UHGV virus genome: UHGV-1764584 | Reading direction: 5' to 3' (one strand) | Source of the DNA: a virus | Length of the DNA stretch: 15,232 nucleotides | In this document: positions 1 to 15,232 of the stretch, piece by piece | How positions within the stretch are numbered: position 1 is the stretch's first letter | Layout of the letters: each line of letters begins with the position of its first letter | Program-made: the position numbers and the translations under genes | The notes under the pieces: model-generated | Database searches by the model: none | What the model was told of the DNA's origin: nothing | The model's input: only the letters and a program-made list of their open reading frames with translations

Positions 1-55
<55 letters not shown>

Positions 56-183
56 CTTTGTCGGTTTACGGATAACCAGGCAGTTATCGGCCCTGACATT
101 TTTTACAGGTCGGCGAGTCTGCGTCTTCCTTCCTTCGAGGATGGCCCTAACCATATCGTCATTAAAAACAACACCACGTTCTT

Positions 184-375
184 TCATTTAGAAGCCACCT
201 TGTTCAATTTCCGGCGACAAGACACGCAATCATCAGGACTCTCAAAAGTGTCTGGCTCACGGTAATCACCAAAATACATCCAACGGCCGCAAATGCTGGT
301 CACTTCACCTTCATTAAAATAATGATGTTTATTCGCCTTCATTGGCCTGACCCATCCGGCATTTTTCTTGCTCAC
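184..375 (-). CDS. Small Cys/His-containing hypothetical protein (about 63 aa), last gene of the wHTH operon
   Basis: A GTG start overlaps the TGA stop of the upstream gene (GTGA coupling) and is preceded by GGAGGAG. An alternative ATG start is at 342. No recognisable family. Confidence 0.3.
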   Translation of the reverse strand: MSKKNAGWVRPMKANKHHYFNEGEVTSICGRWMYFGDYREPDTFESPDDCVSCRRKLNKVASK

Positions 376-737
376 TTCAACTCCTCCCGACGACGTTCCT
401 GAAGCTCTAGCATTGCGGCTCGGAAATCCTGCCACCATTCTTCATCGGCTACTGGGGTGTTCCGCTCCAGCACCTTGTCCGCATCGGCGATCAGGTTTGC
501 CAGACTCTTGTCTGAAATCTTCGTTACCGGAGTCGTTGGTTGCTCAACCTGCCCGATAGGTTTTATCGTGCTCAAAAGGAGGCGACGGCGGGAAAGTGGT
601 GCCCCACAACGACGGCCATCTTCCTTGCGATATGTTTCTTTCGGACCAACACACCAGGTTGTCGGCGTCTCGCGCAACTTCACTTTTTTCTCACCATCAT
701 TGGTAATGATTATTCCGGTATGTGTTTTGATGCTCAT
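372..737 (-). CDS. Hypothetical protein (121 aa), translationally coupled to the upstream wHTH gene
   Basis: Intact ORF whose ATG overlaps the upstream stop (ATGA at 734-737). Charged C-terminal helical region; no family recognised. Confidence 0.45.
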   Translation of the reverse strand: MSIKTHTGIIITNDGEKKVKLRETPTTWCVGPKETYRKEDGRRCGAPLSRRRLLLSTIKPIGQVEQPTTPVTKISDKSLANLIADADKVLERNTPVADEEWWQDFRAAMLELQERRREELK

Positions 738-1015
738 GCCACAGCCCCTCTCAACGGCTTAACTTTGGCTAATAAGGTGTTAAACAACATGGAGTTAGGA
801 TTCATGCCAAATGGCAATTCCGGTTTAGCGGAGTAGTACAGGCAACCATTTATTTTCCTGGTTGTTATCTGTCCTTCGGCAACCATGCTTCTCAGTCTGC
901 AACGCATAGAGTTCTGCGACACACCAATGTGCTCCGCGATTACGTCCACTTTTGAACATGGGTGATCGGTCAGGAAATTAATCACATCTTGGGGGTTAAT
1001 AATTTTGCGTTTCAT
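734..1015 (-). CDS. Small winged-helix DNA-binding regulator (PapI/FaeA-like pattern)
   Basis: ORF trimmed to the Met of MKRKIINPQ, which has an AAGGA Shine-Dalgarno about 10 nt upstream. The stretch VINFLTDHP...VIAEHIGVS...RLRSMVAEGQI fits a wHTH regulator. An AT-rich box lies immediately upstream. Confidence 0.5.
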   Translation of the reverse strand: MKRKIINPQDVINFLTDHPCSKVDVIAEHIGVSQNSMRCRLRSMVAEGQITTRKINGCLYYSAKPELPFGMNPNSMLFNTLLAKVKPLRGAVA

Positions 1016-1030
1016 TGTCGAGGCATCCTT

Positions 1031-1060
1031 ATACATTTATATAAATATATAATTCTATAT
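1031..1060. repeat. AT-rich box (TTTATATAAATATATAATTCTATATA), member of a dispersed repeat family
   Basis: Shares the TATATAAAT and TATAATT(A/C)TATA cores with boxes at 2248-2280, 6001-6030, 6076-6103, 6781-6812 and 11722-11752. Sits in the promoter position of the 734-1015 operon. Confidence 0.5.
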
Positions 1061-1061
1061 A

Positions 1062-1081
1062 CGGCGGGAGACGTCCCGCCG
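1062..1081 (-). terminator. GC-rich hairpin downstream of the DUF3560-like gene (possible terminator)
   Basis: Perfect 8-bp stem CGGCGGGA/TCCCGCCG with a 4-nt loop, 12 nt past the stop at 1093. The following tract is AU-rich rather than a clean U-run. Confidence 0.35.
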
Positions 1082-1092
1082 TAGGCTTACTG

Positions 1093-2160
1093 TCAGGCTT
1101 TCAATAGCGATTCTTTTAGATATCGGGCATCAGCCAGGGCGTTTGGAGTAATCTTGCGAACCCATGCATTACGGGTTGGACTCCACTTAAAGGCGCGTGA
1201 TTTAAGCAGCGAACGAATGTTTGCCTCTGGTTTGCCAGGGAAATAAAACAGGATGCGGTTATCCTCTGGATCTATCTCCATAGAAAAGCCGTCGTATTCT
1301 TCGCGCTGTGCTCCTGTTACAGACTTGACCGATTCAAGCTCCTTAATACGGCTCTGTAGTCGTTTGATTTCGGCGTTATTGTTGCTCAGTGCGTATGAAG
1401 GGAATCCGATGCGCCCACAGAAATCTCCGGCCAGTAACTCTTTGGCTTCGCTTTCTGTAAACCTGAGATCGATTAATGCAGAAAGCTGCTGTAATTGGTC
1501 TTTTTTGTATTTGCGAATGGCCTTATTTGCGGCCTTCATTTTGACGTGTGACTTCATGCAGCCTTGCAGCTTACGAAGCAACTTAAATAGCGCATCAGGA
1601 TCATCAGACGAAATTCCATTACGACCAACACCTGCGGCTTTGCTCTCGTAGTGTGATGCTTTACTTTCGCATTCAACAAACGCTTTTCTTAATAACGCAT
1701 CAGCTTTAGACAAACGGCGGCGATGGCCTTTCGCGCTATAATGGTCAACTAAAATCGGCTGGCCTAACGGGATCACATCCAACAGGTCATGCGCTCGCTT
1801 ATGCGCTACCGCACCTTCTTTTCTGGCTTTTTCTGCACGAGCAATATATCGGGCAAGACGCGCGTTCTGGCGTTCCTGATAGGTGTTTACGTAATCATCT
1901 CCGCGCTGCTGCTGTTCAAGCCATGCTTTGCGCAGATCTTCTGTTACGTCCACCAGCTCCGCAGGGATACAACCAGTTTGGGCTTCATAAGAGTAACCAT
2001 CCTCATAGATGCGCCCATCGTCTTCAACAAAGAAAAAGGTTTCGTGCTCATCGCTTTTGACCATACGACCATTAACATGGCGTAATAGGTAGCCAGTATC
2101 AGTGCTTAACAGGCTGTTAGGGTTGTTGATCCAGTCAGAAATAATTTCTTGTTTATTCAT
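1093..2160 (-). CDS. 355-aa protein, DUF3560-like (family recalled from memory), function unknown
   Basis: Long intact ORF with GGAG 8 nt upstream of the ATG. C-terminal motif FYFPGKPEANIRSLLKSRAFKWSPTRNAWVR resembles DUF3560 proteins. Highly charged K/R/E-rich helical middle region. Confidence 0.65.
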   Translation of the reverse strand: MNKQEIISDWINNPNSLLSTDTGYLLRHVNGRMVKSDEHETFFFVEDDGRIYEDGYSYEAQTGCIPAELVDVTEDLRKAWLEQQQRGDDYVNTYQERQNARLARYIARAEKARKEGAVAHKRAHDLLDVIPLGQPILVDHYSAKGHRRRLSKADALLRKAFVECESKASHYESKAAGVGRNGISSDDPDALFKLLRKLQGCMKSHVKMKAANKAIRKYKKDQLQQLSALIDLRFTESEAKELLAGDFCGRIGFPSYALSNNNAEIKRLQSRIKELESVKSVTGAQREEYDGFSMEIDPEDNRILFYFPGKPEANIRSLLKSRAFKWSPTRNAWVRKITPNALADARYLKESLLKA

Positions 2161-2166
2161 CAGATT

Positions 2167-2280
2167 TCTCCGGTTTAACCAGGGCGGGTATCGCTCGGTT
2201 TCGGGTATAACCTTAGGAAATTTTTTCCCACCTGTAAAGCACTTTTTATATAAATCTATAATTATATATTTATAGATTTT
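2167..2280 (-). promoter_or_regulatory. Copy A of a duplicated promoter/5' leader module (about 110 bp), includes RBS and AT-rich box
   Basis: Near-identical to 11643-11752 (1-2 mismatches over roughly 100 bp). In gene orientation it contains TTTACA, a 17-bp spacer, TAAGGT, and the GGAG RBS. Lies directly downstream of the Q-like gene. Confidence 0.6.
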
Positions 2281-2329
2281 CGATGTTCCCGATGTCTACA
2301 CACCATCAAAATAGCTCAAAATGACACTT

Positions 2330-2707
2330 TTACTCTCTTCGCTTTTTCAAATAGTCGACAACATACGCCCTGGCTTTTGCCAGCTTCCGGCGATACTGTC
2401 TGAGACTAAGAGAAAGGGCGTGGGCTTTATCAATATGCGGTGCATTTATGTCGAGGCCCCGAATCTCCCACGCCCCGTATTCAATTCGGACAACCAGCGC
2501 CGCAGTCTCATCAACTACCGTGAGGGCCGTCACCGCTCCCTCGATACTGGTTTCCAGTGAGTCATTTGGTGCGCCGCCCCCTCCGGTAAACTGGCAGCGC
2601 GTAACCATCATCATTTCTAACATCGACGCGAAACCGCTACGGGCGTTGCAGCCATTGCGCACCCACAGCGCCCATAGCTCAAACAAGCTATCCAGATCGC
2701 GTCTCAC
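2330..2707 (-). CDS. Q-like antitermination protein (phage 82/21-type pattern), tentative
   Basis: 125 aa and last gene of the early operon. The N-terminal LFELWALWVRNG...SGF pattern resembles the VLERWGAWAANN... start of recalled lambdoid Q-type proteins. Family assignment unverified. Confidence 0.45.
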   Translation of the reverse strand: MRRDLDSLFELWALWVRNGCNARSGFASMLEMMMVTRCQFTGGGGAPNDSLETSIEGAVTALTVVDETAALVVRIEYGAWEIRGLDINAPHIDKAHALSLSLRQYRRKLAKARAYVVDYLKKRRE

Positions 2708-2710
2708 TGT

Positions 2711-3043
2711 TCAGATCTCCCGTATCGTGACGGGATAAAGCGCCTCTACCTGCTTTTTCTTCATGATGTAGACGTCTGTTCGCACACCTTTAGTGTCGAC
2801 ACAATCAATCGTCCCATCGTCATAAAACACCATGAAATCAAGTTTATAAACGACACCACCAGGCAGATGAAAAGGCACCTGCATAAGAAACGTCACAACG
2901 CGGCCAGCTTTTCTCAGTAGCTTCAGTTCGCAGTAGTAATCAGCCTCTTTTTTGCTATCAAAAGCGATATCATCGACAACAGTTTTTTTATTGCCGTATT
3001 TGCTTTTCCTGGTCGCTGGTTTGCGAAAGCCGGTATATCTCAT
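2711..3043 (-). CDS. DUF1064-family phage protein
   Basis: The N-terminus YGNKKTVVDDIAFDSKKEADYY and the motifs YKLDFMVFYDDG and ALYP match the DUF1064 pattern common in lambdoid nin regions. Confidence 0.65.
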   Translation of the reverse strand: MRYTGFRKPATRKSKYGNKKTVVDDIAFDSKKEADYYCELKLLRKAGRVVTFLMQVPFHLPGGVVYKLDFMVFYDDGTIDCVDTKGVRTDVYIMKKKQVEALYPVTIREI

Positions 3044-3444
3044 TTGGTATCCCCTGGTACTTCACCAAGACTAAGATCAAACCCAATTTCGTCTTTAACT
3101 GACTGCGGCAACAGCTCCCACGTCTGCGCACACAAAAATTCATCGGTGCCATAACGCTCAACAAAGCGAGCACAATTACTCAGGGGAGGGTGACGAACGG
3201 CAATATGCGGAGGCACGCGCCCACCACCAGGCACAACACCGCGATGATGTGGTGCGCACAACCCAAAGCTATGGAAGTGGCAATTCTCATCAACGCTGCC
3301 GTAATCAGGATCGTGATGTAGCTCCGTCCACAGCTCTGGATTCTCAATTTCACGGCCATCAATAATGCAAGCTATGCAACCCACGTGAGTGAGCACCGCT
3401 TGTATATAAAGTTTCTCTTTCTTCGTTGGTGTACGTCCGTTCAT
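3040..3444 (-). CDS. Ref-family recombination enhancement nuclease (HNH)
   Basis: MNGRTPTKKEK...GCIACII...ELHHD...CHFH...LCAPHHRG...RHP...FVERYGTDEFL matches the recalled Ref-family pattern. ATGA overlap with the downstream gene. Confidence 0.6.
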   Translation of the reverse strand: MNGRTPTKKEKLYIQAVLTHVGCIACIIDGREIENPELWTELHHDPDYGSVDENCHFHSFGLCAPHHRGVVPGGGRVPPHIAVRHPPLSNCARFVERYGTDEFLCAQTWELLPQSVKDEIGFDLSLGEVPGDTK

Positions 3445-3677
3445 CAGCGCCCCTTACCATTGATAAAGAGGTTGAACTCGTTGATTAACTGGACATACAT
3501 GCTTCTGGCCGCGTAGTTCTTTGCCAGCTCTTTACGGGATGAGATCCCGCAAAACTCACGCAGAATCACAGAGGCCTCAGAACTGTTTGAAACGTTCTTC
3601 CCTGTTTTACTGGTCAGAAAGTGCCAGAATTGGGGATTCTGGCAATGCATCGCAGCACCGCGAACATAACTACTCAT
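3444..3677 (-). CDS. Hypothetical phage early-operon protein (77 aa)
   Basis: Intact ORF tightly coupled to its neighbours (overlaps at both ends). No family recognised. Confidence 0.45.
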   Translation of the reverse strand: MSSYVRGAAMHCQNPQFWHFLTSKTGKNVSNSSEASVILREFCGISSRKELAKNYAARSMYVQLINEFNLFINGKGR

Positions 3678-4189
3678 TGATGGCCCCCGTCATTTCTGGT
3701 GCTTTTCACCGTGCGGCTTCTTAAAAACCTGCCATCACGAACAACAGACACTTCTCGTTTACCCAACCTCATTTCACGGCGGTAACATTCAGAAAATGCC
3801 TCGTCCGGCATCATATAAATGCGACGCTTCGCCTCCGTATCCAGAAGGGAACGGCTTGGGGTTACATATAAAAACGACTCATCAATAGGGACCAAACCAC
3901 GAGCAAGAATTGCTGGCAGAATGCCAGGAAGAACGCAGAAAACAGCTCCACGATGCAGCAACATCTGGTACTCCATGACCTCCGTTATCCCCGTGACTAC
4001 TGTTACGGTGTCACGTCTGTTACGGCTGGCAACCAGTCGCTGCACACGTCCAATTTTCTGATCTACAGATAGATGTTTGCTATCGTTATCAATATGATCG
4101 ATAACAAATCCTTTAATCGTTTGATCAAGGTAGTGCACCACCTTCGATTGAATCTGGTGATTATCACCAAAGAAGGCCAGAATCATCAT
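3674..4189 (-). CDS. Hypothetical phage early-operon protein (171 aa)
   Basis: Intact ORF with ATGA overlaps to both neighbours. Possibly a nin-region DUF but not recognised with confidence. Confidence 0.45.
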   Translation of the reverse strand: MMILAFFGDNHQIQSKVVHYLDQTIKGFVIDHIDNDSKHLSVDQKIGRVQRLVASRNRRDTVTVVTGITEVMEYQMLLHRGAVFCVLPGILPAILARGLVPIDESFLYVTPSRSLLDTEAKRRIYMMPDEAFSECYRREMRLGKREVSVVRDGRFLRSRTVKSTRNDGGHQ

Positions 4190-4680
4190 TCCTCAAGCCT
4201 CCCAAGTGCTGAACGCCGGGCGTTGCTAATCTCCTTATGAATCAGCTCGATATCGCTGGAATCTTTATTCTTAAACTCCAGCATGGCAATCGCATCACGA
4301 ACCTCTGAAACGGTTACGTGTGAGTGTTTCCAGCGAGCAATGAATCGCGGACCGCGTAGATTGCAACGCTCCGCAGGCATCCCCAGCTCAGAGAAAACCG
4401 CTTTCAGCCTTGATAAGCAGTTAACAGGGAGATTCCCTTTGATCTTGTTCTGCCGAACCGATGTGCCATCGCTACGCTGGCGCTGACGTTCGGCAAAATC
4501 TGCCGCCCATTGCTGGACGTTAATCCGGCCTTCCGAATACGCCACCAGCAGCGTCAGGTTATCCGCACGAGGGAATCTCTCGAAGCGATACCAGGCACCA
4601 ATCAGTGATGACGTAAAGCCAAACTTTCTGGCAACACCAATTTGGCCTCCATTTTCGTCAACCCACTCCTGAAAGGTCAT
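4186..4680 (-). CDS. Cro/CII-like HTH DNA-binding protein with C-terminal extension, first gene of the early operon
   Basis: N-terminal GGQIGVARKFGFTSSLIGAWYRFERFPRADNLTLLVAYSEG resembles the lambda CII-type HTH. GGAG lies 9 nt upstream of the ATG. Divergent from the cI-like gene across the operator region. Confidence 0.5.
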   Translation of the reverse strand: MTFQEWVDENGGQIGVARKFGFTSSLIGAWYRFERFPRADNLTLLVAYSEGRINVQQWAADFAERQRQRSDGTSVRQNKIKGNLPVNCLSRLKAVFSELGMPAERCNLRGPRFIARWKHSHVTVSEVRDAIAMLEFKNKDSSDIELIHKEISNARRSALGRLEE

Positions 4681-4698
4681 TTAACGAACTCCAGTTAA

Positions 4699-4826
4699 AC
4701 CACAATATGTGGTATTAAAACCACATATTGTGAGTTTTTCAATGGGCGAAACAAAAAATAACCTTCTATTTGTGGTCCACCTCTCGTCTTACCATGTGAA
4801 AACCACTAAATGTGGTAATGTATAAA
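4699..4826. promoter_or_regulatory. Divergent promoter/operator region between the cro-like and cI-like genes
   Basis: Operator-like sites: O1 4699-4713 (ACCACA-ATA-TGTGGT, perfect), O2 4720-4734 (ACCACA-TAT-TGTGAG), O4 4802-4816 (ACCACT-AAA-TGTGGT). Leftward promoter TTGAAA (rc of 4737-4742), 17 bp, TTTAAT (rc of 4714-4719), with O2 in the spacer. Rightward candidate -10 TATAAA at 4821-4826. Confidence 0.55.
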
Positions 4827-4853
4827 TAACCCACCATTCACGATTGATGAGAC

Positions 4854-5510
4854 ATGAAAAGCAACGACGAGAACATCAAGAAAGAAATAGGTCTGCGCAT
4901 TCAGACTCTACGGAAACAATCCGGCATGACTGCCGGAGATCTCCAGCAAGTCACTGGAATAGGCTTAAGCACCTTGCAGAACTATGAGGCCGGATTAAGA
5001 CAACCATCTATACCTGCCATCAAGAAAATCGCGCACGCCCTGAAAGCATCAGCGCCTTATATCGCGTGCTTAACAGATAACCCGTTCCCACCCCAGAATA
5101 CTAACGCTCCTGTTATTCCTGGGCTTGTAGCTATAAAAAATGACATAGCATCGCACGCCGGAGAAAAGCCAGTGCTGGCGATAGAACAGGAGATTCTACG
5201 AAGCAAGAACATCAACCCATCGTCTCTGTCAGTTCTCCAGAGCAACGATGAGTTAATGTCACCAACAATATCCCCTGGCTCCCAAGTCCTGATTAATACA
5301 GACGATACAGAGATTCATGAGGGGATCTATGCCCTTGAAGACAGAAATGGCCTGGTTGTTTTGAGGCACTGTAGAGTCATACCGGGTGACAATGCTGTTA
5401 TGCTGTCAACCGAAAGGGATGCTGAAATGAACACTAAGCATCTGAATAACGAGGAATTTAAGCGTTATAAAGTTCTTGGCCGCGTAGTTAGTGTTGTCAA
5501 CTGGTTATGA
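4854..5510 (+). CDS. cI-like repressor (XRE-type HTH plus LexA/S24-like C-terminal domain)
   Basis: N-terminal HTH (IGLRIQTLRKQSGMTAGDLQQVTGIGLSTLQNYEAG). C-terminal domain shows the S24-like pattern (GIYALEDRNGLVVLR...VLGRVVSV). Confidence 0.8.
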   Translation: MKSNDENIKKEIGLRIQTLRKQSGMTAGDLQQVTGIGLSTLQNYEAGLRQPSIPAIKKIAHALKASAPYIACLTDNPFPPQNTNAPVIPGLVAIKNDIASHAGEKPVLAIEQEILRSKNINPSSLSVLQSNDELMSPTISPGSQVLINTDDTEIHEGIYALEDRNGLVVLRHCRVIPGDNAVMLSTERDAEMNTKHLNNEEFKRYKVLGRVVSVVNWL

Positions 5511-5517
5511 TACACAG

Positions 5518-5533
5518 CACGGCGAAAGCCGTG
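5518..5533 (+). terminator. Short hairpin after the cI-like gene (weak terminator/attenuator candidate)
   Basis: CACGGC-GAAA-GCCGTG, a 6-bp stem with a GAAA loop, followed by CATTTCTACGCTC. Confidence 0.3.
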
Positions 5534-5551
5534 CATTTCTACGCTCAAAAA

Positions 5552-5591
5552 AACCACATTTTGTGGTTTTGACAACATGTAAAAGTATAAA
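5552..5591 (+). promoter_or_regulatory. Operator O5 plus promoter elements upstream of gene 5603-5977
   Basis: O5 at 5552-5568 is a perfect 7-bp-arm palindrome AACCACA-TTT-TGTGGTT. TTGACA at 5569-5574 and TATAAA at 5586-5591 follow. Exact promoter geometry unresolved. Confidence 0.5.
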
Positions 5592-5602
5592 AGAGGCTAC
5601 GC

Positions 5603-5977
5603 ATGGAATTACATACAGCCAATAAAAACGAAACTCTGATCACTGCTGGAATCGAAATCCAAGCGTTGAACATAGCGATTGAGTGTATGTTATGCCAACT
5701 CATTGATAATGAGAAAGATATCGACTGGATAGAATCTATCCTTCATCTGGCATCAGAACAAAAAGTCTGCCTCAAAACGGCCTTACAATACGATGTGCCA
5801 GCGGTATCGAAGCTGTGCCAGTCATTGATGGCATATAACAGGGCTATTATTTCTGTATGCCTCATGATTCTCGATGAAAACCCCCCTCTTAGCGACCGCT
5901 CAGAAGCTGCTCTAACCCTCTCACGTAAACAGCGACAGCTAGCAAATCAACTGATATCAACGATAGCTGACCTCTGA
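5603..5977 (+). CDS. Hypothetical 124-aa protein downstream of the cI-like gene
   Basis: Intact ORF with AAGAGG 6 nt upstream of the ATG, followed by a hairpin at 5981-6000. Predicted mostly helical; no family recognised. Confidence 0.5.
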   Translation: MELHTANKNETLITAGIEIQALNIAIECMLCQLIDNEKDIDWIESILHLASEQKVCLKTALQYDVPAVSKLCQSLMAYNRAIISVCLMILDENPPLSDRSEAALTLSRKQRQLANQLISTIADL

Positions 5978-5980
5978 CTG

Positions 5981-6000
5981 CAAGCGGGCTAACGCCCGCT
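5981..6000 (+). terminator. Hairpin terminator candidate after gene 5603-5977
   Basis: AAGCGGGC-TAAC-GCCCGCTT, an 8-bp stem 4 nt past the stop, followed by an AU-rich tract. Confidence 0.45.
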
Positions 6001-6103
6001 TATATGATTATAGATTTATATAATTATATAAAACGCTTTTCATCCGCCAAAAAGTTGGTTATGCTTACCTCGTTCTATAAATATAGATTTATAGAATTAT
6101 ATA
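6001..6103. repeat. Two AT-rich boxes upstream of parA (candidate par operator/centromere-like repeats)
   Basis: TATAGATTTATA at 6008-6019 and 6082-6093, each followed by (T)AATTATATAA. The same core recurs at 6798-6809. Confidence 0.5.
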
Positions 6104-6127
6104 ACCAAACACATGGAGTCTCGACAA

Positions 6128-6781
6128 ATGACTATCTCTGTAGGTATTTTCAACGGAAAAGGCGGCGTAACCAAATCAACAATTGCCCGTGCTTTAGCAG
6201 TTGCTTATGCAAAGGCTGGCTGGAATGTATGCCTGATCGATATGGATGTGCTTAACGGAACGGTAACGCGTTGGGTACAACGCAGAATGGCCAACAATAT
6301 CGAACCAGCAATCGCGGCGCAGCCGTGCGGCACACCATCACAAGTCCAGAAAATCATCGAATCAGAAGTATACGACCTGGTTATCGTCGATGGCGGTGCC
6401 TACGCATCTGAATCAGTACCGAAGCTCTCTGAATTTCTGGATATGGTTATTTTGCCAACCAGATTCTCTACCGATGACCTGGAAACCACCGTTAACACAG
6501 CTCACGGCATCGTTAAAAAGGGTGTACCAATCAAGAAAATTTGCATGGTGTTTTCCGGCGCGGCTGAAAACGAAGCTGACTATATTGAAGCCCAAGAGTA
6601 CCTGGCTAATACGCCATACTTTGTTGTCGATAAGTACATTCCCCACAAGCCAGCTCTGAGCAAAGCTCAGGATAAGGGCTTAAGCCTCATTGAGTGCTCA
6701 TACGTTGCGCCACGCAAAAAGGCAGACGACGTTATTCAGGGGATTATCAACCAGCTTGAGGCTCTGACTACTGCCGCGTAA
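6128..6781 (+). CDS. parA: ParA-family partition ATPase (small ParF-type)
   Basis: Deviant Walker A GKGGVTKST, Walker A' LIDMD, and VIVDGGAYAS hydrophobic motif. Start chosen at ATG 6128 (GGAG at 6115-6118, 9-nt spacing); the ORF track's 6113 start is 5 codons longer. Confidence 0.8.
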   Translation: MTISVGIFNGKGGVTKSTIARALAVAYAKAGWNVCLIDMDVLNGTVTRWVQRRMANNIEPAIAAQPCGTPSQVQKIIESEVYDLVIVDGGAYASESVPKLSEFLDMVILPTRFSTDDLETTVNTAHGIVKKGVPIKKICMVFSGAAENEADYIEAQEYLANTPYFVVDKYIPHKPALSKAQDKGLSLIECSYVAPRKKADDVIQGIINQLEALTTAA

Positions 6782-6812
6782 TATATAATTATAGTTTTAT
6801 AGATTTATATAA
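6781..6812. repeat. AT-rich box between parA and the parG-like gene
   Basis: ATATATAATTATAGTTTTATAGATTTATATAA, carrying the same TATAGATTTATATAA core as 6008-6022. Confidence 0.5.
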
Positions 6813-6824
6813 GAGGGGATACAC

Positions 6825-7073
6825 ATGGCCGCACCATCAAAACCACCAAAGAAGAACAGCAAAGGCGTACCGCCATCGATCGAACAACCGCAGGTTTTCG
6901 ACCCGACTGAAACGCCAACCAGAACCAAATCAGGTGGGGCACAAATGGCGTTTAACGTCGACCCTGAATTTAAACGCGAGTACAAAACGTTCGCCAGCTC
7001 AATGGATATGTCATTGAAAGAAGTGCTGACAAAATCTTTTGAGTTACTCAAGGCTCAATACAACCAGAAGTAA
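6825..7073 (+). CDS. ParG-like ribbon-helix-helix partition/centromere-binding protein (82 aa)
   Basis: Directly downstream of parA with an AAGAGGGG RBS. Basic, Pro-rich, likely disordered N-terminal tail, then MAFNVDPEFKREYKTFASSMDMSLKEVLTKSFELLKAQ, a strand-helix-helix pattern comparable to TP228 ParG. Confidence 0.55.
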   Translation: MAAPSKPPKKNSKGVPPSIEQPQVFDPTETPTRTKSGGAQMAFNVDPEFKREYKTFASSMDMSLKEVLTKSFELLKAQYNQK

Positions 7074-7135
7074 GAGAAGGTGACGGCCTCCAGCGCCAAC
7101 TGTTGGCCGTCGCGACACAACAAGGGGAATTTGTT

Positions 7136-7285
7136 ATGTCCGAGCAACAATATACACGGTTACTGAAAACTCGTCTAACCGACCTCAAACGGCTGCAAGC
7201 TGGTCGCTTATTTGCCCTGCTATCCACCAGGCCAGAATGGGTACGTGAAGCAGTTCTGAAAGGCTTAATGCGCTCCAGCGTTTAA
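7136..7285 (+). CDS. Small hypothetical ORF (49 aa)
   Basis: ATG with a GGGGAA RBS, basic helical peptide. No homology recognised; could be non-coding. Confidence 0.25.
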   Translation: MSEQQYTRLLKTRLTDLKRLQAGRLFALLSTRPEWVREAVLKGLMRSSV

Positions 7286-7294
7286 ATTCAACCA

Positions 7295-7318
7295 TAAAAA
7301 AGGCCCCCGAAGGGGCCT
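7295..7318 (-). terminator. Rho-independent terminator oriented for minus-strand transcription
   Basis: Stem AGGCCCC/GGGGCCT (7301-7307 with 7312-7318) and loop CGAA. The A-run at 7295-7300 gives a U-run after the hairpin on the minus-strand RNA. Confidence 0.55.
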
Positions 7319-7323
7319 AATCG

Positions 7324-7446
7324 CTACTTGCTGCTAATGTTTATCGTCACATTCAGAGCGTTATCAGTAATCTTCCAACCCTCCCCATGTGGCGTAAACA
7401 AAGCTCCAGTAACAACGATAAAAATACACATACAGTATTTTTTCAT
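7324..7446 (-). CDS. Candidate 40-aa hydrophobic peptide (MKKYCMCIFIVVTGALFTPHGEGWKITDNALNVTINISSK)
   Basis: ATG at 7446 with AAGGG 7 nt upstream; the SD sits in a GGCC...GGCC hairpin. N-terminal hydrophobic segment. Ends just before the terminator at 7295-7318. The ORF track's 60-aa version begins at a non-ATG codon upstream. Confidence 0.35.
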   Translation of the reverse strand: MKKYCMCIFIVVTGALFTPHGEGWKITDNALNVTINISSK

Positions 7447-7677
7447 TGTATGGCCCTTACAGGCCGTTTCACGACATCCCCACCGACGAAAACAACGCGA
7501 GAGCAAGCACGGCTGCTTGTGCTTGCATGTACGGCAACAGGAAATCCTCCCCTAAAGTCGGTGCCCGGGTGCGAATCGGCGGGAAGGTCCACAGGTATTT
7601 TACGATTATTTTAAGATTAGTAATAGGAAAGAAATTAAACGAAAAAAACAGTTTATTTTCACAAAATCAGTAACCTA

Positions 7678-7733
7678 CCCACAATCTGTGAGTTTGCTGA
7701 CACAACAAGAACCACAATTTTTTGATGTATAAT
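7678..7733 (+). promoter_or_regulatory. Operator-like sites and -10 element upstream of the candidate sRNA / antirepressor operon
   Basis: O6 at 7678-7692 (CCCACA-ATC-TGTGAG, close to O2) and half-site O7 at 7711-7716. TATAAT at 7728-7733 is preceded directly by TG. Confidence 0.45.
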
Positions 7734-7738
7734 AGTGG

Positions 7739-7870
7739 ACTATTATTACCTTTTGAGTAAAATCAATTTGCTGCTTGTGCTTGCGTGGTTGTTTATACAA
7801 CAACGTAATGCTGAAAGGACCGCGAATCCGATCAGCACGAAAGAACCGTCCTCAATAGGGCGGTTTTTTT
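7739..7870 (+). ncRNA. Candidate small RNA / terminated leader (about 130 nt)
   Basis: Runs from the TATAAT promoter to a terminator at 7844-7870 (stem AACCGUCC/GGGCGGUU with one G-U pair, loop UCAAUA, then U7). Positions 7770-7787 are complementary to the minus-strand RNA at 7512-7529. Internal hairpin GTTGTT-TATAC-AACAAC at 7788-7804. Confidence 0.35.
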
Positions 7871-8017
7871 GTTTCTGCCTACCAATAAACCCACGCTATG
7901 TGGTTGTCTCTGTTAAAATCCCGCCGTATTGACATGAATGCGCCATTGGTGGACACTTTCCGAGCCGTAGCAAAATCTACGGTCGGGATTGGAACCCCGT
8001 AGACACAATGGCGCATA

Positions 8018-8040
8018 CCGCGTTAGCGGTTTTTTTATGC
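8018..8040 (+). terminator. Second short terminator-like hairpin in the antirepressor leader
   Basis: ACCGC-GTTA-GCGGT followed by T7. A GATTGGAACC 10-mer is repeated at 7988-7997 and 8150-8159. Confidence 0.3.
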
Positions 8041-8202
8041 GTAAAGCACTGCTACACCCAAATTATGGTGGGGCGTGCGGGGGAGTCGTAAGACTCGCCG
8101 GTTCGTCATTGTGTCCGGTAGTTCCAACCCTGCACGTCTCACCACCCAATGATTGGAACCTGACGGTGGTGAGTATCCTTAACCTTTAAGGGAATCATCA
8201 CA

Positions 8203-8394
8203 ATGACAAACCTACCCCATGACTATTACGTCAACCTCGTAAAGATCCTTCTCAAGAAAGCCTCATACGCCGATAAATTACGCCTGGCTGAAATCATCGA
8301 GCGCGAAGCTATGCGCATCGCCAGCAACGATAACGCTGTTTCTGACGCAAAAATCTCCCTCGTAACCAAAGTTGTTATGGGAGGTGCAAAATGA
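8203..8394 (+). CDS. Small protein (63 aa) translationally coupled to the antirepressor gene
   Basis: AAGGGAA RBS; its stop overlaps the antirepressor ATG (ATGA at 8391). Occupies the position that icd has in P1 immI. No sequence family recognised. Confidence 0.5.
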   Translation: MTNLPHDYYVNLVKILLKKASYADKLRLAEIIEREAMRIASNDNAVSDAKISLVTKVVMGGAK

Positions 8395-9542
8395 AAACGC
8401 TTCCGACCGTTAACACCCTACAGCCTATCCTGCATAATCAGATTCCAGTAATCACAACTGAGCTACTCGCCCGCCTTTATGGAACAGAAGCAATCCGTAT
8501 ACAGCAAAATCACCATGAAAATAAAACTCGGTTCATTGAGGGGAAGCACTTCTTTAAAGCTGTTGGTGATGAACTCAAAAATTTGCGACTAGTTTTAAAC
8601 GAGTCACAAAATGAGGTGCAAATTTCCCCCAAAACTCGCTCTCTCATCCTCTGGACAGAACGCGGGGCTGCACGTCACGCCAAAATGCTTGAAACTAACC
8701 AAGCGTGGGATGTGTTCGAACGGCTGGAAGACTGCTATTTCAACCAGAACGCGCAAACGGCCGCGACCGTAACCGTCTCACCAAACAATGCTCGTGAGGT
8801 TGTCGATACGCTCAACGCCAAACCGATGTTTTACATTAAAGTGTGCAACAACGAGCCACTCACAACCTCAGCCGATGTTGCCCAGGCATTCAGCACCACA
8901 AACAATTCCATCGTTATGGCCATCGATGCGTTACGCATTCCTCGCACAGCTGCGGCGCGTCATTTCTTTAAAGAGCAACGACCGTTGGAAGGAAGCGACC
9001 GCGAAATAACAATCTATCGCATGACAAAAGACGGATTTACCTTGCTCATGGAAAGTATCGACGGTCCAGGCGTGAAGGATATCAAGCTGGCCTACATTGA
9101 AGCCTTTAACGCTATCAGCAGCGTGTTAAAAACACAGTACGAGCGCGATCTGGCTAAACGACTGTACCAGGAAAAAACGATTATCCGCGCGGCAACAGAG
9201 CATAATCGGCTATTAACGGAACCGAACTACAGGAAGGAACTAATCAAGGAGTTTGACAAGGCAACAGGGAAAACCAAAGCGGCGCTAAGTCTGCCAGCAA
9301 TGACTCAGGAAAATGTGATATCAGCCTTACTTCTTGATCTGCTCAGAAACGCCAGAGCACTTATCAGCTTTGACGAAAACCTGAATCCTCAGCTCAAGCT
9401 ACTACCACCGACAGGCAAAGTAGTCGACCAGGCTGATCACAACAGCATACTCAGCGTACTGGATGCAAACCTGCCAGCCAGGACACTACAGGATCTGATA
9501 AAAACATGTGCTGATAAGCTGGCACAGAAAAGCAGACCATAA
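8391..9542 (+). CDS. Phage antirepressor (N-terminal ORF6N domain plus Rha/AntA-like domain)
   Basis: N-terminal IPVITTELLARLYGTEAIRIQQNHHENKTRFIEGKHFFK...LILWTERGAARHAKMLETNQAWDVFERLEDCYF is a classic ORF6N pattern. Middle PLTTSADVAQAFSTTNNSIVMAIDAL is Rha/AntA-like. Confidence 0.8.
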   Translation: MKTLPTVNTLQPILHNQIPVITTELLARLYGTEAIRIQQNHHENKTRFIEGKHFFKAVGDELKNLRLVLNESQNEVQISPKTRSLILWTERGAARHAKMLETNQAWDVFERLEDCYFNQNAQTAATVTVSPNNAREVVDTLNAKPMFYIKVCNNEPLTTSADVAQAFSTTNNSIVMAIDALRIPRTAAARHFFKEQRPLEGSDREITIYRMTKDGFTLLMESIDGPGVKDIKLAYIEAFNAISSVLKTQYERDLAKRLYQEKTIIRAATEHNRLLTEPNYRKELIKEFDKATGKTKAALSLPAMTQENVISALLLDLLRNARALISFDENLNPQLKLLPPTGKVVDQADHNSILSVLDANLPARTLQDLIKTCADKLAQKSRP

Positions 9543-9546
9543 CTAC

Positions 9547-9579
9547 AAGGGGCTACGGCCCCTTACTCTTTTCTCTCTT
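9547..9579 (+). terminator. Rho-independent terminator after the antirepressor gene
   Basis: Stem AAGGGGC/GCCCCTT (9547-9553 with 9558-9564), loop TACG, followed by the U-rich ACTCTTTTCTCTCTT. Confidence 0.55.
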
Positions 9580-10279
9580 ATCAACACCAGAGACTTTCTG
9601 AAAATCCTTTCGAATAGCGTCAGCGTCACGCGCCAAGCCCATACTCGAACGTGTCGCCATATGACGAAAATGATCAACTGCCGGAAACAAAGAAATAATG
9701 GACCCAATAGCTTGCAGCAAACTCGCTTTTCTACGCATCATAATTCCACCATAACCGATAACCACCCTTCAGACACAACCCCCCCTCCCCCCATACAGGG
9801 TGCCCTTTACCGGAGTTCCGGCCCCTTCTCAAAAGCATCAAAAAAAGCTCGAGATCGAGTACCGGAACTCATGCCACCAGATAGCTCCACATCGTTTCCA
9901 ATGCTTCGCCGCCGTGTGCGCCCTGTGGCCCACAATCATGCCATTGGTCGTCTGATATACCTTCTTCTGCTCATAGAGCACAGGCGAGTTGTCGCACTCC
10001 TGCCTTTCTCAGACTCGACTTAGTTTAGATCGCTGTTCCTGGCTTGCGTCAGCACACTTTCCCCTTGTACGCATACCCGCGCGCCACTTCGCCCAAAAAC
10101 ACCGAACCCAACGAAGTGGCAAAGACAACGACGCGAGCGTGAGTCTGAAATGGGCACCAGTAAAAAAGGGGTTGCAGGCGCAAAAAGATTTGATTATCTT
10201 TAGACGCAAGAAAGCCGCCCCAATCAAGAGGTGTCTTTTTAAATCCAGCCTACCAAGCAAGATTTAAATTTCAGACTGA

Positions 10280-10310
10280 AAACCGCCCGGCAAGGCGGTT
10301 TTTGTCTTTC
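10280..10310. terminator. Terminator hairpin, usable in both directions
   Basis: 8-bp stem AAACCGCC/GGCGGTTT with loop CGGCAA. A T-run follows on the plus strand and an A-run precedes it. Lies about 50 nt downstream of the minus-strand XRE gene stop. Confidence 0.5.
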
Positions 10311-10351
10311 TGGCGCTTACATTACACCACCATAAAACGATCCGTAAAGGA

Positions 10352-10624
10352 TCATTTGATCCCTTGTTCCAATTCTGCCGACACTTTAACCTTTTCCCAT
10401 ACAAGGGTTTGCAGCCTTAACAGAATCGCATCTTTATCAAGGTGTGAAAGATCCTTAACCATATCGTCAAACGACAGAACGCGAATGGCCATCTCAATGA
10501 CCCTCGGCGGCTCCCCCTTCTCATATCGCTTATATGTAGCCAACGATATCCCAAACTCTTCGGCTGCTCGCTCCTGCGTCCAGTTCATCCCACGACGCCA
10601 TAATTTCAATTCGTAACCCGTCAT
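10352..10624 (-). CDS. XRE-family HTH transcriptional regulator (90 aa)
   Basis: MTGYELKLWRRGMNWTQERAAEEFGISLATYKRYEKGE is a canonical XRE HTH. Divergent from gene 10726-11151. Confidence 0.7.
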   Translation of the reverse strand: MTGYELKLWRRGMNWTQERAAEEFGISLATYKRYEKGEPPRVIEMAIRVLSFDDMVKDLSHLDKDAILLRLQTLVWEKVKVSAELEQGIK

Positions 10625-10725
10625 TACATCCTCTACCTTTCCCTAGATATTCAATAAATTAGACATAGCCACTCACGACAAAATAAGATGTATTAACAAT
10701 CCAATCTTTAGGCTTTAGGTAAAAA

Positions 10726-11151
10726 ATGAGTTCATCTGCTTTTGTCACCGTGGTCACTGGTGTAAGTGTTTTTGTTCTAGGCCAACTCATCGTCAAAGGA
10801 GCTATTGAGCCTTACATTTCATTCAGGGAACAACTAGGGAAAATATCCAATCTGTTATTATGTAACCAAGCAAAAATAGTGAATCCTGGCTCGAACTTAA
10901 AGCCAGAAATCATTCATGATCTAAAAGATTCCGCAGCACAGTTAATGGCGAAATATTCCACTTTACCTTTCTATATCAAAAAGTTACATATCGGCTTTCG
11001 TCTTGTTCCATCAGCCACCGAGATTCTTGGGGCAGCTCAAAATTTGAACTATATAGCGTCAATACATGAAGGTAAGACTGGGGAGAATCCATCTAAGCAT
11101 CTCGAAGAGATTGGCCATATGCTCAAAATACCAACTACCTATTCAAGCTAA
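10726..11151 (+). CDS. Hypothetical membrane-anchored protein (141 aa) in an AT-rich segment
   Basis: AGGT RBS; N-terminal hydrophobic helix (AFVTVVTGVSVFVLGQLIV) followed by a soluble domain. Visibly lower GC than its flanks. No family recognised. Confidence 0.5.
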   Translation: MSSSAFVTVVTGVSVFVLGQLIVKGAIEPYISFREQLGKISNLLLCNQAKIVNPGSNLKPEIIHDLKDSAAQLMAKYSTLPFYIKKLHIGFRLVPSATEILGAAQNLNYIASIHEGKTGENPSKHLEEIGHMLKIPTTYSS

Positions 11152-11219
11152 CCCAATGTAAGTTATCGGCTTGCCCCACAATAAGTTATCTATCTTCAAA
11201 CGCCCCCTATATTAACACT

Positions 11220-11246
11220 CGCAAAGTGTCAAAATGACACTTTGCG
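11220..11246. promoter_or_regulatory. Perfect 12-bp-arm palindrome (CGCAAAGTGTCA-AAA-TGACACTTTGCG) between convergent genes
   Basis: Seen directly. Fifteen nucleotides of it (TCAAAATGACACTTT) recur exactly at 2316-2330 at the 3' end of the Q-like gene. Could be a terminator hairpin or a dimer operator. Confidence 0.45.
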
Positions 11247-11254
11247 CATTGTGT

Positions 11255-11635
11255 TTACTTAACGAGGAATAAAAATGGTTTATTGTTCGGCGGTGTAATC
11301 GGGGCTGGCTCGCTTTTGCTCATGCGATCAGTGTACCAGGCCAACTCCTTGTCAAAGTAAGCCTGATTAAAATAGGCCATGAATGTAGTTTCAAATCCAT
11401 AACGACCGCTAATACGCAGCATCTGATTGCCGTTCTCTGTTTCCAGATATACCTGGGCACGTTCCTGATTCTCCTTCAGCCAGGTTAAAGCCTCATCGCA
11501 TGAGGACACACGATACTCATCATCGTAGCAGTCATCGATGCGGCTTGAGGAAGAACGGCAAATCACGCCAACAGAACCAGCCAGGATAGTTTGAATTTTA
11601 AGGAAAGCGTTTTTGCGGATTTTAATCATGCTCAT
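11255..11635 (-). CDS. Hypothetical 126-aa protein with signal-peptide-like N-terminus
   Basis: Intact ORF with GGAG 8 nt upstream. N-terminal basic then hydrophobic stretch (KIRKNAFLKIQTILAGSVGVIC), three Cys in the following 25 residues. Driven by copy B of the duplicated leader module. Confidence 0.55.
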   Translation of the reverse strand: MSMIKIRKNAFLKIQTILAGSVGVICRSSSSRIDDCYDDEYRVSSCDEALTWLKENQERAQVYLETENGNQMLRISGRYGFETTFMAYFNQAYFDKELAWYTDRMSKSEPAPITPPNNKPFLFLVK

Positions 11636-11642
11636 CGGGTTA

Positions 11643-11752
11643 TCTCCGGTTTAACCAGGGCGGGTATCGCTCGGTTTCGGGTATAACCTTAGGAATTTTT
11701 TTCCCACCTGTAAAGCACTTTTTATATAAATATATAATTATATAATTCTATG
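11643..11752 (-). promoter_or_regulatory. Copy B of the duplicated promoter/5' leader module
   Basis: Near-identical to 2167-2280, including RBS, TTTACA-17 bp-TAAGGT and the AT-rich box. Confidence 0.6.
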
Positions 11753-11783
11753 AGCACAAAAAAGCCCCTTTGCAACAGGGGCT
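11753..11783 (-). terminator. Rho-independent terminator after the antitoxin gene
   Basis: Stem AAGCCCCT/AGGGGCTT (11761-11768 with 11776-11783), loop TTGCAAC. The A6 run at 11755-11760 gives a U-run on the minus-strand RNA. Confidence 0.6.
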
Positions 11784-11798
11784 TATCATTCGTTCTGA

Positions 11799-12098
11799 TC
11801 AGATGTTAAACGCTATTCGTTTTCCTGTGGGAAGCTCAACATCCAGGCTTAATTTGCCTCCCATAGCTTCAACGTAACGCTTTAATGTCGCCAGCTTTAA
11901 ATCATTTCCGCGCTGCTCCAGCTTTGTTACTGCTGGCTGGCTTATACCCATCGCCTCAGCAACCTGTTTTTGTGATAACTGGAGTTCTTCACGCATCATC
12001 TGCAAGCCGACCTCAAGAATCATCTCATCTGCCATTTCTTTAATTCGCGCCTGGCTTTCCGGTGAACGGCTGGCAATCGCCTCATCTAATGTTCTCAT
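11799..12098 (-). CDS. HigA-like HTH antitoxin (addiction-module antidote, XRE family)
   Basis: 99 aa with HTH (LSQKQVAEAMGISQPAVTKLEQ). Overlaps the upstream toxin gene by 1 nt; toxin-first order is typical of HigBA. Confidence 0.6.
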   Translation of the reverse strand: MRTLDEAIASRSPESQARIKEMADEMILEVGLQMMREELQLSQKQVAEAMGISQPAVTKLEQRGNDLKLATLKRYVEAMGGKLSLDVELPTGKRIAFNI

Positions 12099-12451
12099 TA
12101 CTTGCTCTCCAGTGTGTTCAGATGTGCTGCAAACTCATCCTCAGCTATACGCACCAGTTTTTCATAAAACCGCTTATCGTTACTTTTGTCTCCTGCACAA
12201 AGAACGATGGCCCGGCGAATCGGATCGAACGCATAAAAGGCTCTTATCGGACGGCCAGAAAACTGAACGCGAAGCTCTTTCATATTTTTGTACCGAGAAC
12301 CTTTTACGGTATCGGCATATGGCCTGGGTAACTCAGGTCCGTAAACCTGTAGCTTTTTCAAATCAGCCAAAACCTTTTCCTGAAGAGCGTCTTCTTGCTC
12401 ATTTAGCCAGTCGTCAAATCGCTGGCTAAAAAGTACCGTCCACATGCTCAA
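12098..12451 (-). CDS. RelE/ParE-superfamily toxin, HigB-like (addiction-module killer protein)
   Basis: 117 aa; the motif AIVLCAGDKSNDKRFYEKLVRIAEDEF matches the recalled LLCGGDKS pattern of these toxins. AGGA RBS. Confidence 0.6.
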   Translation of the reverse strand: MSMWTVLFSQRFDDWLNEQEDALQEKVLADLKKLQVYGPELPRPYADTVKGSRYKNMKELRVQFSGRPIRAFYAFDPIRRAIVLCAGDKSNDKRFYEKLVRIAEDEFAAHLNTLESK

Positions 12452-12454
12452 TCC

Positions 12455-12520
12455 TATAACCTGTAGTTTATATCACTAACTATATAACCTGTGATTTATA
12501 ATTTCAAGAAAAACGGGGCT
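12455..12520 (-). promoter_or_regulatory. Toxin-antitoxin promoter with direct-repeat operator candidates
   Basis: TATAACCTGT direct repeats at 12455-12464 and 12483-12492. On the minus strand: TTGAAA, 17 bp, TATAGT, with one repeat in the spacer and one at the RBS. Confidence 0.4.
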
Positions 12521-12688
12521 ATTTAACATAATGGACGTTATCGGCACCACCGGATCACCGTTCATTGTCGGATCTAAAAAATCCGCTCAAAAGATCATGT
12601 TTTCCTGGGCGTTTTCCACCGTTTTTATGTTGCTTATTTGTTAATGAAATCTCGTTTTCAGTTTCGCCTCATTTTCGACGCGAAAGCC

Positions 12689-12979
12689 CTATTTTTGTGA
12701 CTTTACTCCTGGCATATGGACTTCCCAGCGACGAATCCCCATAGCTGCGCAAAAATCAGCCACATAATTCAATCCCGCCCATTCGCGGATACCACCACGG
12801 GCTTTTTCAATGAAAACGGCAATCCCTTTTTTATTGAGAGCAAAAAGCCGCCAGCTTTTTGTCACTTCGTCCTGGGTAGCCACAACACAAGTGAAAGCTC
12901 CCATGCGATACAGGTCCAAGAACTCTTTGCGTGTTTTGCGTACAAGTTCCATAACAAACCTCATATTTGCATGTTTCAA
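12689..12979 (-). CDS. Hypothetical 96-aa protein
   Basis: Intact ORF, ATGA-coupled to the upstream gene 12976-13275. Not recognised. Confidence 0.45.
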   Translation of the reverse strand: MKHANMRFVMELVRKTRKEFLDLYRMGAFTCVVATQDEVTKSWRLFALNKKGIAVFIEKARGGIREWAGLNYVADFCAAMGIRRWEVHMPGVKSQK

Positions 12980-13275
12980 ACATCTGTTTTGTTATCAATG
13001 AAGATTAACCCTAACCCAGCGAAGTAACACAGCAGCGCCCAGGCTGCATACGGAATGCTGGATCTGGATGTGGACTCCTTTAACATCTGCCAGTTGCGAA
13101 CATTGCGACTATCTTTTAAGCCAAGTTTTTTGGCCAACTGCGAGCCGCTCATTCCGGTCAGGCCAATGACTGCCCGAACTTCTCCACATGTAGGAGATTC
13201 CCATTCATCCGCTTTTTTTAAACAAGCCGGATTCAACATTTTTAAAACAGTATCTTTATCCATAACCATCTCCAT
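12976..13275 (-). CDS. Small HTH-containing protein with C-terminal hydrophobic segment (99 aa)
   Basis: HTH-like GLTGMSGSQLAKKLGLKDSRNVRNWQ; C-terminal IPYAAWALLCYFAGLGLIF looks like a membrane anchor. Confidence 0.45.
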   Translation of the reverse strand: MEMVMDKDTVLKMLNPACLKKADEWESPTCGEVRAVIGLTGMSGSQLAKKLGLKDSRNVRNWQMLKESTSRSSIPYAAWALLCYFAGLGLIFIDNKTDV

Positions 13276-13509
13276 TTATTATATCTACGATGGTAGGAAA
13301 TCTTTTCCTATGTGGCAATAGAAATTTACTACATTGCGTATAAGACAAGTTTTCTATGTCTAATAGGAAATGATGTTTCTTACGTTTTATCGCGTTCTGA
13401 TGGCTACTGTGTGCGTATTTATCGACGTTTATTGATAAGGCTCGCCCCTTCCTCCTGCAAAGCCCGGCCGTAGGCCTTATTTCGGCCTTATATAAATTGA
13501 TTTTGTATA

Positions 13510-13622
13510 GTTCGAAACGCGCCGTTTCGAAAAGGATGATCAGGCTGCTCCATGCCTCCGGCAAGTGCCGGAGGAGGTATATTTGAGCGTAGCGACTCGA
13601 ACCGGCGCGAGCTTTAGCTCGC
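13510..13622. repeat. Cluster of GC-rich perfect palindromes downstream of the origin
   Basis: TTCGAAACG-CGC-CGTTTCGAA (13510-13530), CCTCCGGCA-AG-TGCCGGAGG (13555-13574), GCGAGCT-TT-AGCTCGC (13607-13622). Confidence 0.5.
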
Positions 13623-13639
13623 TGCAAGGGCGAACATAT

Positions 13640-13900
13640 TCACAGGCAAAGCCTGCGTAAGTTAAATAAAGAAAGTTTTAATAAAAGAAAGTGATTTTGC
13701 ATTTATTTGTTTAGTGCATCTATTATAAAAAACCATTTGCATATACATATCAAAACTGTGGATAACTTTATTAGCCGATGCCTGTAAAGGCGATATTTTT
13801 GCTGTGTTCAGGTTTAGAGAAAATTAATTTAGATTGTTTTTTGAACAGATATTTTATTGCGACGTAGATAATCCTCCGGTAAAACCGGATTCATCATTCA
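13640..13900. other. Candidate IncFII-type vegetative origin (oriR-like AT-rich region with DnaA box)
   Basis: Immediately downstream of repA. Perfect DnaA box TTATCCACA (rc of 13757-13765), strongly AT-rich, direct repeat AAAGAAAGT at 13669-13677 and 13683-13691. Confidence 0.5.
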
Positions 13901-13906
13901 GGTGGG

Positions 13907-14755
13907 TTAATGTTGGAGTGATTTCCAGGTCTTTCTTAGCCTGTTATAACGCTGCTCAACGAGGGAGCGTAAATATGCAAGGTCAGCACCAGGATACATG
14001 CCATCAGCAAATTCCTGGCTAACCTCTCTAGTGATTTGATGGCGAAGTTCGGCCTCTCCCTTTTCCTGAACAAGACGCGCAGCTCTCTCCGCTGCTTTCT
14101 GTTTTGCCTTTATCTCTCTGGCCGTCTTCCTCTGACGCCATACATTCTCCATCTGCTCCTGAATAACAATACGCTTATAATCAGCCTCCGTTATCGCTTT
14201 TTTAAGCCGTTCGCTATTCTTCGCATTGAAGTAATTAAGTTTCTGGCTAACCGCACGTCTCCATGCTTGTTCAGTAATACCAACTGTTTCCAGCAGTTGA
14301 TCACGAATCTCGATTTTCGCTGGCCAATACTGTTTATTCACCCGATCCCAGCGACGTTCATAATCAATAAAACCTAACTCTTTCAGTTGCGACAACGCCC
14401 TTGTACAGCGCGTTATAGACTTGTTCCCAGCTTCGGATACGGTAGACAGGCCGCAAAAATCAGCCAACGCCTCAGCACTGGCCAGAACCCGCTTAGAAAT
14501 GATGTTTACATGGTGCAAAATCGCAGCAATCACAGCATTAATCGCCCGACGACGATGCTCGTTTATCCGGCGTTTCCGCTCTGACGGTTGATTAACGTAG
14601 AACGCAACCTCACACGTAAGATCACGACCATTAATGCGCTGTAAAGCATCAGATAACACCAGCGGCAGCTTGTGCGTATGGTGCTTTGGAGGCTGGAACT
14701 CCGGCGACAAATTACAAACGTAAGCTGAACGTAGAGACGGCATTGGTCTATCCAT
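13907..14755 (-). CDS. repA: IncFII-family replication initiator RepA1
   Basis: RRRAINAVIAAILHH...VLASAEALADFCGLSTVSEAGNKSITRCTRALSQLKELGFIDYERRWD aligns by eye with R100/R1 RepA1. Start set at the internal Met (MDRPMPS), giving 282 aa against about 285 for RepA1; the open frame extends to 14899. Confidence 0.8.
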   Translation of the reverse strand: MDRPMPSLRSAYVCNLSPEFQPPKHHTHKLPLVLSDALQRINGRDLTCEVAFYVNQPSERKRRINEHRRRAINAVIAAILHHVNIISKRVLASAEALADFCGLSTVSEAGNKSITRCTRALSQLKELGFIDYERRWDRVNKQYWPAKIEIRDQLLETVGITEQAWRRAVSQKLNYFNAKNSERLKKAITEADYKRIVIQEQMENVWRQRKTAREIKAKQKAAERAARLVQEKGEAELRHQITREVSQEFADGMYPGADLAYLRSLVEQRYNRLRKTWKSLQH

Positions 14756-14765
14756 ATGTTCGCTC

Positions 14766-14882
14766 TTGCGTCCACGGAAAACCAACGTATAATGGGAGTT
14801 GTCGAGGCGCCCATGGTTAGTTGTTGGTTTTCCTTTCCGTGGATGTCGCAAGAAGCCCGCAGATTTATCTGCGGGCTTTTTG
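14766..14882 (+). ncRNA. CopA-like antisense RNA with its promoter, opposite the repA leader
   Basis: -35 TTGCGT (14766-14771), 16 bp, -10 TATAAT (14788-14793). Terminator stem AAGCCCGCAGA/TCTGCGGGCTT (14853-14878) followed by TTTTTGTTT. The RNA would be about 83 nt, complementary to the region 45-130 nt upstream of the repA start. Confidence 0.55.
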
Positions 14883-14913
14883 TTTCCATATCTGGTCACT
14901 TTTCAACCAGACA

Positions 14914-14941
14914 CCCACAATCATAACCACGTTACGTGGTT
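14914..14941. promoter_or_regulatory. Palindromic operator candidate in the repA promoter region
   Basis: AACCACG-T-TACGTGGTT (14925-14941, 8-bp arms) preceded by CCCACAATC (14914-14922), identical to the left 9 nt of O6. On the minus strand it lies just upstream of a TATGAT -10 candidate. Confidence 0.4.
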
Positions 14942-15070
14942 TTAAGAGAACTCTACCACAACACTTTCGGTCATGCACGAAGTCTCTCACTGATCGAACG
15001 ATAATCCACCAGTAAAAGGATCTAAATTGGATCTCGTTTTGCGAGCATCATACTACTGGCCTAACTCCAG

Positions 15071-15220
15071 TCAATGATTCCCAGCCGGAAACCTGCGGTA
15101 AAGCGTGGATAAGGTAACATCGAAGATAATCGCTATCCGCTTACGTGAAACACCATTCGCAATAAGCCTTCCGATCTGGGGTTCTACGCCGGAACCGCCG
15201 GAATTTCCGGCCTGTGATTT
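15071..15220 (-). pseudogene. Remnant of a serine recombinase (resolvase/invertase) C-terminal HTH
   Basis: Minus-strand frame reads ...PQIGRLIANGVSRKRIAIIFDVTLSTLYRRFPAGNH*, matching the Hin/Gin/resolvase C-terminal HTH. The frame is closed by an in-frame stop at 15221-15223 with no start codon. Confidence 0.35.
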
Positions 15221-15232
15221 TTAGTGGTCCTT

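Follow-up and report, generated by a model that had tools for sequence, protein, structure and literature searches.

An E. coli phage-plasmid carries eight short repeat arrays, which probably serve a ParG-type RHH protein as parA operator and centromere, and also as the operators by which it controls a small regulon, judging from sequence and from analogy with known partition systems. Six of the arrays (S1–S6, Table 1) lie in the window, the whole 15,232-nt stretch that was analysed. A pattern search of the window confirmed the six AT-rich boxes of the original prediction, with coordinates off by 0–3 bases; the prediction had missed the four-times-8-bp structure as well as the two arrays that lie beyond the window, and the three ‘cores’ it listed are real, but they are overlapping views of one four-unit repeat rather than separate elements.

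Table 1. Arrays, putative promoters and par genes in the window (array units are given in gene direction)
Feature	Position	Strand	Description
Array S1	1029..1060	-	ATATAGAA TTATATAT TTATATAA ATGTATAA
Promoter/leader cassette after S2	2161..2245	-	promoter predicted from sequence
Array S2	2246..2277	-	ATCTATAA ATATATAA TTATAGAT TTATATAA
Array S3	6000..6031	+	TTATATGA TTATAGAT TTATATAA TTATATAA
Putative parA promoter	6037..6065	+	TTTTCA (6037–6042), 17 bp, TATGCT (6060–6065); read from sequence
Array S4	6073..6104	+	TTCTATAA ATATAGAT TTATAGAA TTATATAA
parA	6128..6781	+	217-aa Walker-type ATPase of type Ib size, lacking an N-terminal DNA-binding domain
Array S5	6781..6812	+	ATATATAA TTATAGTT TTATAGAT TTATATAA
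Candidate ParG-like centromere-binding protein gene	6825..7073	+	82 aa; profile and predicted-structure evidence
Second promoter/leader cassette	11636..11721	-	predicted promoter
Array S6	11722..11753	-	TCATAGAA TTATATAA TTATATAT TTATATAA

Each site consists of exactly four head-to-tail 8-bp units (32 bp; consensus WTATAKAW), with sharp edges and GC-rich flanks. The central dinucleotide is TA in all 24 units of the window; the unit TTATATAA is palindromic, and the polarity of an array, which comes from TTATAGAT/ATCTATAA, runs with gene direction. Four units are the array length almost everywhere: at the S5 position, for example, 55 out of 58 plasmids have four units, one has six, one has seven and one has a span shorter by 1 nt (at the S3 position, relatives have two to four units).

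The complete element is a myovirus-type E. coli phage-plasmid of ∼48 kb with an IncFII RepA, which is also found in E. coli ATCC 25922; our literature search found no paper on it. Arrays were searched for with a 32-nt degenerate pattern (up to three mismatches), using 200 dinucleotide-preserving shuffles as the null. The pattern matches only the six sites in the window (0 matches in the 200 shuffles), and a position-weight scan of the window revealed no further array. There are eight arrays in the complete plasmid (NZ_LT985302), where 0 are expected by chance; all eight are intergenic, and none lies in the virion module of roughly 25 kb.

Seven of the arrays occupy two kinds of positions. Four of them (S2, S3, S6 and the eighth array) stop 5–7 bp upstream of putative -35 hexamers: S2 is 7 bp upstream of that of a cassette promoter serving a DUF3560 gene (1093–2160), S6 lies directly 3' of the higBA terminator (11784–11762) and precedes the orf126 (11255–11635) cassette promoter by 7 bp, and S3 begins right at the end of the orf124 terminator hairpin and stops 5 bp upstream of the putative parA -35. 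S1, S4 and S5 abut ribosome-binding sites: S1 comes right next to the SD/start (GGATGCCTCGACAATG, ATG at 1015) of a gene for a 93-aa MarR-like winged-helix protein, after the hairpin that follows the DUF3560 gene, S4 spans about +1 to +32 of the predicted parA transcript and ends 9 nt short of the SD, and S5 separates the parA stop from the SD (GAGGGG) of the 82-aa gene. Such constancy of placement with respect to -35 hexamers and ribosome-binding sites speaks for a regulatory role of the arrays.

The cassettes after S2 and S6 have the same putative promoter, TTTACA–17 bp–TAAGGT (2238–2233 and 2215–2210 in the first; 11714–11709 and 11691–11686 in the second), followed by a conserved leader that in the first ends AAACCGGAGAAATCTG just 5' of the ATG (2160–2158; the second ATG is at 11635). 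The first spacer holds an inverted repeat, GGAAA-AAA-TTTCC, and the inverted repeat in the cassette-promoter spacers suggests a second regulator. Transcription of parA is predicted to start near 6072, the first base 5' of S4, and the layout array–TTTACA–17 bp–(TAAGCT/TAAGAT/TATGCT/TATTCT)–array recurs in five relatives (L009, L010, L013, L015 and L016). All these promoters are our readings of the sequence; a consensus promoter scan called no standard promoter at any array, parA included. The boxes had been placed at six promoters; plausible sigma-70 promoters can be read at parA (one for S3 and S4 together) and in the S2 and S6 cassettes, but none is recognisable at S1 and S5.

It is very improbable that the arrays work independently of any protein, as UP-element-like or -10-rich DNA, terminator tails or AU-rich translation enhancers repeated by cassette duplication. 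They are indeed AT-rich, lie at the position of an UP element at four promoters and are often found 3' of a terminator hairpin, with S2, S6 and the eighth array all copied from a single cassette (S2 and its cassette belong to a 108-nt repeat, 96% identical to 11643–11750). But S1, S3, S4 and S5 are outside that duplication, the strict 8-bp phasing, four units and sharp edges are unlike generic AT-rich DNA, some lineages have GC-containing units (TTAGCGAA, TTAACGAA) at corresponding positions, and the unit is uniform among the arrays of a lineage, whereas their flanks have diverged.

The ParA encoded next to S4 and S5 is a small Walker-type protein that, as in type Ib systems, has no N-terminal DNA-binding domain. 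It matches the Pfam family CbiA/ParA/MipZ over residues 5–186 and is ParA-like by PHROG; its PDB sequence matches, which include ParF (4dzz, E = 3e-4), are weak, and P-loop ATPases such as ArsA score better than ParF. A gene of the 82-aa type lies directly 3' of a gene for a 213–218-aa ParA in nine out of nine loci examined. In the 82-aa protein, a basic motif conserved at the N-terminus (KPPKKNSKGVPP) is followed by a disordered linker and a C-terminal strand–helix–helix (MAFNV, H47–59, H62–81); in its AF2 model residues 1–39 are disordered and two C-terminal helices are preceded by a strand-like segment.

The 82-aa protein itself has no Pfam match at E ≤ 0.01, and a Foldseek search with its monomer model gave no fold match. 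When 50 remote homologues were compared with Pfam (E ≤ 0.1), 19 matched RHH_10 and four matched ParG (best 2.7e-4). ParG (1p94) is the top PDB match of the family profile, over the RHH region but weak (E = 0.24), and hhalign against ParG gives a probability of 76% (E = 2e-5). On these profiles and the structure model, the 82-aa product is probably a remote ParG-type RHH protein, missed by current annotation. A search for further RHH proteins in the window found none. Several assignments were rejected: the ParG family proper (PF09274; no match at E ≤ 0.01, and only the four of 50 relatives at E ≤ 0.1), an omega homologue (Omega_Repress is absent among the Pfam matches of the 50 homologues at E ≤ 0.1), a KorB/ParB-family regulator (no ParB-type domain by Pfam) and dispersed sop centromeres of the N15 type (ParA has 217 aa and no HTH, and each site is a tandem array of 8-bp units). 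The boxes were also said to flank the parA/parG-like pair: two arrays do lie upstream of parA and one between the two genes, but none is downstream of the pair, so the pair is not flanked.

Repeats are kept at the parA promoter in every lineage compared. In relatives whose RHH protein is 37–48% identical, two arrays still bracket this promoter with an altered unit (TTAAAGAT, TTAACGAA, TTAGCGAA or TTATACAT), and S4 is 81–91% conserved in relatives, versus only 39–49% for their 41-bp promoter spacer. Unit consensuses among the divergent relatives are TTAAAKAW, TTAAAGAA, WTAACGAW, TTAGCGAW and WWATACAW; the DNA-facing strand residues of the protein vary too (QMAFNV, PLNFNV, AMNFNV, SKNFKV, PMNFKV, DLNFKV and LLTFNI), in imperfect correspondence with the unit (L015 has NFKV, yet the TTAAAG core of the NFNV lineages). 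In Serratia p2 the unit centres are AA/TT in 28 out of 33 cases and TA in none, versus TA throughout the window; both placements, before a -35 and abutting a ribosome-binding site, recur there despite the different unit. Scattered arrays carry the par unit of their own lineage in three divergent phage-plasmid lineages (eight arrays in L009, five in L015, and eight, where 0 are expected, in the complete Serratia element). In a related conjugative plasmid that encodes the same ParA/RHH pair (L014), the 20 kb examined hold arrays at par and nowhere else; the phage genes, orf124 among them, are missing from it, as is the MarR-like gene, and its parA is still flanked by arrays.

Covariation alone cannot single out the RHH protein, because whole elements diverge together. 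The scattered arrays might instead be bound by another co-inherited protein (for example of the conserved orf124 family, encoded between cI and parA, or MarR-like), with the RHH protein acting at par only or nowhere, but this is quite improbable. orf124 homologues do occur in every phage-plasmid lineage with dispersed arrays and are absent from L014, which has no dispersal. Within each lineage, however, the dispersed arrays equal the par arrays in unit, length and polarity, the L014 arrays flank parA with neither candidate gene present, and orf124 has no DNA-binding signature (Pfam, PHROG); tandem 8-bp units in mixed orientation, moreover, fit RHH dimers (PMC3130281) and not a winged-helix dimer. 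The proposal that the boxes are sites of the ParG-like RHH partner withstood every computational test that could be applied, among them those for a remote ParG-type protein, an 8-bp period as in OF/parH and lineage-matched units, all at the sequence level.

N15 SopB and IncP KorB had been suggested as parallels; both are HTH ParB-family proteins, and omega of pSM19035 is functionally closer (PMC9499535). By analogy, the present system appears to resemble omega and the ParG/OF–parH system of TP228 more than KorB or N15 SopB in function. The ParG operator consists of tetramer boxes with regular 4-bp AT-rich spacers; the boxes occur in both direct and inverted orientation, and each binds one dimer (PMC3130281). 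TP228 shares with our element a small Walker ParA (ParF), a small RHH partner (a candidate here) whose N-terminal tail is flexible, and the 8-bp period and mixed polarity of the arrays; it has an upstream array (parH) and a promoter-overlapping one (OF), both centromere-capable, and its operon is autorepressed (PMC3130281). The differences are that sequence similarity is marginal, the unit is TTATAKAW here and ACTC plus spacer in TP228, the arrays have four units here versus eight and 12, the two arrays at par are adjacent in TP228 and have the core promoter between them here, and here a third array lies between the two genes and five more elsewhere on the replicon, which is a phage-plasmid. 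We know of no arrays described for TP228 between the par genes or elsewhere on the replicon.

Repeat arrays of pSM19035 overlap three promoters (copS, delta and omega), omega being both a partition adaptor and a global regulator (PMC9499535, PMC4627068), and at least four contiguous repeats are needed for ParA activation (PMC9499535). Both systems have an RHH protein (a candidate here) on contiguous short repeats of mixed orientation, with one array between the ParA and RHH genes (PMC9499535, PMC4627068), and as in pSM19035 several arrays are found at promoters, putative ones here, of different operons including par. There is no detectable homology, the omega arrays have a 7-bp period and 7–10 repeats versus 8 bp and four units here, and the omega targets are copy-number control and toxin–antitoxin genes, versus, as putative targets, the DUF3560 gene, orf126, the wHTH operon, a tRNA region and the gene after a methylase here (in the window there is no array at repA or directly upstream of higBA). 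KorB of IncP-1 plasmids (RK2/RP4) likewise has scattered sites, acts as a global repressor and uses one site as centromere (reviewed in PMC5016525). It is, however, a ParB-family HTH protein that binds single 13-bp palindromes and can act at a distance, unlike the 82-aa RHH candidate with tandem arrays beside promoters. N15 is also a phage-plasmid, with partition sites scattered rather than clustered at the par operon: Ravin and Lane in 1999, and Grigoriev and Lobocka in 2001, reportedly found them dispersed over the genome (both cited in PMC5016525). N15 has a type Ia SopA/SopB system (SopB being an HTH ParB), with single inverted repeats as sites and none beside the operon, whereas our element is of the type Ib/RHH kind with arrays both at the operon and elsewhere.

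Scattered centromere sites are known in other partition systems (PMC5016525), and four repeats, as in these arrays, are also the fewest with which omega activates ParA (PMC9499535). We nevertheless consider it improbable that the arrays are dispersed centromeres only (all bound by the RHH protein in several partition complexes, or in one bridged complex, as in N15 sop) with no meaningful effect on their neighbours, a reading to which the lack of a recognisable promoter at S1 and S5 would lend itself. A pure centromere needs no fixed position relative to genes, while the arrays keep their placement and gene-direction polarity, both placements are seen again in Serratia p2, whose unit differs, and the TP228 and pSM19035 arrays serve as operator and centromere both (PMC3130281, PMC9499535).

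In the favoured reading, with the RHH protein coating arrays that are operators as well as centromere, one RHH dimer would bind each 8-bp unit and four dimers would cooperatively cover a 32-bp array, like ParG on OF/parH and omega on its heptads. S3 (about -72 to -41) and S4 would bracket the parA core promoter, giving autoregulation, and S3, S4 and S5 would form the partition complex, in which the basic N-terminal tail of the RHH protein may stimulate ParA. The other arrays would be copies of one or the other half of the parA control region placed before unrelated genes: S2, S6 and a third array outside the window are of the S3 type, and S1 is of the S4 type (its ribosome-binding site shares the string GGAKYCTCGACAATG with that of parA). 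The partition protein, and through it plasmid copy number, would thereby control a small set of maintenance and accessory genes, and the arrays may double as extra centromere-like sites. If bound as proposed, they would let one protein both segregate the plasmid and control scattered genes.

A wider version, which we regard as unlikely, makes the RHH protein a master regulator of plasmid-state genes across this enterobacterial phage-plasmid lineage, with the arrays as portable modules of two types. With an autoregulated protein whose sites increase in number along with the genome, copy number would be sensed by the system; during lytic replication the protein would be titrated away and the regulon freed, linking partition, gene dosage and lysis–lysogeny state. 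The halves of the parA control region would then be modules copied before accessory genes inside phage operons that are otherwise repressor-controlled.

Apart from the arrays, the cI-like repressor seems to have an operator family of its own, ACCAC-N5-GTGGT (5 sites versus 0.23 expected).

The six boxes listed in the original prediction were confirmed by a repeat finder as one family with 8-bp internal spacing (arrays S1–S6, see table). In register, each site consists of exactly four 8-bp units (consensus WTATAKAW), with GC-rich flanks on either side, a sharper structure than that originally described. The unit TTATATAA is its own reverse complement and TTATAGAT and ATCTATAA are opposite orientations of an asymmetric variant, so direct and inverted units are mixed within each array. 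A simple period-8 self-similarity detector missed such mixed-orientation arrays, and unit matrices were used instead: they revealed no array in the window beyond the six. A 32-nt degenerate pattern (three mismatches at most) likewise matched at these six places only, as compared with none in 200 shuffles. Three arrays had been described as flanking the pair formed by parA and the gene of the 82-aa protein; in fact two are upstream of parA, one lies between the genes and none is downstream of the pair.

The whole plasmid carries eight arrays. One of the two extra arrays is upstream of a tRNA-Met gene (in locus L003, the array at 25387–25418 is ∼140 bp upstream of this phage-plasmid-encoded gene, 25556–25631, anticodon CAT) and the other is just after an MT-A70 methylase gene; no array was found in the ∼25 kb of virion genes in the whole-plasmid scan. 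We ruled out that the arrays are replication iterons, as none is near repA.

Circular E. coli plasmids of ∼48 kb (e.g. CP099184, and NZ_LT985302 of ECOR39) are 98–99% identical to the 15.2-kb window, and so are the Yersinia phages vB_YpM_39/41/44. The complete records encode an IncFII-type RepA, a higBA-like toxin–antitoxin pair and ParA on the plasmid side, and a full contractile-tail virion module, holins and terminase on the phage side; the element is therefore a phage-plasmid, of which the window holds the maintenance and early half. It is common in E. coli: the par region was found in 58 plasmid records, and the E. coli ATCC 25922 plasmid NZ_CP009073.1 is a 48.5-kb copy with the same par locus, so experimental tests should be easy.

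Features of the window and of related elements (window coordinates unless a locus is named)
Feature	Position	Strand	Remark
Part of early operon		−	
cI-like S24 repressor gene	4854–5510		
orf124	between cI-like repressor gene and parA		
S1; S2; S6	1029–1060; 2246–2277; 11722–11753		at unrelated genes
S3; S4	6000–6031; 6073–6104		flank inferred parA promoter
Inferred parA promoter	6037–6042; 6060–6065		TTTTCA-17-TATGCT; manual reading
parA	6128–6781		
S5	6781–6812		between parA and 82-aa gene
82-aa gene	6825–7073		
P1 immI-like block	3′ of 82-aa gene		ryfA, isrK and C4 RNAs, antirepressor-like gene
ryfA RNA	7296–7592	−	Rfam match above gathering score
isrK and C4 antisense RNA	7964–8036; 8061–8149	+; +	Rfam matches above gathering score
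Antirepressor/Rha-like gene	8391–9542	+	after RNA genes
higBA, then repA	3′ of immI-like block; repA 13907–14899		
Cassette copies, this element	2167–2274; 11643–11750; L003 26522–26640		
Cassette homologues, Serratia p2 (L016)	27634–27750; 29408–29525; 37070–37187		three copies
ACCAC-N5-GTGGT sites	4699–4713; 4802–4816; 5553–5567; 7890–7904; 14926–14940		

The arrays are placed in two ways relative to genes: S3, S2, S6 and the eighth array (a cassette array outside the window) end 5–7 bp upstream of a −35-like hexamer, and S4, S1 and S5 abut a ribosome-binding site. Since S3 and S4 are one of each kind, the parA promoter is sandwiched between both, with a putative transcription start at ∼6072, the base preceding S4; each dispersed array copies one half of this arrangement. 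The promoters reported here are manual readings, backed by conservation. Consensus scans around S1/S2, S3–S5 and S6 called no promoter in the gene direction and none is identifiable at S1 or S5, so that the earlier description of the sites as six promoters is not established. S1 and S4 are each followed by the identical string GGAKYCTCGACAATG (window 1012–1029 and 6105–6130), so that parA and the unrelated gene downstream of S1 have a translation-initiation string in common directly after their arrays. Such sharing is seen in two divergent lineages (in Serratia p2 at 38092–38107 and 33009–33023), as if an array and its ribosome-binding site had been copied together, as a single module.

S2, S6 and the eighth array are found within a duplicated cassette of ∼120 nt (array, TTTACA-17-TAAGGT and a conserved leader with SD and ATG at its end), which serves DUF3560, orf126 and a short ORF, three genes that differ from one another; array, promoter and leader thus form a portable unit, reused before different genes. 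Within the promoter spacer of the cassette lies an inverted repeat, which reads GGAAA-AAA-TTTCC in this element, TAGGAAAATATTTCCTA in Salmonella and TAGGACTAAAAGTCCTA in Serratia and suggests the site of a second regulator. No conserved RNA fold was detected in the 5′ leader (−3.4 kcal/mol, one covarying pair).

The 82-aa protein has no Pfam match and is a member of PHROG 6024, in which no function is assigned. Close homologues share at least 79% identity, and an exhaustive profile search collected 92 clusters of ∼80-aa proteins. They share a basic motif at the N-terminus (MAxxxKPPKKxxKGxPP), followed by a variable linker, and a C-terminal segment with the consensus LNFKV-xxEFxREFKxFA-xxxDMSMxELLxxxFExYK. 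In the AlphaFold prediction of the monomer, residues 1–39 are disordered and helices span 47–59 and 62–81, as would be expected of a ribbon-helix-helix (RHH) monomer whose strand has no partner. Foldseek comparison of this AF2 monomer with the PDB gave no useful result, as its pLDDT is 66 and the strand needs the dimer to form. RHH_10 is matched by 19 out of 50 homologues and ParG by four. A PDB profile search from close homologues alone gave no match; a deeper profile of the family places TP228 ParG first among PDB matches (E = 0.24), with the alignment over the RHH region, and hhalign against ParG gives 76% probability, the aligned part of ParG being one that the PDB match also shows. The RHH gene directly follows that of a 213–218-aa ParA in all nine loci examined, and no second RHH protein was detected within the window. 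As a functional class, the 82-aa protein is thus probably what was proposed, a ParG-like RHH partner of type Ib ParA; its sequence does not support placing it in the Pfam family of ParG. A small ORF 3′ of the 82-aa gene (7103–7285, + strand, MSEQQY...; 60 aa if translation begins at the first TTG, 7103, and 49 aa if it begins at the ATG, 7137) has no family match; related small ORFs follow the RHH gene in three relatives (L010, L013 and L015), and the par operon may thus include a third gene.

The arrays stay in place while their flanks drift, both in relatives from Salmonella and Citrobacter (protein ∼90% identical) and in a 79% relative: identity is 81–91% for S4 vs 39–49% for the 41-bp promoter spacer. 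The number of units varies by whole 8-bp units: S3 has two to four among relatives, and S5 has four in 55 of the 58 plasmids, six in NZ_CP032259 and seven in NZ_LT985302 (its span in NZ_CP117657 is 1 nt shorter). An array at the parA/82-aa intergenic position is present in L010, L015 and L016 and absent in L009, L011, L012 and L013. Relatives with a 37–48% identical protein keep the two arrays around the parA promoter with a changed unit: TTAAAKAW in L009, L010, L013 and Serratia p2 (arrays of unit TTAAAGAT), TTAAAGAA in L015, WTAACGAW in the conjugative plasmid L014, TTAGCGAW in L012 and WWATACAW in L011. Since units of other lineages contain GC and the 4 × 8 structure is strict, we see hardly any chance that the arrays are just AT-rich promoter DNA acting independently of a protein.

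The predicted DNA-facing strand residues vary in step with the unit: TATA cores accompany A/T at position 42, TAA or TAG cores accompany N42, and K44 accompanies CG in the unit in two lineages. L015 is an exception to this imperfect match, as it combines NFKV with a retained TTAAAG core. A cross-scan with lineage-specific matrices did not discriminate lineages, as their units differ at one or two positions, and was replaced by a count of central dinucleotides: TA in 24 out of 24 units here, AA/TT in 28 out of 33 and TA in none for Serratia p2. In three other phage-plasmid lineages the dispersed arrays carry the par unit of their own lineage: L009 has eight arrays in 14 kb, L015 five in 11 kb, and the Serratia element eight over its complete 46.8 kb (none expected), none of them in virion genes. 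A homologue of the promoter cassette follows three of the Serratia arrays, and GGACGTCTCGACAATG adjoins another. No array outside par was found within the 20 kb examined of L014, which has the same ParA/RHH pair. The simplest reading is that one par-encoded protein recognises all arrays and that their dispersal is a conserved trait of the phage-plasmid lineage. Covariation, which is based on ∼7 lineages, would also fit another co-inherited binder (e.g. the product of orf124 or the MarR-like protein), a possibility we hold to be quite improbable.

If the RHH protein is the binder, four dimers would coat each 32-bp array, by analogy with ParG and omega. Binding at S3 and S4 would repress parA, and S3, S4 and S5 would nucleate the partition complex, with ParA stimulated via the basic tail of the 82-aa protein. 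The remaining arrays would put DUF3560, orf126, the winged-helix operon downstream of S1 and genes near the tRNA and methylase under the RHH protein; binding upstream of a −35 hexamer could either repress (e.g. by blocking an UP-element-like contact) or activate. Binding, centromere activity, the promoters and the direction in which genes would be regulated are all inferred from sequence here. It is unlikely that the arrays are centromeres and nothing else: their placement and polarity are fixed relative to genes, which favours a regulatory role. Operator and centromere functions need not exclude each other, judging from TP228 and pSM19035.

The nearest system in anatomy is ParG, which binds one dimer per ACTC box; the boxes, in mixed orientation, recur every 8 bp with AT-rich spacers of 4 bp between them; OF (eight boxes) is its operator and parH (12 boxes) its centromere, and either can serve as centromere (PMC3130281). 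The nearest in function is omega, whose arrays of 7–10 heptads overlap the copS, delta and omega promoters, with at least four contiguous repeats required for ParA activation (PMC9499535); omega also contacts RNA polymerase (PMC4627068). By sequence, however, the 82-aa protein is outside both families. The likeness to KorB and N15 SopB drawn in the original prediction holds in logic only, because these are HTH ParB proteins that bind single palindromes. In our reading, the system is a set of operators dispersed over a Gram-negative phage-plasmid and served by an RHH partition protein, apparently distinguished by short four-unit modules, two placement types and lineage-specific recognition units. 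A literature search (phage name; phage-plasmid, ParG and RHH regulons) found no description of the element's arrays or the 82-aa protein.

Phage-plasmids run a plasmid programme (replication, partition, addiction and accessory genes) inside an otherwise silenced phage genome. To our knowledge, the wiring between plasmid and phage programmes has been worked out for few models only (e.g. P1 and N15). The arrays point to a simple wiring, in which the partition adaptor's own operator was copied to ∼5 other places and the dispersed arrangement outlasted at least three changes of recognition sequence. Were this confirmed, the omega-type logic of a partition protein as global regulator would extend beyond Firmicute resistance plasmids to Gram-negative phage-plasmids, a family now annotated as hypothetical (PHROG 6024, ∼90 clusters) would gain a function, and its pairs of RHH protein and 8-bp unit would offer a natural series for studying the specification of DNA sequence by strand residues.

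The cI/early promoter region is marked by a palindrome family of its own, ACCAC-N5-GTGGT (five sites in the window vs 0.23 expected); the arrays were thus ruled out as cI operators, and the cI-like repressor is unlikely to bind them. Two of the palindromes are in the divergent cI/early promoter region and a third is downstream of cI; of the remaining two, one precedes the isrK/C4 RNAs and the other is immediately upstream of repA. They are probably operators of the cI-like repressor, whose reach would in that case include the replication gene and the immI-like module. The ryfA/isrK/C4 RNAs and antirepressor gene directly past the par operon look like a P1/P7 immI-type secondary immunity module. 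In L009 (10365–10384) and L011 (∼4787–4806), a near-consensus LexA box (TACTGGATAAATAAACAGTA and TACTGTATATATAACCAGTA) precedes an S24-peptidase-like gene, the next gene after the RHH gene, and a dispersed array is just upstream of the box; this looks like an SOS-controlled gene adjoining the partition regulon.

The element was first suspected to be of the pSLy3 type; this was dropped since the pSLy3 group is SSU5-related (10.1101/2025.08.29.673033), and the element is left untyped. Over its first 55–56 nt (bases 1–56), the window shares 98–100% identity with several phage records from Escherichia and Yersinia that are otherwise unrelated, and alignments with the close phage-plasmid relatives begin only at base 56 or 366–371, which points to a mosaic junction at the left edge of the window.

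Follow-up and report, generated by a model that had tools for sequence, protein, structure and literature searches.

A Multi-copy Promoter-plus-Leader Cassette of an Escherichia coli Phage-Plasmid and Its Relation to the KorC-repressed Promoters of IncP-1 Plasmids

Introduction

The kil-kor circuit of the conjugative IncP-1 plasmids (RK2, RP4, and R751 type) includes the klcA, kleA, and kleC promoters, near-identical copies that stand before unrelated genes of the same replicon and are controlled by KorC, through its operator OC, in combination with KorA/KorB. In RP4, KorA and KorC repress klcA and kle, whose expression rises 120–220-fold and 20–50-fold, respectively, on transfer (PMC7314908). 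KlcA is an anti-restriction protein (PMC7314908), and the kle and klc genes are harmful when derepressed (PMC11997246). Promoters controlled by Aca proteins form a second group. For AcrIF24, experiments showed that the spacer of a TTGCAT-N17-TATAGT promoter is filled by an inverted repeat of 17 bp (PMC9638941); Aca proteins regulate several operons and are associated with 5′-UTR RNA motifs, and an Aca protein of the ribbon-helix-helix type exists (PMC13551039). A third comparison is with replicons in which centromere-binding sites are found in the par operon and are also scattered in or beside non-partition promoters. These include the sites of KorB of RK2, ω of pSM19035, ParG of TP228, and the dispersed SopB sites of phage-plasmid N15, which we take to be examples of partition proteins that act as global regulators.

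Here we describe a cassette that was detected in a stretch of 15,232 nucleotides of the virus genome UHGV-1764584 (the window), part of a phage-plasmid replicon of ∼49 kb. Its hosts are Enterobacterales phage-plasmids that have an IncFII-type RepA, a ParA partnered by a ParG-like protein, and an immunity region of the P1-like C4/antirepressor kind. Searches of the literature on this phage family, on KorC in phage-plasmids, and on DUF3560 found nothing relevant.

Results

Architecture and Distribution of the Cassette

Two blocks of the window, 2167–2274 and 11643–11750, were identified by a repeat finder as a 108-nt direct repeat with 96% ungapped identity, and a 53-nt core pattern with three or fewer mismatches allowed occurs three times in the complete replicon as compared with 0.00 expected from shuffles. 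The block is genuine and represents a promoter-plus-leader cassette that is present in several copies in an E. coli phage-plasmid. Both copies in the window (A and B) are on the minus strand. Each is 5′ of a gene unrelated to that of the other, as an earlier note made from the letters of the window had recognized: the cassettes are 94–97% identical versus ∼52% for the first 300 nt of their downstream genes. The AT-rich box, the TTTACA-17-TAAGGT promoter, and the GGAG site listed in that note are all present, as are the start codons, and the search for more copies that it recommended revealed a third cassette (C), which lies outside the window in the same replicon. The blocks are somewhat less alike than the one or two differences reported there, with about four mismatches and one indel near the start codon in a MAFFT alignment.

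The cassette comprises five parts: (i) a 32-bp array of four 8-bp units with the consensus TTATAKAW, (ii) a promoter, (iii) a 17-bp palindrome in the promoter spacer, (iv) a hairpin in the 5′-UTR, and (v) the sequence CCGGAGA followed by the ATG. In cassette A, the array (2246–2277, minus strand) consists of the units ATCTATAA, ATATATAA, TTATAGAT, and TTATATAA, in minus-strand reading, and its end is 7 nt 5′ of the −35 element. The σ70-type promoter (2210–2238, minus strand) has the −35 element TTTACA at 2233–2238, a 17-nt spacer, and the −10 element TAAGGT at 2210–2215, the latter being TATGGT in some E. coli isolates; transcription would start near 2202–2204. The spacer contains the 17-bp imperfect palindrome TGGGAAAAAATTTCCTA (2214–2230, minus strand), which overlaps the first two bases of the −10 element. 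A hairpin with the sequence AACCG-A-GCG-AUACC-CGC-CC-UGGUU was predicted with RNAfold at 2177–2200 (minus strand) and is followed by a Shine-Dalgarno region with the sequence AAA-CCGGAGA and the start codon (2158–2176, minus strand), in which GGAG is at 2168–2171 and the ATG of the DUF3560 gene is at 2158–2160. In cassette B, also on the minus strand, the four-unit array (11722–11753) is located directly after the terminator of a higBA-like operon (11762–11784). The promoter (11686–11714) again has a 17-nt spacer between TTTACA (11709–11714) and TAAGGT (11686–11691), with the spacer palindrome at 11690–11706, and the leader and start (11633–11676) include the hairpin at 11653–11676, GGAG at 11644–11647, and the ATG of a gene for a 126-aa protein at 11633–11635.

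The number of copies is three per replicon and two to four per locus in relatives. The cassette was found in 74 of 5426 complete E. coli genomes, including that of the reference strain ATCC 25922, at a median of three places per genome, and is without annotation in all records checked. A scan for ParA in genome contigs gave ParA/ParG loci only, all of them without cassettes. In one conjugative plasmid (L003), IS26 cuts a cassette whose sequence does not differ from that of the E. coli phage-plasmid type; this copy may have been acquired by recombination and is ambiguous as independent evidence. Cassettes of the same replicon are 94–99% identical, and those of E. coli and Salmonella are 85–88% identical whether orthologous or not, with 71–74% identity for the orthologous flanking coding sequence. 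The evolution of the cassette appears to be concerted because copies within a replicon are more similar than E. coli and Salmonella orthologues. Gene conversion would keep the three copies alike while the cargo behind them varies.

Relation to IncP-1 Promoters and the KorC-like Protein

From the −35 element through the start codon, the cassette aligns with the klcA and kleA promoters (klcAp and kleAp) of IncP-1. The aligned features are the −35 context AAAGTGCTT(G/T)AC, the TAGG-N9-CCTA palindrome, the −10 element, the hairpin, and ACCGGAGA..GATG, the last of which is kept from the E. coli copies to IncP-1. The cassette palindrome aligns with the OC-type palindrome TAGGGCATTTTGCCCTA of kleAp, and its TAGG-N9-CCTA core is kept in all members of the cassette family, with an imperfect left half-site (TGGGA) in the E. 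coli cassettes. When a profile constructed from phage-plasmid cassettes only was used with nhmmer, it detected klcAp (E = 2.4e-13), kleAp (E = 2.4e-10), and the promoter of a Klebsiella KorC plasmid (E = 4e-9). As judged from these alignments, the cassette is homologous to the KorC-repressed klcA and kleA promoters. Where the phage-plasmid cassette has its ParG-type array, in contrast, the IncP-1 promoters have KorA and KorB operators; neither KorA (GTTTAGCTAAAC) nor KorB (TTTAGCSGCTAAA) operators were found above chance level in the whole replicon.

The only copy of the palindrome outside the cassettes is in the promoter of a gene for a 95-aa HTH protein beside repA (12976–13263, minus strand). 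In hhalign this protein matches KorC of IncP-1β with a probability of 99.6% (E = 3e-24), and in tblastn it is 50% identical over 80 aa to KorC of the IncP-1 plasmid pCNB. One member of its family is named KorC in UniRef, relatives are annotated as korC in many plasmids, and all loci with cassettes have a homolog. In the PDB, its only significant relative is the Aca-type HTH domain of AcrIF24 (E = 2e-6); the match to Aca3 is weak (E = 0.016). On this sequence evidence, the protein is a KorC homolog and a candidate repressor, with the spacer palindrome as its putative operator. The CI-like repressor was also considered as the binder of the palindrome and was rejected; its probable operators, which are of the CACAATATGTGG type (4701–4732 and 5550–5575), are unrelated to the palindrome.

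The promoter of the KorC-like gene (13290–13318, minus strand) has the form TTGCCA-17-TACCAT, with the perfect palindrome TAGGAAAAGATTTCCTA at 13294–13310, and has neither an AT-rich array nor a leader hairpin. The same layout is present in Salmonella, in two Serratia replicons, and in one further locus (L027), so that the gene has its own palindrome promoter in five lineages, whereas in five related IMG/VR loci (L025, L026, and L028–L030) it lies inside the cassette-driven gene string. A separate promoter and a location next to repA distinguish the KorC-like gene of the present replicon from korC of IncP-1.

The Leader Hairpin

The ATG is ∼45 nt 3′ of the predicted transcription start, and the hairpin, which is bulged, begins 3–4 nt from the predicted 5′ end. 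Among 28 distinct leaders, 96.4% of the cells of the hairpin are paired as compared with 88.1% in shuffles, and none of 500 shuffles reached the observed value; sliding of the pairing partners reduced pairing to 13–40%. Compensatory changes are present at four of the seven pairs, with G-U intermediates on the sense strand, RNAalifold concurs with the hairpin, and the 74-nt leader of cassette B has a fold z-score of −2.55. The hairpin is thus supported by covariation. It has no U-tract, and no Rfam family matched the leader at E values up to 10. The C4, isrK, and ryfA small RNAs of the window have no complementarity of 7 nt or more to either leader, and there are no other antisense matches to the leaders of at least 11 nt in the window. 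Antisense control of the leaders by the window's own small RNAs was rejected because there is no complementary stretch. The hairpin was also compared with the DNA palindrome as a possible RNA mimic of it; the two are alike in the L025-type lineage and unlike in E. coli and Serratia, and no claim is made. The hairpin would probably act as a stabilizer of the mRNA or as a site of translational control.

Genes behind the Cassette

The gene behind cassette A (1093–2160, minus strand) encodes a 355-aa protein with a DUF3560 domain (Pfam, E = 7.7e-31; phrog_6744), for which a sequence search of the PDB gave no informative match. Cassette B is followed by the gene for the 126-aa protein (11255–11635, minus strand; phrog_8090), which has no match in Pfam, NCBIfam, or the PDB; no search supported the label "secreted-type" that it had been given earlier. 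Relatives of this protein with 96–98 aa are encoded behind cassettes in other lineages. The cargo of copy C is an 89-aa protein of no known function. None of the three is a lysis or structural protein. Cargo varies between loci and consists of small unannotated proteins; searches of Pfam, NCBIfam, PHROGs, PDB sequences, and cluster names returned only DUF3560, DUF1391, and "hypothetical," and no known acr or anti-defense protein was matched in Pfam, NCBIfam, PDB sequences, or source names. Small proteins, mostly without known function, are also the cargo in IncP-1, but tblastn detected no similarity of the present cargo to KlcA, KlcB, KleA, or KleE.

AT-rich Arrays and the Partition Locus

The array of the cassette belongs to a family (D1) with six members in the window and eight sites in the whole replicon, three of them embedded in the KorC-type cassette and others on both sides of parA. 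The type of array in the cassette is that which flanks parA and the gene for the ParG-like protein. ParA, a small Walker-type partition ATPase (6128–6781, plus strand), was identified from the Pfam CbiA/ParA/MipZ match and by alignment. Its promoter region (6000–6104, plus strand) has array 1 at 6000–6031, the promoter TTTTCA-17-TATGCT, and array 2 at 6073–6104, followed by the ribosome-binding site. A third array (6781–6812, plus strand) lies between the stop codon of parA and the ribosome-binding site of the ParG-like gene; similar arrays are found in the conjugative plasmid L003 and in loci L006–L010. The 8-bp period is common to the arrays of the par locus. All ParA/ParG relatives have the two-array layout of the parA promoter, with a unit that differs from lineage to lineage, and in six lineages the units of the par locus and of the cassettes change in step. 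A further D1 array (1029–1060, minus strand) is located between the terminator hairpin of the DUF3560 gene and the ribosome-binding site of a gene for a 93-aa winged-helix-like protein (734–1015; phrog_1687, MarR-like).

The ParG-like gene (6825–7073, plus strand) is directly 3′ of parA in all relatives and encodes an 82-aa protein with a disordered basic N-terminal tail and a strand-helix-helix C-terminal domain. In the AF2 model, residues 1–40 are disordered and helices are formed by residues 47–59 and 62–80. The homologue search gave close relatives only, so that the alignment used for structure prediction was shallow. The protein has no Pfam match, a Foldseek search with the monomer model, which has a long disordered tail, found nothing, and a profile search gave a weak match to the ribbon-helix-helix protein SvtR (2kel, E = 0.0096). 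The secondary structure of the model and this one weak match underlie a putative assignment to the ribbon-helix-helix fold. Tandem 8-bp units fit cooperative binding of ribbon-helix-helix proteins, as in TP228 ParG, and the ParG-like protein is a candidate for the array-binding protein. Array repeats at the par promoter are also a feature of type Ib ParF/ParG partition, in which a small Walker-type ParA is followed by a small tailed ribbon-helix-helix protein; the present pair may be of this kind. The present arrays share with the KorB, ω, ParG, and SopB sites their scattered positions in or beside non-partition promoters in addition to the par operon, and differ in having four direct 8-bp units, a small ribbon-helix-helix-like protein as the probable ligand, and three of their eight copies inside a KorC-type cassette.

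Discussion

The cassette most likely marks a set of accessory genes under repressor control, which by analogy would be an IncP-1 kil-kor-type regulon in a variant form, a reading that we regard as probable, with its regulation and cargo function derived from the comparison. The cassette would be a portable promoter-operator-leader unit, with a strong σ70 promoter that, by analogy, would be off in the established plasmid state. We infer that two repressors encoded by the replicon would be responsible for the shut-off. The KorC homolog would bind the 17-bp palindrome, which occupies the spacer and extends into the −10 element, and would regulate its own synthesis through the same palindrome in its own promoter; the ParG-like partition protein would bind the four-unit array that abuts the −35 element. 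On entry of the DNA into a repressor-free cell, there would be a burst of cargo expression followed by shut-off, as was measured for klcA and kle in RP4. The comparison with IncP-1 extends to the second repressor, which in both cases would have a site abutting the −35 element and would be a partition DNA-binding protein or its partner.

Taken as a whole, repression by the KorC homolog and the ParG-like protein with a burst on entry is the explanation that we consider likely to be correct. Several observations count against it. The −10 element of the E. coli cassettes, TAAGGT, is weak, and one half-site of their palindrome is imperfect. The fold of the ParG-like protein comes from the AF2 model and one weak profile match, with nothing from Foldseek, and other small DNA-binding proteins, the 93-aa winged-helix-like protein or a 124-aa protein encoded before parA, could occupy the arrays. 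The cargo is not homologous to KlcA, KleA, or KleE, and an array 5′ of the −35 element could be a site of activation instead of repression.

A more specific version of this explanation, not an exclusive alternative to it, is that the locus is of the Aca-type anti-CRISPR or anti-defense kind, in which the KorC-like protein would be the Aca, the cargo would be anti-defense proteins, and the hairpin would be an RNA operator for the same protein, so that transcription and translation would both be under its control, as with Aca1 and Aca2. This version is possible, although we think it unlikely. The HTH domain is related to that of AcrIF24, and the inverted repeat of 17 bp fills the promoter spacer in both; the control of several operons by one regulator and a structured 5′-UTR near the ribosome-binding site, as with Aca1 and Aca2, which have 5′-UTR motifs, are further likenesses, and a ribbon-helix-helix protein, as Aca14 is, may act as co-regulator (PMC9638941, PMC13551039). 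The cargo is small, variable, and unannotated, a Lar-family restriction-alleviation gene stands behind an array in Serratia (L005), and KlcA of IncP-1 is anti-restriction. On the other hand, no cargo matches a known Acr or anti-defense protein in the libraries searched, no known acr gene lies downstream, the likeness of the hairpin to the DNA palindrome is not consistent between lineages, and the idea that the KorC-like protein binds RNA is purely speculative. An extension of the same idea, for which our confidence is equally low, is that the KorC-type cassette is an "entry-burst" module widely shared by plasmids and phage-plasmids, in which KorC would be functionally of the Aca type, the hairpin would be its RNA operator and add control of translation, the partition protein would tie the shut-off to establishment, and the cargo (DUF3560, 126/98-aa, 103-aa, and 86-aa families) would serve anti-defense or host takeover.

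The arrays could instead be bound by another protein, the 93-aa or the 124-aa one, or be only an UP element or H-NS target, so that the link to partition would be coincidental. AT-rich DNA 5′ of a −35 element can act as an UP element, one array is directly upstream of the 93-aa gene, which could mean autoregulation, and synteny of the 124-aa gene with parA was observed in each of the four complete replicons examined (E. coli, Salmonella, and two Serratia). However, ParA/ParG pairs of unrelated replicons (a conjugative plasmid and loci of Pectobacterium, Erwinia, and Pantoea) show arrays of a similar kind both ahead of parA and in the parA-parG interval; in the stretches read, a gene like that of the 124-aa protein is absent immediately upstream of parA, and the units of distant relatives are not simply AT-rich, as illustrated by the TTAACGCA units of L032. 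We regard this alternative as improbable.

The earlier note had proposed that the cassettes are late-type promoters dependent on a Q antiterminator. On this reading, a Q-like protein would load onto RNA polymerase at the cassette, possibly by way of the spacer element, and render transcription of the accessory genes resistant to terminators. The candidate is the product of a 125-aa ORF (2330–2707, minus strand), a neighbor of cassette A with no demonstrated part in it; the cassette begins ∼50 nt after its stop codon. In a Foldseek search with its AF2 model (pLDDT 77), the top matches were Q21 antiterminator entries, with weak scores (probability 0.77–0.94, TM 0.44–0.54, and E values of 0.3–0.8, all above 0.1). 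One member of its cluster is named "Antitermination protein Q" by UniRef, there is a weak NCBIfam match to PA0613, and no Pfam match was found. The neighbor may, from this model, really be Q-like. In E. coli, Salmonella, and both Serratia replicons, a cassette is downstream of the operon that contains Ref/DUF1064, of which the Q-like gene is a part in the first two. [quoted passage not shown] In contrast to lambdoid PR′/qut regions, however, there is no terminator-like site in 2158–2280 or 11633–11752, in agreement with the earlier note, and hence none between the promoter and the ATG, where the hairpin lacks a U-tract. In the 28 aligned leaders, the early transcribed region has no conserved −10-like pause element (TANNNT), the Q-like gene is distant from copies B and C, and the genes driven are accessory ones. 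Homologous cassettes occur in IncP-1, with no Q-like gene annotated in the ∼10-kb IncP-1 region examined, and the same palindrome is in the promoter of the KorC-like gene. A lambdoid-style leader with a strong terminator is located directly before the holin gene, ∼2 kb beyond the start of the window, and would be a more suitable location for the target of Q. Dependence of the cassette on Q is not supported, and a role of Q in its function is very improbable. Of the co-regulated regulon of accessory genes that had been suggested, the shared promoter and 5′-UTR module before non-structural genes is retained and the dependence on Q is not.

That the block is a mobile or selfish (MITE-like) repeat or an assembly artifact without a regulatory role is scarcely credible, because, although it is multi-copy and near-identical within the replicon, its orientation is constant and its 3′ end always coincides with a start codon, the copies lack terminal inverted repeats and target duplications, the three positions are shared by E. 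coli and Salmonella, it occurs in 74 of the complete E. coli genomes at the median of three places given above, and its promoter, operator, and Shine-Dalgarno sequence are homologous to IncP-1 klcA and kleA regions reported to be repressed by KorA and KorC.

Repression by the KorC homolog and the ParG-like protein, as the favored explanation, would join the classical and poorly understood kil-kor circuit of IncP-1 to common phage-plasmids of E. coli, Salmonella, Serratia, and other enterobacteria. The conservation of the leader hairpin from IncP-1 to the phage-plasmids makes it a directly testable hypothesis that the hairpin has a function, and the same holds for the proposal that a partition protein of the ParG type has taken over the role of KorA and KorB. 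The cassette can readily serve to mark a group of small accessory genes, which are probably expressed only on entry into a new cell, the behavior expected of anti-defense or establishment functions.

Replicon and Distribution of the Repeat

Circular E. coli plasmids of ~48–49 kb align to positions 56–15178 of the window with 98–99% identity, and three isolated Yersinia myophages match it at 98%. In the best record, CP099184.1 (locus L001), genes for head, tail, and lysis functions coexist with those for an IncFII-type RepA, ParA, a RelE/HTH toxin-antitoxin pair, and a Rha/ORF6N antirepressor, so the element is a phage-plasmid. The ends of the window (1–55 and 15179–15232) lie outside the alignment to this match, and bases 1–56 have exact matches in short segments of several E. 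coli P2-like prophage records. The mismatch could be an artefact of the window or stem from a junction, close to the Hin-like recombinase, that is invertible or has recombined.

The direct repeat of 108 nt comprises residues 2167–2274 (designated cassette A) and 11643–11750 (cassette B), with 96% ungapped identity; with one indel, the alignment reaches both start codons. All genes relevant to the finding are on the minus strand and, read on that strand, the AT-rich box, TTTACA-17-TAAGGT, and GGAG are present as described in the earlier note, which also correctly considered the downstream genes to be unrelated (a 355-aa DUF3560 protein and a 126-aa protein that has no family match). The replicon-wide search for further copies that it proposed located a third (cassette C) beyond the window, before an 89-aa gene and after an MT-A70 methylase, with none expected by chance. 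Cassette B begins immediately behind a strong bidirectional terminator (11762–11784) that follows the genes (11799–12451, minus strand) for a 117-aa toxin of the Gp49/RelE family and a 99-aa HTH antitoxin.

The block is carried by 65 PLSDB plasmids and by 74 of 5426 complete E. coli genomes, including ATCC 25922, at a median of three places per genome. In these genomes 214 of the 217 places are plasmid-borne, and no annotation underlies the block at any listed match. An identical E. coli-type cassette (array, TTTACA, and part of the spacer), cut by IS26, is found at 4001–4047 of locus L003 from NZ_CP037908.1, a cfr-carrying conjugative plasmid that also has a ParA/ParG-like pair with TATA-type arrays.

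The window also contains a region that resembles in layout the P1 immI immunity region, with its C4-controlled antirepressor: gathering-score Rfam matches to ryfA (7296–7592, minus strand), isrK (7964–8036, plus), and C4 antisense RNA (8061–8149, plus) immediately precede a 63-aa ORF and an ORF6N/Rha antirepressor gene (8391–9542). Palindromes of the CACAATATGTGG type at 4701–4732 and 5550–5575, in the divergent region beside a CI-like HTH/S24 gene (4854–5510) and just after it, are probably operators of the CI-like repressor.

Spacer Palindrome and the KorC-like Protein

The 17-nt promoter spacer of the cassettes contains a 17-bp palindrome, the final two bases of which overlap the −10 element. 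Its sequence is TGGGAAAAAATTTCCTA in the E. coli cassettes, TAGGAAAATATTTCCTA in Salmonella, and TAGGACTAAAAGTCCTA in most other lineages. In each of four complete replicons, the sole copy outside a cassette is in the promoter of a 95-aa gene adjoining repA; in the window, this promoter is TTGCCA-17-TACCAT (13290–13318), with the palindrome at 13294–13310 and the gene at 12976–13263. In five IMG/VR relatives, the homologous gene is inside a cassette-driven gene string.

The 95-aa protein has no match in Pfam but is a homolog of KorC. One member of its family is named KorC in UniRef, tblastn matches korC-annotated genes in many plasmids, and alignment with KorC of the IncP-1beta plasmid pCNB by hhalign gives a probability of 99.6% (E = 3e-24); the window protein and pCNB KorC share 50% identity over 80 residues. 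Among PDB entries, it is similar to the HTH (Aca) domain of AcrIF24 (E = 1.4e-5 with the single sequence, 2e-6 with a profile). Experiments have demonstrated that this domain binds a 17-bp inverted repeat located in its own promoter, with the −35 and −10 elements on either side (PMC9638941).

Homology to the IncP-1 klcA and kleA Promoters

The regions upstream of klcA and kleA in pCNB comprise, in order, a KorB operator, a KorA operator, AAAGTGC-TTGACA, TAGGGCATTTTGCCCTA, (TA)ATAT, the hairpin GGCCGGGCAYWTCGCCCAGGTC, and ACCGGAGAAAGTCCGATG, and they align element by element with the window cassettes. A profile built from phage-plasmid cassettes only retrieves klcAp and kleAp (E = 2e-13 and 2e-10) and also, from a KorC plasmid of Klebsiella, a third promoter with the palindrome TAGGACAAAATGTCCTA. 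Like the cassettes, klcAp and kleAp are near-identical repeats before unrelated genes. No KorA or KorB operators beyond chance expectation were found in the phage-plasmid, where the AT-rich array occupies the position of the IncP-1 KorA operator.

AT-rich Arrays and the par Locus

The AT-rich box consists of four tandem 8-bp units (TTATAKAW), and the unit TTATATAA is palindromic on its own. The whole replicon has eight array sites, six of them in the window: in cassettes A and B, at two places before parA, in the gap between parA and the next gene, and behind the DUF3560 terminator, before a 93-aa winged-helix-like gene. In the region 13280–13523 of L001, outside the window, the eighth is ~150 nt before a tRNA-like sequence (anticodon CAU), which in turn precedes the gene for the MT-A70 methyltransferase. 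The parA region is organized as array, TTTTCA-17-TATGCT, array, and ribosome-binding site, and the upstream array abuts the −35 element exactly as the cassette arrays do. Behind parA is a gene for an 82-aa protein, which in the AF2 model has an N-terminal tail that is basic and disordered and a C-terminal domain of the strand-helix-helix type. The profile of this protein weakly matches the ribbon-helix-helix regulator SvtR (E = 0.0096); we take these features to be the pattern of ParG in type Ib partition systems.

Two arrays precede parA in all relatives with 29–55% identical ParA and, in some, another precedes the ParG-like gene. The unit differs by lineage, being TTTAAATA or ATCTTTAA in Serratia, GATATAAA or ATATATTT in one IMG/VR group, and AAAGAATT, CTATAAAG, and TTAACGCA in the relatives L027, L031, and L032, respectively. 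In six of six cassette-bearing lineages, the cassette unit is of the same type as that at the replicon's own par locus. This agreement suggests that the cassette array is the cognate site for a factor encoded at the par locus of the replicon, with the ParG-like protein as the simplest candidate.

Contigs from Pectobacterium, Shimwellia, Erwinia, and Pantoea (L006–L010) have ParA/ParG-like loci without KorC-type cassettes and two to three extra TATA-type arrays <2 kb from the par genes; scattered arrays thus seem typical of this ParA/ParG family as a whole. In a second shared leader type (6116–6130 and 1013–1028 (−) in the window; 27714–27730 in the Serratia replicon L005), the array abuts GGAG/GGAT-N1–2-CTCGACAA(A)TG, so that the conserved CTCGACAA sits between the Shine-Dalgarno site and ATG. 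It precedes parA in eight of eight phage-plasmid lineages examined, as well as the 93-aa winged-helix-like gene and a Serratia Lar-family restriction-alleviation gene.

Leader Hairpin

The predicted transcript start is 3–4 nt before a bulged hairpin (outer stem 4–5 bp, inner stem 3 bp, loop 5 nt) that is followed by AAA-CCGGAGA and ATG. Among 28 distinct leaders, 96.4% of cells pair. The corresponding figures are 88.1% in column shuffles, none of 500 of which attains the observed value, and 13–40% with slid partners. Four of the seven pairs have compensatory changes (AACC/GGUU, GGCC/GGCC, and GACC/GGUC; inner pair GC, AU, or GU), with G-U intermediates on the sense strand, and the IncP-1 leaders fit the same structure. 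The covariation support is good but not overwhelming, because there are few independent lineages. Rfam has no family for the leader. No U-tract follows the hairpin, which is therefore not a terminator; it could protect the 5′ end or, by analogy with Aca1 and Aca2, for which a translational operator was recently described (PMC13551039), act as such an operator.

Concerted Evolution and Cargo

The three cassettes are 94–97% identical to one another in E. coli and 98–99% in Salmonella, whereas the identity between the two is 85–88%, with no greater similarity between orthologous than between non-orthologous copies. Over their first 300 nt, the orthologous downstream (cargo) genes are 71–74% identical. 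Since the three positions are common to both replicons, the copies must have been homogenized by gene conversion within each. Cargo varies across relatives and includes the DUF3560, 126/98-aa, 89/97-aa, 103-aa, 80/86-aa, and DUF1391 families and several singletons. In one IMG/VR contig (L041, 4470), an A-type 3′ end and Shine-Dalgarno-to-ATG spacing are joined to C-type cargo and, in another (L048, 1869), which lacks the 89-aa gene, the match of the next gene is fused to the cassette; these junctions provide evidence of recombination at the cassette.

The Q-type Antitermination Hypothesis

The earlier note suggested that the module is dependent on Q, or otherwise co-regulated; the adjacent Q-like gene is a 125-aa ORF (2330–2707). 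This ORF has no match in Pfam; the top PDB matches of its AF2 model (pLDDT 77) are Q21 antiterminator entries, followed by sigma region 4, with weak scores throughout, and the designation Q-like is possible but unproven. The cassette itself argues against Q dependence: it lacks a downstream terminator, as the note had observed, as well as a conserved pause element and a link to late genes, and, of its three copies, two lie at other places in the replicon. Furthermore, the same cassette is present under KorC in IncP-1 plasmids, with no Q-like gene annotated in the IncP-1 region examined. A candidate for a Q-type late transcription unit, and the expected site for such an antiterminator, is a non-coding leader of ~200 nt at 15149–15370 of L001 (CP099184.1 complement), ~2 kb past the window start, which has at its end, ~20 nt before the start codon of the holin gene, a strong intrinsic terminator (GAAGCCCTGCC..GGCGGGGCTT, 11-bp stem and T9).

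Proposed Regulation of the Cassettes

In RP4, KorA and KorC exert strong repression on the klcA and kle operons, which in fresh transconjugants are induced 120–220-fold and 20–50-fold, respectively; KlcA is an anti-restriction protein (PMC7314908). Derepressed kle/klc genes harm E. coli (PMC11997246). In the phage-plasmids, the KorC-like and ParG-like proteins would repress the cassettes, and the cargo would be expressed in a burst at entry, where it may have an anti-defence or establishment role. Although the kil-kor type of system is already known, the phage-plasmid version would be a new variation, a kil-kor-type regulon transplanted into phage-plasmids with the sites of a type Ib partition protein in place of the KorA and KorB operators.

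Follow-up and report, generated by a model that had tools for sequence, protein, structure and literature searches.

The CI protein of coliphage 186 is the textbook example of a non-cleavable repressor, and lambda CI, LexA and UmuD (MEROPS S24) are self-cleaving proteins. Inactivation of 186 CI is by an antirepressor and not by cleavage (cited in PMC3121763). Gifsy repressors such as GfoR of Gifsy-1 comprise 136 aa and are equivalent to the N-terminal domain of lambda CI alone, the Gifsy antirepressors are directly repressed by LexA, and antirepressors are able to act on non-cognate repressors (PMC3121763). For Gifsy-1 a layer of RNA control has been described, in which IsrK acts in trans to open a leader whose orf45 translation is coupled to that of the antirepressor AnrP; a processed C4-like RNA follows IsrK, and it is AnrP that triggers prophage induction in stationary phase (PMC4825925). 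In P1, control of the antirepressor Ant lies with C4 and icd (PMC8201110). The locus described here combines a repressor resembling 186 CI with an antirepressor cassette resembling those of P1 and Gifsy-1.

The window, i.e. the whole analysed stretch of 15,232 nucleotides from the virus genome UHGV-1764584, covers the region for immunity and maintenance in a circular, myovirus-type phage-plasmid of ca. 48–49 kb. It encodes ParA and an IncFII-type RepA (NCBIfam RepA_IncFII_LM, 232 bits versus a cut-off of 70). A segment of 1.8 kb around the repressor gene cI is present at an identity of at least 95% in 58 non-mobilisable PLSDB plasmids of 46–51 kb (57 from Escherichia, one from Klebsiella), and the same segment is 99.3–99.6% identical to that of three phages isolated on Yersinia pestis EV76, vB_YpM_39, 41 and 44, on whose names a literature search retrieved nothing. 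Phage-plasmids of 48 kb are common in Escherichia and, as their isolation as Yersinia phages indicates, also form infective virions. The complete sister plasmid NZ_CP023368 p48 (48.8 kb) carries terminase, portal, capsid, contractile-tail, baseplate, holin and endolysin genes. Divergently from cI, an early operon runs to the genes for the Ref nuclease, DUF1064, DUF3560, Ead/Ea22, holin and endolysin; the product of its first gene has no Pfam or NCBIfam match, and this gene is syntenic in all relatives examined. The window further encodes a 90-aa HTH protein at 10352–10624. Scanning the non-coding stretches 9500–10400, 13250–13950 and 14850–15232 for repeats gave nothing notable.

The product of cI reads as a two-domain CI-type repressor consisting of an intact helix-turn-helix (HTH) domain and a C-terminal domain of S24 fold, accompanied by palindromes at a divergent promoter (Table 1). 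In the HTH region, residues 34–49 are invariant across the family alignment and AlphaFold predicts residues 11–60 with a pLDDT of 90–98. The best family matches are the phage repressors phrog_4 and phrog_6201, the former being a large repressor family that matches residues 4–217 (E 1e-26). The Pfam match of the C-terminal part to Peptidase_S24 (PF00717) is sub-threshold (residues 113–212, 18.4 bits versus a gathering value of 23.3, E 0.0018). The homology is nevertheless considered real because a PHROG family of CI-like repressor C-terminal domains matches residues 110–214 (E 2.9e-9), because 558 proteins at E ≤ 1e-3 were retrieved when the C-terminal domain of the relatives was used in an exhaustive HMM search, and because of the AlphaFold model. 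A word-indexed search yielded only 13 close clusters at an identity of at least 60%. Modelling on an alignment of 128 sequences resulted in a mean pLDDT of 91, with 91–97 across residues 111–210; from 12 close family members only, the C-terminal domain was unusable (pLDDT below 50). The model predicts a LexA/UmuD-like beta fold for the C-terminal domain, Foldseek returned a lambda-186 hybrid repressor and 186 CI as top matches, and the matches among viral models are proteins named 'Repressor protein CI'. Judged from alignments and model together, the C-terminal domain is a folded and conserved member of the S24 structural superfamily without its catalytic machinery, and thus a predicted pseudo-peptidase.

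Linking the repressor to S24 proteins required intermediate sequences as well as structure. Alignment of the narrow family profile with single LexA or lambda CI sequences by hhalign was unsuccessful, and PDB sequence searches with the protein, the family profile and the C-terminal-domain profile gave HTH proteins only and no S24 chain. E. coli LexA, lambda CI and UmuD were therefore compared via a profile of 128 C-terminal-domain relatives, to which all three were aligned; in the sequences used, the catalytic residues land on the published numbers, and the profile ranges agree with PDB matches to UmuD' and the lambda repressor. Leu134 shares its profile column with the nucleophiles S119 of LexA, S149 of lambda CI and S60 of UmuD, and Arg171 shares that of the general bases K156, K192 and K97, respectively. 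In the hmmsearch alignment the Leu134 column contains Ser in 120 of 163 aligned domains (GDSMxPTI versus DELMSPTI), and Arg171 corresponds to the Lys of V-K-R-L, the segment V-V-L-R-H-C-R being aligned with V-V-V-K-R-V-Q. The flanking motifs M-x-P-T-I and G-R-V-V are conserved between the repressor and S24 proteins. The profile alignment thus confirms at the sequence level that both catalytic residues of the dyad are replaced, Ser by Leu134 and Lys by Arg171. The first-pass annotation had read Leu instead of Ser in N-D-E-L-M-S-P (residues 131–137) and L-R-H-C (residues 170–173) at the Lys position from an alignment by eye that it feared to be off by a residue; that alignment turns out to be exact and unshifted, and neither Ser nor Lys is found in the catalytic columns. 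Residues L134, R171, H172, C173 and R174 are invariant among the 12 family members (61–67% identity), and in the same alignment there is no invariant Lys anywhere in the C-terminal domain. Given the occupation of the dyad columns and the lack of an invariant Lys, canonical RecA-stimulated self-cleavage of the 218-aa repressor is very unlikely. The earlier conditional conclusion that this repressor cannot cleave itself is supported as far as the canonical reaction is concerned, but the Gifsy-type wiring attached to it is not.

Table 1. Features of the cI and ant regions (positions refer to the window).
Feature	Position	Strand	Basis or remark
First gene of the divergent early operon, 164 aa	4186..4680	-	ORF; phrog_7452 (function not known)
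Putative operator O1, ACCACAATATGTGGT	4699..4713	.	Palindrome; just downstream of the leftward promoter -10
Putative leftward early promoter, TTGAAA-17 nt-TTTAAT	4714..4742	-	Inferred from sequence reading
Putative operator O2, ACCACATATTGTGAG	4720..4734	.	Fills the 17-nt promoter spacer; 21 bp centre-to-centre from O1
Putative operator O3, ACCACTAAATGTGGT	4802..4816	.	39-51 nt upstream of the cI start
CI-type immunity repressor, 218 aa	4854..5510	+	ATG 4854, TGA 5508-5510
Helix-turn-helix domain, residues 16-69	4899..5060	+	Pfam HTH_3, E 4.5e-11
Predicted pseudo-peptidase C-terminal domain, about residues 108-218	5175..5507	+	Presumed dimerisation/cooperativity
Leu134 codon TTA, at the catalytic Ser nucleophile position	5253..5255	+	Profile column
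Arg171 codon AGG, at the catalytic Lys general base position	5364..5366	+	Profile column
Putative operator O4, ACCACATTTTGTGGT	5553..5567	.	After the cI hairpin 5517-5534, upstream of ORF 5603-5977
IsrK-like sRNA	7964..8036	+	Rfam RF01394, 67.7 bits vs gathering 50
C4 antisense RNA	8061..8149	+	Rfam RF01695, 77.8 bits vs gathering 45
63-aa leader ORF	8203..8394	+	ORF; phrog_7886; positional analogue of P1 icd and Gifsy-1 orf45
Antirepressor candidate (Ant), 383 aa, ORF6N + Rha domains	8391..9542	+	Pfam, PHROG

The surroundings of cI are marked by a 15-bp palindrome, ACCACA-N3-TGTGGT, with nine strand-specific matches at six sites compared to 0.26 expected by chance. A search with the core pattern gave 14 matches versus 5.3 expected; the sites with no or one mismatch cluster around cI, and in the whole sister plasmid they are likewise concentrated in the cI region. 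The palindromes, of which O1–O4 are the strong copies, are candidate operators, and their positions suggest the logic of repression. The leftward promoter overlapping O2 was missed by a consensus promoter scan, which demands an A at the second position of the -10 hexamer; it would drive the first early gene together with the downstream early and lysis genes. O3 sits just upstream of a TATAAA hexamer resembling a -10 box, a position from which autoregulation of cI is probable, and its core is kept at -51 to -39 in L004 and at -53 to -41 in L006, two loci of Citrobacter and Klebsiella relatives whose repressors are 61–65% identical. At 7679, 7891 and 14927 there are weak operator-like sites that might link cI with the immI promoter, in the manner of the C1 operator in P1; no operator-like site is found near isrK in L004.

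The antirepressor on which derepression had been proposed to depend is indeed encoded downstream. The product of 8391–9542 matches Pfam ORF6N (E 3e-20) and Phage_pRha (E 4e-12) as well as several PHROG anti-repressor families (E 1e-61 to 1e-24), and its N-terminal 119–133 residues share 55–69% identity with regions of Stx phages, several of which are annotated as antirepressor. The gene is preceded by an IsrK-like sRNA with its own terminator (8017–8030), a C4 antisense RNA and a short leader ORF. The loop sequences of C4, GTCATTGTGTC (8105–8115) and GTTCCAA (8121–8127), have exact complements of 7–9 nt on both sides, downstream at 8199–8207 (CACAATGAC) and 8153–8159 and upstream inside IsrK at 8002–8010 and 7989–7995. 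The target at 8199–8207 covers the ATG of the leader at 8203, and the stop codon of the leader and the start codon of ant overlap in ATGA (8391–8394). We infer from this overlap, and by analogy with Gifsy-1 (PMC4825925), that translation of leader and ant may be coupled. A LexA box (CTGT-N8-ACAG with up to one mismatch) is absent from the region near ant (7900–8400), and the single exact copy in the whole 48.8-kb sister plasmid lies within a structural gene, with 0.53 expected by chance. A LexA-controlled antirepressor as in the Gifsy, 186 and N15 model was accordingly rejected.

Consistent with these data, the best overall explanation, to which we assign a probability of about 0.6, is that cI encodes the immunity repressor of the phage-plasmid, carries a pseudo-peptidase domain and is derepressed in trans, with the RNA-gated Ant as the best candidate. 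In this scenario, the HTH domain would bind ACCACA-N3-TGTGGT at O1 and O2 on the leftward promoter, at O3 on the cI promoter and at O4 downstream of cI, while the role left to the C-terminal domain would be dimerisation and cooperative operator binding, for which it also serves in lambda CI and 186 CI. The repressor would be unable to inactivate itself on RecA filaments, so that derepression would need a trans-acting factor, for which the ORF6N/Rha antirepressor is the best candidate. Pairing of C4 across the leader start codon would hold off Ant synthesis post-transcriptionally via the coupling, and the IsrK-like sRNA, which contains these target sequences as well, could act by titrating C4 or by opening the leader. 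Induction would accordingly depend on shifts in the balance between IsrK and C4 and not on direct LexA cleavage.

How far derepression depends on Ant can be judged from the distribution of its cassette, and the most serious alternative arises here. The non-cleavable repressor might be inactivated otherwise, for instance by another phage-plasmid protein such as the product of ORF 5603–5977 or the HTH protein encoded at 10352–10624, by a host protease or by dilution and copy number, and Ant might be an accessory, perhaps directed against co-resident prophages. Among the relatives with repressors of 61–65% identity, L006 from K. aerogenes retains the dead dyad but lacks isrK, C4 and ant at the corresponding place; in L005 the C4 is weak and the Rha gene truncated, and L004 possesses isrK, C4 and leader but a Rha-only protein without ORF6N, i.e. 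with an altered N-terminus. Because the cassette is absent in the first, degraded in the second and altered in the third, Ant is a variable cassette and not an obligate partner of the repressor, which is itself conserved together with its dead dyad. ORF 5603–5977, in addition, is syntenic in every relative examined and lies behind O4, and the reported action of antirepressors on non-cognate repressors (PMC3121763) would suit an accessory role. Against this alternative, the cassette is kept to at least 80% in 58 of 60 matching plasmid records (these 58 and the 58 records with the cI region are separately counted sets of identical number), and Pfam, PHROG and NCBIfam reveal no second antirepressor-like protein in the window. 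Moreover, isrK and C4 occupy the same place in the metagenomic loci L008 and L009, where dead-dyad repressors of only ca. 30% identity are embedded in the same synteny of early operon, repressor, small ORF, ParA and small ORF; in L009 they are followed by a 338-aa ORF6N protein, and L008 also carries Rfam c4-a1b1. The comparison of these sequences indicates that the link between cassette and repressor is old and frequent but not obligatory. Dependence of derepression on Ant is thus plausible, and inactivation by another route is possible although clearly the less probable of the two.

A more far-reaching version of the RNA-gated Ant scenario can be envisaged, which we consider doubtful. It would describe an SOS-blind lineage in which the former S24 active-site cleft with the invariant R171-H172-C173-R174 serves as a docking or sensing surface, the pseudo-protease domain as the receptor for Ant, and the IsrK/C4 timer as the sole switch, responding to growth-phase or nutrient cues as Gifsy-1 IsrK; the whole would then be a hybrid of lambda and P1 immunity.

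Self-cleavage by non-canonical residues, either His172/Cys173 or another Ser, would render induction directly RecA-dependent. The invariance of R171-H172-C173-R174 does reveal a constraint on the former active-site strand (residues 168–176 in the model, carrying His172 and Cys173), the S24 fold and the strand corresponding to the cleavage-site region are retained in the model, and an Ala103-Gly104 pair is present in this repressor. The latter reads SG, TG, AG or a deletion among the relatives and is hence not conserved. The A111-G112 scissile bond of lambda CI aligns to Lys95-Asn96, yet the alignment of this linker is poor and the model is of low confidence there (pLDDT 61–75 at residues 81–110). 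Leu is incapable of acting as a nucleophile, the C-terminal domain offers no invariant Lys, and the side chains of His172 and Cys173, being adjacent on a beta-strand, should face in opposite directions according to the model. The loss of the dyad also recurs in many relatives without a His-Cys pair. Among the best 148 non-family matches, Ser and Lys are both kept in 104 and both absent in 21, the latter being enriched near the top (11 of the 25 closest non-family matches). Some of the proteins without the dyad cluster as a group of their own (P0016, 19, 21, 35, 120 and 136) and others have nearest neighbours bearing Ser and Lys, which argues for repeated independent loss. The Lys position in these proteins is mostly taken by Arg (LRWIR, FRWGR, IRFVR, LRRIR and FRHCR, the first four without His-Cys). 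Dyad loss is therefore recurrent and not very unusual, and would not surprise a specialist; a literature search on dead-dyad S24 repressors found nothing specific. Taken together, a non-canonical cleavage reaction appears highly improbable. Equally improbable is a function of cI as a plasmid-maintenance regulator instead of a lysis-lysogeny repressor since, although a small ORF, parA and a small parB/parG-like ORF follow the gene in this order in every relative examined, the strongest operators lie on the divergent early-operon promoter toward the lysis genes and not before parA, and the best family matches (phrog_4, phrog_6201) and structural matches are phage repressors and phage CI proteins.

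For a phage-plasmid widespread in Escherichia, the derepression of a non-cleavable repressor in trans leads to the testable prediction that induction is independent of the SOS response or only indirectly dependent on it. As a direct RecA response is not expected and the only recognisable inducer lies behind an sRNA/antisense switch devoid of a LexA box, DNA-damaging antibiotics are predicted to elicit a weak or indirect response, and cues of stationary phase or nutrient status may be of greater importance. The repressor is a well-supported addition to the S24 pseudo-peptidases, in which the domain would be kept for assembly rather than for catalysis.

No new principle has to be invoked, as 186 CI, P1 immI and Gifsy-1 IsrK already cover each element of this locus. 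With lambda CI, the repressor shares the domain order and the location of operators flanking a divergent promoter; in contrast to the self-cleaving lambda CI, LexA and UmuD, it carries Leu134/Arg171, stays below the Pfam gathering value and is not expected to be cleaved. The closest analogue of the protein is 186 CI. A weak hhalign alignment that is not significant (E 0.13, 112 columns) places a Gly of 186 CI in the Ser position and an Arg in the Lys position, with the corresponding segments DGMA/DELMS, ISIRELTKLPG/VVLRHCRVIPG and GRVVGV/GRVVSV (186 CI first). The two systems differ, however. Tum, the antirepressor of 186, is under direct repression by LexA, and a LexA box is not found here; 186, unlike the present phage-plasmid, is a chromosomally integrating phage whose switch is laid out differently. 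The assignment to Gifsy-type prophages made in the first-pass annotation does not hold, because the Gifsy repressors are single-domain proteins of 136 aa, in contrast to the 218 aa and the folded LexA-like C-terminal domain found here, and because a LexA box is lacking at ant. What is shared with GfoA/GfhA of Gifsy and AntC of N15 is the logic of a non-cleavable repressor combined with a trans-acting antirepressor (PMC3121763); these are LexA-controlled, however, whereas control at the present locus, which has no meaningful LexA box, appears to be RNA-based. For the control of ant, P1 immI or Gifsy-1 IsrK is, judged by layout, the closest analogue. The layout of isrK-orf45-anrP in Gifsy-1, with IsrK sRNA, C4-like RNA, short ORF and antirepressor, recurs here. 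With immI of P1 and P7 the locus has in common that each C4 loop is complementary to one upstream and one downstream site and that the downstream C4 target covers the start of a short ORF overlapping ant; P1 is, moreover, likewise a plasmid prophage. The differences are that C4 is preceded here by an IsrK-like sRNA that has a terminator of its own, and that the primary repressor is a lambda/186-type protein with HTH domain and S24 fold, the C1 repressor of P1 being of an unrelated type.

The strand of the repressor cI (gene at 4854-5510) that formerly carried an active-site residue bears a conserved signature: residues 171-174 (5364-5375) read R-H-C-R and are invariant in the repressor family. 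The motif recurs as FRHCR in P0019, a relative whose S24 dyad is likewise replaced, and an R-x-x-R pattern is found in other relatives of this dead-dyad type. The 124-residue ORF behind the putative operator O4 has no match in Pfam or NCBIfam. It keeps its place 3′ of the repressor gene in all the relatives examined, even where identity is only ~30%. It may encode a repressor-controlled function, and an alternative modulator of immunity is possible. The small HTH protein of 90 residues is conserved in all relatives, that from K. aerogenes included, and the adjoining ~800 bp (9543-10350) neither match an Rfam family nor contain a convincing ORF.

Features of the immunity and maintenance region, with strand where assigned
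Feature	Position	Strand	Remark
ORF, 124 aa, phrog_7632	5603-5977	+	directly behind O4
RyfA-family RNA	7296-7592	-	Rfam, 144.5 bits
Operator-like site	7679-7691		one mismatch to core; near ryfA-divergent promoter
Stretch divergent from ryfA	about 7740-7875	+	contains copied 15-nt segment
Operator-like site	7891-7903		one mismatch to core; upstream of putative isrK promoter (TTGACA at 7930)
IsrK-like sRNA	7964-8036	+	cassette 5′ of ant
C4 antisense RNA	8061-8149	+	cassette 5′ of ant
Leader ORF, 63 aa	8203-8394	+	cassette 5′ of ant
Second small HTH protein, 90 aa, phrog_6962	10352-10624	-	adjoins 9543-10350
HigB/RelE-ParE-family toxin (117 aa) and HTH antitoxin (99 aa), paired	11799-12451	-	annotation
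RepA replication initiator, IncFII-type	13907-14899	-	NCBIfam RepA_IncFII_LM, 232 bits

Functions for plasmid maintenance are also encoded. The IncFII-type RepA indicates that the phage-plasmid uses an F-family replicon. In Salmonella, RyfA encodes the type I toxin TimP, and the RyfA-family RNA of the window is accompanied by a small hydrophobic ORF (MKKYCMCIFIVVTGALF...). The segment 7770-7784 in the divergent stretch is an exact 15-nt copy of 7512-7526, and a plus-strand RNA transcribed from there would therefore be complementary to ryfA. Near 7845-7875 the stretch closes with a hairpin and T-run resembling a terminator. It has the appearance of a TimR-like antitoxin sRNA, and so possibly constitutes an addiction module together with the RyfA-family RNA. 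The HigB-type toxin/antitoxin pair, so annotated in the E. coli sister plasmid NZ_CP023368 and the Yersinia phage, is a second stabilisation module.

In the RNA cassette preceding the antirepressor candidate gene ant, the start codon of the leader ORF falls among 9 nt that are exactly complementary to the C4 loop; the leader's stop codon overlaps the ant start. In the Citrobacter relative (L004), a "Phage_ASH" ORF was called at 12537-12734, overlapping a C4 RNA match at 12590-12677; "ash family protein" annotations at the C4 position in plasmid records may be miscalls over an RNA gene. The two sites resembling the operator core are also present in the sister plasmid; a search near isrK of L004 found none.

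The arrangement of the cassette upstream of ant resembles both immI of P1 and isrK of Gifsy-1. In P1, a C1 operator ties the repressor to immI; in the window, the two operator-like sites may connect cI to the immI-like cassette in the same manner.

Follow-up and report, generated by a model that had tools for sequence, protein, structure and literature searches.

The window analysed here (15,232 nucleotides) derives from a ~48 kb element that is both a plasmid and a phage (a phage-plasmid, of the IncFII-RepA/ParA type), and it very probably encodes a diverged timPR type I toxin–antitoxin system with a regulatory mechanism of the Salmonella type. This is a known kind of system at an unreported location and does not constitute a new family. 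The identification is supported by homology, which extends to each of the two RNAs and to the peptide, by the position at which the RNAs pair, by compensatory changes, and by the structural elements that have been kept; toxicity, membrane targeting, and translational repression would be carried over, by analogy, from work in Salmonella and E. coli. A first-pass annotation of this DNA had proposed a type I geometry in which a divergent, trans-acting sRNA is directed against a toxin 5'UTR, and homology, conserved position and compensatory changes all bear this out.

Two RNAs and a small peptide

The locus has two divergent transcription units, with the following features.

7296..7592, minus strand: timP (ryfA) mRNA of ~297 nt, with a 146-nt structured 5'UTR, a 40-codon ORF and an intrinsic terminator
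7597..7602, minus strand: inferred timP -10, TAAAAT, with +1 at ~7592; TAAnAT is invariant in the spacer of alignment A1
7324..7446, minus strand: timP ORF, 40 codons followed by a TAG stop, with its AUG at mRNA +147
7293..7318, minus strand: timP intrinsic terminator, stem 7318-7301 plus T tail, from the terminator scan and the 3' end of the Rfam match
7736..7763, plus strand: TimR promoter, TGGACT-16 nt-TAAAAT, from the promoter scan; both hexamers are kept in 7/7 plasmid variants of alignment A1
7770..7871, plus strand: TimR-like sRNA of ~100 nt, starting at ~7770, at the repeat itself
7770-7787, plus strand: sRNA 5' pairing region (repeat copy 2)
7781-7808, plus strand: sRNA hairpin 1
7809-7837, plus strand: sRNA hairpin 2, conserved, UGCUGA...CCGCGAA...UCAGCA
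7838-7871, plus strand: sRNA terminator

The minus-strand RNA matches Rfam family RF00126 (ryfA) with 144.5 bits (E 9e-38; gathering score 80 bits) across model positions 1-296 of 296, although this is less than half the 314.9 bits scored by K-12 ryfA. It is also matched by an nhmmer profile, and its MFE z-score is -4.0. RyfA is the timP mRNA of the enterobacterial type I system timPR (PMC7667032), and timR, ryfA and timP are annotated together in K-12. The putative timP -10 is placed like the TATTAT upstream of the annotated K-12 ryfA 5' end, and the promoter scan gave no clear -35 for it. The minus-strand unit predicted at first pass is supported, but its extent needs correction: it runs from 7592 to 7296, so that the terminator lies outside the 7324 boundary originally given.

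Translation of the minus-strand ORF from 7446 to 7324 yields MKKYCMCIFIVVTGALFTPHGEGWKITDNALNVTINISSK, in which an N-terminal MKK is followed by CMCIFIVVTGALF to give a hydrophobic, signal-sequence-like N-terminus. Both the 40-aa peptide and a terminator behind it had been predicted, and the translation and the terminator scan agree with this. The position of the start codon is close to that in Salmonella, where the timP ORF begins at +145 (PMC7667032). The only protein family matched by the peptide is NCBIfam NF040796 (toxic_TimP), over residues 1-40 of 40 but below the curated whole-protein cut-off of 45 bits, which is the threshold of one model and not a biological criterion. Two forms of the peptide occur, with Cys or Tyr at residue 5, and these score 23.0 and 22.2 bits respectively, compared with 41.5 bits for TimP of a Serratia plasmid, 47.2 bits for TimP of pGDT4, and 86.8 bits for K-12 TimP. 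The model thus reaches the mobile-element branch of TimP only marginally, and the low score explains why the peptide lacks annotation. In public databases it appears only as 'hypothetical protein'.

By BLASTP, the peptide shares 36% identity with K-12 TimP (E 4e-8) and 50% with the PGAP-annotated TimP of pGDT4 (E 2e-13), and the pattern M-K-x-x-[CY]-x-C-I-x-x-x-V-[ST]-G-A-L is common to the K-12, Kluyvera, Citrobacter, Salmonella arizonae, pGDT4 and phage-plasmid peptides. The ORF varies among copies by two synonymous changes and the Cys5/Tyr5 replacement, at a residue that is also variable in chromosomal TimPs. A lipoprotein reading was considered and rejected, as there is no lipobox Cys after the hydrophobic core. 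When a two-sequence TimP alignment was compared with genome contigs, 96 stretches were returned and none reached a tblastn E of 1e-3 or lower, because a 40-aa query is too short.

The plus-strand RNA was aligned with K-12 timR (b4811, 100 nt) and five other chromosomal TimRs, with which it shares a consensus structure. The order of elements is that of TimR, namely a 5' tail, hairpin 1, hairpin 2 and a terminator; hairpin 2, with its CCGCGAA loop, is maintained by GC to AU compensatory pairs, and the fold z-score of the sRNA is -6.1. As judged from the alignment and predicted structure, the sRNA is homologous to TimR, which goes beyond analogy. Rfam contains no TimR model and K-12 timR itself finds no match there; the best sub-threshold match was RNAI, at 26.7 bits for a threshold of 47. 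A search of viral contigs with a TimR-core pattern gave 42 loci, 34 of which are chance matches within coding sequence, the other eight belonging to the same phage-plasmid family.

A terminated plus-strand RNA carrying the second repeat copy had been foreseen, but with a length of about 130 nt in place of the ~100 nt from ~7770 predicted here, and with TATAAT at 7728-7733 as its promoter. Both length and promoter are probably some 30 nt off: this hexamer is deleted in two related plasmids of alignment A1 and it is TGGACT/TAAAAT that is conserved. The -10 elements of both promoters form conserved islands in a spacer that is otherwise unalignable.

Predicted RNA-RNA pairing and structure of the timP leader

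The window contains exactly two copies of the repeat GCTGCTTGTGCTTGC, one at 7512-7526 and the other at 7770-7784, each on the plus strand, and no third site was found on either strand of the window with up to two mismatches. It extends to 18 nt (7512-7529 and 7770-7787) with one A/G difference, which becomes a G-U pair because the RNAs arise from opposite strands; the lengths, the single G-U and the coordinates of the 15-nt copies had been given accurately at first pass. The predicted interaction joins sRNA nt 1-18 to mRNA nt 64-81 through 15 Watson-Crick pairs, the G-U pair, and two more. We found no other target for the TimR-like RNA in the window, again allowing up to two mismatches. The elements of the leader are as follows; all are on the minus strand.

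7547..7586: SL1, mRNA nt 7-46, from the Rfam structure line and pair counts on alignment A4
7557-7563: pseudoknot site 1, CACCGAC, mRNA nt 30-36, inside SL1
7531..7535: site 2, GCCGU, mRNA nt 58-62, complementary to site 4
7512..7529: predicted TimR-binding site, mRNA nt 64-81, CAUGCAAGCACAAGCAGC, in the 5' arm and loop of SL2 (repeat copy 1)
7503..7526: SL2, mRNA nt 67-90, an 8-bp stem (GCAAGCAC/GUGCUUGC) with an 8-nt loop
7469..7500: SL3, mRNA nt 93-124
7481-7487: pseudoknot site 3, GUCGGUG, mRNA nt 106-112, inside SL3
7463-7467: site 4, ACGGC, mRNA nt 126-130, in the 5' flank of SL4
7452..7465: SL4, GGCCU-GUAA-GGGCC, mRNA nt 128-141

The K-12 TimR site is at mRNA nt 64-82, with 19-20 nt of pairing, and pairing of 17-28 nt starting from mRNA nt 63-67 is seen in Shigella, E. 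ruysiae, three Kluyvera, Citrobacter youngae, and Yersinia and Serratia plasmids; the recognition sequences differ among these loci even though the position of the pairing is kept. The peptide and repeat were also sought in related plasmids, as had been proposed, and 16 copies from plasmids, phages and IMG/VR were recovered with the ORF intact in each (16/16) and the pairing retained. Three pairing types can be distinguished among them (GCUGCUUG, GCUGUUUG and GCCGCUUG), and across these every change in the repeat is mirrored in both copies, leaving 18-21 contiguous pairs throughout. The compensatory changes represent few evolutionary events among closely related plasmids. We rejected the idea that the three types are orthogonal specificity groups, as cross-pairing between them is still 15-19 nt. 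Chromosomal E. coli and Shigella TimRs form at most nine contiguous pairs with the phage-plasmid timP, compared with 18 for the cognate sRNA.

SL2 is predicted by the RNAfold MFE and centroid structures, the Rfam structure and pair counts. SL4 is the GGCC...GGCC hairpin in which the Shine-Dalgarno had been proposed to lie, and both the MFE and centroid structures place AAGGG (7454-7458) in its loop and 3' arm; SL4 is 100% paired in 13 sequences with one UA to CG covariation, and in published timP it likewise sequesters the Shine-Dalgarno (PMC11228461). The helix between sites 1 and 3 consists of seven Watson-Crick pairs, 100% paired in 13 sequences, with both sides changed at 3/7 pairs; the equivalents are CGCUGGC/GCCAGUG in K-12 and CACCGGA/UCCGGUG in pGDT4. 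On sequence grounds, the pseudoknot is retained in the phage-plasmid timP as a pairing potential. [quoted passage not shown] In the structure count, 97% of cells are paired compared with 38-47% in slid controls. In this count and in that for sites 2 and 4, the structure had been taken from the sequence of the window itself, which gives it an advantage over the slid controls. The S. enterica arizonae locus was left out of the structure alignment, its match being confined to model positions 34-298 with an unalignable 5' part. By eye, there are only 4-bp candidates for the site 1-2 interaction that is described as locking the inactive conformation (UGCC, nt 57-60, with GGCA, nt 28-31; GUUG, nt 55-58, with CGAC, nt 33-36). 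Covariation among the natural variants of the locus adds to the support for two published interactions, the pseudoknot and the pairing of sites 2 and 4.

These features are consistent with the following mechanism. The minus strand would give rise to the ~297-nt timP mRNA, whose 146-nt leader would fold into four stem-loops with the Shine-Dalgarno locked in SL4. Translation of the 40-aa peptide, presumed to be membrane-targeted, would need the SL1-SL3 pseudoknot (sites 1-3), and pairing of sites 2 and 4 would open SL4 for timP translation. The TimR-like sRNA would use its 5' 18 nt to bind SL2 in the loop and the 5' arm and, by analogy with Salmonella, disrupt the active pseudoknot conformation and block translation. 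In Salmonella, TimP is toxic, goes to the inner membrane and causes leakage, and its mRNA is not processed. There, TimR-SL2 pairing disrupts the active pseudoknot and stops translation, and 18-nt-type pairing together with a hairpin trapping the Shine-Dalgarno are published hallmarks of timPR (PMC7667032, PMC11228461).

An alternative explanation, in which the two copies arose by chance or were left by recombination and there is no interaction between the RNAs, has scarcely any credibility. Dinucleotide-preserving shuffles (n=200) have a mean of 0.07 repeat matches and two or more in 0/200, the pairing position is homologous in more than ten chromosomal and plasmid loci of unrelated sequence, and the changes are mirrored in both copies. 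What can be said for it is that short repeats do occur, together with co-folding of the two RNAs, a check suggested at first pass: RNAduplex (145 x 45 nt) gives -39.8 kcal/mol for the cognate pair, but the shuffles average -27.3 and the best reaches -39.7. The energies discriminate poorly, and we therefore used contiguous pairing, which is 18 nt. Nor do we give much more credence to the idea, entertained in the first-pass annotation, that the toxin founds a type I family of its own with no relation to those already described. The peptide has no Pfam match, scores below the NCBIfam TimP cut-off, and is left without annotation by PGAP, as a new family might be; yet the ryfA match is full-length, TimP is the sole protein family matched, identity to an annotated TimP is 50%, and TimR homology and architecture come with an identical regulatory anatomy. 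It is improbable, though less so, that the minus-strand RNA acts chiefly as a regulator ('RyfA sRNA'), with the ORF and antisense RNA secondary or vestigial on this element. Three reports (PMC8205139, PMC10664665, PMC13188913) describe RyfA as an sRNA that affects biofilm, virulence and the response to oxidative and osmotic stress, and a role of this kind has been proposed for UPEC and APEC. However, none of the 16 copies has a disrupted ORF and most of its variation is synonymous, the Shine-Dalgarno trap, pseudoknot and site 2-4 pairing are kept by covariation and are relevant solely if the ORF is translated, and toxicity in Salmonella is that of the protein, not of the RNA (PMC7667032).

The phage-plasmid and possible roles of timPR

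The Yersinia phages vB_YpM_39/41/44 share 98% identity with the element, and the 48.5 kb plasmid of the E. coli reference strain ATCC 25922 belongs to the same phage-plasmid family. Among complete E. coli genomes, the timPR locus of this family is found in 72, par in 71 and repA in 71, and the locus is a backbone component of a phage-plasmid family that is widespread in E. coli. We found nothing relevant in the literature on timPR or ryfA together with phage-plasmids, nor on vB_YpM_39/41/44. Assignment of the element to the pSLy3 group was rejected, as pSLy3 belongs to the SSU5 supergroup. The neighbouring genes include the following.

6113-6781: parA, on one side of the timPR locus, with an antirepressor module on the other
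7136-7285: convergent 49-aa ORF, with its stop 8 nt before the timP terminator

We propose, tentatively, that timPR may contribute to maintenance of the plasmid-prophage by post-segregational killing, in which the toxin mRNA would be stable and the antitoxin RNA labile. The locus adjoins parA and belongs to the backbone of the element. In Salmonella, timP mRNA is more stable than TimR; TimP is made from the native locus in a timR deletion but growth is not slowed, so that killing after plasmid loss is not assured, and no natural inducing condition for timPR was found in that work. The element already carries a second toxin–antitoxin system, of type II (Gp49/HigB-type), an observation that counts against a maintenance role for timPR.

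We consider it unlikely that timPR instead has another role, such as abortive infection, exclusion of related phage-plasmids, or a tie to the lytic switch of the element, with TimP being released when TimR transcription drops in infection or induction. The locus is directly upstream of a module with an isrK-like/C4-like RNA and an antirepressor (lysis-lysogeny control), the element is a real phage, and a connection between type I toxins and exclusion of phages has been drawn (discussion of PMC13000454). Moreover, the timPR control region is the most divergent segment in a backbone that is otherwise 95-100% identical, a pattern that conflict over a trait might produce. Against this, no operator-like or repressor-binding element was recognised in the spacer (the repeat search gave no inverted repeat there), TimR finds no second target elsewhere in the window with up to two mismatches, and a defence phenotype has not been reported for any timPR.

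A rather doubtful extension of the maintenance reading is that the lineage captured a timPR belonging to the branch that conjugative plasmids of Yersinia and Serratia also carry, and employs it in its backbone for addiction or competition, insulated from host TimR. In the same reading, the recognition helix and promoters are the fastest-diverging parts of the element, and the three pairing types show asymmetric cross-reactivity. If the capture reading is true, it would provide the first natural selective role for timPR, and a simple plasmid-loss assay for the family. TimPR is a well-studied model of translational control by a structure switch. A diverged backbone copy offers a setting in which function could be measured, whether it lies in retaining the plasmid, in exclusion, or in a connection with lysis-lysogeny. 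This copy also exposes an annotation gap: Rfam catches the mRNA, the PGAP TimP model misses the peptide, and TimR has no RNA family. In consequence, none of the records in which the locus occurs, 60 PLSDB plasmids and the complete E. coli genomes, shows an annotation for it.

Relationship to known type I systems

The phage-plasmid locus closely resembles chromosomal timPR of S. Typhimurium and E. coli K-12 (PMC7667032, PMC11228461, PMC13000454), with the same ryfA mRNA and a ~40-aa ORF with a hydrophobic N-terminus at about +145. Both have a ~100-nt sRNA, divergently encoded, with a 5' end that can form 18-20 nt of pairing to SL2 (mRNA nt 64-82), a Shine-Dalgarno in SL4, a 7-bp SL1-SL3 pseudoknot, the site 2-4 pairing, and a TimR hairpin with a CCGCGAA loop. 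They differ in location, chromosomal timPR lying between sseA and sseB and the present copy on a phage-plasmid, in recognition sequence, and in the SL4 loop, which is GUAA here and UUCGCAU in chromosomal timPR. A distant-setting blastn search with the window locus as query did not reach chromosomal ryfA; the link was obtained via Rfam, the profile, or the reverse query.

The closest peptide found is the PGAP-annotated TimP of pGDT4 (Y. pseudotuberculosis, NC_011759.1; an IncFII/MOBP conjugative plasmid), with which the phage-plasmid peptide has G-x-GW-x-I...VTIN...K in common. pGDT4 and plasmids of Serratia and Y. similis carry a full timPR with a divergent TimR, pairing that spans 20-28 nt from mRNA nt 63, and a pseudoknot maintained by additional covariation. 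Direct blastn comparison does not connect the pGDT4-type and phage-plasmid loci, whose DNA has diverged too far, and their settings differ, pGDT4-type timPR adjoining relaxase and trb genes whereas the phage-plasmid copy adjoins parA. The element itself is non-mobilizable, in contrast to the pGDT4-type conjugative plasmids.

The model for the inferred maintenance role is hok/sok of plasmid R1, which likewise has a small membrane toxin, a stable toxin mRNA opposed by an antisense RNA, and a sequestered Shine-Dalgarno, but no sequence relation to this locus. The first-pass annotation was right that the peptide lacks a Hok signature: it has no Pfam match, and the window contains no hok/sok Rfam family. 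The antisense RNA of the phage-plasmid copy is trans-encoded, 258 nt away, whereas Sok, encoded in cis, overlaps the mok leader. Expression of hok depends on 3' processing and on coupling of its translation to that of mok; for timP, by contrast, neither processing nor a uORF is reported to be required. The tisB/istR-1, shoB/ohsC and zor/orz systems also have a divergent trans-acting sRNA that is complementary to the toxin 5'UTR over ~18-20 nt, but their RNAs and peptides are unrelated to those of the phage-plasmid copy, the Rfam OrzO-P match being sub-threshold (15 bits) and confined to the terminator. Activation also differs, mRNAs of the tisB/shoB/zor type being activated by 5' processing and timP by a structural switch.

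The timP mRNA and its peptide

A minus-strand RNA running from 7592 to 7296 gave a full-length match to ryfA (RF00126, model positions 1–296 of 296) when the window was scanned against Rfam, scoring 144.5 bits where the gathering threshold is 80 (E 9e-38). RyfA was originally described as a non-coding RNA, and current E. coli K-12 annotations list timR (b4811, 100 nt), ryfA (b4440), and timP (b4812). The RNA was later shown to encode TimP, a toxic protein of 38 aa in the inner membrane (Andresen et al., mBio 2020, PMC7667032). Given this match and the known anatomy of timPR, the first-pass annotation of a type I toxin-antitoxin-like arrangement had rediscovered both timPR hallmarks from sequence alone.

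Two exact copies of the 15-mer GCTGCTTGTGCTTGC are present in the 15,232-bp window (7512–7526 and 7770–7784), both on the plus strand, and we found no third site on either strand with up to two mismatches allowed; 200 dinucleotide-preserving shuffles gave a mean of 0.07 matches, and none (0/200) contained two. The proposed extension of this exact repeat to 18 nt with one G-U position was borne out by exact-match and repeat searches, the single A/G difference becoming a G-U pair since the RNAs come from opposite strands. Also present as described are the 40-codon minus-strand ORF (7446 to 7324), which translates to MKKYCMCIFIVVTGALFTPHGEGWKITDNALNVTINISSK, the terminator stem of this unit (7318–7301), and a GGCC...GGCC hairpin covering the ribosome-binding site. 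A 49-aa plus-strand ORF (7136–7285) converges on timP, with 8 nt between its stop and the hairpin of the timP terminator; it has a weak match to a PHROG of unknown function (E 7e-4) and is annotated in some relatives only.

The timP ORF starts at mRNA position +147, compared with +145 in Salmonella. The peptide has no Pfam match, and its sole family match is NCBIfam NF040796 (small toxic inner membrane protein TimP), with all 40 residues aligned but at 23 bits, under the curated cut-off of 45. By BLASTP it is 36% identical to K-12 TimP (E 4e-8) and 50% identical to the PGAP-named TimP of the Y. pseudotuberculosis plasmid pGDT4 (E 2e-13). K-12 TimP scores 86.8 bits with the same model, pGDT4 TimP just passes at 47.2 bits, and a Serratia plasmid TimP fails at 41.5 bits. 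The model thus barely covers the mobile-element branch, which is why the peptide is merely 'hypothetical' or 'uncharacterized' in public databases and why PGAP leaves the locus unannotated on the plasmids related to the window.

TimR and its pairing with the timP leader

The timP–timR spacer is essentially unalignable among seven plasmid variants, save for two invariant islands. One is TAAnAT on the minus strand (7602–7597), placed like a -10 element upstream of the annotated K-12 ryfA start; the other, TGGAC[T/A]-16 nt-TAA[A/G]A on the plus strand (7736–7763), was found independently by a promoter scan. The sRNA promoter had been assigned to TATAAT at 7728–7733 and its transcript to about 130 nt, but that element is deleted in two of the seven variants and the conserved promoter is the one at 7736–7763. 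Its predicted start, at about 7770, is the first base of the repeat and gives an sRNA of about 100 nt, the length of K-12 timR, with the pairing region at the extreme 5' end as in Salmonella TimR. The predicted fold is a 5' tail, two hairpins, and a terminator (z = -6.1), an architecture that alignment shows in the TimRs of K-12, E. ruysiae, Shigella, two Kluyvera species, and C. youngae; hairpin 2 (UGCUG[G/A]...CCGCGAA...CAGCA) is retained, the plasmid branch showing compensatory GC-to-AU pairs. No Rfam family covers TimR, and K-12 timR itself has no Rfam match. K-12 (segment L002) carries two TimR-like copies upstream of ryfA, at 2357–2456 and about 2690–2790, separated by DNA that Rfam calls IS128 RNA; the distal, annotated timR is the cognate of its timP (20 nt), whereas the proximal copy fits the timP site of the Shigella/E. 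ruysiae type (17 nt).

Counting from the modelled mRNA 5' end, nt 64–81 are complementary to sRNA nt 1–18 in the window, and nt 64–82/83 to sRNA nt 1–19/20 in K-12. The site starts at nt 63–67 in Shigella, E. ruysiae, three Kluyvera, C. youngae, and the Yersinia and Serratia plasmids, and across these loci the pairing spans 17–28 nt every time with a different sequence every time. Sixteen copies in the phage-plasmid family (eight plasmids including the window, one phage, and seven IMG/VR contigs) have three TimR 5'-end types, GCUGCUUGUGCUUGCGUG, UGCUGUUUGUGCUUGCGUGGU, and UACGCCGCUUGUGCUUGCGUG; C-to-U and U-to-C changes are mirrored in both repeat copies, and each of the 16 loci retains 18–21 contiguous pairs. 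Judged from these alignments, the pairing keeps its position and is maintained by compensatory changes. The three types cross-pair asymmetrically over 15–19 nt and so are not orthogonal. E. coli and Shigella chromosomal TimRs reach at most 9 contiguous pairs with the window timP, which suggests that the plasmid system is shielded from the TimR of the host, although contiguous pairing is a crude measure; RNAduplex energies did not discriminate.

In the published model the timP leader has four stem-loops, TimR binds SL2, and the Shine-Dalgarno sequence is trapped in SL4; a 7-bp SL1–SL3 pseudoknot (sites 1–3) is essential for timP translation, site 2–4 pairing opens SL4, and site 1–2 pairing locks the inactive form (Eleftheraki & Holmqvist, PNAS 2024, PMC11228461; Eleftheraki et al., NAR 2026, PMC13000454). 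We aligned 13 leaders (five plasmid and eight chromosomal, representing few independent lineages) and, using a structure derived from the window's own sequence, found 97.1% of cells paired overall, against 38–47% with partners slid by 1–3 columns.

Leader elements in the window and their pairing across the alignment
Pseudoknot (sites 1–3), CACCGAC/GUCGGUG: 100% paired, both sides changing in 3/7 pairs (CGCUGGC/GCCAGUG in K-12, CACCGGA/UCCGGUG in pGDT4)
SL4, GGCCU-GUAA-GGGCC: 100% paired, with a UA-to-CG switch
Site 2–4, GCCGU/ACGGC: 100% paired
Site 1–2: 4-bp candidates only

In Salmonella enterica subsp. arizonae (segment L057, 1164–1457) the profile aligns with the timP homologue from model position 34 onward only, and a TimR core overlaps the expected place of SL1; this locus may be rearranged or degenerate.

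The carrier element

Features encoded in the window
4854–5510: CI-like repressor
6113–6781: ParA
Between ParA and the isrK-like and C4-like RNAs: timPR locus
7964–9542: isrK-like RNA and C4-like RNA, then ORF6N/Rha antirepressor
11799–12451, minus strand: Gp49/HigB-HTH type II toxin-antitoxin
13907–14899, minus strand: IncFII RepA (PF02387, 151 bits)

The locus is 100% identical to that of E. fergusonii plasmid pRHB23-C02_4, and 92% of the window aligns at 98% identity with the isolated Yersinia phages vB_YpM_39, 41, and 44 (49 kb). Relatives are circular, non-mobilizable 47–52 kb plasmids of E. coli, E. albertii, E. fergusonii, and Klebsiella, including the 48.5 kb plasmid of ATCC 25922. These relatives and the encoded features identify the element as a phage-plasmid. 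An antisense RNA controlling copy number is usual for IncFII-type replicons. Of 5,426 complete E. coli genomes, 72 carry the timPR segment, 71 the neighbouring par segment, and 71 repA, near-equal counts that make timPR part of the backbone.

Plasmid types share about 80% identity in the timPR control region or cannot be aligned there, whereas its flanks are 95–100% identical, as are the par and repA backbone regions (6113–7285 and 13907–14899). The low-identity stretch (about 7500–7790) holds the 5' half of the timP leader, both promoters, and the TimR 5' end, and on these comparisons is a local mosaic or a hot spot of divergence around the recognition helix.

The isrK-like RNA (RF01394, 67.7 bits) and C4 antisense RNA (RF01695, 77.8 bits), at 7964–8149 on the plus strand, come immediately downstream of the TimR terminator and precede a 63-aa ORF (8203–8394) and the antirepressor (8391–9542). 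This order resembles the P1/P7 immI (c4-icd-ant) module, here adjoining a type I system. Type-B relatives (one of the three pairing types) have an additional 540–573-nt minus-strand helix-turn-helix gene lying after the TimR terminator and before the isrK/C4 region (ATCC 25922 plasmid, L003 2056–2628; pE300082_50, L007 2088–2627; vB_YpM_39, L008 6588–7127), which the window lacks. The second toxin-antitoxin locus encodes a Gp49/HigB-like toxin (PF05973, 81 bits), annotated as RelE/ParE or HigB2 in relatives, and an HTH_3 antitoxin.

Possible roles and comparison with known systems

Every component is homologous to its Salmonella counterpart, and on that basis the window timPR would be regulated as it is there. 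We favour, tentatively, a putative role in plasmid-prophage maintenance by post-segregational killing, because the locus sits beside parA and belongs to the backbone, and because timP mRNA is more stable than TimR in Salmonella. Two observations count against maintenance: Salmonella cells deleted for timR grow no more slowly at native TimP levels, and the same element carries a second toxin-antitoxin system. The main alternative, a role in defence or exclusion or one linked to lysis, is rather improbable. A purely regulatory role as a 'RyfA sRNA' is unlikely because the ORF is conserved along with the elements that control its translation.

We found no paper in a literature search that ties timPR or ryfA to plasmids, phages, or phage-plasmids. 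Plasmid-borne timPR is nonetheless present elsewhere, with the pGDT4 copy annotated. Complete loci lie on conjugative Yersinia and Serratia plasmids, adjoining relaxase and trb genes: pGDT4 (L067, NC_011759.1, about 3870–4290), Serratia pJSRIV001_1 (L068), and a Y. similis plasmid (L069). Their TimPs are the closest relatives found for the window peptide and are annotated in pGDT4 only. The timPR in the window is therefore a known kind of system, unsurprising to a specialist; what is new, and of use to timPR and phage-plasmid researchers, is a diverged, unannotated timPR that belongs to the backbone of a phage-plasmid family and whose recognition helix comes in natural variants.

Follow-up and report, generated by a model that had tools for sequence, protein, structure and literature searches.

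A probable P1-type immI operon with a C4 antisense RNA on an Escherichia phage-plasmid

Overview of the locus

Positions 7887-9574 of the window (the whole stretch of 15,232 nt from UHGV virus genome UHGV-1764584 that was analysed) were read as a P1-type immI (secondary immunity) operon, controlled by a C4 antisense RNA and carried on an Escherichia phage-plasmid of ~48 kb. This reading is based on sequence comparison and was given a probability of about 0.8. The elements follow one another in a fixed order: operator, two promoters, target sites a1 and b1, C4, target sites a2 and b2, a small ORF (ORF63), and an antirepressor gene (ant) that overlaps it. The immI cassette is a well-known kind of switch and the locus adds a member to this already known class; the current understanding of such switches is unchanged and gains a well-documented example. 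The comparisons showed that P1 immI, Gifsy-1 isrK and the leader RNAs of N15-like elements are one homologous module, and that this module has diversified into several pairing specificities within one family of Escherichia, Yersinia and Klebsiella phage-plasmids.

Facts on P1 were drawn from its annotated GenBank record and from PMC8198154 and PMC8546580. A search with the Ant protein for related loci in genome contigs returned nothing, and the relatives were instead taken from plasmid, E. coli and phage collections and from the homologues of ORF63.

Promoters and operator-like sites

The left part of the module contains three elements, as follows:

7890..7904, no strand assigned: cI-type operator-like palindrome CCCACGCTATGTGGT, with 2 mismatches to ACCACAnnnTGTGGT, overlapping the -35 region of the upstream promoter
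7911..7919, plus strand: extended -10 element TGtTAAAAT of a putative repressor-controlled promoter, by direct reading of the sequence
7930..7958, plus strand: promoter TTGACA-17-GACACT, conserved across the family, with a predicted transcription start at ~7964

Perfect or near-perfect copies of the consensus ACCACAnnnTGTGGT were found at 4699, 4720, 4802 and 5553, around the cI-like gene (4854-5510), which encodes a predicted repressor of 218 aa, and the window as a whole contains 15 matches to this operator type (5.1 +/- 2.2 expected). Near the module, the sites at 7890-7904, 7678-7692 and 7711-7725 carry 2, 3 and 3 mismatches, respectively. The first of these was kept in 10/10 plasmid/phage relatives. 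In all relatives with coordinates checked, the isrK start follows it at a distance of exactly 74 nt, and in relatives with an insertion the homology begins with this site on the left. The motif ACCACG was also read in bona fide operators of the relatives. From these data we infer that 7890-7904 is a candidate cI binding site; in P1, its positional analogue is Oc4/Op51.

The TGtTAAAAT element was conserved in 10/10 relatives, and its promoter is probably active, with the cI-type operator over the -35 region. It is the analogue of P2c4/P51a of P1, and the spacing to the next promoter is 11 nt here and 12 nt in P1. That next promoter, the analogue of P1c4/P51b, has a TTGAC -35 element and a -10 element that are equidistant from the isrK start in all 11 loci compared, the annotated P1 promoter included. 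Its -10 element, GACACT, is poor here, and this counts against the main reading.

The first-pass annotation had proposed an operator-controlled promoter in a module that began at 7678. Operator-like sites are present, but the one at 7678 is weak and the module start was moved to ~7887. The site 7678-7692 was also rejected as a conserved feature: besides its 3 mismatches, two of the three timP-timR intergenic variants lack it, and these variants come from relatives with the same cI-type operators.

All the relatives fetched have one repressor type, and co-variation of operator and repressor was looked for in more distant loci. In a Serratia relative, the operators are of another, though related, type, and no site before the leader matches them. 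In an N15-like plasmid, the operator position is occupied by the palindrome GTGACTGGTCAC, which is unlike the cB/cro operators and is present in three copies in the plasmid. In lambdoid prophages, only the conserved TTGAC promoter was found at this position, with no matching operator. These results in distant loci, and the two mismatches of 7890-7904, count against the main reading. We infer repressor control for this plasmid family and P1 only.

The neighbouring timPR toxin-antitoxin unit

Upstream of the module, and outside it, three features were identified:

7770..7870, plus strand: homologue of the TimR antitoxin sRNA, aligning with the 100-nt timR of E. coli K-12
7296..7592, minus strand: timP (ryfA) toxin mRNA (Rfam ryfA, 144.5 bits, gathering score 80)
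7446..7324, minus strand: TimP-like ORF of 40 aa, similar to K-12 TimP

Positions 7296-7870 thus show the make-up of a type I timPR unit, i.e. a ryfA mRNA with a hydrophobic peptide of ~40 aa and a divergent sRNA with a complementary 5' end. TimR has a predicted promoter (TGGACT-16-TAAAAT, 7736-7763) and a terminator hairpin (7844-7870), the latter seen by direct reading and in the fold. The 5' end of TimR (7770-7787) is complementary to nt 64-81 of the timP mRNA (18 nt, one G-U pair); the pairing position agrees with that in K-12 but the paired sequence differs, and compensatory changes were seen among the plasmids. The timPR system known from Salmonella and E. coli (PMC7667032, PMC11228461) likewise has a toxin mRNA and an sRNA in divergent orientation, and its small hydrophobic peptides are homologous to the one found here. 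In both cases, TimR uses its 5' end to pair with the 5' UTR of timP, ~65-85 nt from the 5' end of the mRNA, and the start codon is at nt 147. The pair differs from the known system in being phage-plasmid-borne rather than chromosomal, in the sequence of the antisense segment, and in the intergenic distance (178 nt here, ~400 nt in K-12).

The first-pass annotation had read this region, together with the start of the module, as one structured leader with two terminator-like hairpins, and had suggested that the leader RNA of ant also pairs with the mRNA of the divergent toxin-like peptide. Both hairpins exist, but the region is not a single leader: the first hairpin ends TimR, and 7770-7870 is a gene separate from the module. 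One RNA from ~7740 with both functions would account for the 18 nt over which 7770-7787 is complementary to the divergent mRNA (on the DNA strand, 15 nt are identical, plus G-U), and in the window the isrK promoter follows the first terminator at only ~90 nt. We consider such an RNA very improbable on the following grounds. The RNA of 7770-7870 matches E. coli K-12 TimR in sequence, length and pairing position, and the TimR/timP pair is an established toxin-antitoxin system of type I (PMC7667032). The sRNA gene has a promoter of its own and a strong terminator. In many relatives, an insertion of 0.73-0.8 kb, carrying an HTH gene on the opposite strand, splits TimR from the 7890 operator and leaves both units intact. 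Finally, the isrK+C4+ORF63+ant cassette occurs with no ryfA match in the scanned lambdoid prophages, the Gifsy-1 stretch and the N15-like plasmid. By homology, then, the RNA that had been tied to the toxin is a separate and already known type of antitoxin RNA, and the analysis separates the immI module from a neighbouring plasmid-borne timPR pair.

The IsrK-like leader RNA, C4 and their pairing sites

The RNA part of the module comprises the following features:

7964..8036, plus strand: IsrK-like leader sRNA with a1 and b1 (Rfam isrK, 67.7 bits, gathering score 50)
7987..7996, plus strand: a1 target site GAUUGGAACC, in the loop of isrK hairpin 2, with the core UUGGAAC at 7989-7995
8002..8013, plus strand: b1 target site GACACAAUGGCG, complementary to the C4 hairpin-2 loop
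8061..8149, plus strand: C4 antisense RNA gene (Rfam C4, RF01695, 77.8 bits, gathering score 45; model positions 1-87, the full model)
8151..8160, plus strand: a2 target site GAUUGGAACC, an exact repeat of a1
8199..8212, plus strand: b2 target site CACAAUGACAAACC, covering the start codon of ORF63 (8203-8205)

The leader RNA belongs to the isrK family (RF01394): it scored above the gathering score, has two 5' hairpins and an intrinsic terminator (8017-8036) at its end, and lies upstream of an antirepressor gene. The c4-a1b1 target family gave a sub-threshold match at 7951-8003 (38.8 bits, gathering score 46.7). A search with the Rfam C4 covariance model, which the first-pass annotation had advised, was positive at 8061-8149. 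The C4 and isrK matches, in the order and spacing of the annotated P1 immI, uphold the likeness to the P1 c4-icd-ant region that had been seen from the letters. Mature C4 is predicted at ~8067-8146, with ends placed by homology to the annotated boundaries of P1 c4.

The fold typical of C4 was recovered, with a long closing stem, two internal hairpins, a single-stranded a' and compensatory changes. All 17 pairs of the closing stem are paired throughout (100%) and 9 of them changed on both sides; in hairpin 1, this was the case for 5/5 pairs. Hairpin 1 of isrK showed covariation in 5/7 pairs. When the helices of C4 and IsrK were taken together with a1:a', 97% of cells pair and 23 pairs changed on both sides, a result reached by 0/500 shuffles. 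The sequence CCACC near the C4 3' end (8142-8146) is invariant.

In C4, b' is the hairpin-2 loop (8100-8113) and a' is the segment GUUCCAA (8121-8127). The a1 site is complementary to a', forming a helix of 7 pairs, 4 of which changed on both sides (12 sequences). The a2 site begins 5 nt past the predicted C4 3' end and its core (8153-8159) pairs with a', and b2 (8199-8212) forms with b' an inverted repeat of 14 nt with 93% complementarity. The motif GATTGGAACC, already recorded as repeated before this analysis, is present in exactly two copies (7987 and 8151; chance expectation 0.04), which are the a1/a2 target pair of C4. The arrangement is that of the P1 type: a' and b' are complementary to downstream a2 and b2, b2 lies in the translation start region of the first ORF, and a second copy of the targets (a1, b1) stands upstream of C4 in the same predicted transcript. 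The Shine-Dalgarno sequence of ORF63 is AAGGG (8188-8192); in the relatives, b2 lies on or next to the Shine-Dalgarno sequence or the start codon.

Six specificities of the a sites were found (UUGGAAC, UUAGCCU, UUGGCGU, UUUGCAC, UUGACAG and UUAGCAC), with a1, a' and a2 changing together, and there are several b specificities as well. Because C4 and its targets change together across 12 relatives, the pairings are under selection. In a Yersinia phage, for example, the change of b2 from CACAAUG to CACCAUG is matched by a change from CAUUGUG to CAUGGUG. For each of the four site pairs, the cognate duplex was favoured over non-cognate ones by 3-6 kcal/mol: -14.1 vs -7.9 kcal/mol for a1, -12.3 vs -7.1 kcal/mol for b1, -9.6 vs -6.7 kcal/mol for a2 and -11.9 vs -8.2 kcal/mol for b2. 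P1 and P7 are heteroimmune, and close relatives that have naturally switched a/b specificity present a similar case; the natural set of variants is potential test material for RNA-based heteroimmunity. The minimum-free-energy structure predicted for the entire leader has a'/b' paired in cis with a1/b1, which counts against a firm assignment of which RNA acts on which.

ORF63 and the antirepressor gene

The protein-coding part of the module and its end are as follows:

8203..8394, plus strand: ORF63, gene of a conserved 63-aa protein, with a full-length match to phrog_7886, at the position of P1 icd
8391..9542, plus strand: antirepressor gene of 383 aa, with ORF6N and Phage_pRha (Pfam, PHROG)
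9547..9574, plus strand: terminator-like hairpin at the operon end, from the hairpin/terminator scan

The 63-aa ORF had been noticed in the first pass as overlapping the ant start, and this was confirmed: its TGA overlaps the ATG of ant (ATGA). ORF63 is a real protein-coding gene, with 34 homologues at 59-98% identity and a dN/dS of 0.06-0.14. The ATGA overlap was kept in 10/10 plasmid relatives. Among seven further loci with ORF63 homologues, five have an antirepressor of varying family next, with a 4-nt overlap. The gene is preceded by C4 or a related RNA in most loci examined, and was also found behind a different RNA family (sRNA-Xcc1 type). No Pfam or NCBIfam match was obtained for ORF63; its AlphaFold model is a three-helix protein (pLDDT 81), for which Foldseek found no PDB match.

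In agreement with the earlier ORF6N/Rha-type assignment, both domains were matched in Pfam (ORF6N, residues 12-99, 72.6 bits; Phage_pRha, residues 158-242, 47.1 bits) and Ant matched anti-repressor PHROG families with E values of 1e-61 to 1e-24. The NCBIfam phage_pRha match was below cut-off. From its annotation, Ant is a predicted antirepressor. The ant gene has a strong Shine-Dalgarno sequence of its own (GGAGG, 8380-8384), so strict translational coupling of ORF63 and ant is not guaranteed.

An antirepressor gene, and nothing further, would also fit an immI region of the P22 type, to which the module had been likened in addition to P1. In that arrangement, a cis-antisense RNA from the opposite strand (sar) would cover the ant ribosome-binding site, and Mnt/Arc-like repressors would be present. 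The minus strand has no promoter-like site at 8150-8450 and no cis-antisense arrangement was found, there is no small Arc/Mnt-like gene, and the regulatory RNAs that were found, members of the C4 and isrK families, are encoded on the same strand as ant. The chance of a P22-type region is negligible, and the likeness to P22 sar/ant was dropped.

A more speculative reading, which we hold only tentatively and rate as less likely than not, is that the IsrK-like decoy RNA, C4 and ORF63 form a portable cassette, re-used before unrelated antirepressors. In that case, ORF63 would function as a protein (e.g. an Ant cofactor or an Icd-like host-directed factor) and not as a coupling peptide only, and the a/b specificities would be types of RNA-based incompatibility or heteroimmunity. 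If so, the a/b types among near-identical 48-kb phage-plasmids would decide which co-resident elements induce each other, and ORF63, given its occurrence with the sRNA-Xcc1 type, would be the constant element of the cassette.

Proposed mechanism

In P1, the c4-icd-ant operon is repressed by C1 and is in addition under C4 antisense control (PMC8198154). For the present locus, the P1-type reading suggests the following course of events. Transcription would start from the ~7964 promoter, and probably also from the upstream extended -10 promoter, whose -35 region lies under the cI-type operator. The leader would first yield the IsrK-like RNA with a1 and b1, ending at the intrinsic terminator (8036). 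Read-through transcripts would contain C4 (~8067-8146), probably excised from them as it is in P1. Through a' (the 3' single-stranded GUUCCAA) and b' (the hairpin-2 loop), C4 would pair with a2 (8153-8159) and b2 (8199-8212) of the mRNA and, sitting on b2 over the AUG of ORF63, would block ORF63 translation. As the ant start overlaps the ORF63 stop and the untranslated RNA would be open to Rho, an excess of C4 would keep Ant from being made. Since the matches to a' and b' are better in the short IsrK-like RNA than in the mRNA, this RNA could titrate C4, or could hold it in cis, and ant would be switched on; such behaviour is reported for IsrK of Gifsy-1, by which translation of anrP is activated in trans (PMC4825925). 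The Ant protein would then inactivate the cI-like repressor encoded at 4854-5510.

The P4 and N15 systems are described as acting by transcription termination. A mode of that type (P4 CI RNA with seqA/seqC, N15 CA RNA) would have the C4-like RNA mainly cause premature termination of the leader and not a block of ORF63 initiation. It could draw on the intrinsic terminator within the leader (8017-8036), on an N15-like Klebsiella phage-plasmid with an isrK+C4 pair before icd-like and Bro-N genes, and on the likening of IsrK to P4 seqA and CI (PMC4825925). However, the sole intrinsic terminator lies upstream of C4 and not between the targets and ant, and no terminator-like site was found on the plus strand at 8150-9540. 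Moreover, b2 on the ORF63 start codon reproduces the P1 arrangement, which is annotated as repression of icd ant translation. P1 itself links the two modes, a translation block leading to Rho-dependent polarity, so that termination is partly compatible with the P1-type reading. As the main mode of action, it is unlikely.

Relation to known immunity systems

The module shares with P1 immI the C4 family (77.8 bits here, 68.8 bits in P1), the order of elements with near-identical spacings (in P1, the operator lies over the P2c4 -35 region, P1c4 follows 12 nt on, and a2 begins 4 nt after c4), the 4-nt overlap of small ORF and antirepressor gene (icd/ant1 in P1, ORF63/ant here), and the invariant CCACC near the C4 3' end. 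It differs from P1 in the position of b2 (over the start codon here, over the Shine-Dalgarno sequence in P1), in the repressor (a cI/LexA-like HTH protein with palindromic operators, not C1), and in the a1/b1 leader, which here scores as a complete isrK RNA and ends in a good terminator (67.7 bits vs 35.1 in P1). ORF63 gave no alignment with P1 Icd, and the best match of Ant to P1 Ant1 had E = 4.8; the two proteins are thus unlike those of P1 in sequence, which counts against the main reading. From these comparisons, the RNA module is homologous to that of P1 and the protein cargo is not.

In the isrK-orf45-anrP locus of Gifsy-1 in Salmonella (PMC4825925), a C4 homologue likewise begins ~25 nt after isrK and an antirepressor gene comes next, and IsrK, a short terminated RNA, has complementarity to the C4 region downstream of it. 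Antirepressor translation there depends on an upstream ORF whose stop overlaps the antirepressor start (PMC4825925), the same overlap as here. However, orf45 overlaps the C4 RNA itself and encodes a protein of unconserved sequence (PMC4825925), whereas ORF63 is a separate and strongly conserved 63-aa gene after C4. The antirepressors are of different families, and no antQ-type output is evident in the present locus.

N15 immA (CA RNA-icd-antA/antB) and P4 (CI RNA/seqA/seqC) also have a processed leader sRNA that pairs with sites up- and downstream of itself, in a leader that belongs to an antirepressor or replication operon. The N15-like plasmid has isrK and C4 with the same a specificity, UUGGAAC. 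The cargo genes of these systems (Icd-like, Bro-N) differ from those found here.

The analysis also corrects the annotation of the locus, for which public records give "hypothetical protein"; some relatives have the C4 RNA gene wrongly annotated as "ash family protein".

Layout and family assignment of the antirepressor module

The whole window was scanned with Rfam at the gathering threshold and three matches were obtained (ryfA, isrK and the C4 antisense RNA), so the C4 covariance search proposed in the first-pass annotation was positive. By curated thresholds and co-variation, the RNA module belongs to the C4/isrK families. A permissive Rfam scan also matched the family "a1, b1 targets of C4" at 7951-8003 (38.8 bits, under the gathering score). 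The features, in window coordinates, are:

7592..7296, minus strand: ryfA (Rfam, 144.5 bits)
7890-7904: operator-like palindrome, over the -35 region of the extended -10 promoter
7911-7919: extended -10 promoter, TGtTAAAAT
7930-7958: promoter TTGACA-17-GACACT, 11 nt beyond the extended -10 promoter, placing the predicted transcription start at the isrK 5' end
7964-8036: isrK (Rfam, 67.7 bits)
7987-7996: a1, target site of C4
8002-8013: b1, target site of C4
8061-8149: C4 antisense RNA (Rfam, 77.8 bits)
8151-8160: a2, target site, 5 nt past the predicted C4 3' end
8199-8212: b2, target site, covering the ORF63 AUG
8203-8394: ORF63 (63 codons), 3' of the RNAs
8391-9542: ant (383 codons), overlapping ORF63 by ATGA
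9547: terminator-like hairpin closing the unit

The ant product carries ORF6N and Phage_pRha domains and matched several anti-repressor PHROGs; the first-pass description of the overlap and of the ORF6N/Rha protein was correct. The two terminator-like hairpins reported earlier are present, and the repeated motif GATTGGAACC was found twice, at 7987 and 8151 (0.04 expected).

Antirepressor genes are split in several relatives (L004:5082-6224, L006:5438-6154, L007:5438-6154), either as an ORF6N pseudogene plus a separate Rha-family CDS or with the Rha part alone annotated; that of the window is a single 383-aa fusion.

Comparison with P1 and Gifsy-1

The central call of a P1-like antisense-RNA antirepressor module was right, and the P1 element order was matched. 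In the P1 record, operator Oc4 (Op51) lies over the -35 of P2c4 (P51a), as 7890-7904 lies over that of the extended -10 promoter, and P1c4 (P51b) is found 12 nt further on (11 nt for the second promoter of the window). The P1 order a1, b1, 77-nt c4 RNA, a2, b2, icd, ant1 is reproduced with ORF63 and ant; a2 is 4 nt past c4 in P1 (5 nt here), and the 4-nt icd-ant1 overlap corresponds to the ATGA of ORF63-ant. The operon would work like immI, the P1 secondary immunity operon, but its proteins lack homology to Icd and Ant1. The P1 a1/b1 leader with its terminator-like hairpin scored 35.1 bits on the isrK model, so that "IsrK" and "a1/b1 leader" name one and the same element. The proposed extension of the likeness to P22 sar was unsupported.

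In Gifsy-1 (L024), isrK, C4 and the antirepressor-like anrP occur in the same order as in the window. A C4 antisense RNA homologue (69 bits) occupies the place of 'orf45' of the published IsrK study (L024:34131-34316). This fits two remarks in that study: orf45 is conserved at the nucleotide but not at the protein level, and the locus yields a processed RNA, STnc1160, complementary to IsrK (PMC4825925). The locus was compared in that paper with P4 CI/seqA, and P1 c4 is unmentioned (PMC4825925). For C4 and c4-a1b1 motifs, a catalogue across Proteobacteria and phages already exists (PMC2864571).

Pairing specificities and co-variation

The target sites and the complementary elements of C4 (a', b') were compared in 11 further C4-type loci, from phage-plasmid relatives, a Serratia relative, an N15-like Klebsiella plasmid, Yersinia and Hafnia prophages and P1. 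The a1 heptamer, its a' complement and the a2 heptamer change together in all 11, giving six specificities (UUGGAAC, UUAGCCU, UUGGCGU, UUUGCAC, UUGACAG, UUAGCAC), and b', in the loop of hairpin 2, likewise changes with b1 and b2 (CAUUGUG/CACAAUG in the window, CAUGGUG/CACCAUG in the Yersinia phage). Across the C4 helices, the IsrK helices and the a1:a' helix of the 12-sequence alignment, 97% of cells pair and 23 pairs are changed on both sides, a result reached by none of 500 column shuffles; pairing falls to 33-45% when the partners are slid.

Duplexes were predicted for each element with its own targets (cognate) and with targets from loci carrying a different element (non-cognate). Cognate duplexes were stronger in all four comparisons: a'/a1, -14.1 against -7.9 kcal/mol; a'/a2, -9.6 against -6.7; b'/b1, -12.3 against -7.1; b'/b2, -11.9 against -8.2. 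The natural range of specificities in nearly identical phage-plasmids is one feature that exceeds the textbook case.

Proposed mechanism

A P1-type mechanism is the best-supported reading of the operon. C4 RNA would be processed out of the operon's own leader and would pair with a2 and b2, blocking ORF63 initiation; ant would then be off through loss of the putative translational coupling and probably through Rho polarity. The primary repressor, by binding the candidate operator, would also shut the upstream promoter, and the cI-like repressor would be the putative target of Ant. C4 processing, coupling, operator binding, the decoy role proposed below for the short RNA and the target of Ant are inferred from homology and sequence. 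The main rival is control by termination, in the manner of P4 or N15, whose RNA systems are described as acting on transcription. It is disfavoured because no terminator-like site was found from the targets to ant (8150-9540, plus strand) and because b2 is located on the ORF63 start codon; in relatives, b2 is on or beside the Shine-Dalgarno sequence or start codon.

Within the P1-type reading, the short terminated IsrK-like RNA may plausibly be a decoy or anti-antisense element, because its matches to a' and b' are the stronger ones and, in the predicted full-leader fold, it pairs with a'/b' in cis (z = -4.8). This agrees with the trans-activation of anrP translation by Gifsy-1 IsrK (PMC4825925).

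In the C4 closing stem, the 3' strand CUCACCACC (8138-8146) has an alternative partner in GGUGGUGAG (8166-8174), in a hairpin that would put a2 in its loop. This helix is retained in P1 and the N15-like plasmid by compensatory changes, with modest statistics (85% paired, 5 pairs changed on both sides, reached by 5 of 500 shuffles).

ORF63

ORF63 is a real protein-coding gene. Its 34 homologues (59-98% identity, nearly all 63 aa) are spread across Enterobacterales, and dN/dS in divergent pairs is 0.06-0.14. No similarity to P1 Icd was found, and Pfam, NCBIfam and PDB-fold searches gave no match. The next gene is an antirepressor (P22_AR_N or ORF6N family) with a 4-nt overlap in five of seven further loci with homologues; none was called next to it in the other two. 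The homologues are preceded either by isrK+C4 or by an sRNA-Xcc1-type RNA (RF02221; L015:5876-5960, L019:5882-5965, L020:193-276), the latter in a prophage of Erwinia and in a second enterobacterial prophage. An overlapping antirepressor gene follows the ORF in both L015 and L020. Two different RNA families thus share this small protein as their constant partner. Also beyond the textbook case, this strongly conserved ORF travels with the RNA module ahead of different antirepressors.

RefSeq 'ash family protein' CDSs (L009:4729-5016, L012:4520-4687, L013:4459-4734) lie over the C4 gene (C4 matches at L009:4683-4770, L012:4597-4684, L013:4593-4680) and are probably an RNA gene mis-annotated as protein. 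N-terminally extended, 95-aa versions of ORF63 give the same Pfam match, PF10554, as these CDSs.

Adjoining timPR unit and left edge of the module

The first-pass annotation began the module at 7678, with a single leader, and suggested that the leader RNA could link antirepressor expression to a toxin-like peptide; this link was unsupported. The elements do not form one leader: 7770-7870 aligns lengthwise with E. coli K-12 timR, a gene of 100 nt, and has its own promoter-like site (TGGACT-16-TAAAAT, 7736-7763) and terminator. The RNA complementary to the divergent peptide mRNA is this TimR homologue, outside the antirepressor module: complementarity to nt 64-81 of the ryfA/timP mRNA lies in the TimR 5' end (7770-7787). 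That mRNA carries a 40-aa ORF (7446..7324) similar to K-12 TimP, with its start at nt 147 in both. The sequence of the pairing segment varies among K-12, this plasmid and relatives, with complementarity retained; the plasmid antisense segment is unlike that of the K-12 chromosome, whereas the pairing place on the mRNA is the same. The region 7296-7870 is a complete pair of the known timPR (ryfA/TimR) type I toxin-antitoxin system (PMC7667032, PMC11228461). Such a plasmid-borne pair next door is a further feature beyond the textbook case; it is carried on a phage-plasmid beside partition genes and may serve plasmid maintenance.

The antirepressor module starts at about 7887, because in the Yersinia phage, E. 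coli ATCC 25922 and E. albertii plasmids an insertion of 0.73-0.8 kb separates the TimR terminator from ~7887 with both flanks intact (L001:7560-8250, L003:4556-5380, L008:3795-4480, L010:3828-4480). The insertion, which the window lacks, carries a minus-strand HTH-domain gene (about 180-190 aa). Operator-like sites do exist, as first reported; the one at the proposed start (7678-7692) was rejected as a conserved feature. It is weak (3 mismatches), and of the three variants of that intergenic region two lack it; relatives without it still carry the same cI-type operators.

Host element and neighbourhood

The window falls in a family of Escherichia phage-plasmids, non-mobilizable plasmids of ~48 kb that double as phages. 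The closest match was E. fergusonii NZ_CP057568 (99.7% identity); 60 PLSDB plasmids, 72 of 5426 complete E. coli genomes and the Yersinia phages vB_YpM_39/41/44 (~92%) also matched. Located 5' of the module are:

4699, 4720, 4802, 5553: palindromic operators, consensus ACCACAnnnTGTGGT
4854-5510: cI-like repressor (HTH_3 and a weak Peptidase_S24 match)
6113-6781: ParA gene

Six copies of AT-rich iterons (TTATAGATTTATATAA and variants) flank parA, at 6000-6112 and 6781-6820, and are probably the partition centromere; an 82-aa ORF (6825-7073) lies 3' of them. Another operator-like palindrome, ACCACGTTACGTGGT (2 mismatches, 14926-14940), is directly 5' of a minus-strand 330-aa gene (14899..13907), is kept in the Yersinia phage and likely marks a further promoter under repressor control.

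In the N15-like Klebsiella phage-plasmid, three copies of the palindrome GTGAC(nn)GTCAC (L012:4424-4435, L023:4138-4149, L022:38155-38166) are present, one inside repA, one directly 5' of the isrK promoter and one elsewhere. They are unlike the cB/cro operators of that plasmid and may represent a dispersed centromere or some other site of protein binding.

Follow-up and report, generated by a model that had tools for sequence, protein, structure and literature searches.

We analyzed a stretch of 15,232 nucleotides (nt) from the viral genome UHGV-1764584, referred to here as the window, and focused on the genes and features between positions 10352 and 11151 and in their immediate vicinity. The minus strand of positions 10352 to 10624 encodes a protein of 90 amino acids (aa) that matches phrog_6962 and scores above the Pfam gathering thresholds of HTH_3 (29.8 bits; cutoff, 23; E value, 6e-7) and HTH_31 (27.6 bits; cutoff, 27), which places it among the HTH proteins of the XRE/Cro-C1 type. 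Divergent from this gene, with the two start codons 101 bp apart, a 141-aa open reading frame (ORF) (WP_016240784.1) occupies positions 10726 to 11151 on the plus strand. Farther along follow a 126-aa gene of the element's backbone on the minus strand (positions 11255 to 11635; PHROG match to phrog_8090) and a HigB(Gp49)/HigA pair (positions 11799 to 12451). Among the noncoding features, a consensus scan placed a sigma-70-like promoter for the 141-aa gene at positions 10660 to 10689 on the plus strand, and a perfect palindrome with 12-bp arms (CGCAAAGTGTCA-AAA-TGACACTTTGCG) spans positions 11220 to 11246. Just downstream of the HTH gene, a GC-rich hairpin flanked on each side by T/A runs (positions 10277 to 10304) looks like a putative terminator for both directions. 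The first-pass annotation had described a divergent XRE gene and membrane-anchored ORF at this place, and both ORFs are indeed there. It had also called positions 10630 to 11160 more AT-rich than their surroundings, which agrees with our measurement: positions 10625 to 11207 have a GC content of 38.8%, compared with a window mean of 46.0% (583-bp windows; standard deviation, 2.9), and only 0.9% of the 583-bp windows are as AT-rich, the others all being located around 13.2 to 13.9 kb.

The window is part of a non-mobilizable E. coli phage-plasmid of ∼48 kb with an IncFII-type RepA. E. coli plasmid p48 (strain 1428; NZ_CP023368) showed 100% identity to the window over the tested 1.8 kb. Its identity is 97.6 to 99.5% to ∼60 other non-mobilizable plasmids of 46 to 52 kb, among them that of E. 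coli ATCC 25922 (48.5 kb), and to the Yersinia phages vB_YpM_39, vB_YpM_41, and vB_YpM_44. Since some of the relatives were isolated as phages, and given the presence of RepA (positions 13907 to 14899), ParA (positions 6113 to 6781), and an ORF6N/Rha protein (positions 8391 to 9542), we read the element as a phage-plasmid. The pSLy3 group, which is part of the SSU5 supergroup, was considered as its home and dropped.

A comparison with these relatives shows how the locus was assembled. The 1.8-kb query was covered in full in 12 of the 62 related plasmids, which thus carry the AT-rich segment, while in the others it was matched in two pieces that span 1,229 to 1,237 bp, versus 1,801 bp with the insert. 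In plasmid pHN68-3, the alignment shows the start codon of the HTH gene followed by a 63-nt spacer and then by the stop codon of the 126-aa gene. When aligned with pHN68-3 and with Yersinia phage vB_YpM_41, the window has ∼575 bp (positions 10634 to 11208) in place of 8 nt (CTCGCACA) of this spacer; as positions 10625 and 10626 also differ, the inserted segment is given here as positions 10625 to 11208. The distance between the 126-aa gene and the HTH gene is accordingly 63 nt in ∼50 plasmid relatives and in phage vB_YpM_39, compared with 630 nt in the window. This shows that the AT-rich segment, which contains one gene, was acquired on its own and is present as an insertion/deletion polymorphism, so that the separate acquisition previously suggested from base composition is now seen directly. 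Within the insert, the 12 copies have an identity of 99% or more, which fits a single acquisition.

The insert-less plasmids carry HigB, HigA, the 126-aa gene, and the HTH gene in this order on one strand. The HTH gene is also kept in diverged relatives from Salmonella and Citrobacter (69 to 74% identity). The Salmonella element has the same backbone order as the insert-less plasmids, with an HTH protein that is only 69% identical and without the 141-aa gene, while the Citrobacter element contains the HTH gene and lacks both the 126-aa and the 141-aa genes. In the relatives without the insert, the HTH gene adjoins either the 126-aa gene or HigA. Given that it is kept across insert-less plasmids and in other genera, the HTH gene belongs to the backbone of the phage-plasmid lineage and lies outside the acquired unit, and the divergent arrangement is a by-product of where the 141-aa gene landed. 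The same intergenic spot holds a different element of ∼320 bp in phages vB_YpM_41 and vB_YpM_44, with 38-bp terminal inverted repeats starting with GGGG and without an ORF, which is a Tn3-type miniature element; this spot thus tolerates insertions.

The inserted segment has the anatomy of a phage moron. Its promoter-like site consists of TAGACA and TAAGAT separated by 18 nt and ends 36 nt before the ATG of the 141-aa gene; the predicted transcription start is at ∼10696 on the plus strand, and a minus-strand start is predicted near the palindrome. A −35 hexamer TAGACA and a −10 hexamer TA(A/G)GAT are found at the same place upstream of the copies in D6, pAPEC-O1-ColBM, IncX4, Salmonella, Leclercia, Citrobacter, and Pantoea, and in 9 of the 10 contexts compared the promoter accompanies the gene, the other flanking sequence being unrelated to the window. 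From this conservation we infer that positions 10660 to 10689 act as the promoter of the 141-aa gene. At the other end, the palindrome at positions 11220 to 11246 belongs to the backbone, outside the insert; it is unique in the window (0 expected by chance), recurs in pHN68-3 and vB_YpM_41, and has a terminator score for plus-strand transcripts leaving the 141-aa gene, and it would serve as a terminator or as an operator. Because the segment has its own predicted promoter, a predicted terminator, and a deviant composition, and because it is inserted between genes that are adjacent in the relatives, the acquired unit appears to be a moron in a phage-plasmid, made up of a sigma-70-like promoter and the 141-aa ORF placed ahead of the backbone hairpin.

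The 141-aa protein had been described as having no recognizable family. It matches phrog_7512, a family of unknown function, from end to end (residues 1 to 141 on profile positions 1 to 141; E value, 2.8e-74). It has no match in Pfam, NCBIfam, or PADLOC, and 67 diverse members of the family scanned against Pfam also yielded 0 families. With a profile built from the protein, 705 clusters were retrieved at an E value of ≤1e-3 and 125 at ≤1e-10 from 1.84 billion representative proteins, nearly all of them with a length of 130 to 180 aa. Compared with six homologs (61 to 75% protein identity), the gene has a dN/dS ratio of 0.11 to 0.19 at a dS of 0.9 to 2.4, and across 23 family sequences the length is held at 139 to 149 aa with 32 invariant positions. 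By these measures, the ORF is a real gene under purifying selection.

To describe its likely architecture, we combined hydropathy, structure prediction, and the family alignment. A single N-terminal hydrophobic helix covers residues ∼4 to 26 (nt 10735 to 10803; mean Kyte-Doolittle value, 2.2), in line with the earlier description of a single-pass membrane-anchored protein. Structure prediction, one of the checks proposed by the first-pass annotation, returned a membrane helix running into a four-helix bundle: in the AlphaFold2 model built with the family alignment (pLDDT, 79; pTM, 0.71), a helix of residues 4 to 46, of which the first ∼23 residues are the anchor, is followed by three further helices. 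Lys and Arg are more numerous in the 15 residues that follow the anchor than ahead of it in 64 of 67 members of the family (means of 2.4 and 0.24, respectively), so that by the positive-inside rule the bundle is probably cytoplasmic and the short N terminus outside. The near-invariant residues are G12 and Q20 in the anchor, P29, L45, P95, N108, L133, and Y139, and the C terminus contains a conserved IPTTY motif. No conserved catalytic pattern of His, Asp, Cys, or Ser was seen in the family alignment. Because such catalytic residues are missing and a polar Gly-Gln pair is conserved in the membrane helix, the protein most likely acts by binding another protein or by oligomerizing rather than as an enzyme. 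Structure searches returned generic helical bundles only, and neither sequence similarity nor a specific fold similarity was found to the superinfection-exclusion proteins Imm, Sp, SieA/B, HK97 gp15, and Sie2009. An assignment as an Rz-like i-spanin was also rejected: the C-terminal domain is predicted to be cytoplasmic in 64 of the 67 members, as opposed to a periplasmic coiled coil, and no holin, endolysin, or o-spanin lies nearby in any of the contexts seen.

At the DNA level, relatives of the 141-aa gene were found on 345 PLSDB plasmids, including 263 conjugative ones. Among complete E. coli genomes, 333 of 5,426 (6%) are carriers, including strains with ColV/ColBM virulence plasmids and IncX4 plasmids, and 336 of the 340 copies (99%) reside on plasmids. 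Only one of 50,697 phage records, that of phage-plasmid D6, has the gene. IMG/VR contains two copies at 99 to 100% identity, which we take to be from the phage-plasmid type of the window, and seven at 74%, which we take to be from D6-like contigs. More distant members occur in Chromohalobacter, in Acidobacteriota genomes, and in metagenomes. The Chromohalobacter homolog (38% identical; phrog_7512 E value, 2.5e-26) lies in the cargo gap of a P2-like prophage, with the tail-fibre/assembly genes on one side and those for sheath, tube, and tape measure on the other; in P2, this is the place of the Z/fun lysogenic-conversion locus.

The neighbors of the gene vary from one carrier to the next. On Salmonella IncX-type plasmids, it is accompanied by Phd/ParE and an 88-aa gene or by Abi_2; on IncF ColBM and IncX4 plasmids by a divergent 159-aa gene and a 500-aa gene; and in Leclercia by small uncharacterized genes. 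In D6 it lies between humD and phd/doc, and elsewhere the maintenance-region genes ParAB, StbAB, UmuDC, ResD, and a resolvase are found next to it. No XRE protein was found among the neighbors in the contexts examined, and a scan of neighbors gave no Pfam or PADLOC family except for a DpnII-like nuclease two genes away. Nor is there a shared partner farther downstream, the 500-aa protein of the IncF and IncX4 plasmids being unrelated to the 549-aa downstream protein of a metagenome contig. The 141-aa gene is thus a stand-alone unit without a conserved partner.

On most of the other plasmids, the 141-aa gene has the same element of ∼45 bp on both sides. This element consists of a 17-nt leader (TAATYCCCGCRYCAC) followed by a 26-bp inverted-arm motif, CTGGACrTTCAGGTnATTCTGTCCAG, with 6-bp inverted arms and a 14-nt spacer, and its upstream copy abuts the −35 hexamer of the gene. 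There are 4 to 8 copies per locus, all in one orientation, and the modules between them measure ∼0.13 to 3.2 kb and mostly contain one gene in either orientation, with a few being empty. The module of the 141-aa gene is ∼0.5 kb long and usually reaches exactly from element to element. Most module genes have no family, and toxin-antitoxin (TA) and Abi genes are interspersed with these. Blocks of homology between plasmids end within 20 nt of an element at 129 of 313 internal ends, compared with 9 ± 3 expected at random, an enrichment to be read with the caveat that the elements are similar to each other, which favors blocks ending there. A 54-nt element query matched at least 1,223 plasmid records, which are mainly conjugative plasmids from Escherichia, Klebsiella, and Salmonella. 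Adjoining the end of an array is a recombinase gene of one of two kinds, encoding either a tyrosine recombinase of ∼260 aa that is 85 to 88% identical to ResD of the F plasmid or a 218-aa serine resolvase, which is preceded by a longer variant of the motif.

We compared the element with known repeats and sites. The CUP repeat of IncN plasmids was rejected, as R46 contains no copy of the element, and so was rfsF, the site of ResD on F: there is no copy in the F region examined, and the element and the region that corresponds to the rfsF area of F flank resD on different sides and differ in sequence. In IncI1 and IncR plasmids, rfsF is described as a single switch point (PMC8004404, PMC9412624). 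Our literature search retrieved no description of the repeat sequence or of multicopy cassette-like arrays on plasmids. Neither the window nor D6 has a detectable copy of the element. The left end of the insert had seemed a candidate for a decayed copy (11 of 18 matches by eye), which we discarded when the best window match of a profile search fell elsewhere, with an E value of 1.6. In the window, the gene was hence captured, or has persisted, without the repeats.

Taken together, these data lead to the following account of the locus, which we consider probable as a whole: an HTH gene of the backbone, a moron-like insert of one gene, and, much more tentatively, a membrane-tethered factor involved in conflicts between mobile elements. 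A sub-lineage of the phage-plasmid gained a ∼575-bp AT-rich segment with one gene in the 63-nt spacer between the codirectional 126-aa and HTH genes. The product of this gene is predicted to be a single-pass inner-membrane protein with its N terminus out and its C terminus in, which would hold a four-helix bundle of ∼115 residues at the cytoplasmic face of the membrane. Since hundreds of plasmids carry it by itself, it would need no dedicated neighbor. As a side effect, the insertion parts the HTH gene from the palindrome and its TTGACA, and expression of the HTH gene may be altered. As for function, we tentatively propose a self-contained conflict or exclusion factor acting at the inner membrane, where it would exclude or abort a phage or plasmid that enters the cell. 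This proposal, which could well turn out otherwise, is based on the company that the gene keeps, namely TA pairs, Abi_2, a restriction-like nuclease, and the cargo gap of a P2-like prophage. The conflict-type neighbors are Phd/ParE, Abi_2, Phd/Doc in D6, the DpnII-like nuclease, and HigBA in the window.

Alternatively, the protein could be a factor of the plasmid lifestyle with no role in defense, which might, for example, modulate a host inner-membrane protein or an envelope stress response, or act as a membrane tether, and thereby lower the cost of carriage or aid maintenance. The plasmid location of 99% of the E. coli copies is consistent with such a role, as are the places in maintenance regions beside ParAB, StbAB, UmuDC, ResD, and the resolvase, the position of the D6 copy between humD and phd/doc, and a binding-type bundle without a catalytic motif. 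However, the gene is dispensable for the phage-plasmid, 50 of 62 plasmids being without it, distant homologs are found in chromosomes and in the tail-region cargo gap of a prophage, and the bias toward plasmids may simply mirror the repeat-bounded arrays that carry the gene. We therefore regard a purely plasmid-related role as rather doubtful.

A bolder variant of the conflict proposal starts from the arrays. They could be an undescribed gene-shuffling platform that moves modules between IncF, IncX, and other backbones through recombination at the repeats, with the 141-aa protein as a traded, stand-alone, membrane-tethered exclusion or defense factor that was captured secondarily by two phage-plasmid lineages, those of the window and of D6. 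We consider this larger scenario speculative and, on balance, unlikely.

The main effect of the insertion might instead be regulatory damage, with the 141-aa gene as a passenger. According to this explanation, the insertion splits a unit of 126-aa gene, palindrome, and HTH gene and alters HTH expression. In the insert-less relatives, the start of the HTH gene is indeed located 28 nt downstream of the unique perfect palindrome, which contains TTGACA; the insert shifts this palindrome ∼575 bp away and puts a convergent or antisense gene in between, and the miniature element at the same spot in two Yersinia phages shows that the site tolerates disruption. Yet the HTH gene retains an intact Shine-Dalgarno sequence and ORF, the Citrobacter relative lacks the 126-aa gene, so that the pair is not obligate, and the inserted gene itself is under purifying selection. 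We judge regulatory damage as the main effect to be improbable.

The first-pass annotation had joined the XRE repressor and the membrane protein into one cassette, that is, an acquired two-gene system for defense, abortive infection, or exclusion, with a repressor and an effector that is toxic without its regulator. The two genes are divergent and share a control region of 101 bp, and the HTH protein has a weak similarity to MqsA and HipB-type antitoxin models, though far below their cutoffs. Against this pairing, each of the two genes occurs without the other. The XRE gene lies outside the insert and is kept in every relative without the 141-aa gene, ∼50 close ones as well as the diverged elements of Salmonella and Citrobacter. 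The 141-aa gene, for its part, has varying neighbors and no XRE partner in phage D6 and on 345 other plasmids. The gene is thus tolerated without a dedicated repressor, and toxicity in the absence of the regulator is therefore disfavored. The search of defense-system profiles that had been proposed as a check did not help the cassette either: with PADLOC-DB v2, the 141-aa protein had no match at an E value of ≤1 and the HTH protein only a chance-level match to mad1 (E value, 0.026). The 126-aa protein had no match in Pfam, NCBIfam, or PADLOC scans, and a sequence search of the PDB gave no match for it or for the HTH protein. A type II TA pair of the 141-aa and HTH proteins was rejected as well, given that the genes are divergent, no toxin family was matched, and the antitoxin-model scores are below cutoff. 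The comparative data thus largely refute the two-gene cassette, which we consider very improbable. Equally hard to sustain is the idea of a decaying or selfish hitchhiker without function for element or host, which would account for the patchy distribution and for the lack of an annotated function anywhere but is at odds with the low dN/dS at considerable dS, with the constant length and 32 invariant positions, and with the conserved promoter.

A false pair of regulator and effector is thereby replaced by a cleanly delimited moron in a phage-plasmid, and attention is drawn to a gene that is carried by ∼6% of complete E. coli genomes and is conserved, constrained, and uncharacterized. The moron in a phage-plasmid is of an ordinary kind, and the repeat-bounded arrays are the more unusual lead. 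If they are real, they would represent a new way for plasmids to assemble and exchange accessory genes and, at the same time, a catalog of candidate conflict genes.

Several known systems resemble parts of this picture. As in TA pairs of the HigBA and MqsRA type, a small XRE protein lies beside a small uncharacterized protein in the window; unlike in these pairs, the two genes are divergent and not cotranscribed, their pairing is not conserved, and the 141-aa gene occurs alone elsewhere. The arrays recall integron cassettes and the pdif modules of Acinetobacter in that short modules are bounded on both sides by one repeat and homology breaks at the repeats. By eye, however, the ∼45-bp element is unlike attC, dif/pdif, and the IncN CUP repeats. 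In contrast to integrons, the arrays have no integron integrase and hold modules in either orientation, and in contrast to an integron cassette, at least the 141-aa module has its own predicted promoter; no recombinase is tied to the repeat. An integron gene cassette was rejected on these grounds, the bounding repeat not being attC by eye and the adjoining recombinases being ResD orthologs or the 218-aa serine resolvase. P2 hotspots are described as reservoirs of defense genes in a study that covers the old/tin locus (PMC9122126). One distant homolog, that of Chromohalobacter, occupies a hotspot of a P2-like prophage, whereas no P2-like phage in the phage records carries the E. coli family, and we take this occupancy as a hint of a conflict role rather than as a test of it.

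The closest parallel to the insert as a whole is the gp15 moron of phage HK97. Exclusion proteins differ from the 141-aa protein, to which they have no sequence or specific fold similarity and whose soluble part is predicted to be cytoplasmic. The product of HK97 gp15 is reportedly a small, single-pass inner-membrane protein for superinfection exclusion. While the phrog_7512 family, unlike HK97 gp15, is found almost only on plasmids and phage-plasmids rather than in ordinary prophages, both proteins are small with one N-terminal membrane helix, and in both morons a single gene of deviant composition, equipped with a promoter and a terminator of its own, is placed between genes that are adjacent in the relatives.

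Most other plasmids with the 141-amino-acid gene carry a repeated element of ~45 bp, TAATYCCCGCRYCAC followed by CTGGACrTTCAGGTnATTCTGTCCAG, which occurs in 3 to 8 copies per locus and in a single orientation throughout at every locus. On enterobacterial plasmids of the IncF, IncX, and other types, these copies separate modules that mostly consist of one gene each. The copies span positions 4864-7462 in L004, 4657-7608 in L005, 4991-7647 in L012, 3017-4489 in L016, 3363-7661 in L017, 2086-7055 in L018, 3805-6458 in L019, and 8379-9043 in L027 (each in the locus's own coordinates). Of 313 ends of homology blocks shared between plasmids, 129 fall at these elements, where 9 would be expected, and at least 1,223 plasmid records match the element. 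No copy lies within the window.

Known repeats were considered as counterparts of the element. Judged by eye, it bears no likeness to attC or dif. Its position differs from that of the rfsF-homologous region, and the IncN CUP repeat was ruled out. At the array termini, we found a conserved stretch of ~90 to 190 bp with an extended version of the motif, CTGGACATTTCGGCACTATCGGAATAAATGTCCAG (L004 ~7437-7800, L005 ~7583-7947, L012 ~7622-7840, L019 ~6433-6700, and L027 ~9018-9220). In two Salmonella plasmids, a gene for a 218-amino-acid serine resolvase follows immediately 3' of this stretch, which is thus placed like a res site, and in other arrays the 3' end of a ResD orthologue (85 to 88% identity to ResD of F) comes next. 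The repeats may be sites of the resolvase-binding type.

In the window, the region of the insert and the neighboring 90-amino-acid HTH gene has a hairpin on either side, at 10277-10304 and 11220-11246. The latter is a perfect palindrome with 12-bp arms that has no second copy in the window and includes TTGACA; it could double as an operator/promoter for the backbone HTH gene and as a terminator. Adjoining the insert region is a toxin-antitoxin pair on the minus strand (11799-12451), consisting of HigB-like (Pfam Gp49, E value of 6e-23) and HigA-like (HTH_3/HTH_37) genes that overlap by one shared base at 12098. This pair is kept in every relative examined, including Salmonella and Citrobacter elements. 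The sole other stretch of the window that matches the insert in AT-richness is 13191-13950, with a GC minimum of 32% at 13651-13950. Since it lies just upstream of an IncFII-type repA (13907-14899, minus strand), it is presumably a replication-control or origin region and not a second insertion.

Many database entries of the 141-amino-acid family begin eight codons upstream (MIQSLGTI...), for example at 6001-6024 in both L004 and L012 and at 3988-4011 in L017, as well as in other family members. This earlier ATG, which the copies in the window and in phage-plasmid D6 lack, starts merely 6 to 7 nt past the conserved -10 hexamer, and it is either a miscalled start or the start of a leaderless mRNA translated in those copies.

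More distant homologues lie in other settings. On the Chromohalobacter nigrandesensis chromosome, a homologue with 38% identity resides in a cargo gap of ~2.8 kb in a P2-like prophage (L020 5770-8568), between tail-fibre/assembly and sheath-tube-tape measure genes, together with a DUF1508 gene and two unknown genes. In a metagenome contig (L025 1758-4079), the gene after a distant family member encodes a 549-amino-acid protein with weak, subthreshold similarity to N-terminal domains of STAND-type NTPases (nSTAND1 and NPHP3_N), which are typical of Avs-like defense proteins.

In Yersinia phage vB_YpM_41, the exact spot of the 141-amino-acid gene (the intergenic site at 10625-11208 in the window) is occupied by an element of ~320 bp without open reading frames (L003 3729-4046). 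Parts of it are found in 166 of 5,426 complete Escherichia coli genomes, nearly always plasmid-borne and sometimes beside a resolvase gene. The element is bounded by 38-bp terminal inverted repeats (first bases GGGGTTCCGTGGG; 92% complementary), which look like the ends of Tn3-family transposons.

Follow-up and report, generated by a model that had tools for sequence, protein, structure and literature searches.

We conclude that a 108-base repeat in the 15,232-nucleotide stretch analysed here (virus genome UHGV-1764584; hereafter, the window) is a promoter-plus-leader cassette whose recurrence is far beyond chance. Read from its sequence, this cassette most likely switches on candidate anti-defence or establishment genes at entry into a cell, and these genes would then be shut off by a small repressor of the anti-CRISPR-associated (Aca) type. 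The best explanation of the whole is a repressor-gated switch for entry genes under an Aca-like HTH protein, to which AT-rich arrays and a leader hairpin are added, and we hold this explanation to be probable, if well short of certain.

Copies, parts, and conservation of the cassette

Positions 2167-2274 and 11643-11750 of the window form a gap-free repeat of 108 nt with 96% identity, and similarity ends abruptly at both flanks. On the complete plasmid NZ_CP023368.1, the 76-nt cassette core occurs three times, compared to 0.00 occurrences expected by chance, which implies that the cassette is triplicated rather than duplicated. Copy A (2167-2280, minus strand) lies in front of a DUF3560 gene, copy B (11643-11752, minus strand) precedes the gene for a 126-aa protein (11255-11635, minus strand; phrog_8090), and copy C precedes an 89-aa gene/operon outside the window. 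Thus, the "duplicated module" of the preliminary description stands as a repeat, but its copy number had to be raised to three. The host element is an E. coli phage-plasmid of the myovirus type and ≈48 kb (48.8 kb); pSLy3 was rejected as the name of its family, as the pSLy3 group is part of the SSU5 supergroup. Another direct repeat, D3 (10773-10798 and 11332-11357), was dismissed as a chance match, because it sits in opposite-strand genes.

Read along the gene strand, the cassette consists of four 8-bp AT-rich units, the -35 hexamer TTTACA, a 17-nt spacer with a palindrome, a -10 hexamer (TAAGGT or TATGGT), a hairpin, GGAGA, and the ATG. In copy B, whose parts are all on the minus strand, the array of four units (TTATAKAA / TATAnAnT) occupies 11721-11752, immediately upstream of the putative -35 (11709-11714), which is kept in all copies and relatives. 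There follow the operator palindrome, (G)GGAAA-N3/5-TTCCT, at 11691-11705, the putative -10 at 11686-11691 (TAAGGT here, TATGGT in many relatives), the leader hairpin at 11653-11676, and the Shine-Dalgarno sequence GGAGA at 11643-11647, which ends 7 nt upstream of the ATG at 11635. The corresponding parts of copy A, also on the minus strand, are the array at 2246-2280, the -35 at 2233-2238, the operator at 2215-2229, the -10 at 2210-2215, the hairpin at 2177-2200, and the Shine-Dalgarno sequence at 2167-2171. A strict sigma-70 promoter scan returned no site in the E. coli cassette copies, because the -10 TAAGGT matches at three of six positions; relatives carry TATGGT or TAATAT as the -10, together with TTTACA and a 17-nt spacer. 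Copy B is located directly downstream of the intrinsic higBA terminator (11762-11784, minus strand), which shields it from read-through, and the 126-aa gene therefore requires its own promoter. This terminator, the GGAGA, and the short distance to the ATG bear out the earlier assignment of copy B as the promoter and leader of gene 11255-11635.

Between the E. coli and Salmonella types, the cassette is ≈83% identical, compared to 67-69% for the driven genes at the DNA level, a difference that we take as a sign of selective constraint on the cassette. In distant relatives, the cassette is built alike, each lineage with its own palindromes; it recurs several times in a genome, members of the same regulator family are encoded close by, and the motif AAACCGGAG-N5-CCGATGA is shared with the cassette described here. 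The combination of this motif with a two-tier hairpin and a palindrome that fills the 17-nt spacer is a signature that is easy to spot and by which candidate genes can be flagged on plasmids, phages, and phage-plasmids from several groups of proteobacteria.

The spacer palindrome and a proposed Aca-like regulator

In copies A, B, and C, an inverted repeat, AGGAAA-N3-TTTCCT, fills the 17-nt promoter spacer. Putative operator sites are found at 2215-2229, 11691-11705, and 13295-13309, and there is a fourth beyond the window; each abuts the -10 within a promoter spacer. The site at 13295-13309 is a perfect palindrome (AGGAAAAGATTTCCT) in the promoter of a small HTH gene (13290-13318, minus strand; TTGCCA at 13318-13313, a 17-nt spacer, and TACCAT at 13295-13290), where it holds the same position as in the cassettes but is not accompanied by the rest of the cassette. 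A palindrome in the regulator's own promoter is also present in Salmonella L003 (2421-2435) and in L115 (6863-6879), and in L033 the regulator gene sits within a cassette-driven operon. Other palindromes occupy the same spacer position in at least nine further lineages, as seen in L030, L031, L032, L033, L034, L045, L095, L115, and L139-L141. Both L045 cassettes carry AATTAGCTAATT, and the Pacificibacter pair L139/L140 share TTAGGG-N-CCCTAA; two or three operator-type sites per genome were found in L003, L030, L033, and L115.

The small HTH gene (12976-13275, minus strand) encodes 99 aa from the first ATG, or 95 aa from the start at ≈13263 used in the NZ_CP023368.1 annotation. Its family is the only small protein family common to eight cassette-bearing lineages, and the gene usually adjoins a cassette. 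The family profile matched the HTH (Aca, repressor) domain of AcrIF24 with E 1.5e-8, compared to E 0.006 for Aca3, E 0.19 for Aca1, and E 0.84 for Aca2, so that, in this comparison with AcrIF24, Aca1, Aca2, and Aca3, the match is to the AcrIF24 HTH domain and not to a numbered Aca family. AcrIF24 binds an inverted repeat in the promoter of its own operon and represses that operon (PMC9638941), and control of several anti-defence operons by Aca proteins is a documented precedent (PMC13551039). From co-occurrence and homology, we infer that the product of 12976-13275 is a candidate autorepressor acting on the palindrome. A second candidate is the product of the 90-aa HTH gene (10352-10624, minus strand), which could be the cassette regulator instead; in relatives, this gene comes immediately after the 126-aa gene, from which it is separated here by an inserted 141-aa gene.

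In the mechanism that we propose, the cassette would be a sigma-70 promoter with the spacer palindrome as the operator of the 12976-13275 HTH protein. Upon entry into a naive cell, where the repressor is absent, the 126-aa gene, the DUF3560 gene, the 89-aa operon, and the repressor gene would fire together, and the accumulating HTH repressor would then shut all four promoters. The regulon would thereby extend acr-aca logic to a dispersed set of genes. Like the cassette, acr-aca systems (Aca1, Aca2, and Aca14; AcrIF24 is an Acr-Aca fusion) have a small dimer-type DNA-binding regulator (PMC13551039, PMC9638941). They also resemble it in placing an inverted-repeat operator in the core promoter and at the regulator's own promoter, in sharing this operator among several promoters, and in having small, fast-evolving cargo and a structured 5' leader. 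In contrast to acr-aca, where the regulated promoters are adjacent, those of the cassette extend over ≈18 kb of the phage-plasmid (L002 1435-19538), no cargo here matches a known Acr or anti-defence family, and an extra upstream array is shared with the partition operon.

These observations bear on two other accounts of the copies. One account, which appears unlikely to us, makes the cassette a lytic promoter of the middle or late class that depends on an activator; the palindrome would be the activator site and the three units would be lytic genes. Such promoters exist, as the late promoters of phage P1 contain an inverted repeat bound by Lpa, and the weak -10 of the E. coli copies, which leaves the strict sigma-70 scan without a site, would agree with a need for activation, as would the lytic orientation of copies A, B, and C and the position of copy C just before the packaging and structural genes. 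However, copy B is located in the plasmid-maintenance region and not in a lytic operon, and the palindrome is also found at the HTH gene's own promoter, which is typical of autorepression. Moreover, the domain to which the HTH family is homologous has been shown to act as a repressor (PMC9638941), and relatives possess good hexamers that need no activator (TTGACG-17-TATATT and TTTACA-17-TAATAT). The other account, which we consider very unlikely, treats the copies as recombination scars of a mobile, PeSL-like regulatory cassette, kept alike by gene conversion and not jointly regulated in trans. Within one genome, the copies indeed reach ≈95-96% identity and share lineage-specific variants, compared to ≈83% identity of orthologous copies between lineages, a likeness that could stem from gene conversion instead of selection, and the cargo behind this type of cassette varies widely between elements. 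Against scars, the palindrome occurs at the regulator promoter without the remaining cassette, its sequence shifts between lineages while its position is fixed, and the cassette stays with the same three genes from lineage to lineage. The recombination-scar and repressor readings are not mutually exclusive. PeSL cassettes of T4-type phages are repeated promoter-early-stem-loop units in front of variable small genes, and they resemble the present cassette in this repeated promoter-plus-stem-loop design, in their several copies per genome, and in the variable small genes downstream. They differ in phage group and sequence, and no PeSL is known to carry a repressor operator.

Products of the cassette-driven genes

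The DUF3560 gene driven by copy A (1093-2160, minus strand; phrog_6744) encodes a 355-aa protein that matches Pfam DUF3560 with E 7.7e-31. IncF plasmids commonly carry DUF3560 genes (about 1,000 plasmids; PMC6965323), and on such plasmids a short region combines a DUF3560-domain gene with the intergenic region between ssb and the SAM-methyltransferase gene (PMC11781037). The preliminary description had the 126-aa and DUF3560 genes share the regulatory module, and had proposed their co-occurrence in related replicons as a check. Both points were confirmed and now include the third, 89-aa gene, as the pairing of cassette and gene is kept in relatives from E. coli, Salmonella, and Klebsiella with only 67-69% identity of the coding DNA. 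By contrast, the suggestion that the 126-aa and DUF3560 proteins act in one pathway goes further than the data, which give shared regulation only. Searches of Pfam, NCBIfam, and the PDB linked none of the 126-aa, DUF3560, and 89-aa proteins to a known anti-defence family. In other elements, the same type of cassette drives genes of the AcrF8 (E 8.6e-12), Antirestriction (E 3.7e-32), and RadC (E 4.9e-42) families. This cargo, and the match of the cassette operator to the promoter of the Aca-like gene, speak indirectly for the anti-defence half of the function that had been proposed for the 126-aa protein, but not for the other half, entry exclusion. New anti-defence genes are best found by way of Aca-type repressors. 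In this common family of phage-plasmids of E. coli, Salmonella, and Klebsiella, the cassette nominates three candidates, namely the 126-aa gene, the DUF3560 gene, and the 89-aa operon.

The 126-aa protein had been described as of the secreted type, with a signal-peptide-like N-terminus and three clustered cysteines. It is highly improbable that the cassette drives a small secreted or periplasmic protein of this kind, in which a signal peptide and disulfide cysteines would serve entry exclusion. Taken by itself, the sequence in the window invites that reading, as basic residues are followed by the moderately hydrophobic stretch ILAGSVGVIC and then by the polar RSSSSR, and three cysteines fall within 21 residues. 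However, the stretch is at most 10 residues long (mean Kyte-Doolittle 2.39), and orthologues hold D, N, S, or T within it (ILADSVGVIS, ILGTSVGVIS); remote homologues have LLNSAIAII or ILNSAVGII at this place. Moreover, conservation in the family peaks over the N-terminal 35 residues, contrary to what is seen in signal peptides, and in the AlphaFold2 model residues 2-29 form a strand-helix-strand inside the globular domain (pLDDT 88-94). The N-terminus thus has a core interrupted in orthologues, is well conserved, and is modelled within the fold, whereas a signal peptide has an uninterrupted core, is poorly conserved, and lies outside the fold. The three cysteines are present in this sequence but are replaced in orthologues (Cys26 by S, Cys36 by G or D, and Cys46 by S, G, T, or A), and this lack of conservation leaves entry exclusion by a periplasmic protein without support. 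Instead, the model points to an alpha/beta protein that is probably cytoplasmic and not secreted. The family motif is IRKNAxKKI...DDSxD, and the model had no significant structural neighbour. Remote homologues neighbour ArdC-N, RadC, DNA methylases, and AcrF8, and it is only from this company of the family and from the cassette that we infer a role for the 126-aa protein as a candidate anti-defence or establishment factor.

AT-rich arrays, the partition locus, and the leader hairpin

The 48.8-kb plasmid contains eight arrays of 8-bp AT-rich units, all intergenic, compared to 0.26 expected by chance; five are at non-par intergenic positions and the remaining ones are at the par locus. Two arrays of repeat units bracket the parA promoter (6000-6034 and 6073-6107, plus strand), another lies between parA and a parG-like gene (6781-6815, plus strand), and one is in front of a winged-helix 100-aa gene (734-1036) at 1029-1063 on the minus strand. 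The intergenic region of the cI and early genes contains no AT-rich arrays, and the cI-like repressor (4854-5510) was rejected as an array binder, as its likely operators are other palindromes flanking its own gene.

The parA gene (6113-6781, plus strand; 222 aa; Pfam CbiA/ParA/MipZ) encodes a type Ib Walker-type partition ATPase that is small and without an N-terminal DNA-binding domain, and the partition ATPase nearest to it in the PDB is ParF (E 3e-4). The 82-aa product of the parG-like gene (6825-7073, plus strand) is the proposed array binder. It has a disordered K/P-rich tail and a strand-helix-helix C-terminus, modelled as disordered at residues 1-40, extended at 41-46, and helical at 47-59 and 62-80. 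By hhalign, residues 40-72 were in register with the ribbon-helix-helix of ParG (sequence checked against PDB 1P94), although weakly (E 0.05, probability 1%), and in PDB sequence and profile searches and Foldseek neither ParG nor omega was matched significantly by sequence or fold. A proof of the ribbon-helix-helix fold by Foldseek was dropped, as the monomer model with its disordered tail gave noise. In the ParG-like orthologues of L028 and L115, the strand predicted to read the DNA is different. In L115, the array units change in concert with the par operator, as AAAGAWWT units are found at the parA promoter and the cassette alike (9 matches in the locus, compared to 0.28 expected). The L028 parA promoter has a third unit type, the 8-bp CTTTCGTG; the region upstream of the L028 cassette, in which CTTTCGTG arrays were sought, was not recovered in metagenome and genome scans.

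In type Ib partition, omega of pSM19035 and ParG of TP228 are ribbon-helix-helix centromere-binding proteins. Omega arrays sit at other promoters too, and this partition protein is a global regulator. The present locus is like these systems in its small ParA, in a small partner protein with a predicted flexible basic tail and strand-helix-helix C-terminus, and in arrays of short direct or inverted units with a 7-8 bp period around the parA promoter. It differs in its unit, TTATAKAA, and, judged by the genes behind the cassettes, in its putative targets, which would be candidate entry or anti-defence genes and not copy-number or toxin-antitoxin genes. Dispersed centromere sites of the Sop system influence phage gene expression in the phage-plasmid N15, and IncP plasmids have the KorA/KorB regulon. 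The analogy would be that sites for a partition protein are scattered at promoters and link segregation to gene control; those systems, however, use type Ia ParB/SopB or KorB and long palindromic sites instead of arrays of short units.

The AT-rich units may be bound by the ParG-like protein, which would add a second shut-off tied to plasmid establishment. We regard as rather doubtful the full form of this idea, a two-layer gate with the Aca-like repressor in the spacer and the ParG-like protein on the arrays, with the hairpin as a new cis-regulatory RNA shared by many cassettes of this kind and the 126-aa family as new anti-defence. Its corollary, that the entry genes would be off only once the regulator and the segregation machinery are both in place, is tentative to the same degree. 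If it is true that the partition protein reads the arrays, plasmid segregation would be tied to the control of entry genes, linking the "plasmid" and "phage" halves of the element.

The arrays could also be generic enhancers (UP-element-like or curved DNA) or sites of H-NS/Fis nucleation, with a par link that is coincidental or reflects promoter duplication, an explanation that we find possible but lean against. They are located at about -38 to -70, in the range of UP elements, and AT-rich stretches precede the cassette where the fragment lacks par or has an unrelated one (L030, L032, and L033). In L033, the cassette array and the repeats at the unrelated par locus are not alike, which implies that AT-rich arrays may have a par-independent role. 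In addition, the parA promoter and the cassette share the junction of array and -35 (AAAAcGCTTTtCA vs AAAgtGCTTTaCA), which suggests their common descent. However, a strict 8-bp register and a conserved unit core are not accounted for by generic enhancers, and an array between parA and the parG-like gene, or arrays that abut ribosome-binding sites directly (6781-6815 and 1029-1063 were considered), would be senseless for an UP element. The unit of L115, which differs from that of the E. coli element and yet is common to the parA promoter and the cassette, and the third unit at parA of L028 likewise argue against generic enhancers.

In copy B, the leader hairpin has the RNA sequence AACCG-A-GCG-AUACC-CGC-CC-UGGUU. 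It lies a few bases before the invariant ribosome-binding region, and it may stabilise the mRNA or tune translation. A known RNA element or riboswitch was rejected, as the leaders of both cassette copies in the window had no match to the Rfam 15 covariance models up to E 1, and single-sequence folding z-scores were only -1.6. The leader was also rejected as a target of plasmid small RNAs, as no complementarity of ≥7 nt was found to the C4-like, isrK, and ryfA RNAs of the plasmid. An Aca RNA mimic of the Aca2 type is unlikely, because the hairpin bears no resemblance to the DNA operator and is retained by lineages whose operators differ. Across 13 leaders, the two-tier hairpin is 91% paired, with compensatory changes on both sides in four of eight pairs, for a structure drawn from the same sequences that were used in the covariation test. 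The covariation score, which would look identical for an inverted repeat read as DNA, was reached by none of 500 shuffles, and controls slid along the leader were ≤40% paired. Within the close family, the stems are invariant and hence without covariation, which became visible only when the distant leaders were added.

The repeated cassette and its carrier plasmid

The preliminary description of a duplicated promoter/leader module was confirmed as to the repeat, which proved larger in extent: the cassette is present in triplicate, and its operator has one further, fourth site. Copy B (11643-11750) matches 2167-2274 over 108 nt, gap-free and 96% identical, and the likeness stops sharply at both ends. 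The plasmid contains three occurrences of the 76-nt core, compared to 0.00 expected by chance. All copies have identical orientation and precede the 126-aa gene (11255-11635, minus strand), the DUF3560 gene (1093-2160, minus strand), and, outside the window, an 89-aa gene that comes after an MT-A70 methyltransferase gene. The same cassette before the first two genes supports their suggested co-regulation. Copy B starts just past the higBA terminator, its other end is 7 nt from the ATG of the 126-aa ORF, and it must therefore supply the promoter and ribosome-binding site of this gene.

On the minus strand, copy B reads as an AT-rich array of four 8-bp units (TTATAKAA; 11752-11721), AAAAGTGC and TTTACA (11714-11709), a palindrome (GGGAAA-N-TTCCT; 11705-11691) occupying the 17-nt spacer to TAAGGT (11691-11686), ≈8 variable bases, a leader hairpin (AACCG-A-GCG-AUACC-CGC-CC-UGGUU; 11676-11653), and AAACCGGAGAUAACCCG followed by AUG. 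A strict promoter scan reported no promoter at the cassette copies, because TAAGGT matches only 3/6. TATGGT replaces it in many E. coli relatives and in every relative from Salmonella and Klebsiella, and more distant relatives contain TAATAT, TACTAT, or TATTAT at equal spacing from TTTACA or TTGAC(G/A).

Circular E. coli plasmids of ≈48 kb (e.g. NZ_CP023368.1 and CP099184.1) and Yersinia phages vB_YpM_39, 41, and 44 show 99-100% identity to the window; the complete record NZ_CP023368.1 was the source for everything beyond the window edges. These plasmids are phage-plasmids, which carry repA, resolvase, higBA, and parA together with an S24 cI-like repressor, lysis genes, the full set of myovirus head and tail genes, and a C4-RNA/antirepressor immunity region. 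In the window, this region (7951-8149 and 8203-9542, plus strand) matches the Rfam families C4 antisense RNA (77.8 bits), isrK (67.7 bits), and, below gathering, c4-a1b1 (38.8 bits); these matches are followed by genes for a 63-aa protein and for a 383-aa Rha/ORF6N antirepressor, and the whole is a P1/P7 immI-type immunity module. Two AAAACCACAwwTTGTGg palindromes (4717-4742 and 5550-5575) on either side of the cI-like gene (4854-5510) are probably cI operators; they are unlike the cassette palindrome and unlike the AT-rich arrays. A Thr_leader match upstream of repA (14770-14885, plus strand; 34.6 bits, below the gathering score of 55) is probably due to chance, or may mark a structured repA leader.

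Among the IMG/VR contigs and relatives retrieved, the cassette occurs only before the 126-aa, DUF3560, and 89-aa gene families. The E. coli and Salmonella types share ≈83% identity in the cassette, 67% in the 126-aa coding sequence, and 69% in the DUF3560 coding sequence. Lineage-specific variants are common to the cassette copies inside one genome, which is indicative of selection through a common trans-factor, gene conversion, or both.

Putative operator palindromes, a candidate Aca-like repressor, and cassette cargo

A fourth, perfect intergenic palindrome (AGGAAAAGATTTCCT; 13295-13309) likewise fills a 17-nt spacer, from TTGCCA to TACCAT, before a 99-aa ORF (12976-13275, minus strand) that encodes a small HTH protein. 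A Salmonella relative has three perfect sites at equivalent places, and several lineages have two or three within the fragment sequenced. The palindrome sequence is lineage-specific (TAGGCC-N5-GGCCTA; TAGGTC-N5-GACCTA; CGGACC-N3-GGTCCG; TACTGAC-N5-GTCAGTA; CGTAACC-N3-GGTTACG; TAAGCCT-N3-AGGCTTA; AATTAGCTAATT; TTAGGGCAA-A-TTGCCCTAA), and its promoter position is constant. When small ORFs from the cassette-bearing loci were compared all against all, two protein families proved common to eight lineages, the 126-aa family and this HTH family, whose gene lies immediately upstream of a cassette in loci L030, L033, L034, L045, and L095 and immediately downstream in L031. The HTH-family profile matches the C-terminal HTH domain of AcrIF24 (E 1.5e-8) and, weakly, Aca3, Aca1, and Aca2. 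In the promoter of acrIF23-acrIF24, an inverted repeat is bound by the AcrIF24 HTH, which represses this promoter (PMC9638941). Together, the palindrome sites, the HTH family, and the AcrIF24 homology imply that the cassette fits an Aca-type autorepressed regulon, with binding and repression predicted from sequence.

According to a 2026 study (PMC13551039), it is common for Aca proteins to regulate several anti-defence operons in their vicinity, and some of these proteins also bind structures in the 5' UTR. The stems of the leader hairpin are invariant in the close family, where variation is confined to the loop. After addition of leaders from L028, L030, L033, L045, L072, L095, and L115, 91% of cells pair in 13 leaders and 4/8 pairs show both-sided change, in a structure drawn from the same 13 sequences; 0/500 shuffles attain as much covariation, and pairing in slid registers is ≤40%, in an alignment that includes sequences found with a pattern fixed on the ribosome-binding region, and a DNA-level inverted repeat would give equal covariation. 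The hairpin is unlike the operator and is common to lineages with different operators, so an Aca RNA mimic is unlikely; we infer a role in mRNA stabilisation or translation tuning. The closest known kind of system is an Aca-controlled multi-operon anti-defence regulon, compared to which the cassettes here are dispersed on a phage-plasmid, the leader hairpin is operator-independent, and the upstream arrays are shared with the partition operon.

The proposed anti-defence role is a possible one, argued by guilt by association. In L030, two cassettes with the same operator carry a homologue of the 126-aa protein and an AcrF8-family protein (E 8.6e-12), respectively; cassette cargo elsewhere is an Antirestriction-family protein in marine-bacterial contigs (PF03230, E 3.7e-32) and a RadC-like JAB protein in a metagenome-assembled genome (E 4.9e-42). 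Remote 126-aa homologues adjoin ArdC-N or RadC genes, DNA methylases, and an AcrF8 gene, and others, in other phage-plasmids, have par genes and a resolvase nearby. None of the 126-aa, DUF3560, and 89-aa proteins matches a known anti-defence family. In IncF plasmids, a DUF3560-domain gene occurs in a short region with the ssb/SAM-methyltransferase intergenic region (PMC11781037). In another phage (L045, 400-950), two cassettes built in this way stand in tandem; they have operator AATTAGCTAATT and unrelated 106-aa and 108-aa cargo genes, and a regulator-family gene lies just upstream.

The 126-aa protein

The 126-aa protein has no match in Pfam or NCBIfam and is a member of phrog_8090, a family of unknown function. 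Close family members occur only in enterobacterial phage-plasmids, and a profile search of 1.8 billion representatives returned 39 clusters. The secreted-type product first described is not borne out: the hydrophobic stretch is short and broken by polar or acidic residues in relatives, the N-terminus contains the conserved signature (T)IRKNAxKKI..L..A.G(I/V)I....S...DDSxD, and AlphaFold2 (mean pLDDT 80.8, pTM 0.72) places residues 2-29 inside a globular alpha/beta domain, with disorder only in the C-terminal 17 residues. Nor are the three clustered cysteines conserved in the family. We read the protein as probably cytoplasmic. Remote homologues P0037, P0041, P0045, P0052, and P0058 share a C-terminal motif, N(V/I)(V/I)SLC(A/D/E)YR.R. 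In the family of the window's protein, a disordered linker leads to the terminal P.L(F/Y)LV (11255-11281); this could be a short docking motif.

In the window, a 141-aa gene (10726-11151, plus strand), whose product has a transmembrane helix at its N-terminus, and a two-way terminator (hairpin 11220-11246) separate the 126-aa gene from a 90-aa HTH gene; relatives in Salmonella and Klebsiella have the 126-aa and 90-aa genes side by side. In many E. coli plasmids, the match to the window begins only at ≈11209, and thus the 141-aa gene region is a variable insertion.

AT-rich arrays and the partition operon

The plasmid contains eight AT-rich arrays, each with four 8-bp units and each located between genes, compared to 0.26 expected by chance. 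One stands at the head of each cassette, and the parA promoter has one on either side; of the remaining three, one separates parA from an 82-aa gene (6825-7073, plus strand), one precedes a winged-helix gene, and one precedes a tRNA-Met and a methyltransferase gene. This eighth array (18341-18378 of NZ_CP023368.1) is followed by tRNA-Met (18510-18585) and an orphan MT-A70 DNA methyltransferase (18894-19481), which may belong to the array-marked set of transcription units.

The parA product is a small type Ib ATPase; among PDB entries, ParF is the partition ATPase closest to it. In the model of the 82-aa protein, a disordered basic tail of 40 residues is followed by strand-helix-helix, and the alignment of this protein to the ParG ribbon-helix-helix is in register, not significant. 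The more distant elements L028 and L115 encode orthologous ParA and 82-aa proteins, and their parA promoters have 8-bp arrays with different units (CTTTCGTG and AAAGAWWT, respectively). In L115, AAAGAWWT units also precede the cassette, and the unit pair has 9 matches across the locus compared to 0.28 expected. The predicted DNA-reading strand varies among the three 82-aa-type proteins (QMAFNV, LMNFNV, and PLNFKV). The principal reason to propose that the partition protein reads the cassette arrays, as omega does on pSM19035, is this change of arrays and strand in concert. However, the L033 cassette has a TATATTTA array, whereas its unrelated par locus has other repeats, and we consider the chances of the predicted binding about evenly balanced.

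Directly after the parG-like 82-aa gene, a ≈50-60-aa ORF (MSEQQYTRLLKTRLTDLKRL...RPEWV...; 7103-7285, plus strand) is conserved in four lineages and may be a third gene of the par operon. Just downstream of this operon lies a full-length match to the ryfA RNA family (7296-7592, minus strand; 144.5 bits, E 9e-38).

Follow-up and report, generated by a model that had tools for sequence, protein, structure and literature searches.

The replication initiator gene repA of the phage-plasmid studied here carries, at its promoter region, a 17-bp palindrome of the same type as the sites that flank the gene for the element's CI-like repressor, and we lean toward the view that this prophage repressor takes CopB's part in controlling repA transcription. 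Because the site at the repA promoter is of the repressor-flanking type, copy control seems to be tied into the switch between lysis and lysogeny. An earlier reading of the same DNA, made from the sequence alone, had raised a tie between repA and the phage repressor circuit as a possibility. Our comparisons argue for such a tie, which we infer from the facts that the site type is shared, that it is conserved among relatives, and that it co-varies with repressor type.

The DNA analysed (the window, a stretch of 15,232 nt of virus genome UHGV-1764584) comes from a ~48-kb myovirus-type phage-plasmid. Among 5426 complete E. coli genomes, 72 contain the element, plasmid-borne every time; it is carried by the quality-control strain ATCC 25922, and the Yersinia phages vB_YpM_39, 41 and 44 are virion-forming members. 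The ~48-kb family is absent among the eight named phage-plasmid groups, and a literature search found no paper on the family or its replication control. Its sole recognisable replication initiator is an IncFII-family RepA, with no second initiator annotated in the complete relatives. Two lineages enter the comparisons below: lineage A includes the window together with Salmonella and Klebsiella sublineages, and lineage B consists of the Citrobacter locus L016 plus L015, L019, L030-L032, L041, L043 and L055. An Arsenophonus RepA homologue (33% identity) was set aside, its context being an unrelated P4-like plasmid.

The identification of an IncFII-type replicon, made in the sequence-only reading, holds up. 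The repA open reading frame occupies 13907-14899 in full on the minus strand; Pfam, homologue N-termini and annotation together assign the gene for an initiator of 282 aa to 13907-14755, the start being likely ATG 14755 or 14743 (residues MPSLRS), where homologues begin. RepA matches the Pfam family IncFII_repA (PF02387) with E=3.2e-44 and 151.8 bits (cut-off 22.9) over 2-272 of 275 profile positions. The 326-aa PGAP model, which starts near 14887 and passes through the antisense RNA gene, is probably too long. The origin with its perfect DnaA box was also correctly recognized: the box (TTATCCACA, minus strand, 13757-13765) lies 142 nt past the repA stop and is kept at +133 to +142 in relatives. 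It belongs to an origin block downstream of repA (13597-13774, minus strand), in which the DnaA box is followed by an AT-rich stretch with repeated ATGCA(A/C) and then by a conserved GC-rich hairpin region. This block is found at equal distance from the repA stop in lineage A, in lineage B, and in one conjugative-plasmid relative.

The CopA-like RNA of the earlier reading stands as to promoter, terminator and architecture, but not as to sequence: an Rfam scan of 13300-15232 at E<=1 failed to match CopA and returned hits below threshold only, which owe their scores to the terminator hairpin. The antisense promoter is on the plus strand at 14766-14793 (-35 TTGCGT at 14766-14771, a 16-nt spacer, -10 TATAAT at 14788-14793), and its block CTCGACAACTCC(C/G)ATTATA is invariant in both lineages. 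The RNA, of ~86 nt between predicted ends at 14800-14885 (plus strand), is complementary to the repA leader and folds with z=-5.6 into two stem-loops, a 5' one whose apical part varies and a 3' one that is the terminator; the two hairpins are found in 11 variants. In the terminator hairpin (14850-14881, with a T run to 14885) 13 pairs are kept across 10 variants, three of them through compensatory changes, and none is broken. By analogy with CopA and the Inc RNAs, this RNA would limit RepA synthesis after transcription.

The repA mRNA leader is predicted to form a long stem (14764-14850, minus strand; fold z=-6.6) by pairing of CUUCUUGC...CCACGGAAA with GUUGGUUUUCCGUGGACGCAAGAG, burying a Shine-Dalgarno-like AAGAG upstream of ATG 14755; in its arms, changes that separate the window from L010/L003 compensate each other. 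As to a tap-like leader, no start-codon ORF ends at the repA start in the window, where the first ATG past the antisense promoter is in frame with repA. The sublineages have out-of-frame uORFs of 13 or 46 codons, and a leader of 33 codons, with the overlap ATGA, is found at locus L019 of lineage B. A conserved ORF beginning ATGGGCGCC... was rejected as a tap-like leader: it lacks a Shine-Dalgarno sequence, runs 83 codons into repA, and is without its ATG in lineage B.

The lack of copB noted from the sequence alone is borne out, both in the window, where no such ORF lies between repA and the invertase gene, and in the complete 48-kb relatives, where no CopB/RepA2 is annotated. The sole upstream minus-strand ORF has 41 aa and was judged unconserved by reading the relatives' sequences. 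In the place expected for copB is a gene for a DNA invertase (a serine recombinase, entered in the records as recombinase, hin or pinE), whose 3' end lies at 15071-15232 on the minus strand with its stop codon at 15073-15071.

From its upstream sequences, repA appears to have two promoters in tandem, ~95 nt apart. The distal one, P1 (15047-15074, minus strand; TTGACT, 16 nt, TATGAT), overlaps the invertase stop codon and was the only one found by a simple promoter scan (10/12 matches). Relatives have TTGACT/G-16-TATCAT/TAGAAT in its place, also where the upstream neighbor is a terminator or a different gene. Directly downstream of P1 is a cluster of three GATC sites (14992-15033), and all relatives have two to five such sites at the equivalent place. 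The proximal promoter, P2 (14950-14978, minus strand), which has a poor -35 and was missed by the scan, we infer from the conservation of its hexamers and their spacing. It has -35 GTGCAT (14978-14973), a 17-nt spacer ending in TG (14958-14957), and -10 TAGAGT (14955-14950). Of the 25 distinct control regions, which come from both lineages, 23 retain the hexamers and the 17-nt spacing, whereas the spacer sequence has diverged; the remaining two have -35 ATGCA(T/C), one of them with -10 TAAAGT.

The candidate operator, AACCAC-GTTAC-GTGGTT, is at 14925-14941, about +2 to +18 of P2, beginning 9-10 nt past the -10. It had been described as a palindrome upstream of repA, and is a perfect one of 8+1+8 (AACCACGT-T-ACGTGGTT). 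Comparable operator-type sites are found at 4699-4713 (ACCACAATATGTGGT), 4720-4734 (ACCACATATTGTGAG) and 4802-4816 (ACCACTAAATGTGGT), in the divergent region of the early-left operon and the repressor gene, and at 5553-5567 (ACCACATTTTGTGGT), past the repressor gene terminator and upstream of the g124-parA operon. Operator-like sites also occur at 7678-7692 (CCCACAATCTGTGAG) and 7890-7904 (CCCACGCTATGTGGT), in the untranslated region upstream of an antirepressor-like operon, the antirepressor itself being at 8391-9542. The earlier statement that a central spacing of 1 rather than 3 bp sets the repA palindrome apart from the cI operators is wrong, and the caveat built on it, that a different binding protein is equally possible, finds no support, because the half-sites and the 5-bp spacing are the same as in the repressor-flanking sites: the repA palindrome shares both with the sites at 4699, 4802, 5553 and 7890, and all fit the type ACCAC-N5-GTGGT. 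This pattern occurs five times in the 15 kb, where 0.23 would be expected, and its core CCAC-N5-GTGG likewise five times, with 0.10 expected; 0 of 200 shuffles reach five. Three or four of the sites flank the repressor gene; the one at repA is single and isolated, ~9.4 kb from the immunity region. Since a different palindrome, TAGGAA-N5-TTCCYA, marks the targets of another regulator, the ACCAC set is not a generic promoter feature of the element.

The sequence-only reading had also laid weight on a half-site-like 9-mer that adjoins the operator (CCCACAATC, 14914-14922, plus strand). Its identity to an operator half (7678-7686) is real; the 9-mer recurs at 9929-9937 as well, making three exact copies in the window with 0.14 expected. 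At the repA position it is not conserved in L003, L010 and L018, and we rejected it as a second half-site conserved throughout the family, CCCGCATTC or CCCGCATAC replacing it in the Salmonella and Klebsiella sublineages.

The half-sites of the repA site are invariant in the Salmonella and Klebsiella sublineages, whose control region is ~75% identical (relatives overall, 75-85%), and the central 5 bp vary (GTAAC, GTTGT, GATGT, GATGC). In lineage B, RepA is ~60% identical and the repressor only 27-30% identical, and the operator type flanking the repressor gene is TTGTAGT/ACTAC, a switch of one base per half-site (C to T). Five of the six TTGTAGT-type copies in 20.8 kb of L016 fall within ~150 bp at the repressor gene; the sixth, ACTAC-AAAAC-GTAGC, is at the homologous repA position and has a 12-mer, TTTTGTAGTCAA, in common with a repressor-region site. 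No cross-type site is found at the repA position in either lineage. A site of the lineage's own type appeared in the 40-nt target in 0 of 20000 shuffles for lineage A (exact match) and in 15 of 20000 for lineage B (up to 1 mismatch). We found two immunity types, and the co-variation rests on one evolutionary switch. A search for a third type with RepA and a RepA alignment gave no matches in genome contigs, while viral contigs searched with RepA, the RepA alignment and a ParA alignment, and metagenome contigs searched with a conserved 21-mer, yielded types A and B at most.

The CI-like repressor (218 aa, 4854-5510, plus strand; PHROG 4) combines an HTH_3 domain (E=4.5e-11) with a Peptidase_S24-like C-terminal domain that scores weakly (18.4 bits against a cut-off of 23.3). 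A PDB sequence search returned generic HTH_3 matches only, and BLASTP against E. coli LexA, using an approximate sequence, gave no usable alignment for the catalytic residues. The repressor is the only HTH protein adjoining the site cluster, and of the syntenic proteins it differs most between lineages A and B, its neighbors being 42-59% identical. Both observations count against the alternative that the ACCAC-N5-GTGGT set, repA site included, is bound by a different lineage-specific protein, for example a Cro-like lytic repressor or the 164-aa first early-left product, which would put repA under the lytic arm. That alternative draws on the use of common operators by lambdoid Cro proteins and CI, and on the divergence between lineages of the 164-aa and 171-aa early-left proteins (42-44% identity). 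It draws also on two half-site types near the lineage B repressor gene: because two GTGGTTA half-sites are retained there, specificities in lineage B may overlap, or a second protein may be involved. However, g99, a small HTH-like protein, goes with a different palindrome of its own, and the repA operators of phiKO2 are bound by CB and not by Cro (PMC4997575), so that we consider a different binding protein unlikely.

A second objection accepts binding by the repressor and gives it a positive or architectural effect, either activating a downstream promoter or looping to the immunity region 9.4 kb off, like lambda OL-OR. A lone operator far from the main cluster would suit such a role, full repression of the sole initiator gene would be harmful, and lineage A has a TTGA(A/C) element 20-30 nt downstream of the site. 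But there is no conserved -10 past the site: the TATGAT at 14922-14917, which we considered as a -10 element for a promoter across the palindrome, is TATGAA, TAAGTA or TACGAT in relatives. Moreover, the site overlaps the predicted start of the one conserved promoter, which is the usual geometry of repression, and the precedent of N15 and phiKO2 is one of repression (PMC4997575). We regard activation or looping as quite doubtful.

The palindrome arms are able to pair in RNA as well, and in the window they fold as a 7-bp hairpin with another hairpin, 14888-14915, beside it. A role as an RNA hairpin in the leader of repA (serving stability, pausing or antisense-target folding), its operator likeness coincidental, would agree with the C-to-T and G-to-A changes of lineage B, which preserve base pairing. 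Yet only 4 pairs are left in lineage B, shuffled sequences fold at least as well as the region (z=+0.56), and with the P2 start most of the 5' arm would be at the extreme 5' end of the transcript. Nor does a hairpin account for the identity, in each lineage, of the arms with the operators that flank the repressor gene, a match as rare by chance as the shuffle counts above indicate, and we find this reading very improbable. The slimmest chance we give to autoregulation by RepA binding the palindrome, as initiators of many iteron plasmids do: RepA too differs between lineages (~60% identity) and ATGCA(C/T), a repeated motif of the origin, is found again at the P2 -35, but the origin has no ACCAC or ACTAC palindrome, the same palindrome clusters round the repressor gene, where no role of RepA is known, and autoregulation is not known for IncFII RepA.

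In the favored reading, transcriptional control by the prophage repressor, the palindrome at +2 to +18 of P2 would be an operator for the CI-like protein, replacing CopB, and further operators of the repressor would be those at its own divergent promoter region, before the partition operon, and before the antirepressor region. In the lysogenic (plasmid) state P2 would be held down by the repressor, whose dose would climb with copy number and so provide a CopB-like transcriptional brake, with P1 as the basal supply; inactivation of the repressor would raise repA transcription and feed lytic replication. The poor -35 of P2 is a caveat, since if P1 alone is active the site would be ~100 nt into the transcript, where a roadblock is the only action open to it. 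The effect of the repressor must be partial, because the plasmid would not survive complete shutdown of repA.

More tentatively, one IncFII-type replicon may serve both life styles: loss of the repressor, by antirepressor or DNA damage, would open P2, and the same RepA and origin would drive lytic amplification, with the operator co-evolving with immunity type. If this is true, lysogenic replication would be held at the plasmid level by repressor and antisense RNA. Because the operator would co-evolve with immunity type, a resident repressor would halt replication of a superinfecting homoimmune genome, merging superinfection immunity with plasmid incompatibility. The site before the parA operon hints at a single regulon made up of copy number, partition and immunity. 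The two natural operator/repressor types, one base apart per half-site, offer a ready specificity-swap system.

Phage-plasmids must square tight copy control with the lytic switch, and to our knowledge the way they do so has been worked out in detail for no others than P1 and the N15 group. Here a textbook IncFII replicon of RepA and antisense RNA seems to have been stripped of its own transcriptional regulator and put under the lysogeny repressor. A closely similar layout is that of the R1/R100 (NR1) IncFII replicon, with copB (repA2), copA, tap, repA (repA1) and oriR. The likeness extends to an initiator of the same Pfam family, tandem promoters of which the downstream one has a dyad operator, a ~90-nt two-stem-loop antisense RNA inside the repA leader, and an origin ~140 nt downstream of repA with a DnaA box at its start. 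The window differs in being without copB, in a P1-P2 interval of only ~95 nt, and in an operator that fits the phage repressor sites; its antisense RNA is without an Rfam CopA match, a tap-like leader ORF is missing (lineage B has one, of 33 codons), and the replicon resides in a phage genome, adjoining the tail-fibre invertase.

The IncI-alpha, IncB and IncL-M replicons (Inc RNA, repY-repZ) have an IncFII-related RepA and an antisense RNA, are without CopB, and hold the rep ribosome-binding site in a stem. The replicon in the window resembles them in the absence of CopB, the antisense RNA and the buried site, but a leader peptide and a pseudoknot, neither of which we found in the window, are required there, and those replicons have no phage-repressor operator. 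In phage P1, the C1 repressor directly represses repL, of the lytic replicon, and the plasmid oriR/repA is not under C1. The likeness with P1 is that a phage-plasmid repressor acts, here by proposal, on transcription of a replication function; the difference is that P1 has two separate replicons, whereas our element has the repressor-type site on the plasmid-type replicon, with no second initiator annotated.

The RepA of N15 is an unrelated, multifunctional initiator of the primase/helicase type with an internal origin. Only for N15 and phiKO2 has it been shown that the prophage repressor, CB, binds to OL operators located at the repA promoter and brings copy number down (PMC4997575), and the telomere phage-plasmids N15, phiKO2 and PY54 follow the same logic as proposed here, with copy number coupled to the lysogenic state (PMC4997575). 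They differ in having linear genomes, and N15 and phiKO2 have two adjacent OL operators beside the repressor gene (PMC4997575), whereas in the window a single operator is 9.4 kb away. The element described here would add a second case of the N15 logic, one that is independent and built on an unrelated replicon.

The palindrome upstream of repA, AACCACGT-T-ACGTGGTT (14925-14941), has the same half-sites and the same spacing as the sites flanking the CI-like repressor gene (4854-5510, plus strand; HTH_3 and a weak S24-like domain), and a repeat search placed them all in one family. Three members lie in the divergent region upstream of the repressor gene (ACCAC-AATAT-GTGGT at 4699, ACCAC-ATATT-GTGAG at 4720 and ACCAC-TAAAT-GTGGT at 4802), one lies past its terminator (ACCAC-ATTTT-GTGGT at 5553), and two lie ahead of an antirepressor-like operon (CCCAC-AATCT-GTGAG at 7678 and CCCAC-GCTAT-GTGGT at 7890). 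Allowing one mismatch, ACCAC-N5-GTGGT occurs five times in the window where 0.23 were expected, as does the core CCAC-N5-GTGG where 0.10 were expected; none of 200 shuffles reached five in either case. The sequence-only reading had taken the repA palindrome to differ in spacing from the cI operators, making a different binding protein equally possible. The N5 spacing is in fact identical, the apparent 1-bp spacer arising because the central bases happen to be symmetric, and the caveat falls with it. Partition may be under the prophage repressor too, because the operator at 5553-5567 directly precedes the g124-parA operon.

The arms of the repA site, TAAAACCAC and GTGGTTA, are invariant in three relatives whose RepA is 80-85% identical to the window's: the Salmonella Weltevreden plasmid L003, the IMG/VR contig L010 and the Klebsiella aerogenes contig L018 (with the window, lineage A). 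The repressor is 61-65% identical where compared (L003 and L029, another part of the L010 contig), and the mean column identity of the control region, aligned across L003 and L010, is 76%. The centre of the site reads GTAAC, GTTGT, GATGT or GATGC in these relatives; fixed arms around a variable centre are what an operator bound by a dimer would show. The CCCACAATC motif beside the operator, also singled out earlier, is indeed over-represented (three exact copies in the window, 0.14 expected), but is replaced by CCCGCATTC or CCCGCATAC in L003, L010 and L018, and so is not a family feature. An 11-mer, CCCACAATCAT, occurs at both 9929-9939 and 14914-14924, the former copy within a stretch (~9770-10350) that holds no gene in annotated relatives.

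RepA homologues at ~60% identity led to a second set of phage-plasmids, lineage B (Citrobacter freundii L016 and L015, L019, L030-L034, L041, L043 and L055), which carry Mu-like baseplate genes and share the gene order of lineage A. Of the proteins shared between the lineages, the CI-like one has diverged furthest: its identity to the window's is 27-30%, against 42-59% for its neighbours. The 7-mer TTGTAGT has six copies in 20.8 kb of L016, five within ~150 bp at the repressor gene and the sixth at the position homologous to the window palindrome (ACTAC-AAAAC-GTAGC); a 12-mer, TTTTGTAGTCAA, is common to this repA site and one repressor-region site. Every lineage-B locus whose sequence includes the control region has an ACTAC-type repA site, and at that position no lineage-A locus has an ACTAC-type site and no lineage-B locus an ACCAC-type one. 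In shuffled sequence, an own-type site turned up in the 40-nt target 0 times in 20000 for lineage A, where an exact match was required, and 15 times in 20000 for lineage B, where up to one mismatch was allowed. The recognition helices diverge at their first residues (IGLSTLQNYE versus IPRSTIQNYE), a difference that would fit half-sites differing by a single base and otherwise alike. Several searches for further immunity types gave these two only. Lineage B also has two GTGGTTA half-sites, of lineage-A type, beside the repressor gene and next to its own TTGTAGT sites (L016 18847 and 19622; same places in L031-L034).

This comparative evidence (shared operator type, conservation and co-variation) supports the earlier suggestion that replication initiation may be tied to the phage repressor circuit. 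The whole site set, the repA site included, could instead be owned by another lineage-specific protein, for example a Cro-like one; against this, the CI-like protein is the only HTH protein at the site cluster, and the phiKO2 rep operators are not targets of Cro.

A simple promoter scan of the repA upstream region returned one promoter only, P1 (15074-15047, minus strand; TTGACT, 16 nt, TATGAT), which overlaps the invertase stop codon and is kept even in relatives with a terminator or another gene upstream. Just downstream of it, three GATC sites fall within 42 bp (14992-15033); all relatives of both lineages have two to five GATC in the same place, which points to post-replicative control of repA transcription by Dam/SeqA. 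We read GTGCA(T/C), a 17-nt spacer ending in TG, and TAGAGT (14978-14950, minus strand), ~95 nt past P1, as a putative second repA promoter of the extended −10 type, P2. Its elements recur in 23 of 25 distinct control regions, in both lineages and with unrelated spacer sequences; the remaining two have ATGCA(T/C) at −35, one of them with TAAAGT at −10. The operator starts 9-10 nt after the P2 −10, at about +2 to +18, which would be a repressing position. Action by activation or looping is possible, yet no conserved −10 lies downstream of the operator. In fold predictions the window palindrome does form a hairpin, through which it might work as RNA, but the hairpin shrinks to 4 bp in lineage B, where folding of the region is no better than that of shuffled sequence, and the identity of the arms with the repressor's operators would be left unexplained. 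Since no such palindrome occurs in the origin, RepA is unlikely to regulate its own gene through this one.

The replicon on which the CI-like repressor would act is of IncFII type, as had been proposed (repA, ORF 13907-14899, minus strand; Pfam IncFII_repA, E=3e-44). Because RepA homologues begin at M-x-LRS, the true start is probably ATG 14755 or 14743, which would make the 326-aa database model too long. RefSeq models of that length place the start ~130 nt ahead of the likely one and cross the antisense RNA gene, probably an annotation artefact; a Salmonella record has a short RepA form of 277 aa. The DnaA box is likewise confirmed: TTATCCACA lies at 13757-13765, 142 nt past the repA stop, and the origin block that it heads recurs, conserved and equally far from the stop, in all relatives compared, one conjugative plasmid among them. 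The origin also holds three copies of ATGCA(A/C) (13640-13756), whose reverse complement is the conserved P2 −35 GTGCAT (14973-14978); this may be a RepA-binding motif common to the origin and P2.

The absence of copB upstream of repA also stands: the sole ORF in the 330 nt there is one of 41 aa, which on inspection of the relatives' sequences was judged not to be conserved, and beyond it comes the DNA invertase gene. On a T4SS conjugative plasmid with a RepA 63% identical to the window's (L017 8790-10001), two small HTH_3 genes occupy the copB position immediately upstream of repA, preceded by a perfect LexA-box-like CTGTATAAATAAACAG. The antisense RNA proved to be CopA-like in design, not in sequence. 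Its promoter, inside the repA leader (14766-14793, plus strand; TTGCGT, 16 nt, perfect TATAAT), is followed ~86 nt downstream by a strong terminator hairpin (14850-14885, plus strand), and two stem-loops are predicted in all 11 variants folded, covering both lineages, with 13 pairs of the terminator stem kept, three through compensatory changes; the Rfam CopA model gave no match to the region. A Shine-Dalgarno-like AAGAG in the window is predicted to be buried in a long stem whose opposite arm is part of the antisense target. The window has no tap-like leader ORF; L019, of lineage B, has a 33-codon leader ending ATGA at the repA start. The L019 leader begins with the residues MENHT, and so does a 162-aa lineage-B ORF (L016 9516-10004) that is similar to RepA over its N-terminal half (31% identity) and lies between the antisense control region and full repA in L015, L016 and probably L030 and L031.

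Elsewhere in the window, ~900 nt without an annotated gene (7300-8200), ahead of the ORF6N/Rha antirepressor-like gene (8391-9542), contain the operator-like sites at 7678 and 7890, a repeated GCTGCTTGTGCTTGC (~7513, ~7770), several terminator-like hairpins and a TATAAT near 7730; its make-up suggests a secondary immunity control acting through RNA, like P1 c4, P4 CI or that of N15. A second palindrome family, TAGGAA-N5-TTCC(T/C)A (three sites, 0.5 expected; 2214-2230, 11690-11706 and 13294-13310), lies upstream of the DUF3560 gene, g126 (11255-11635) and g99 (12976-13275; weak PHROG 'repressor' match) and is probably another regulator's regulon; two of its sites fall within a 108-nt direct repeat (2167-2274 and 11643-11750, 96% identical). 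AT-rich TTATATAA-type repeats with an 8-bp phase (11 copies; 1021-1060, 2246-2277, 6000-6112, 6781-6820 and 11714-11761) lie on both sides of parA and in three further promoter-like regions; they are candidates for a centromere or for ParG-type binding sites.

The ~48-kb element is a phage-plasmid, because complete records of its family carry head, contractile-tail, lysis and tail-fibre-invertase genes as well as parA, a RelE/ParE toxin-antitoxin pair and one repA. Circular, non-mobilizable plasmids of this size from E. coli (including the ATCC 25922 plasmid), E. albertii, E. fergusonii and Klebsiella are 98-99% identical to the 15.2-kb window, and the myoviruses vB_YpM_39, 41 and 44, isolated on Yersinia pestis, are ~98.5% identical over the replicon region. 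Of 5426 complete E. coli genomes, 72 carry the repA control region, on a plasmid in every case. The family is absent from the eight named phage-plasmid groups, and a literature search found no paper on it.

We propose that, by binding 14925-14941, the CI-like repressor reduces transcription of repA from P2 and perhaps hinders P1 transcripts as well; P1 would supply basal transcript, and the antisense RNA would set the level of RepA translation. The repressor would act like CopB because its amount would climb with copy number, and its removal would increase repA transcription. More speculatively, the same replicon may drive lytic replication too, since no second initiator is annotated in the complete element; the DUF3560 protein matches a PHROG 'primase'.

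In plasmid R1, two tandem promoters, the downstream one with a dyad operator, precede the antisense target, and copB lies between the promoters. The window has the same layout of tandem promoters, operator and antisense RNA, but copB is absent from between the promoters and the operator is of the phage repressor's type; this appears to be an IncFII-type replicon with the CopB function handed to a prophage repressor. For N15 and phiKO2, binding of CB at OL operators, repression and an effect on copy number have been reported (PMC4997575); the repressor action proposed here is the same as CB's, whereas the replicon is unrelated to N15's.
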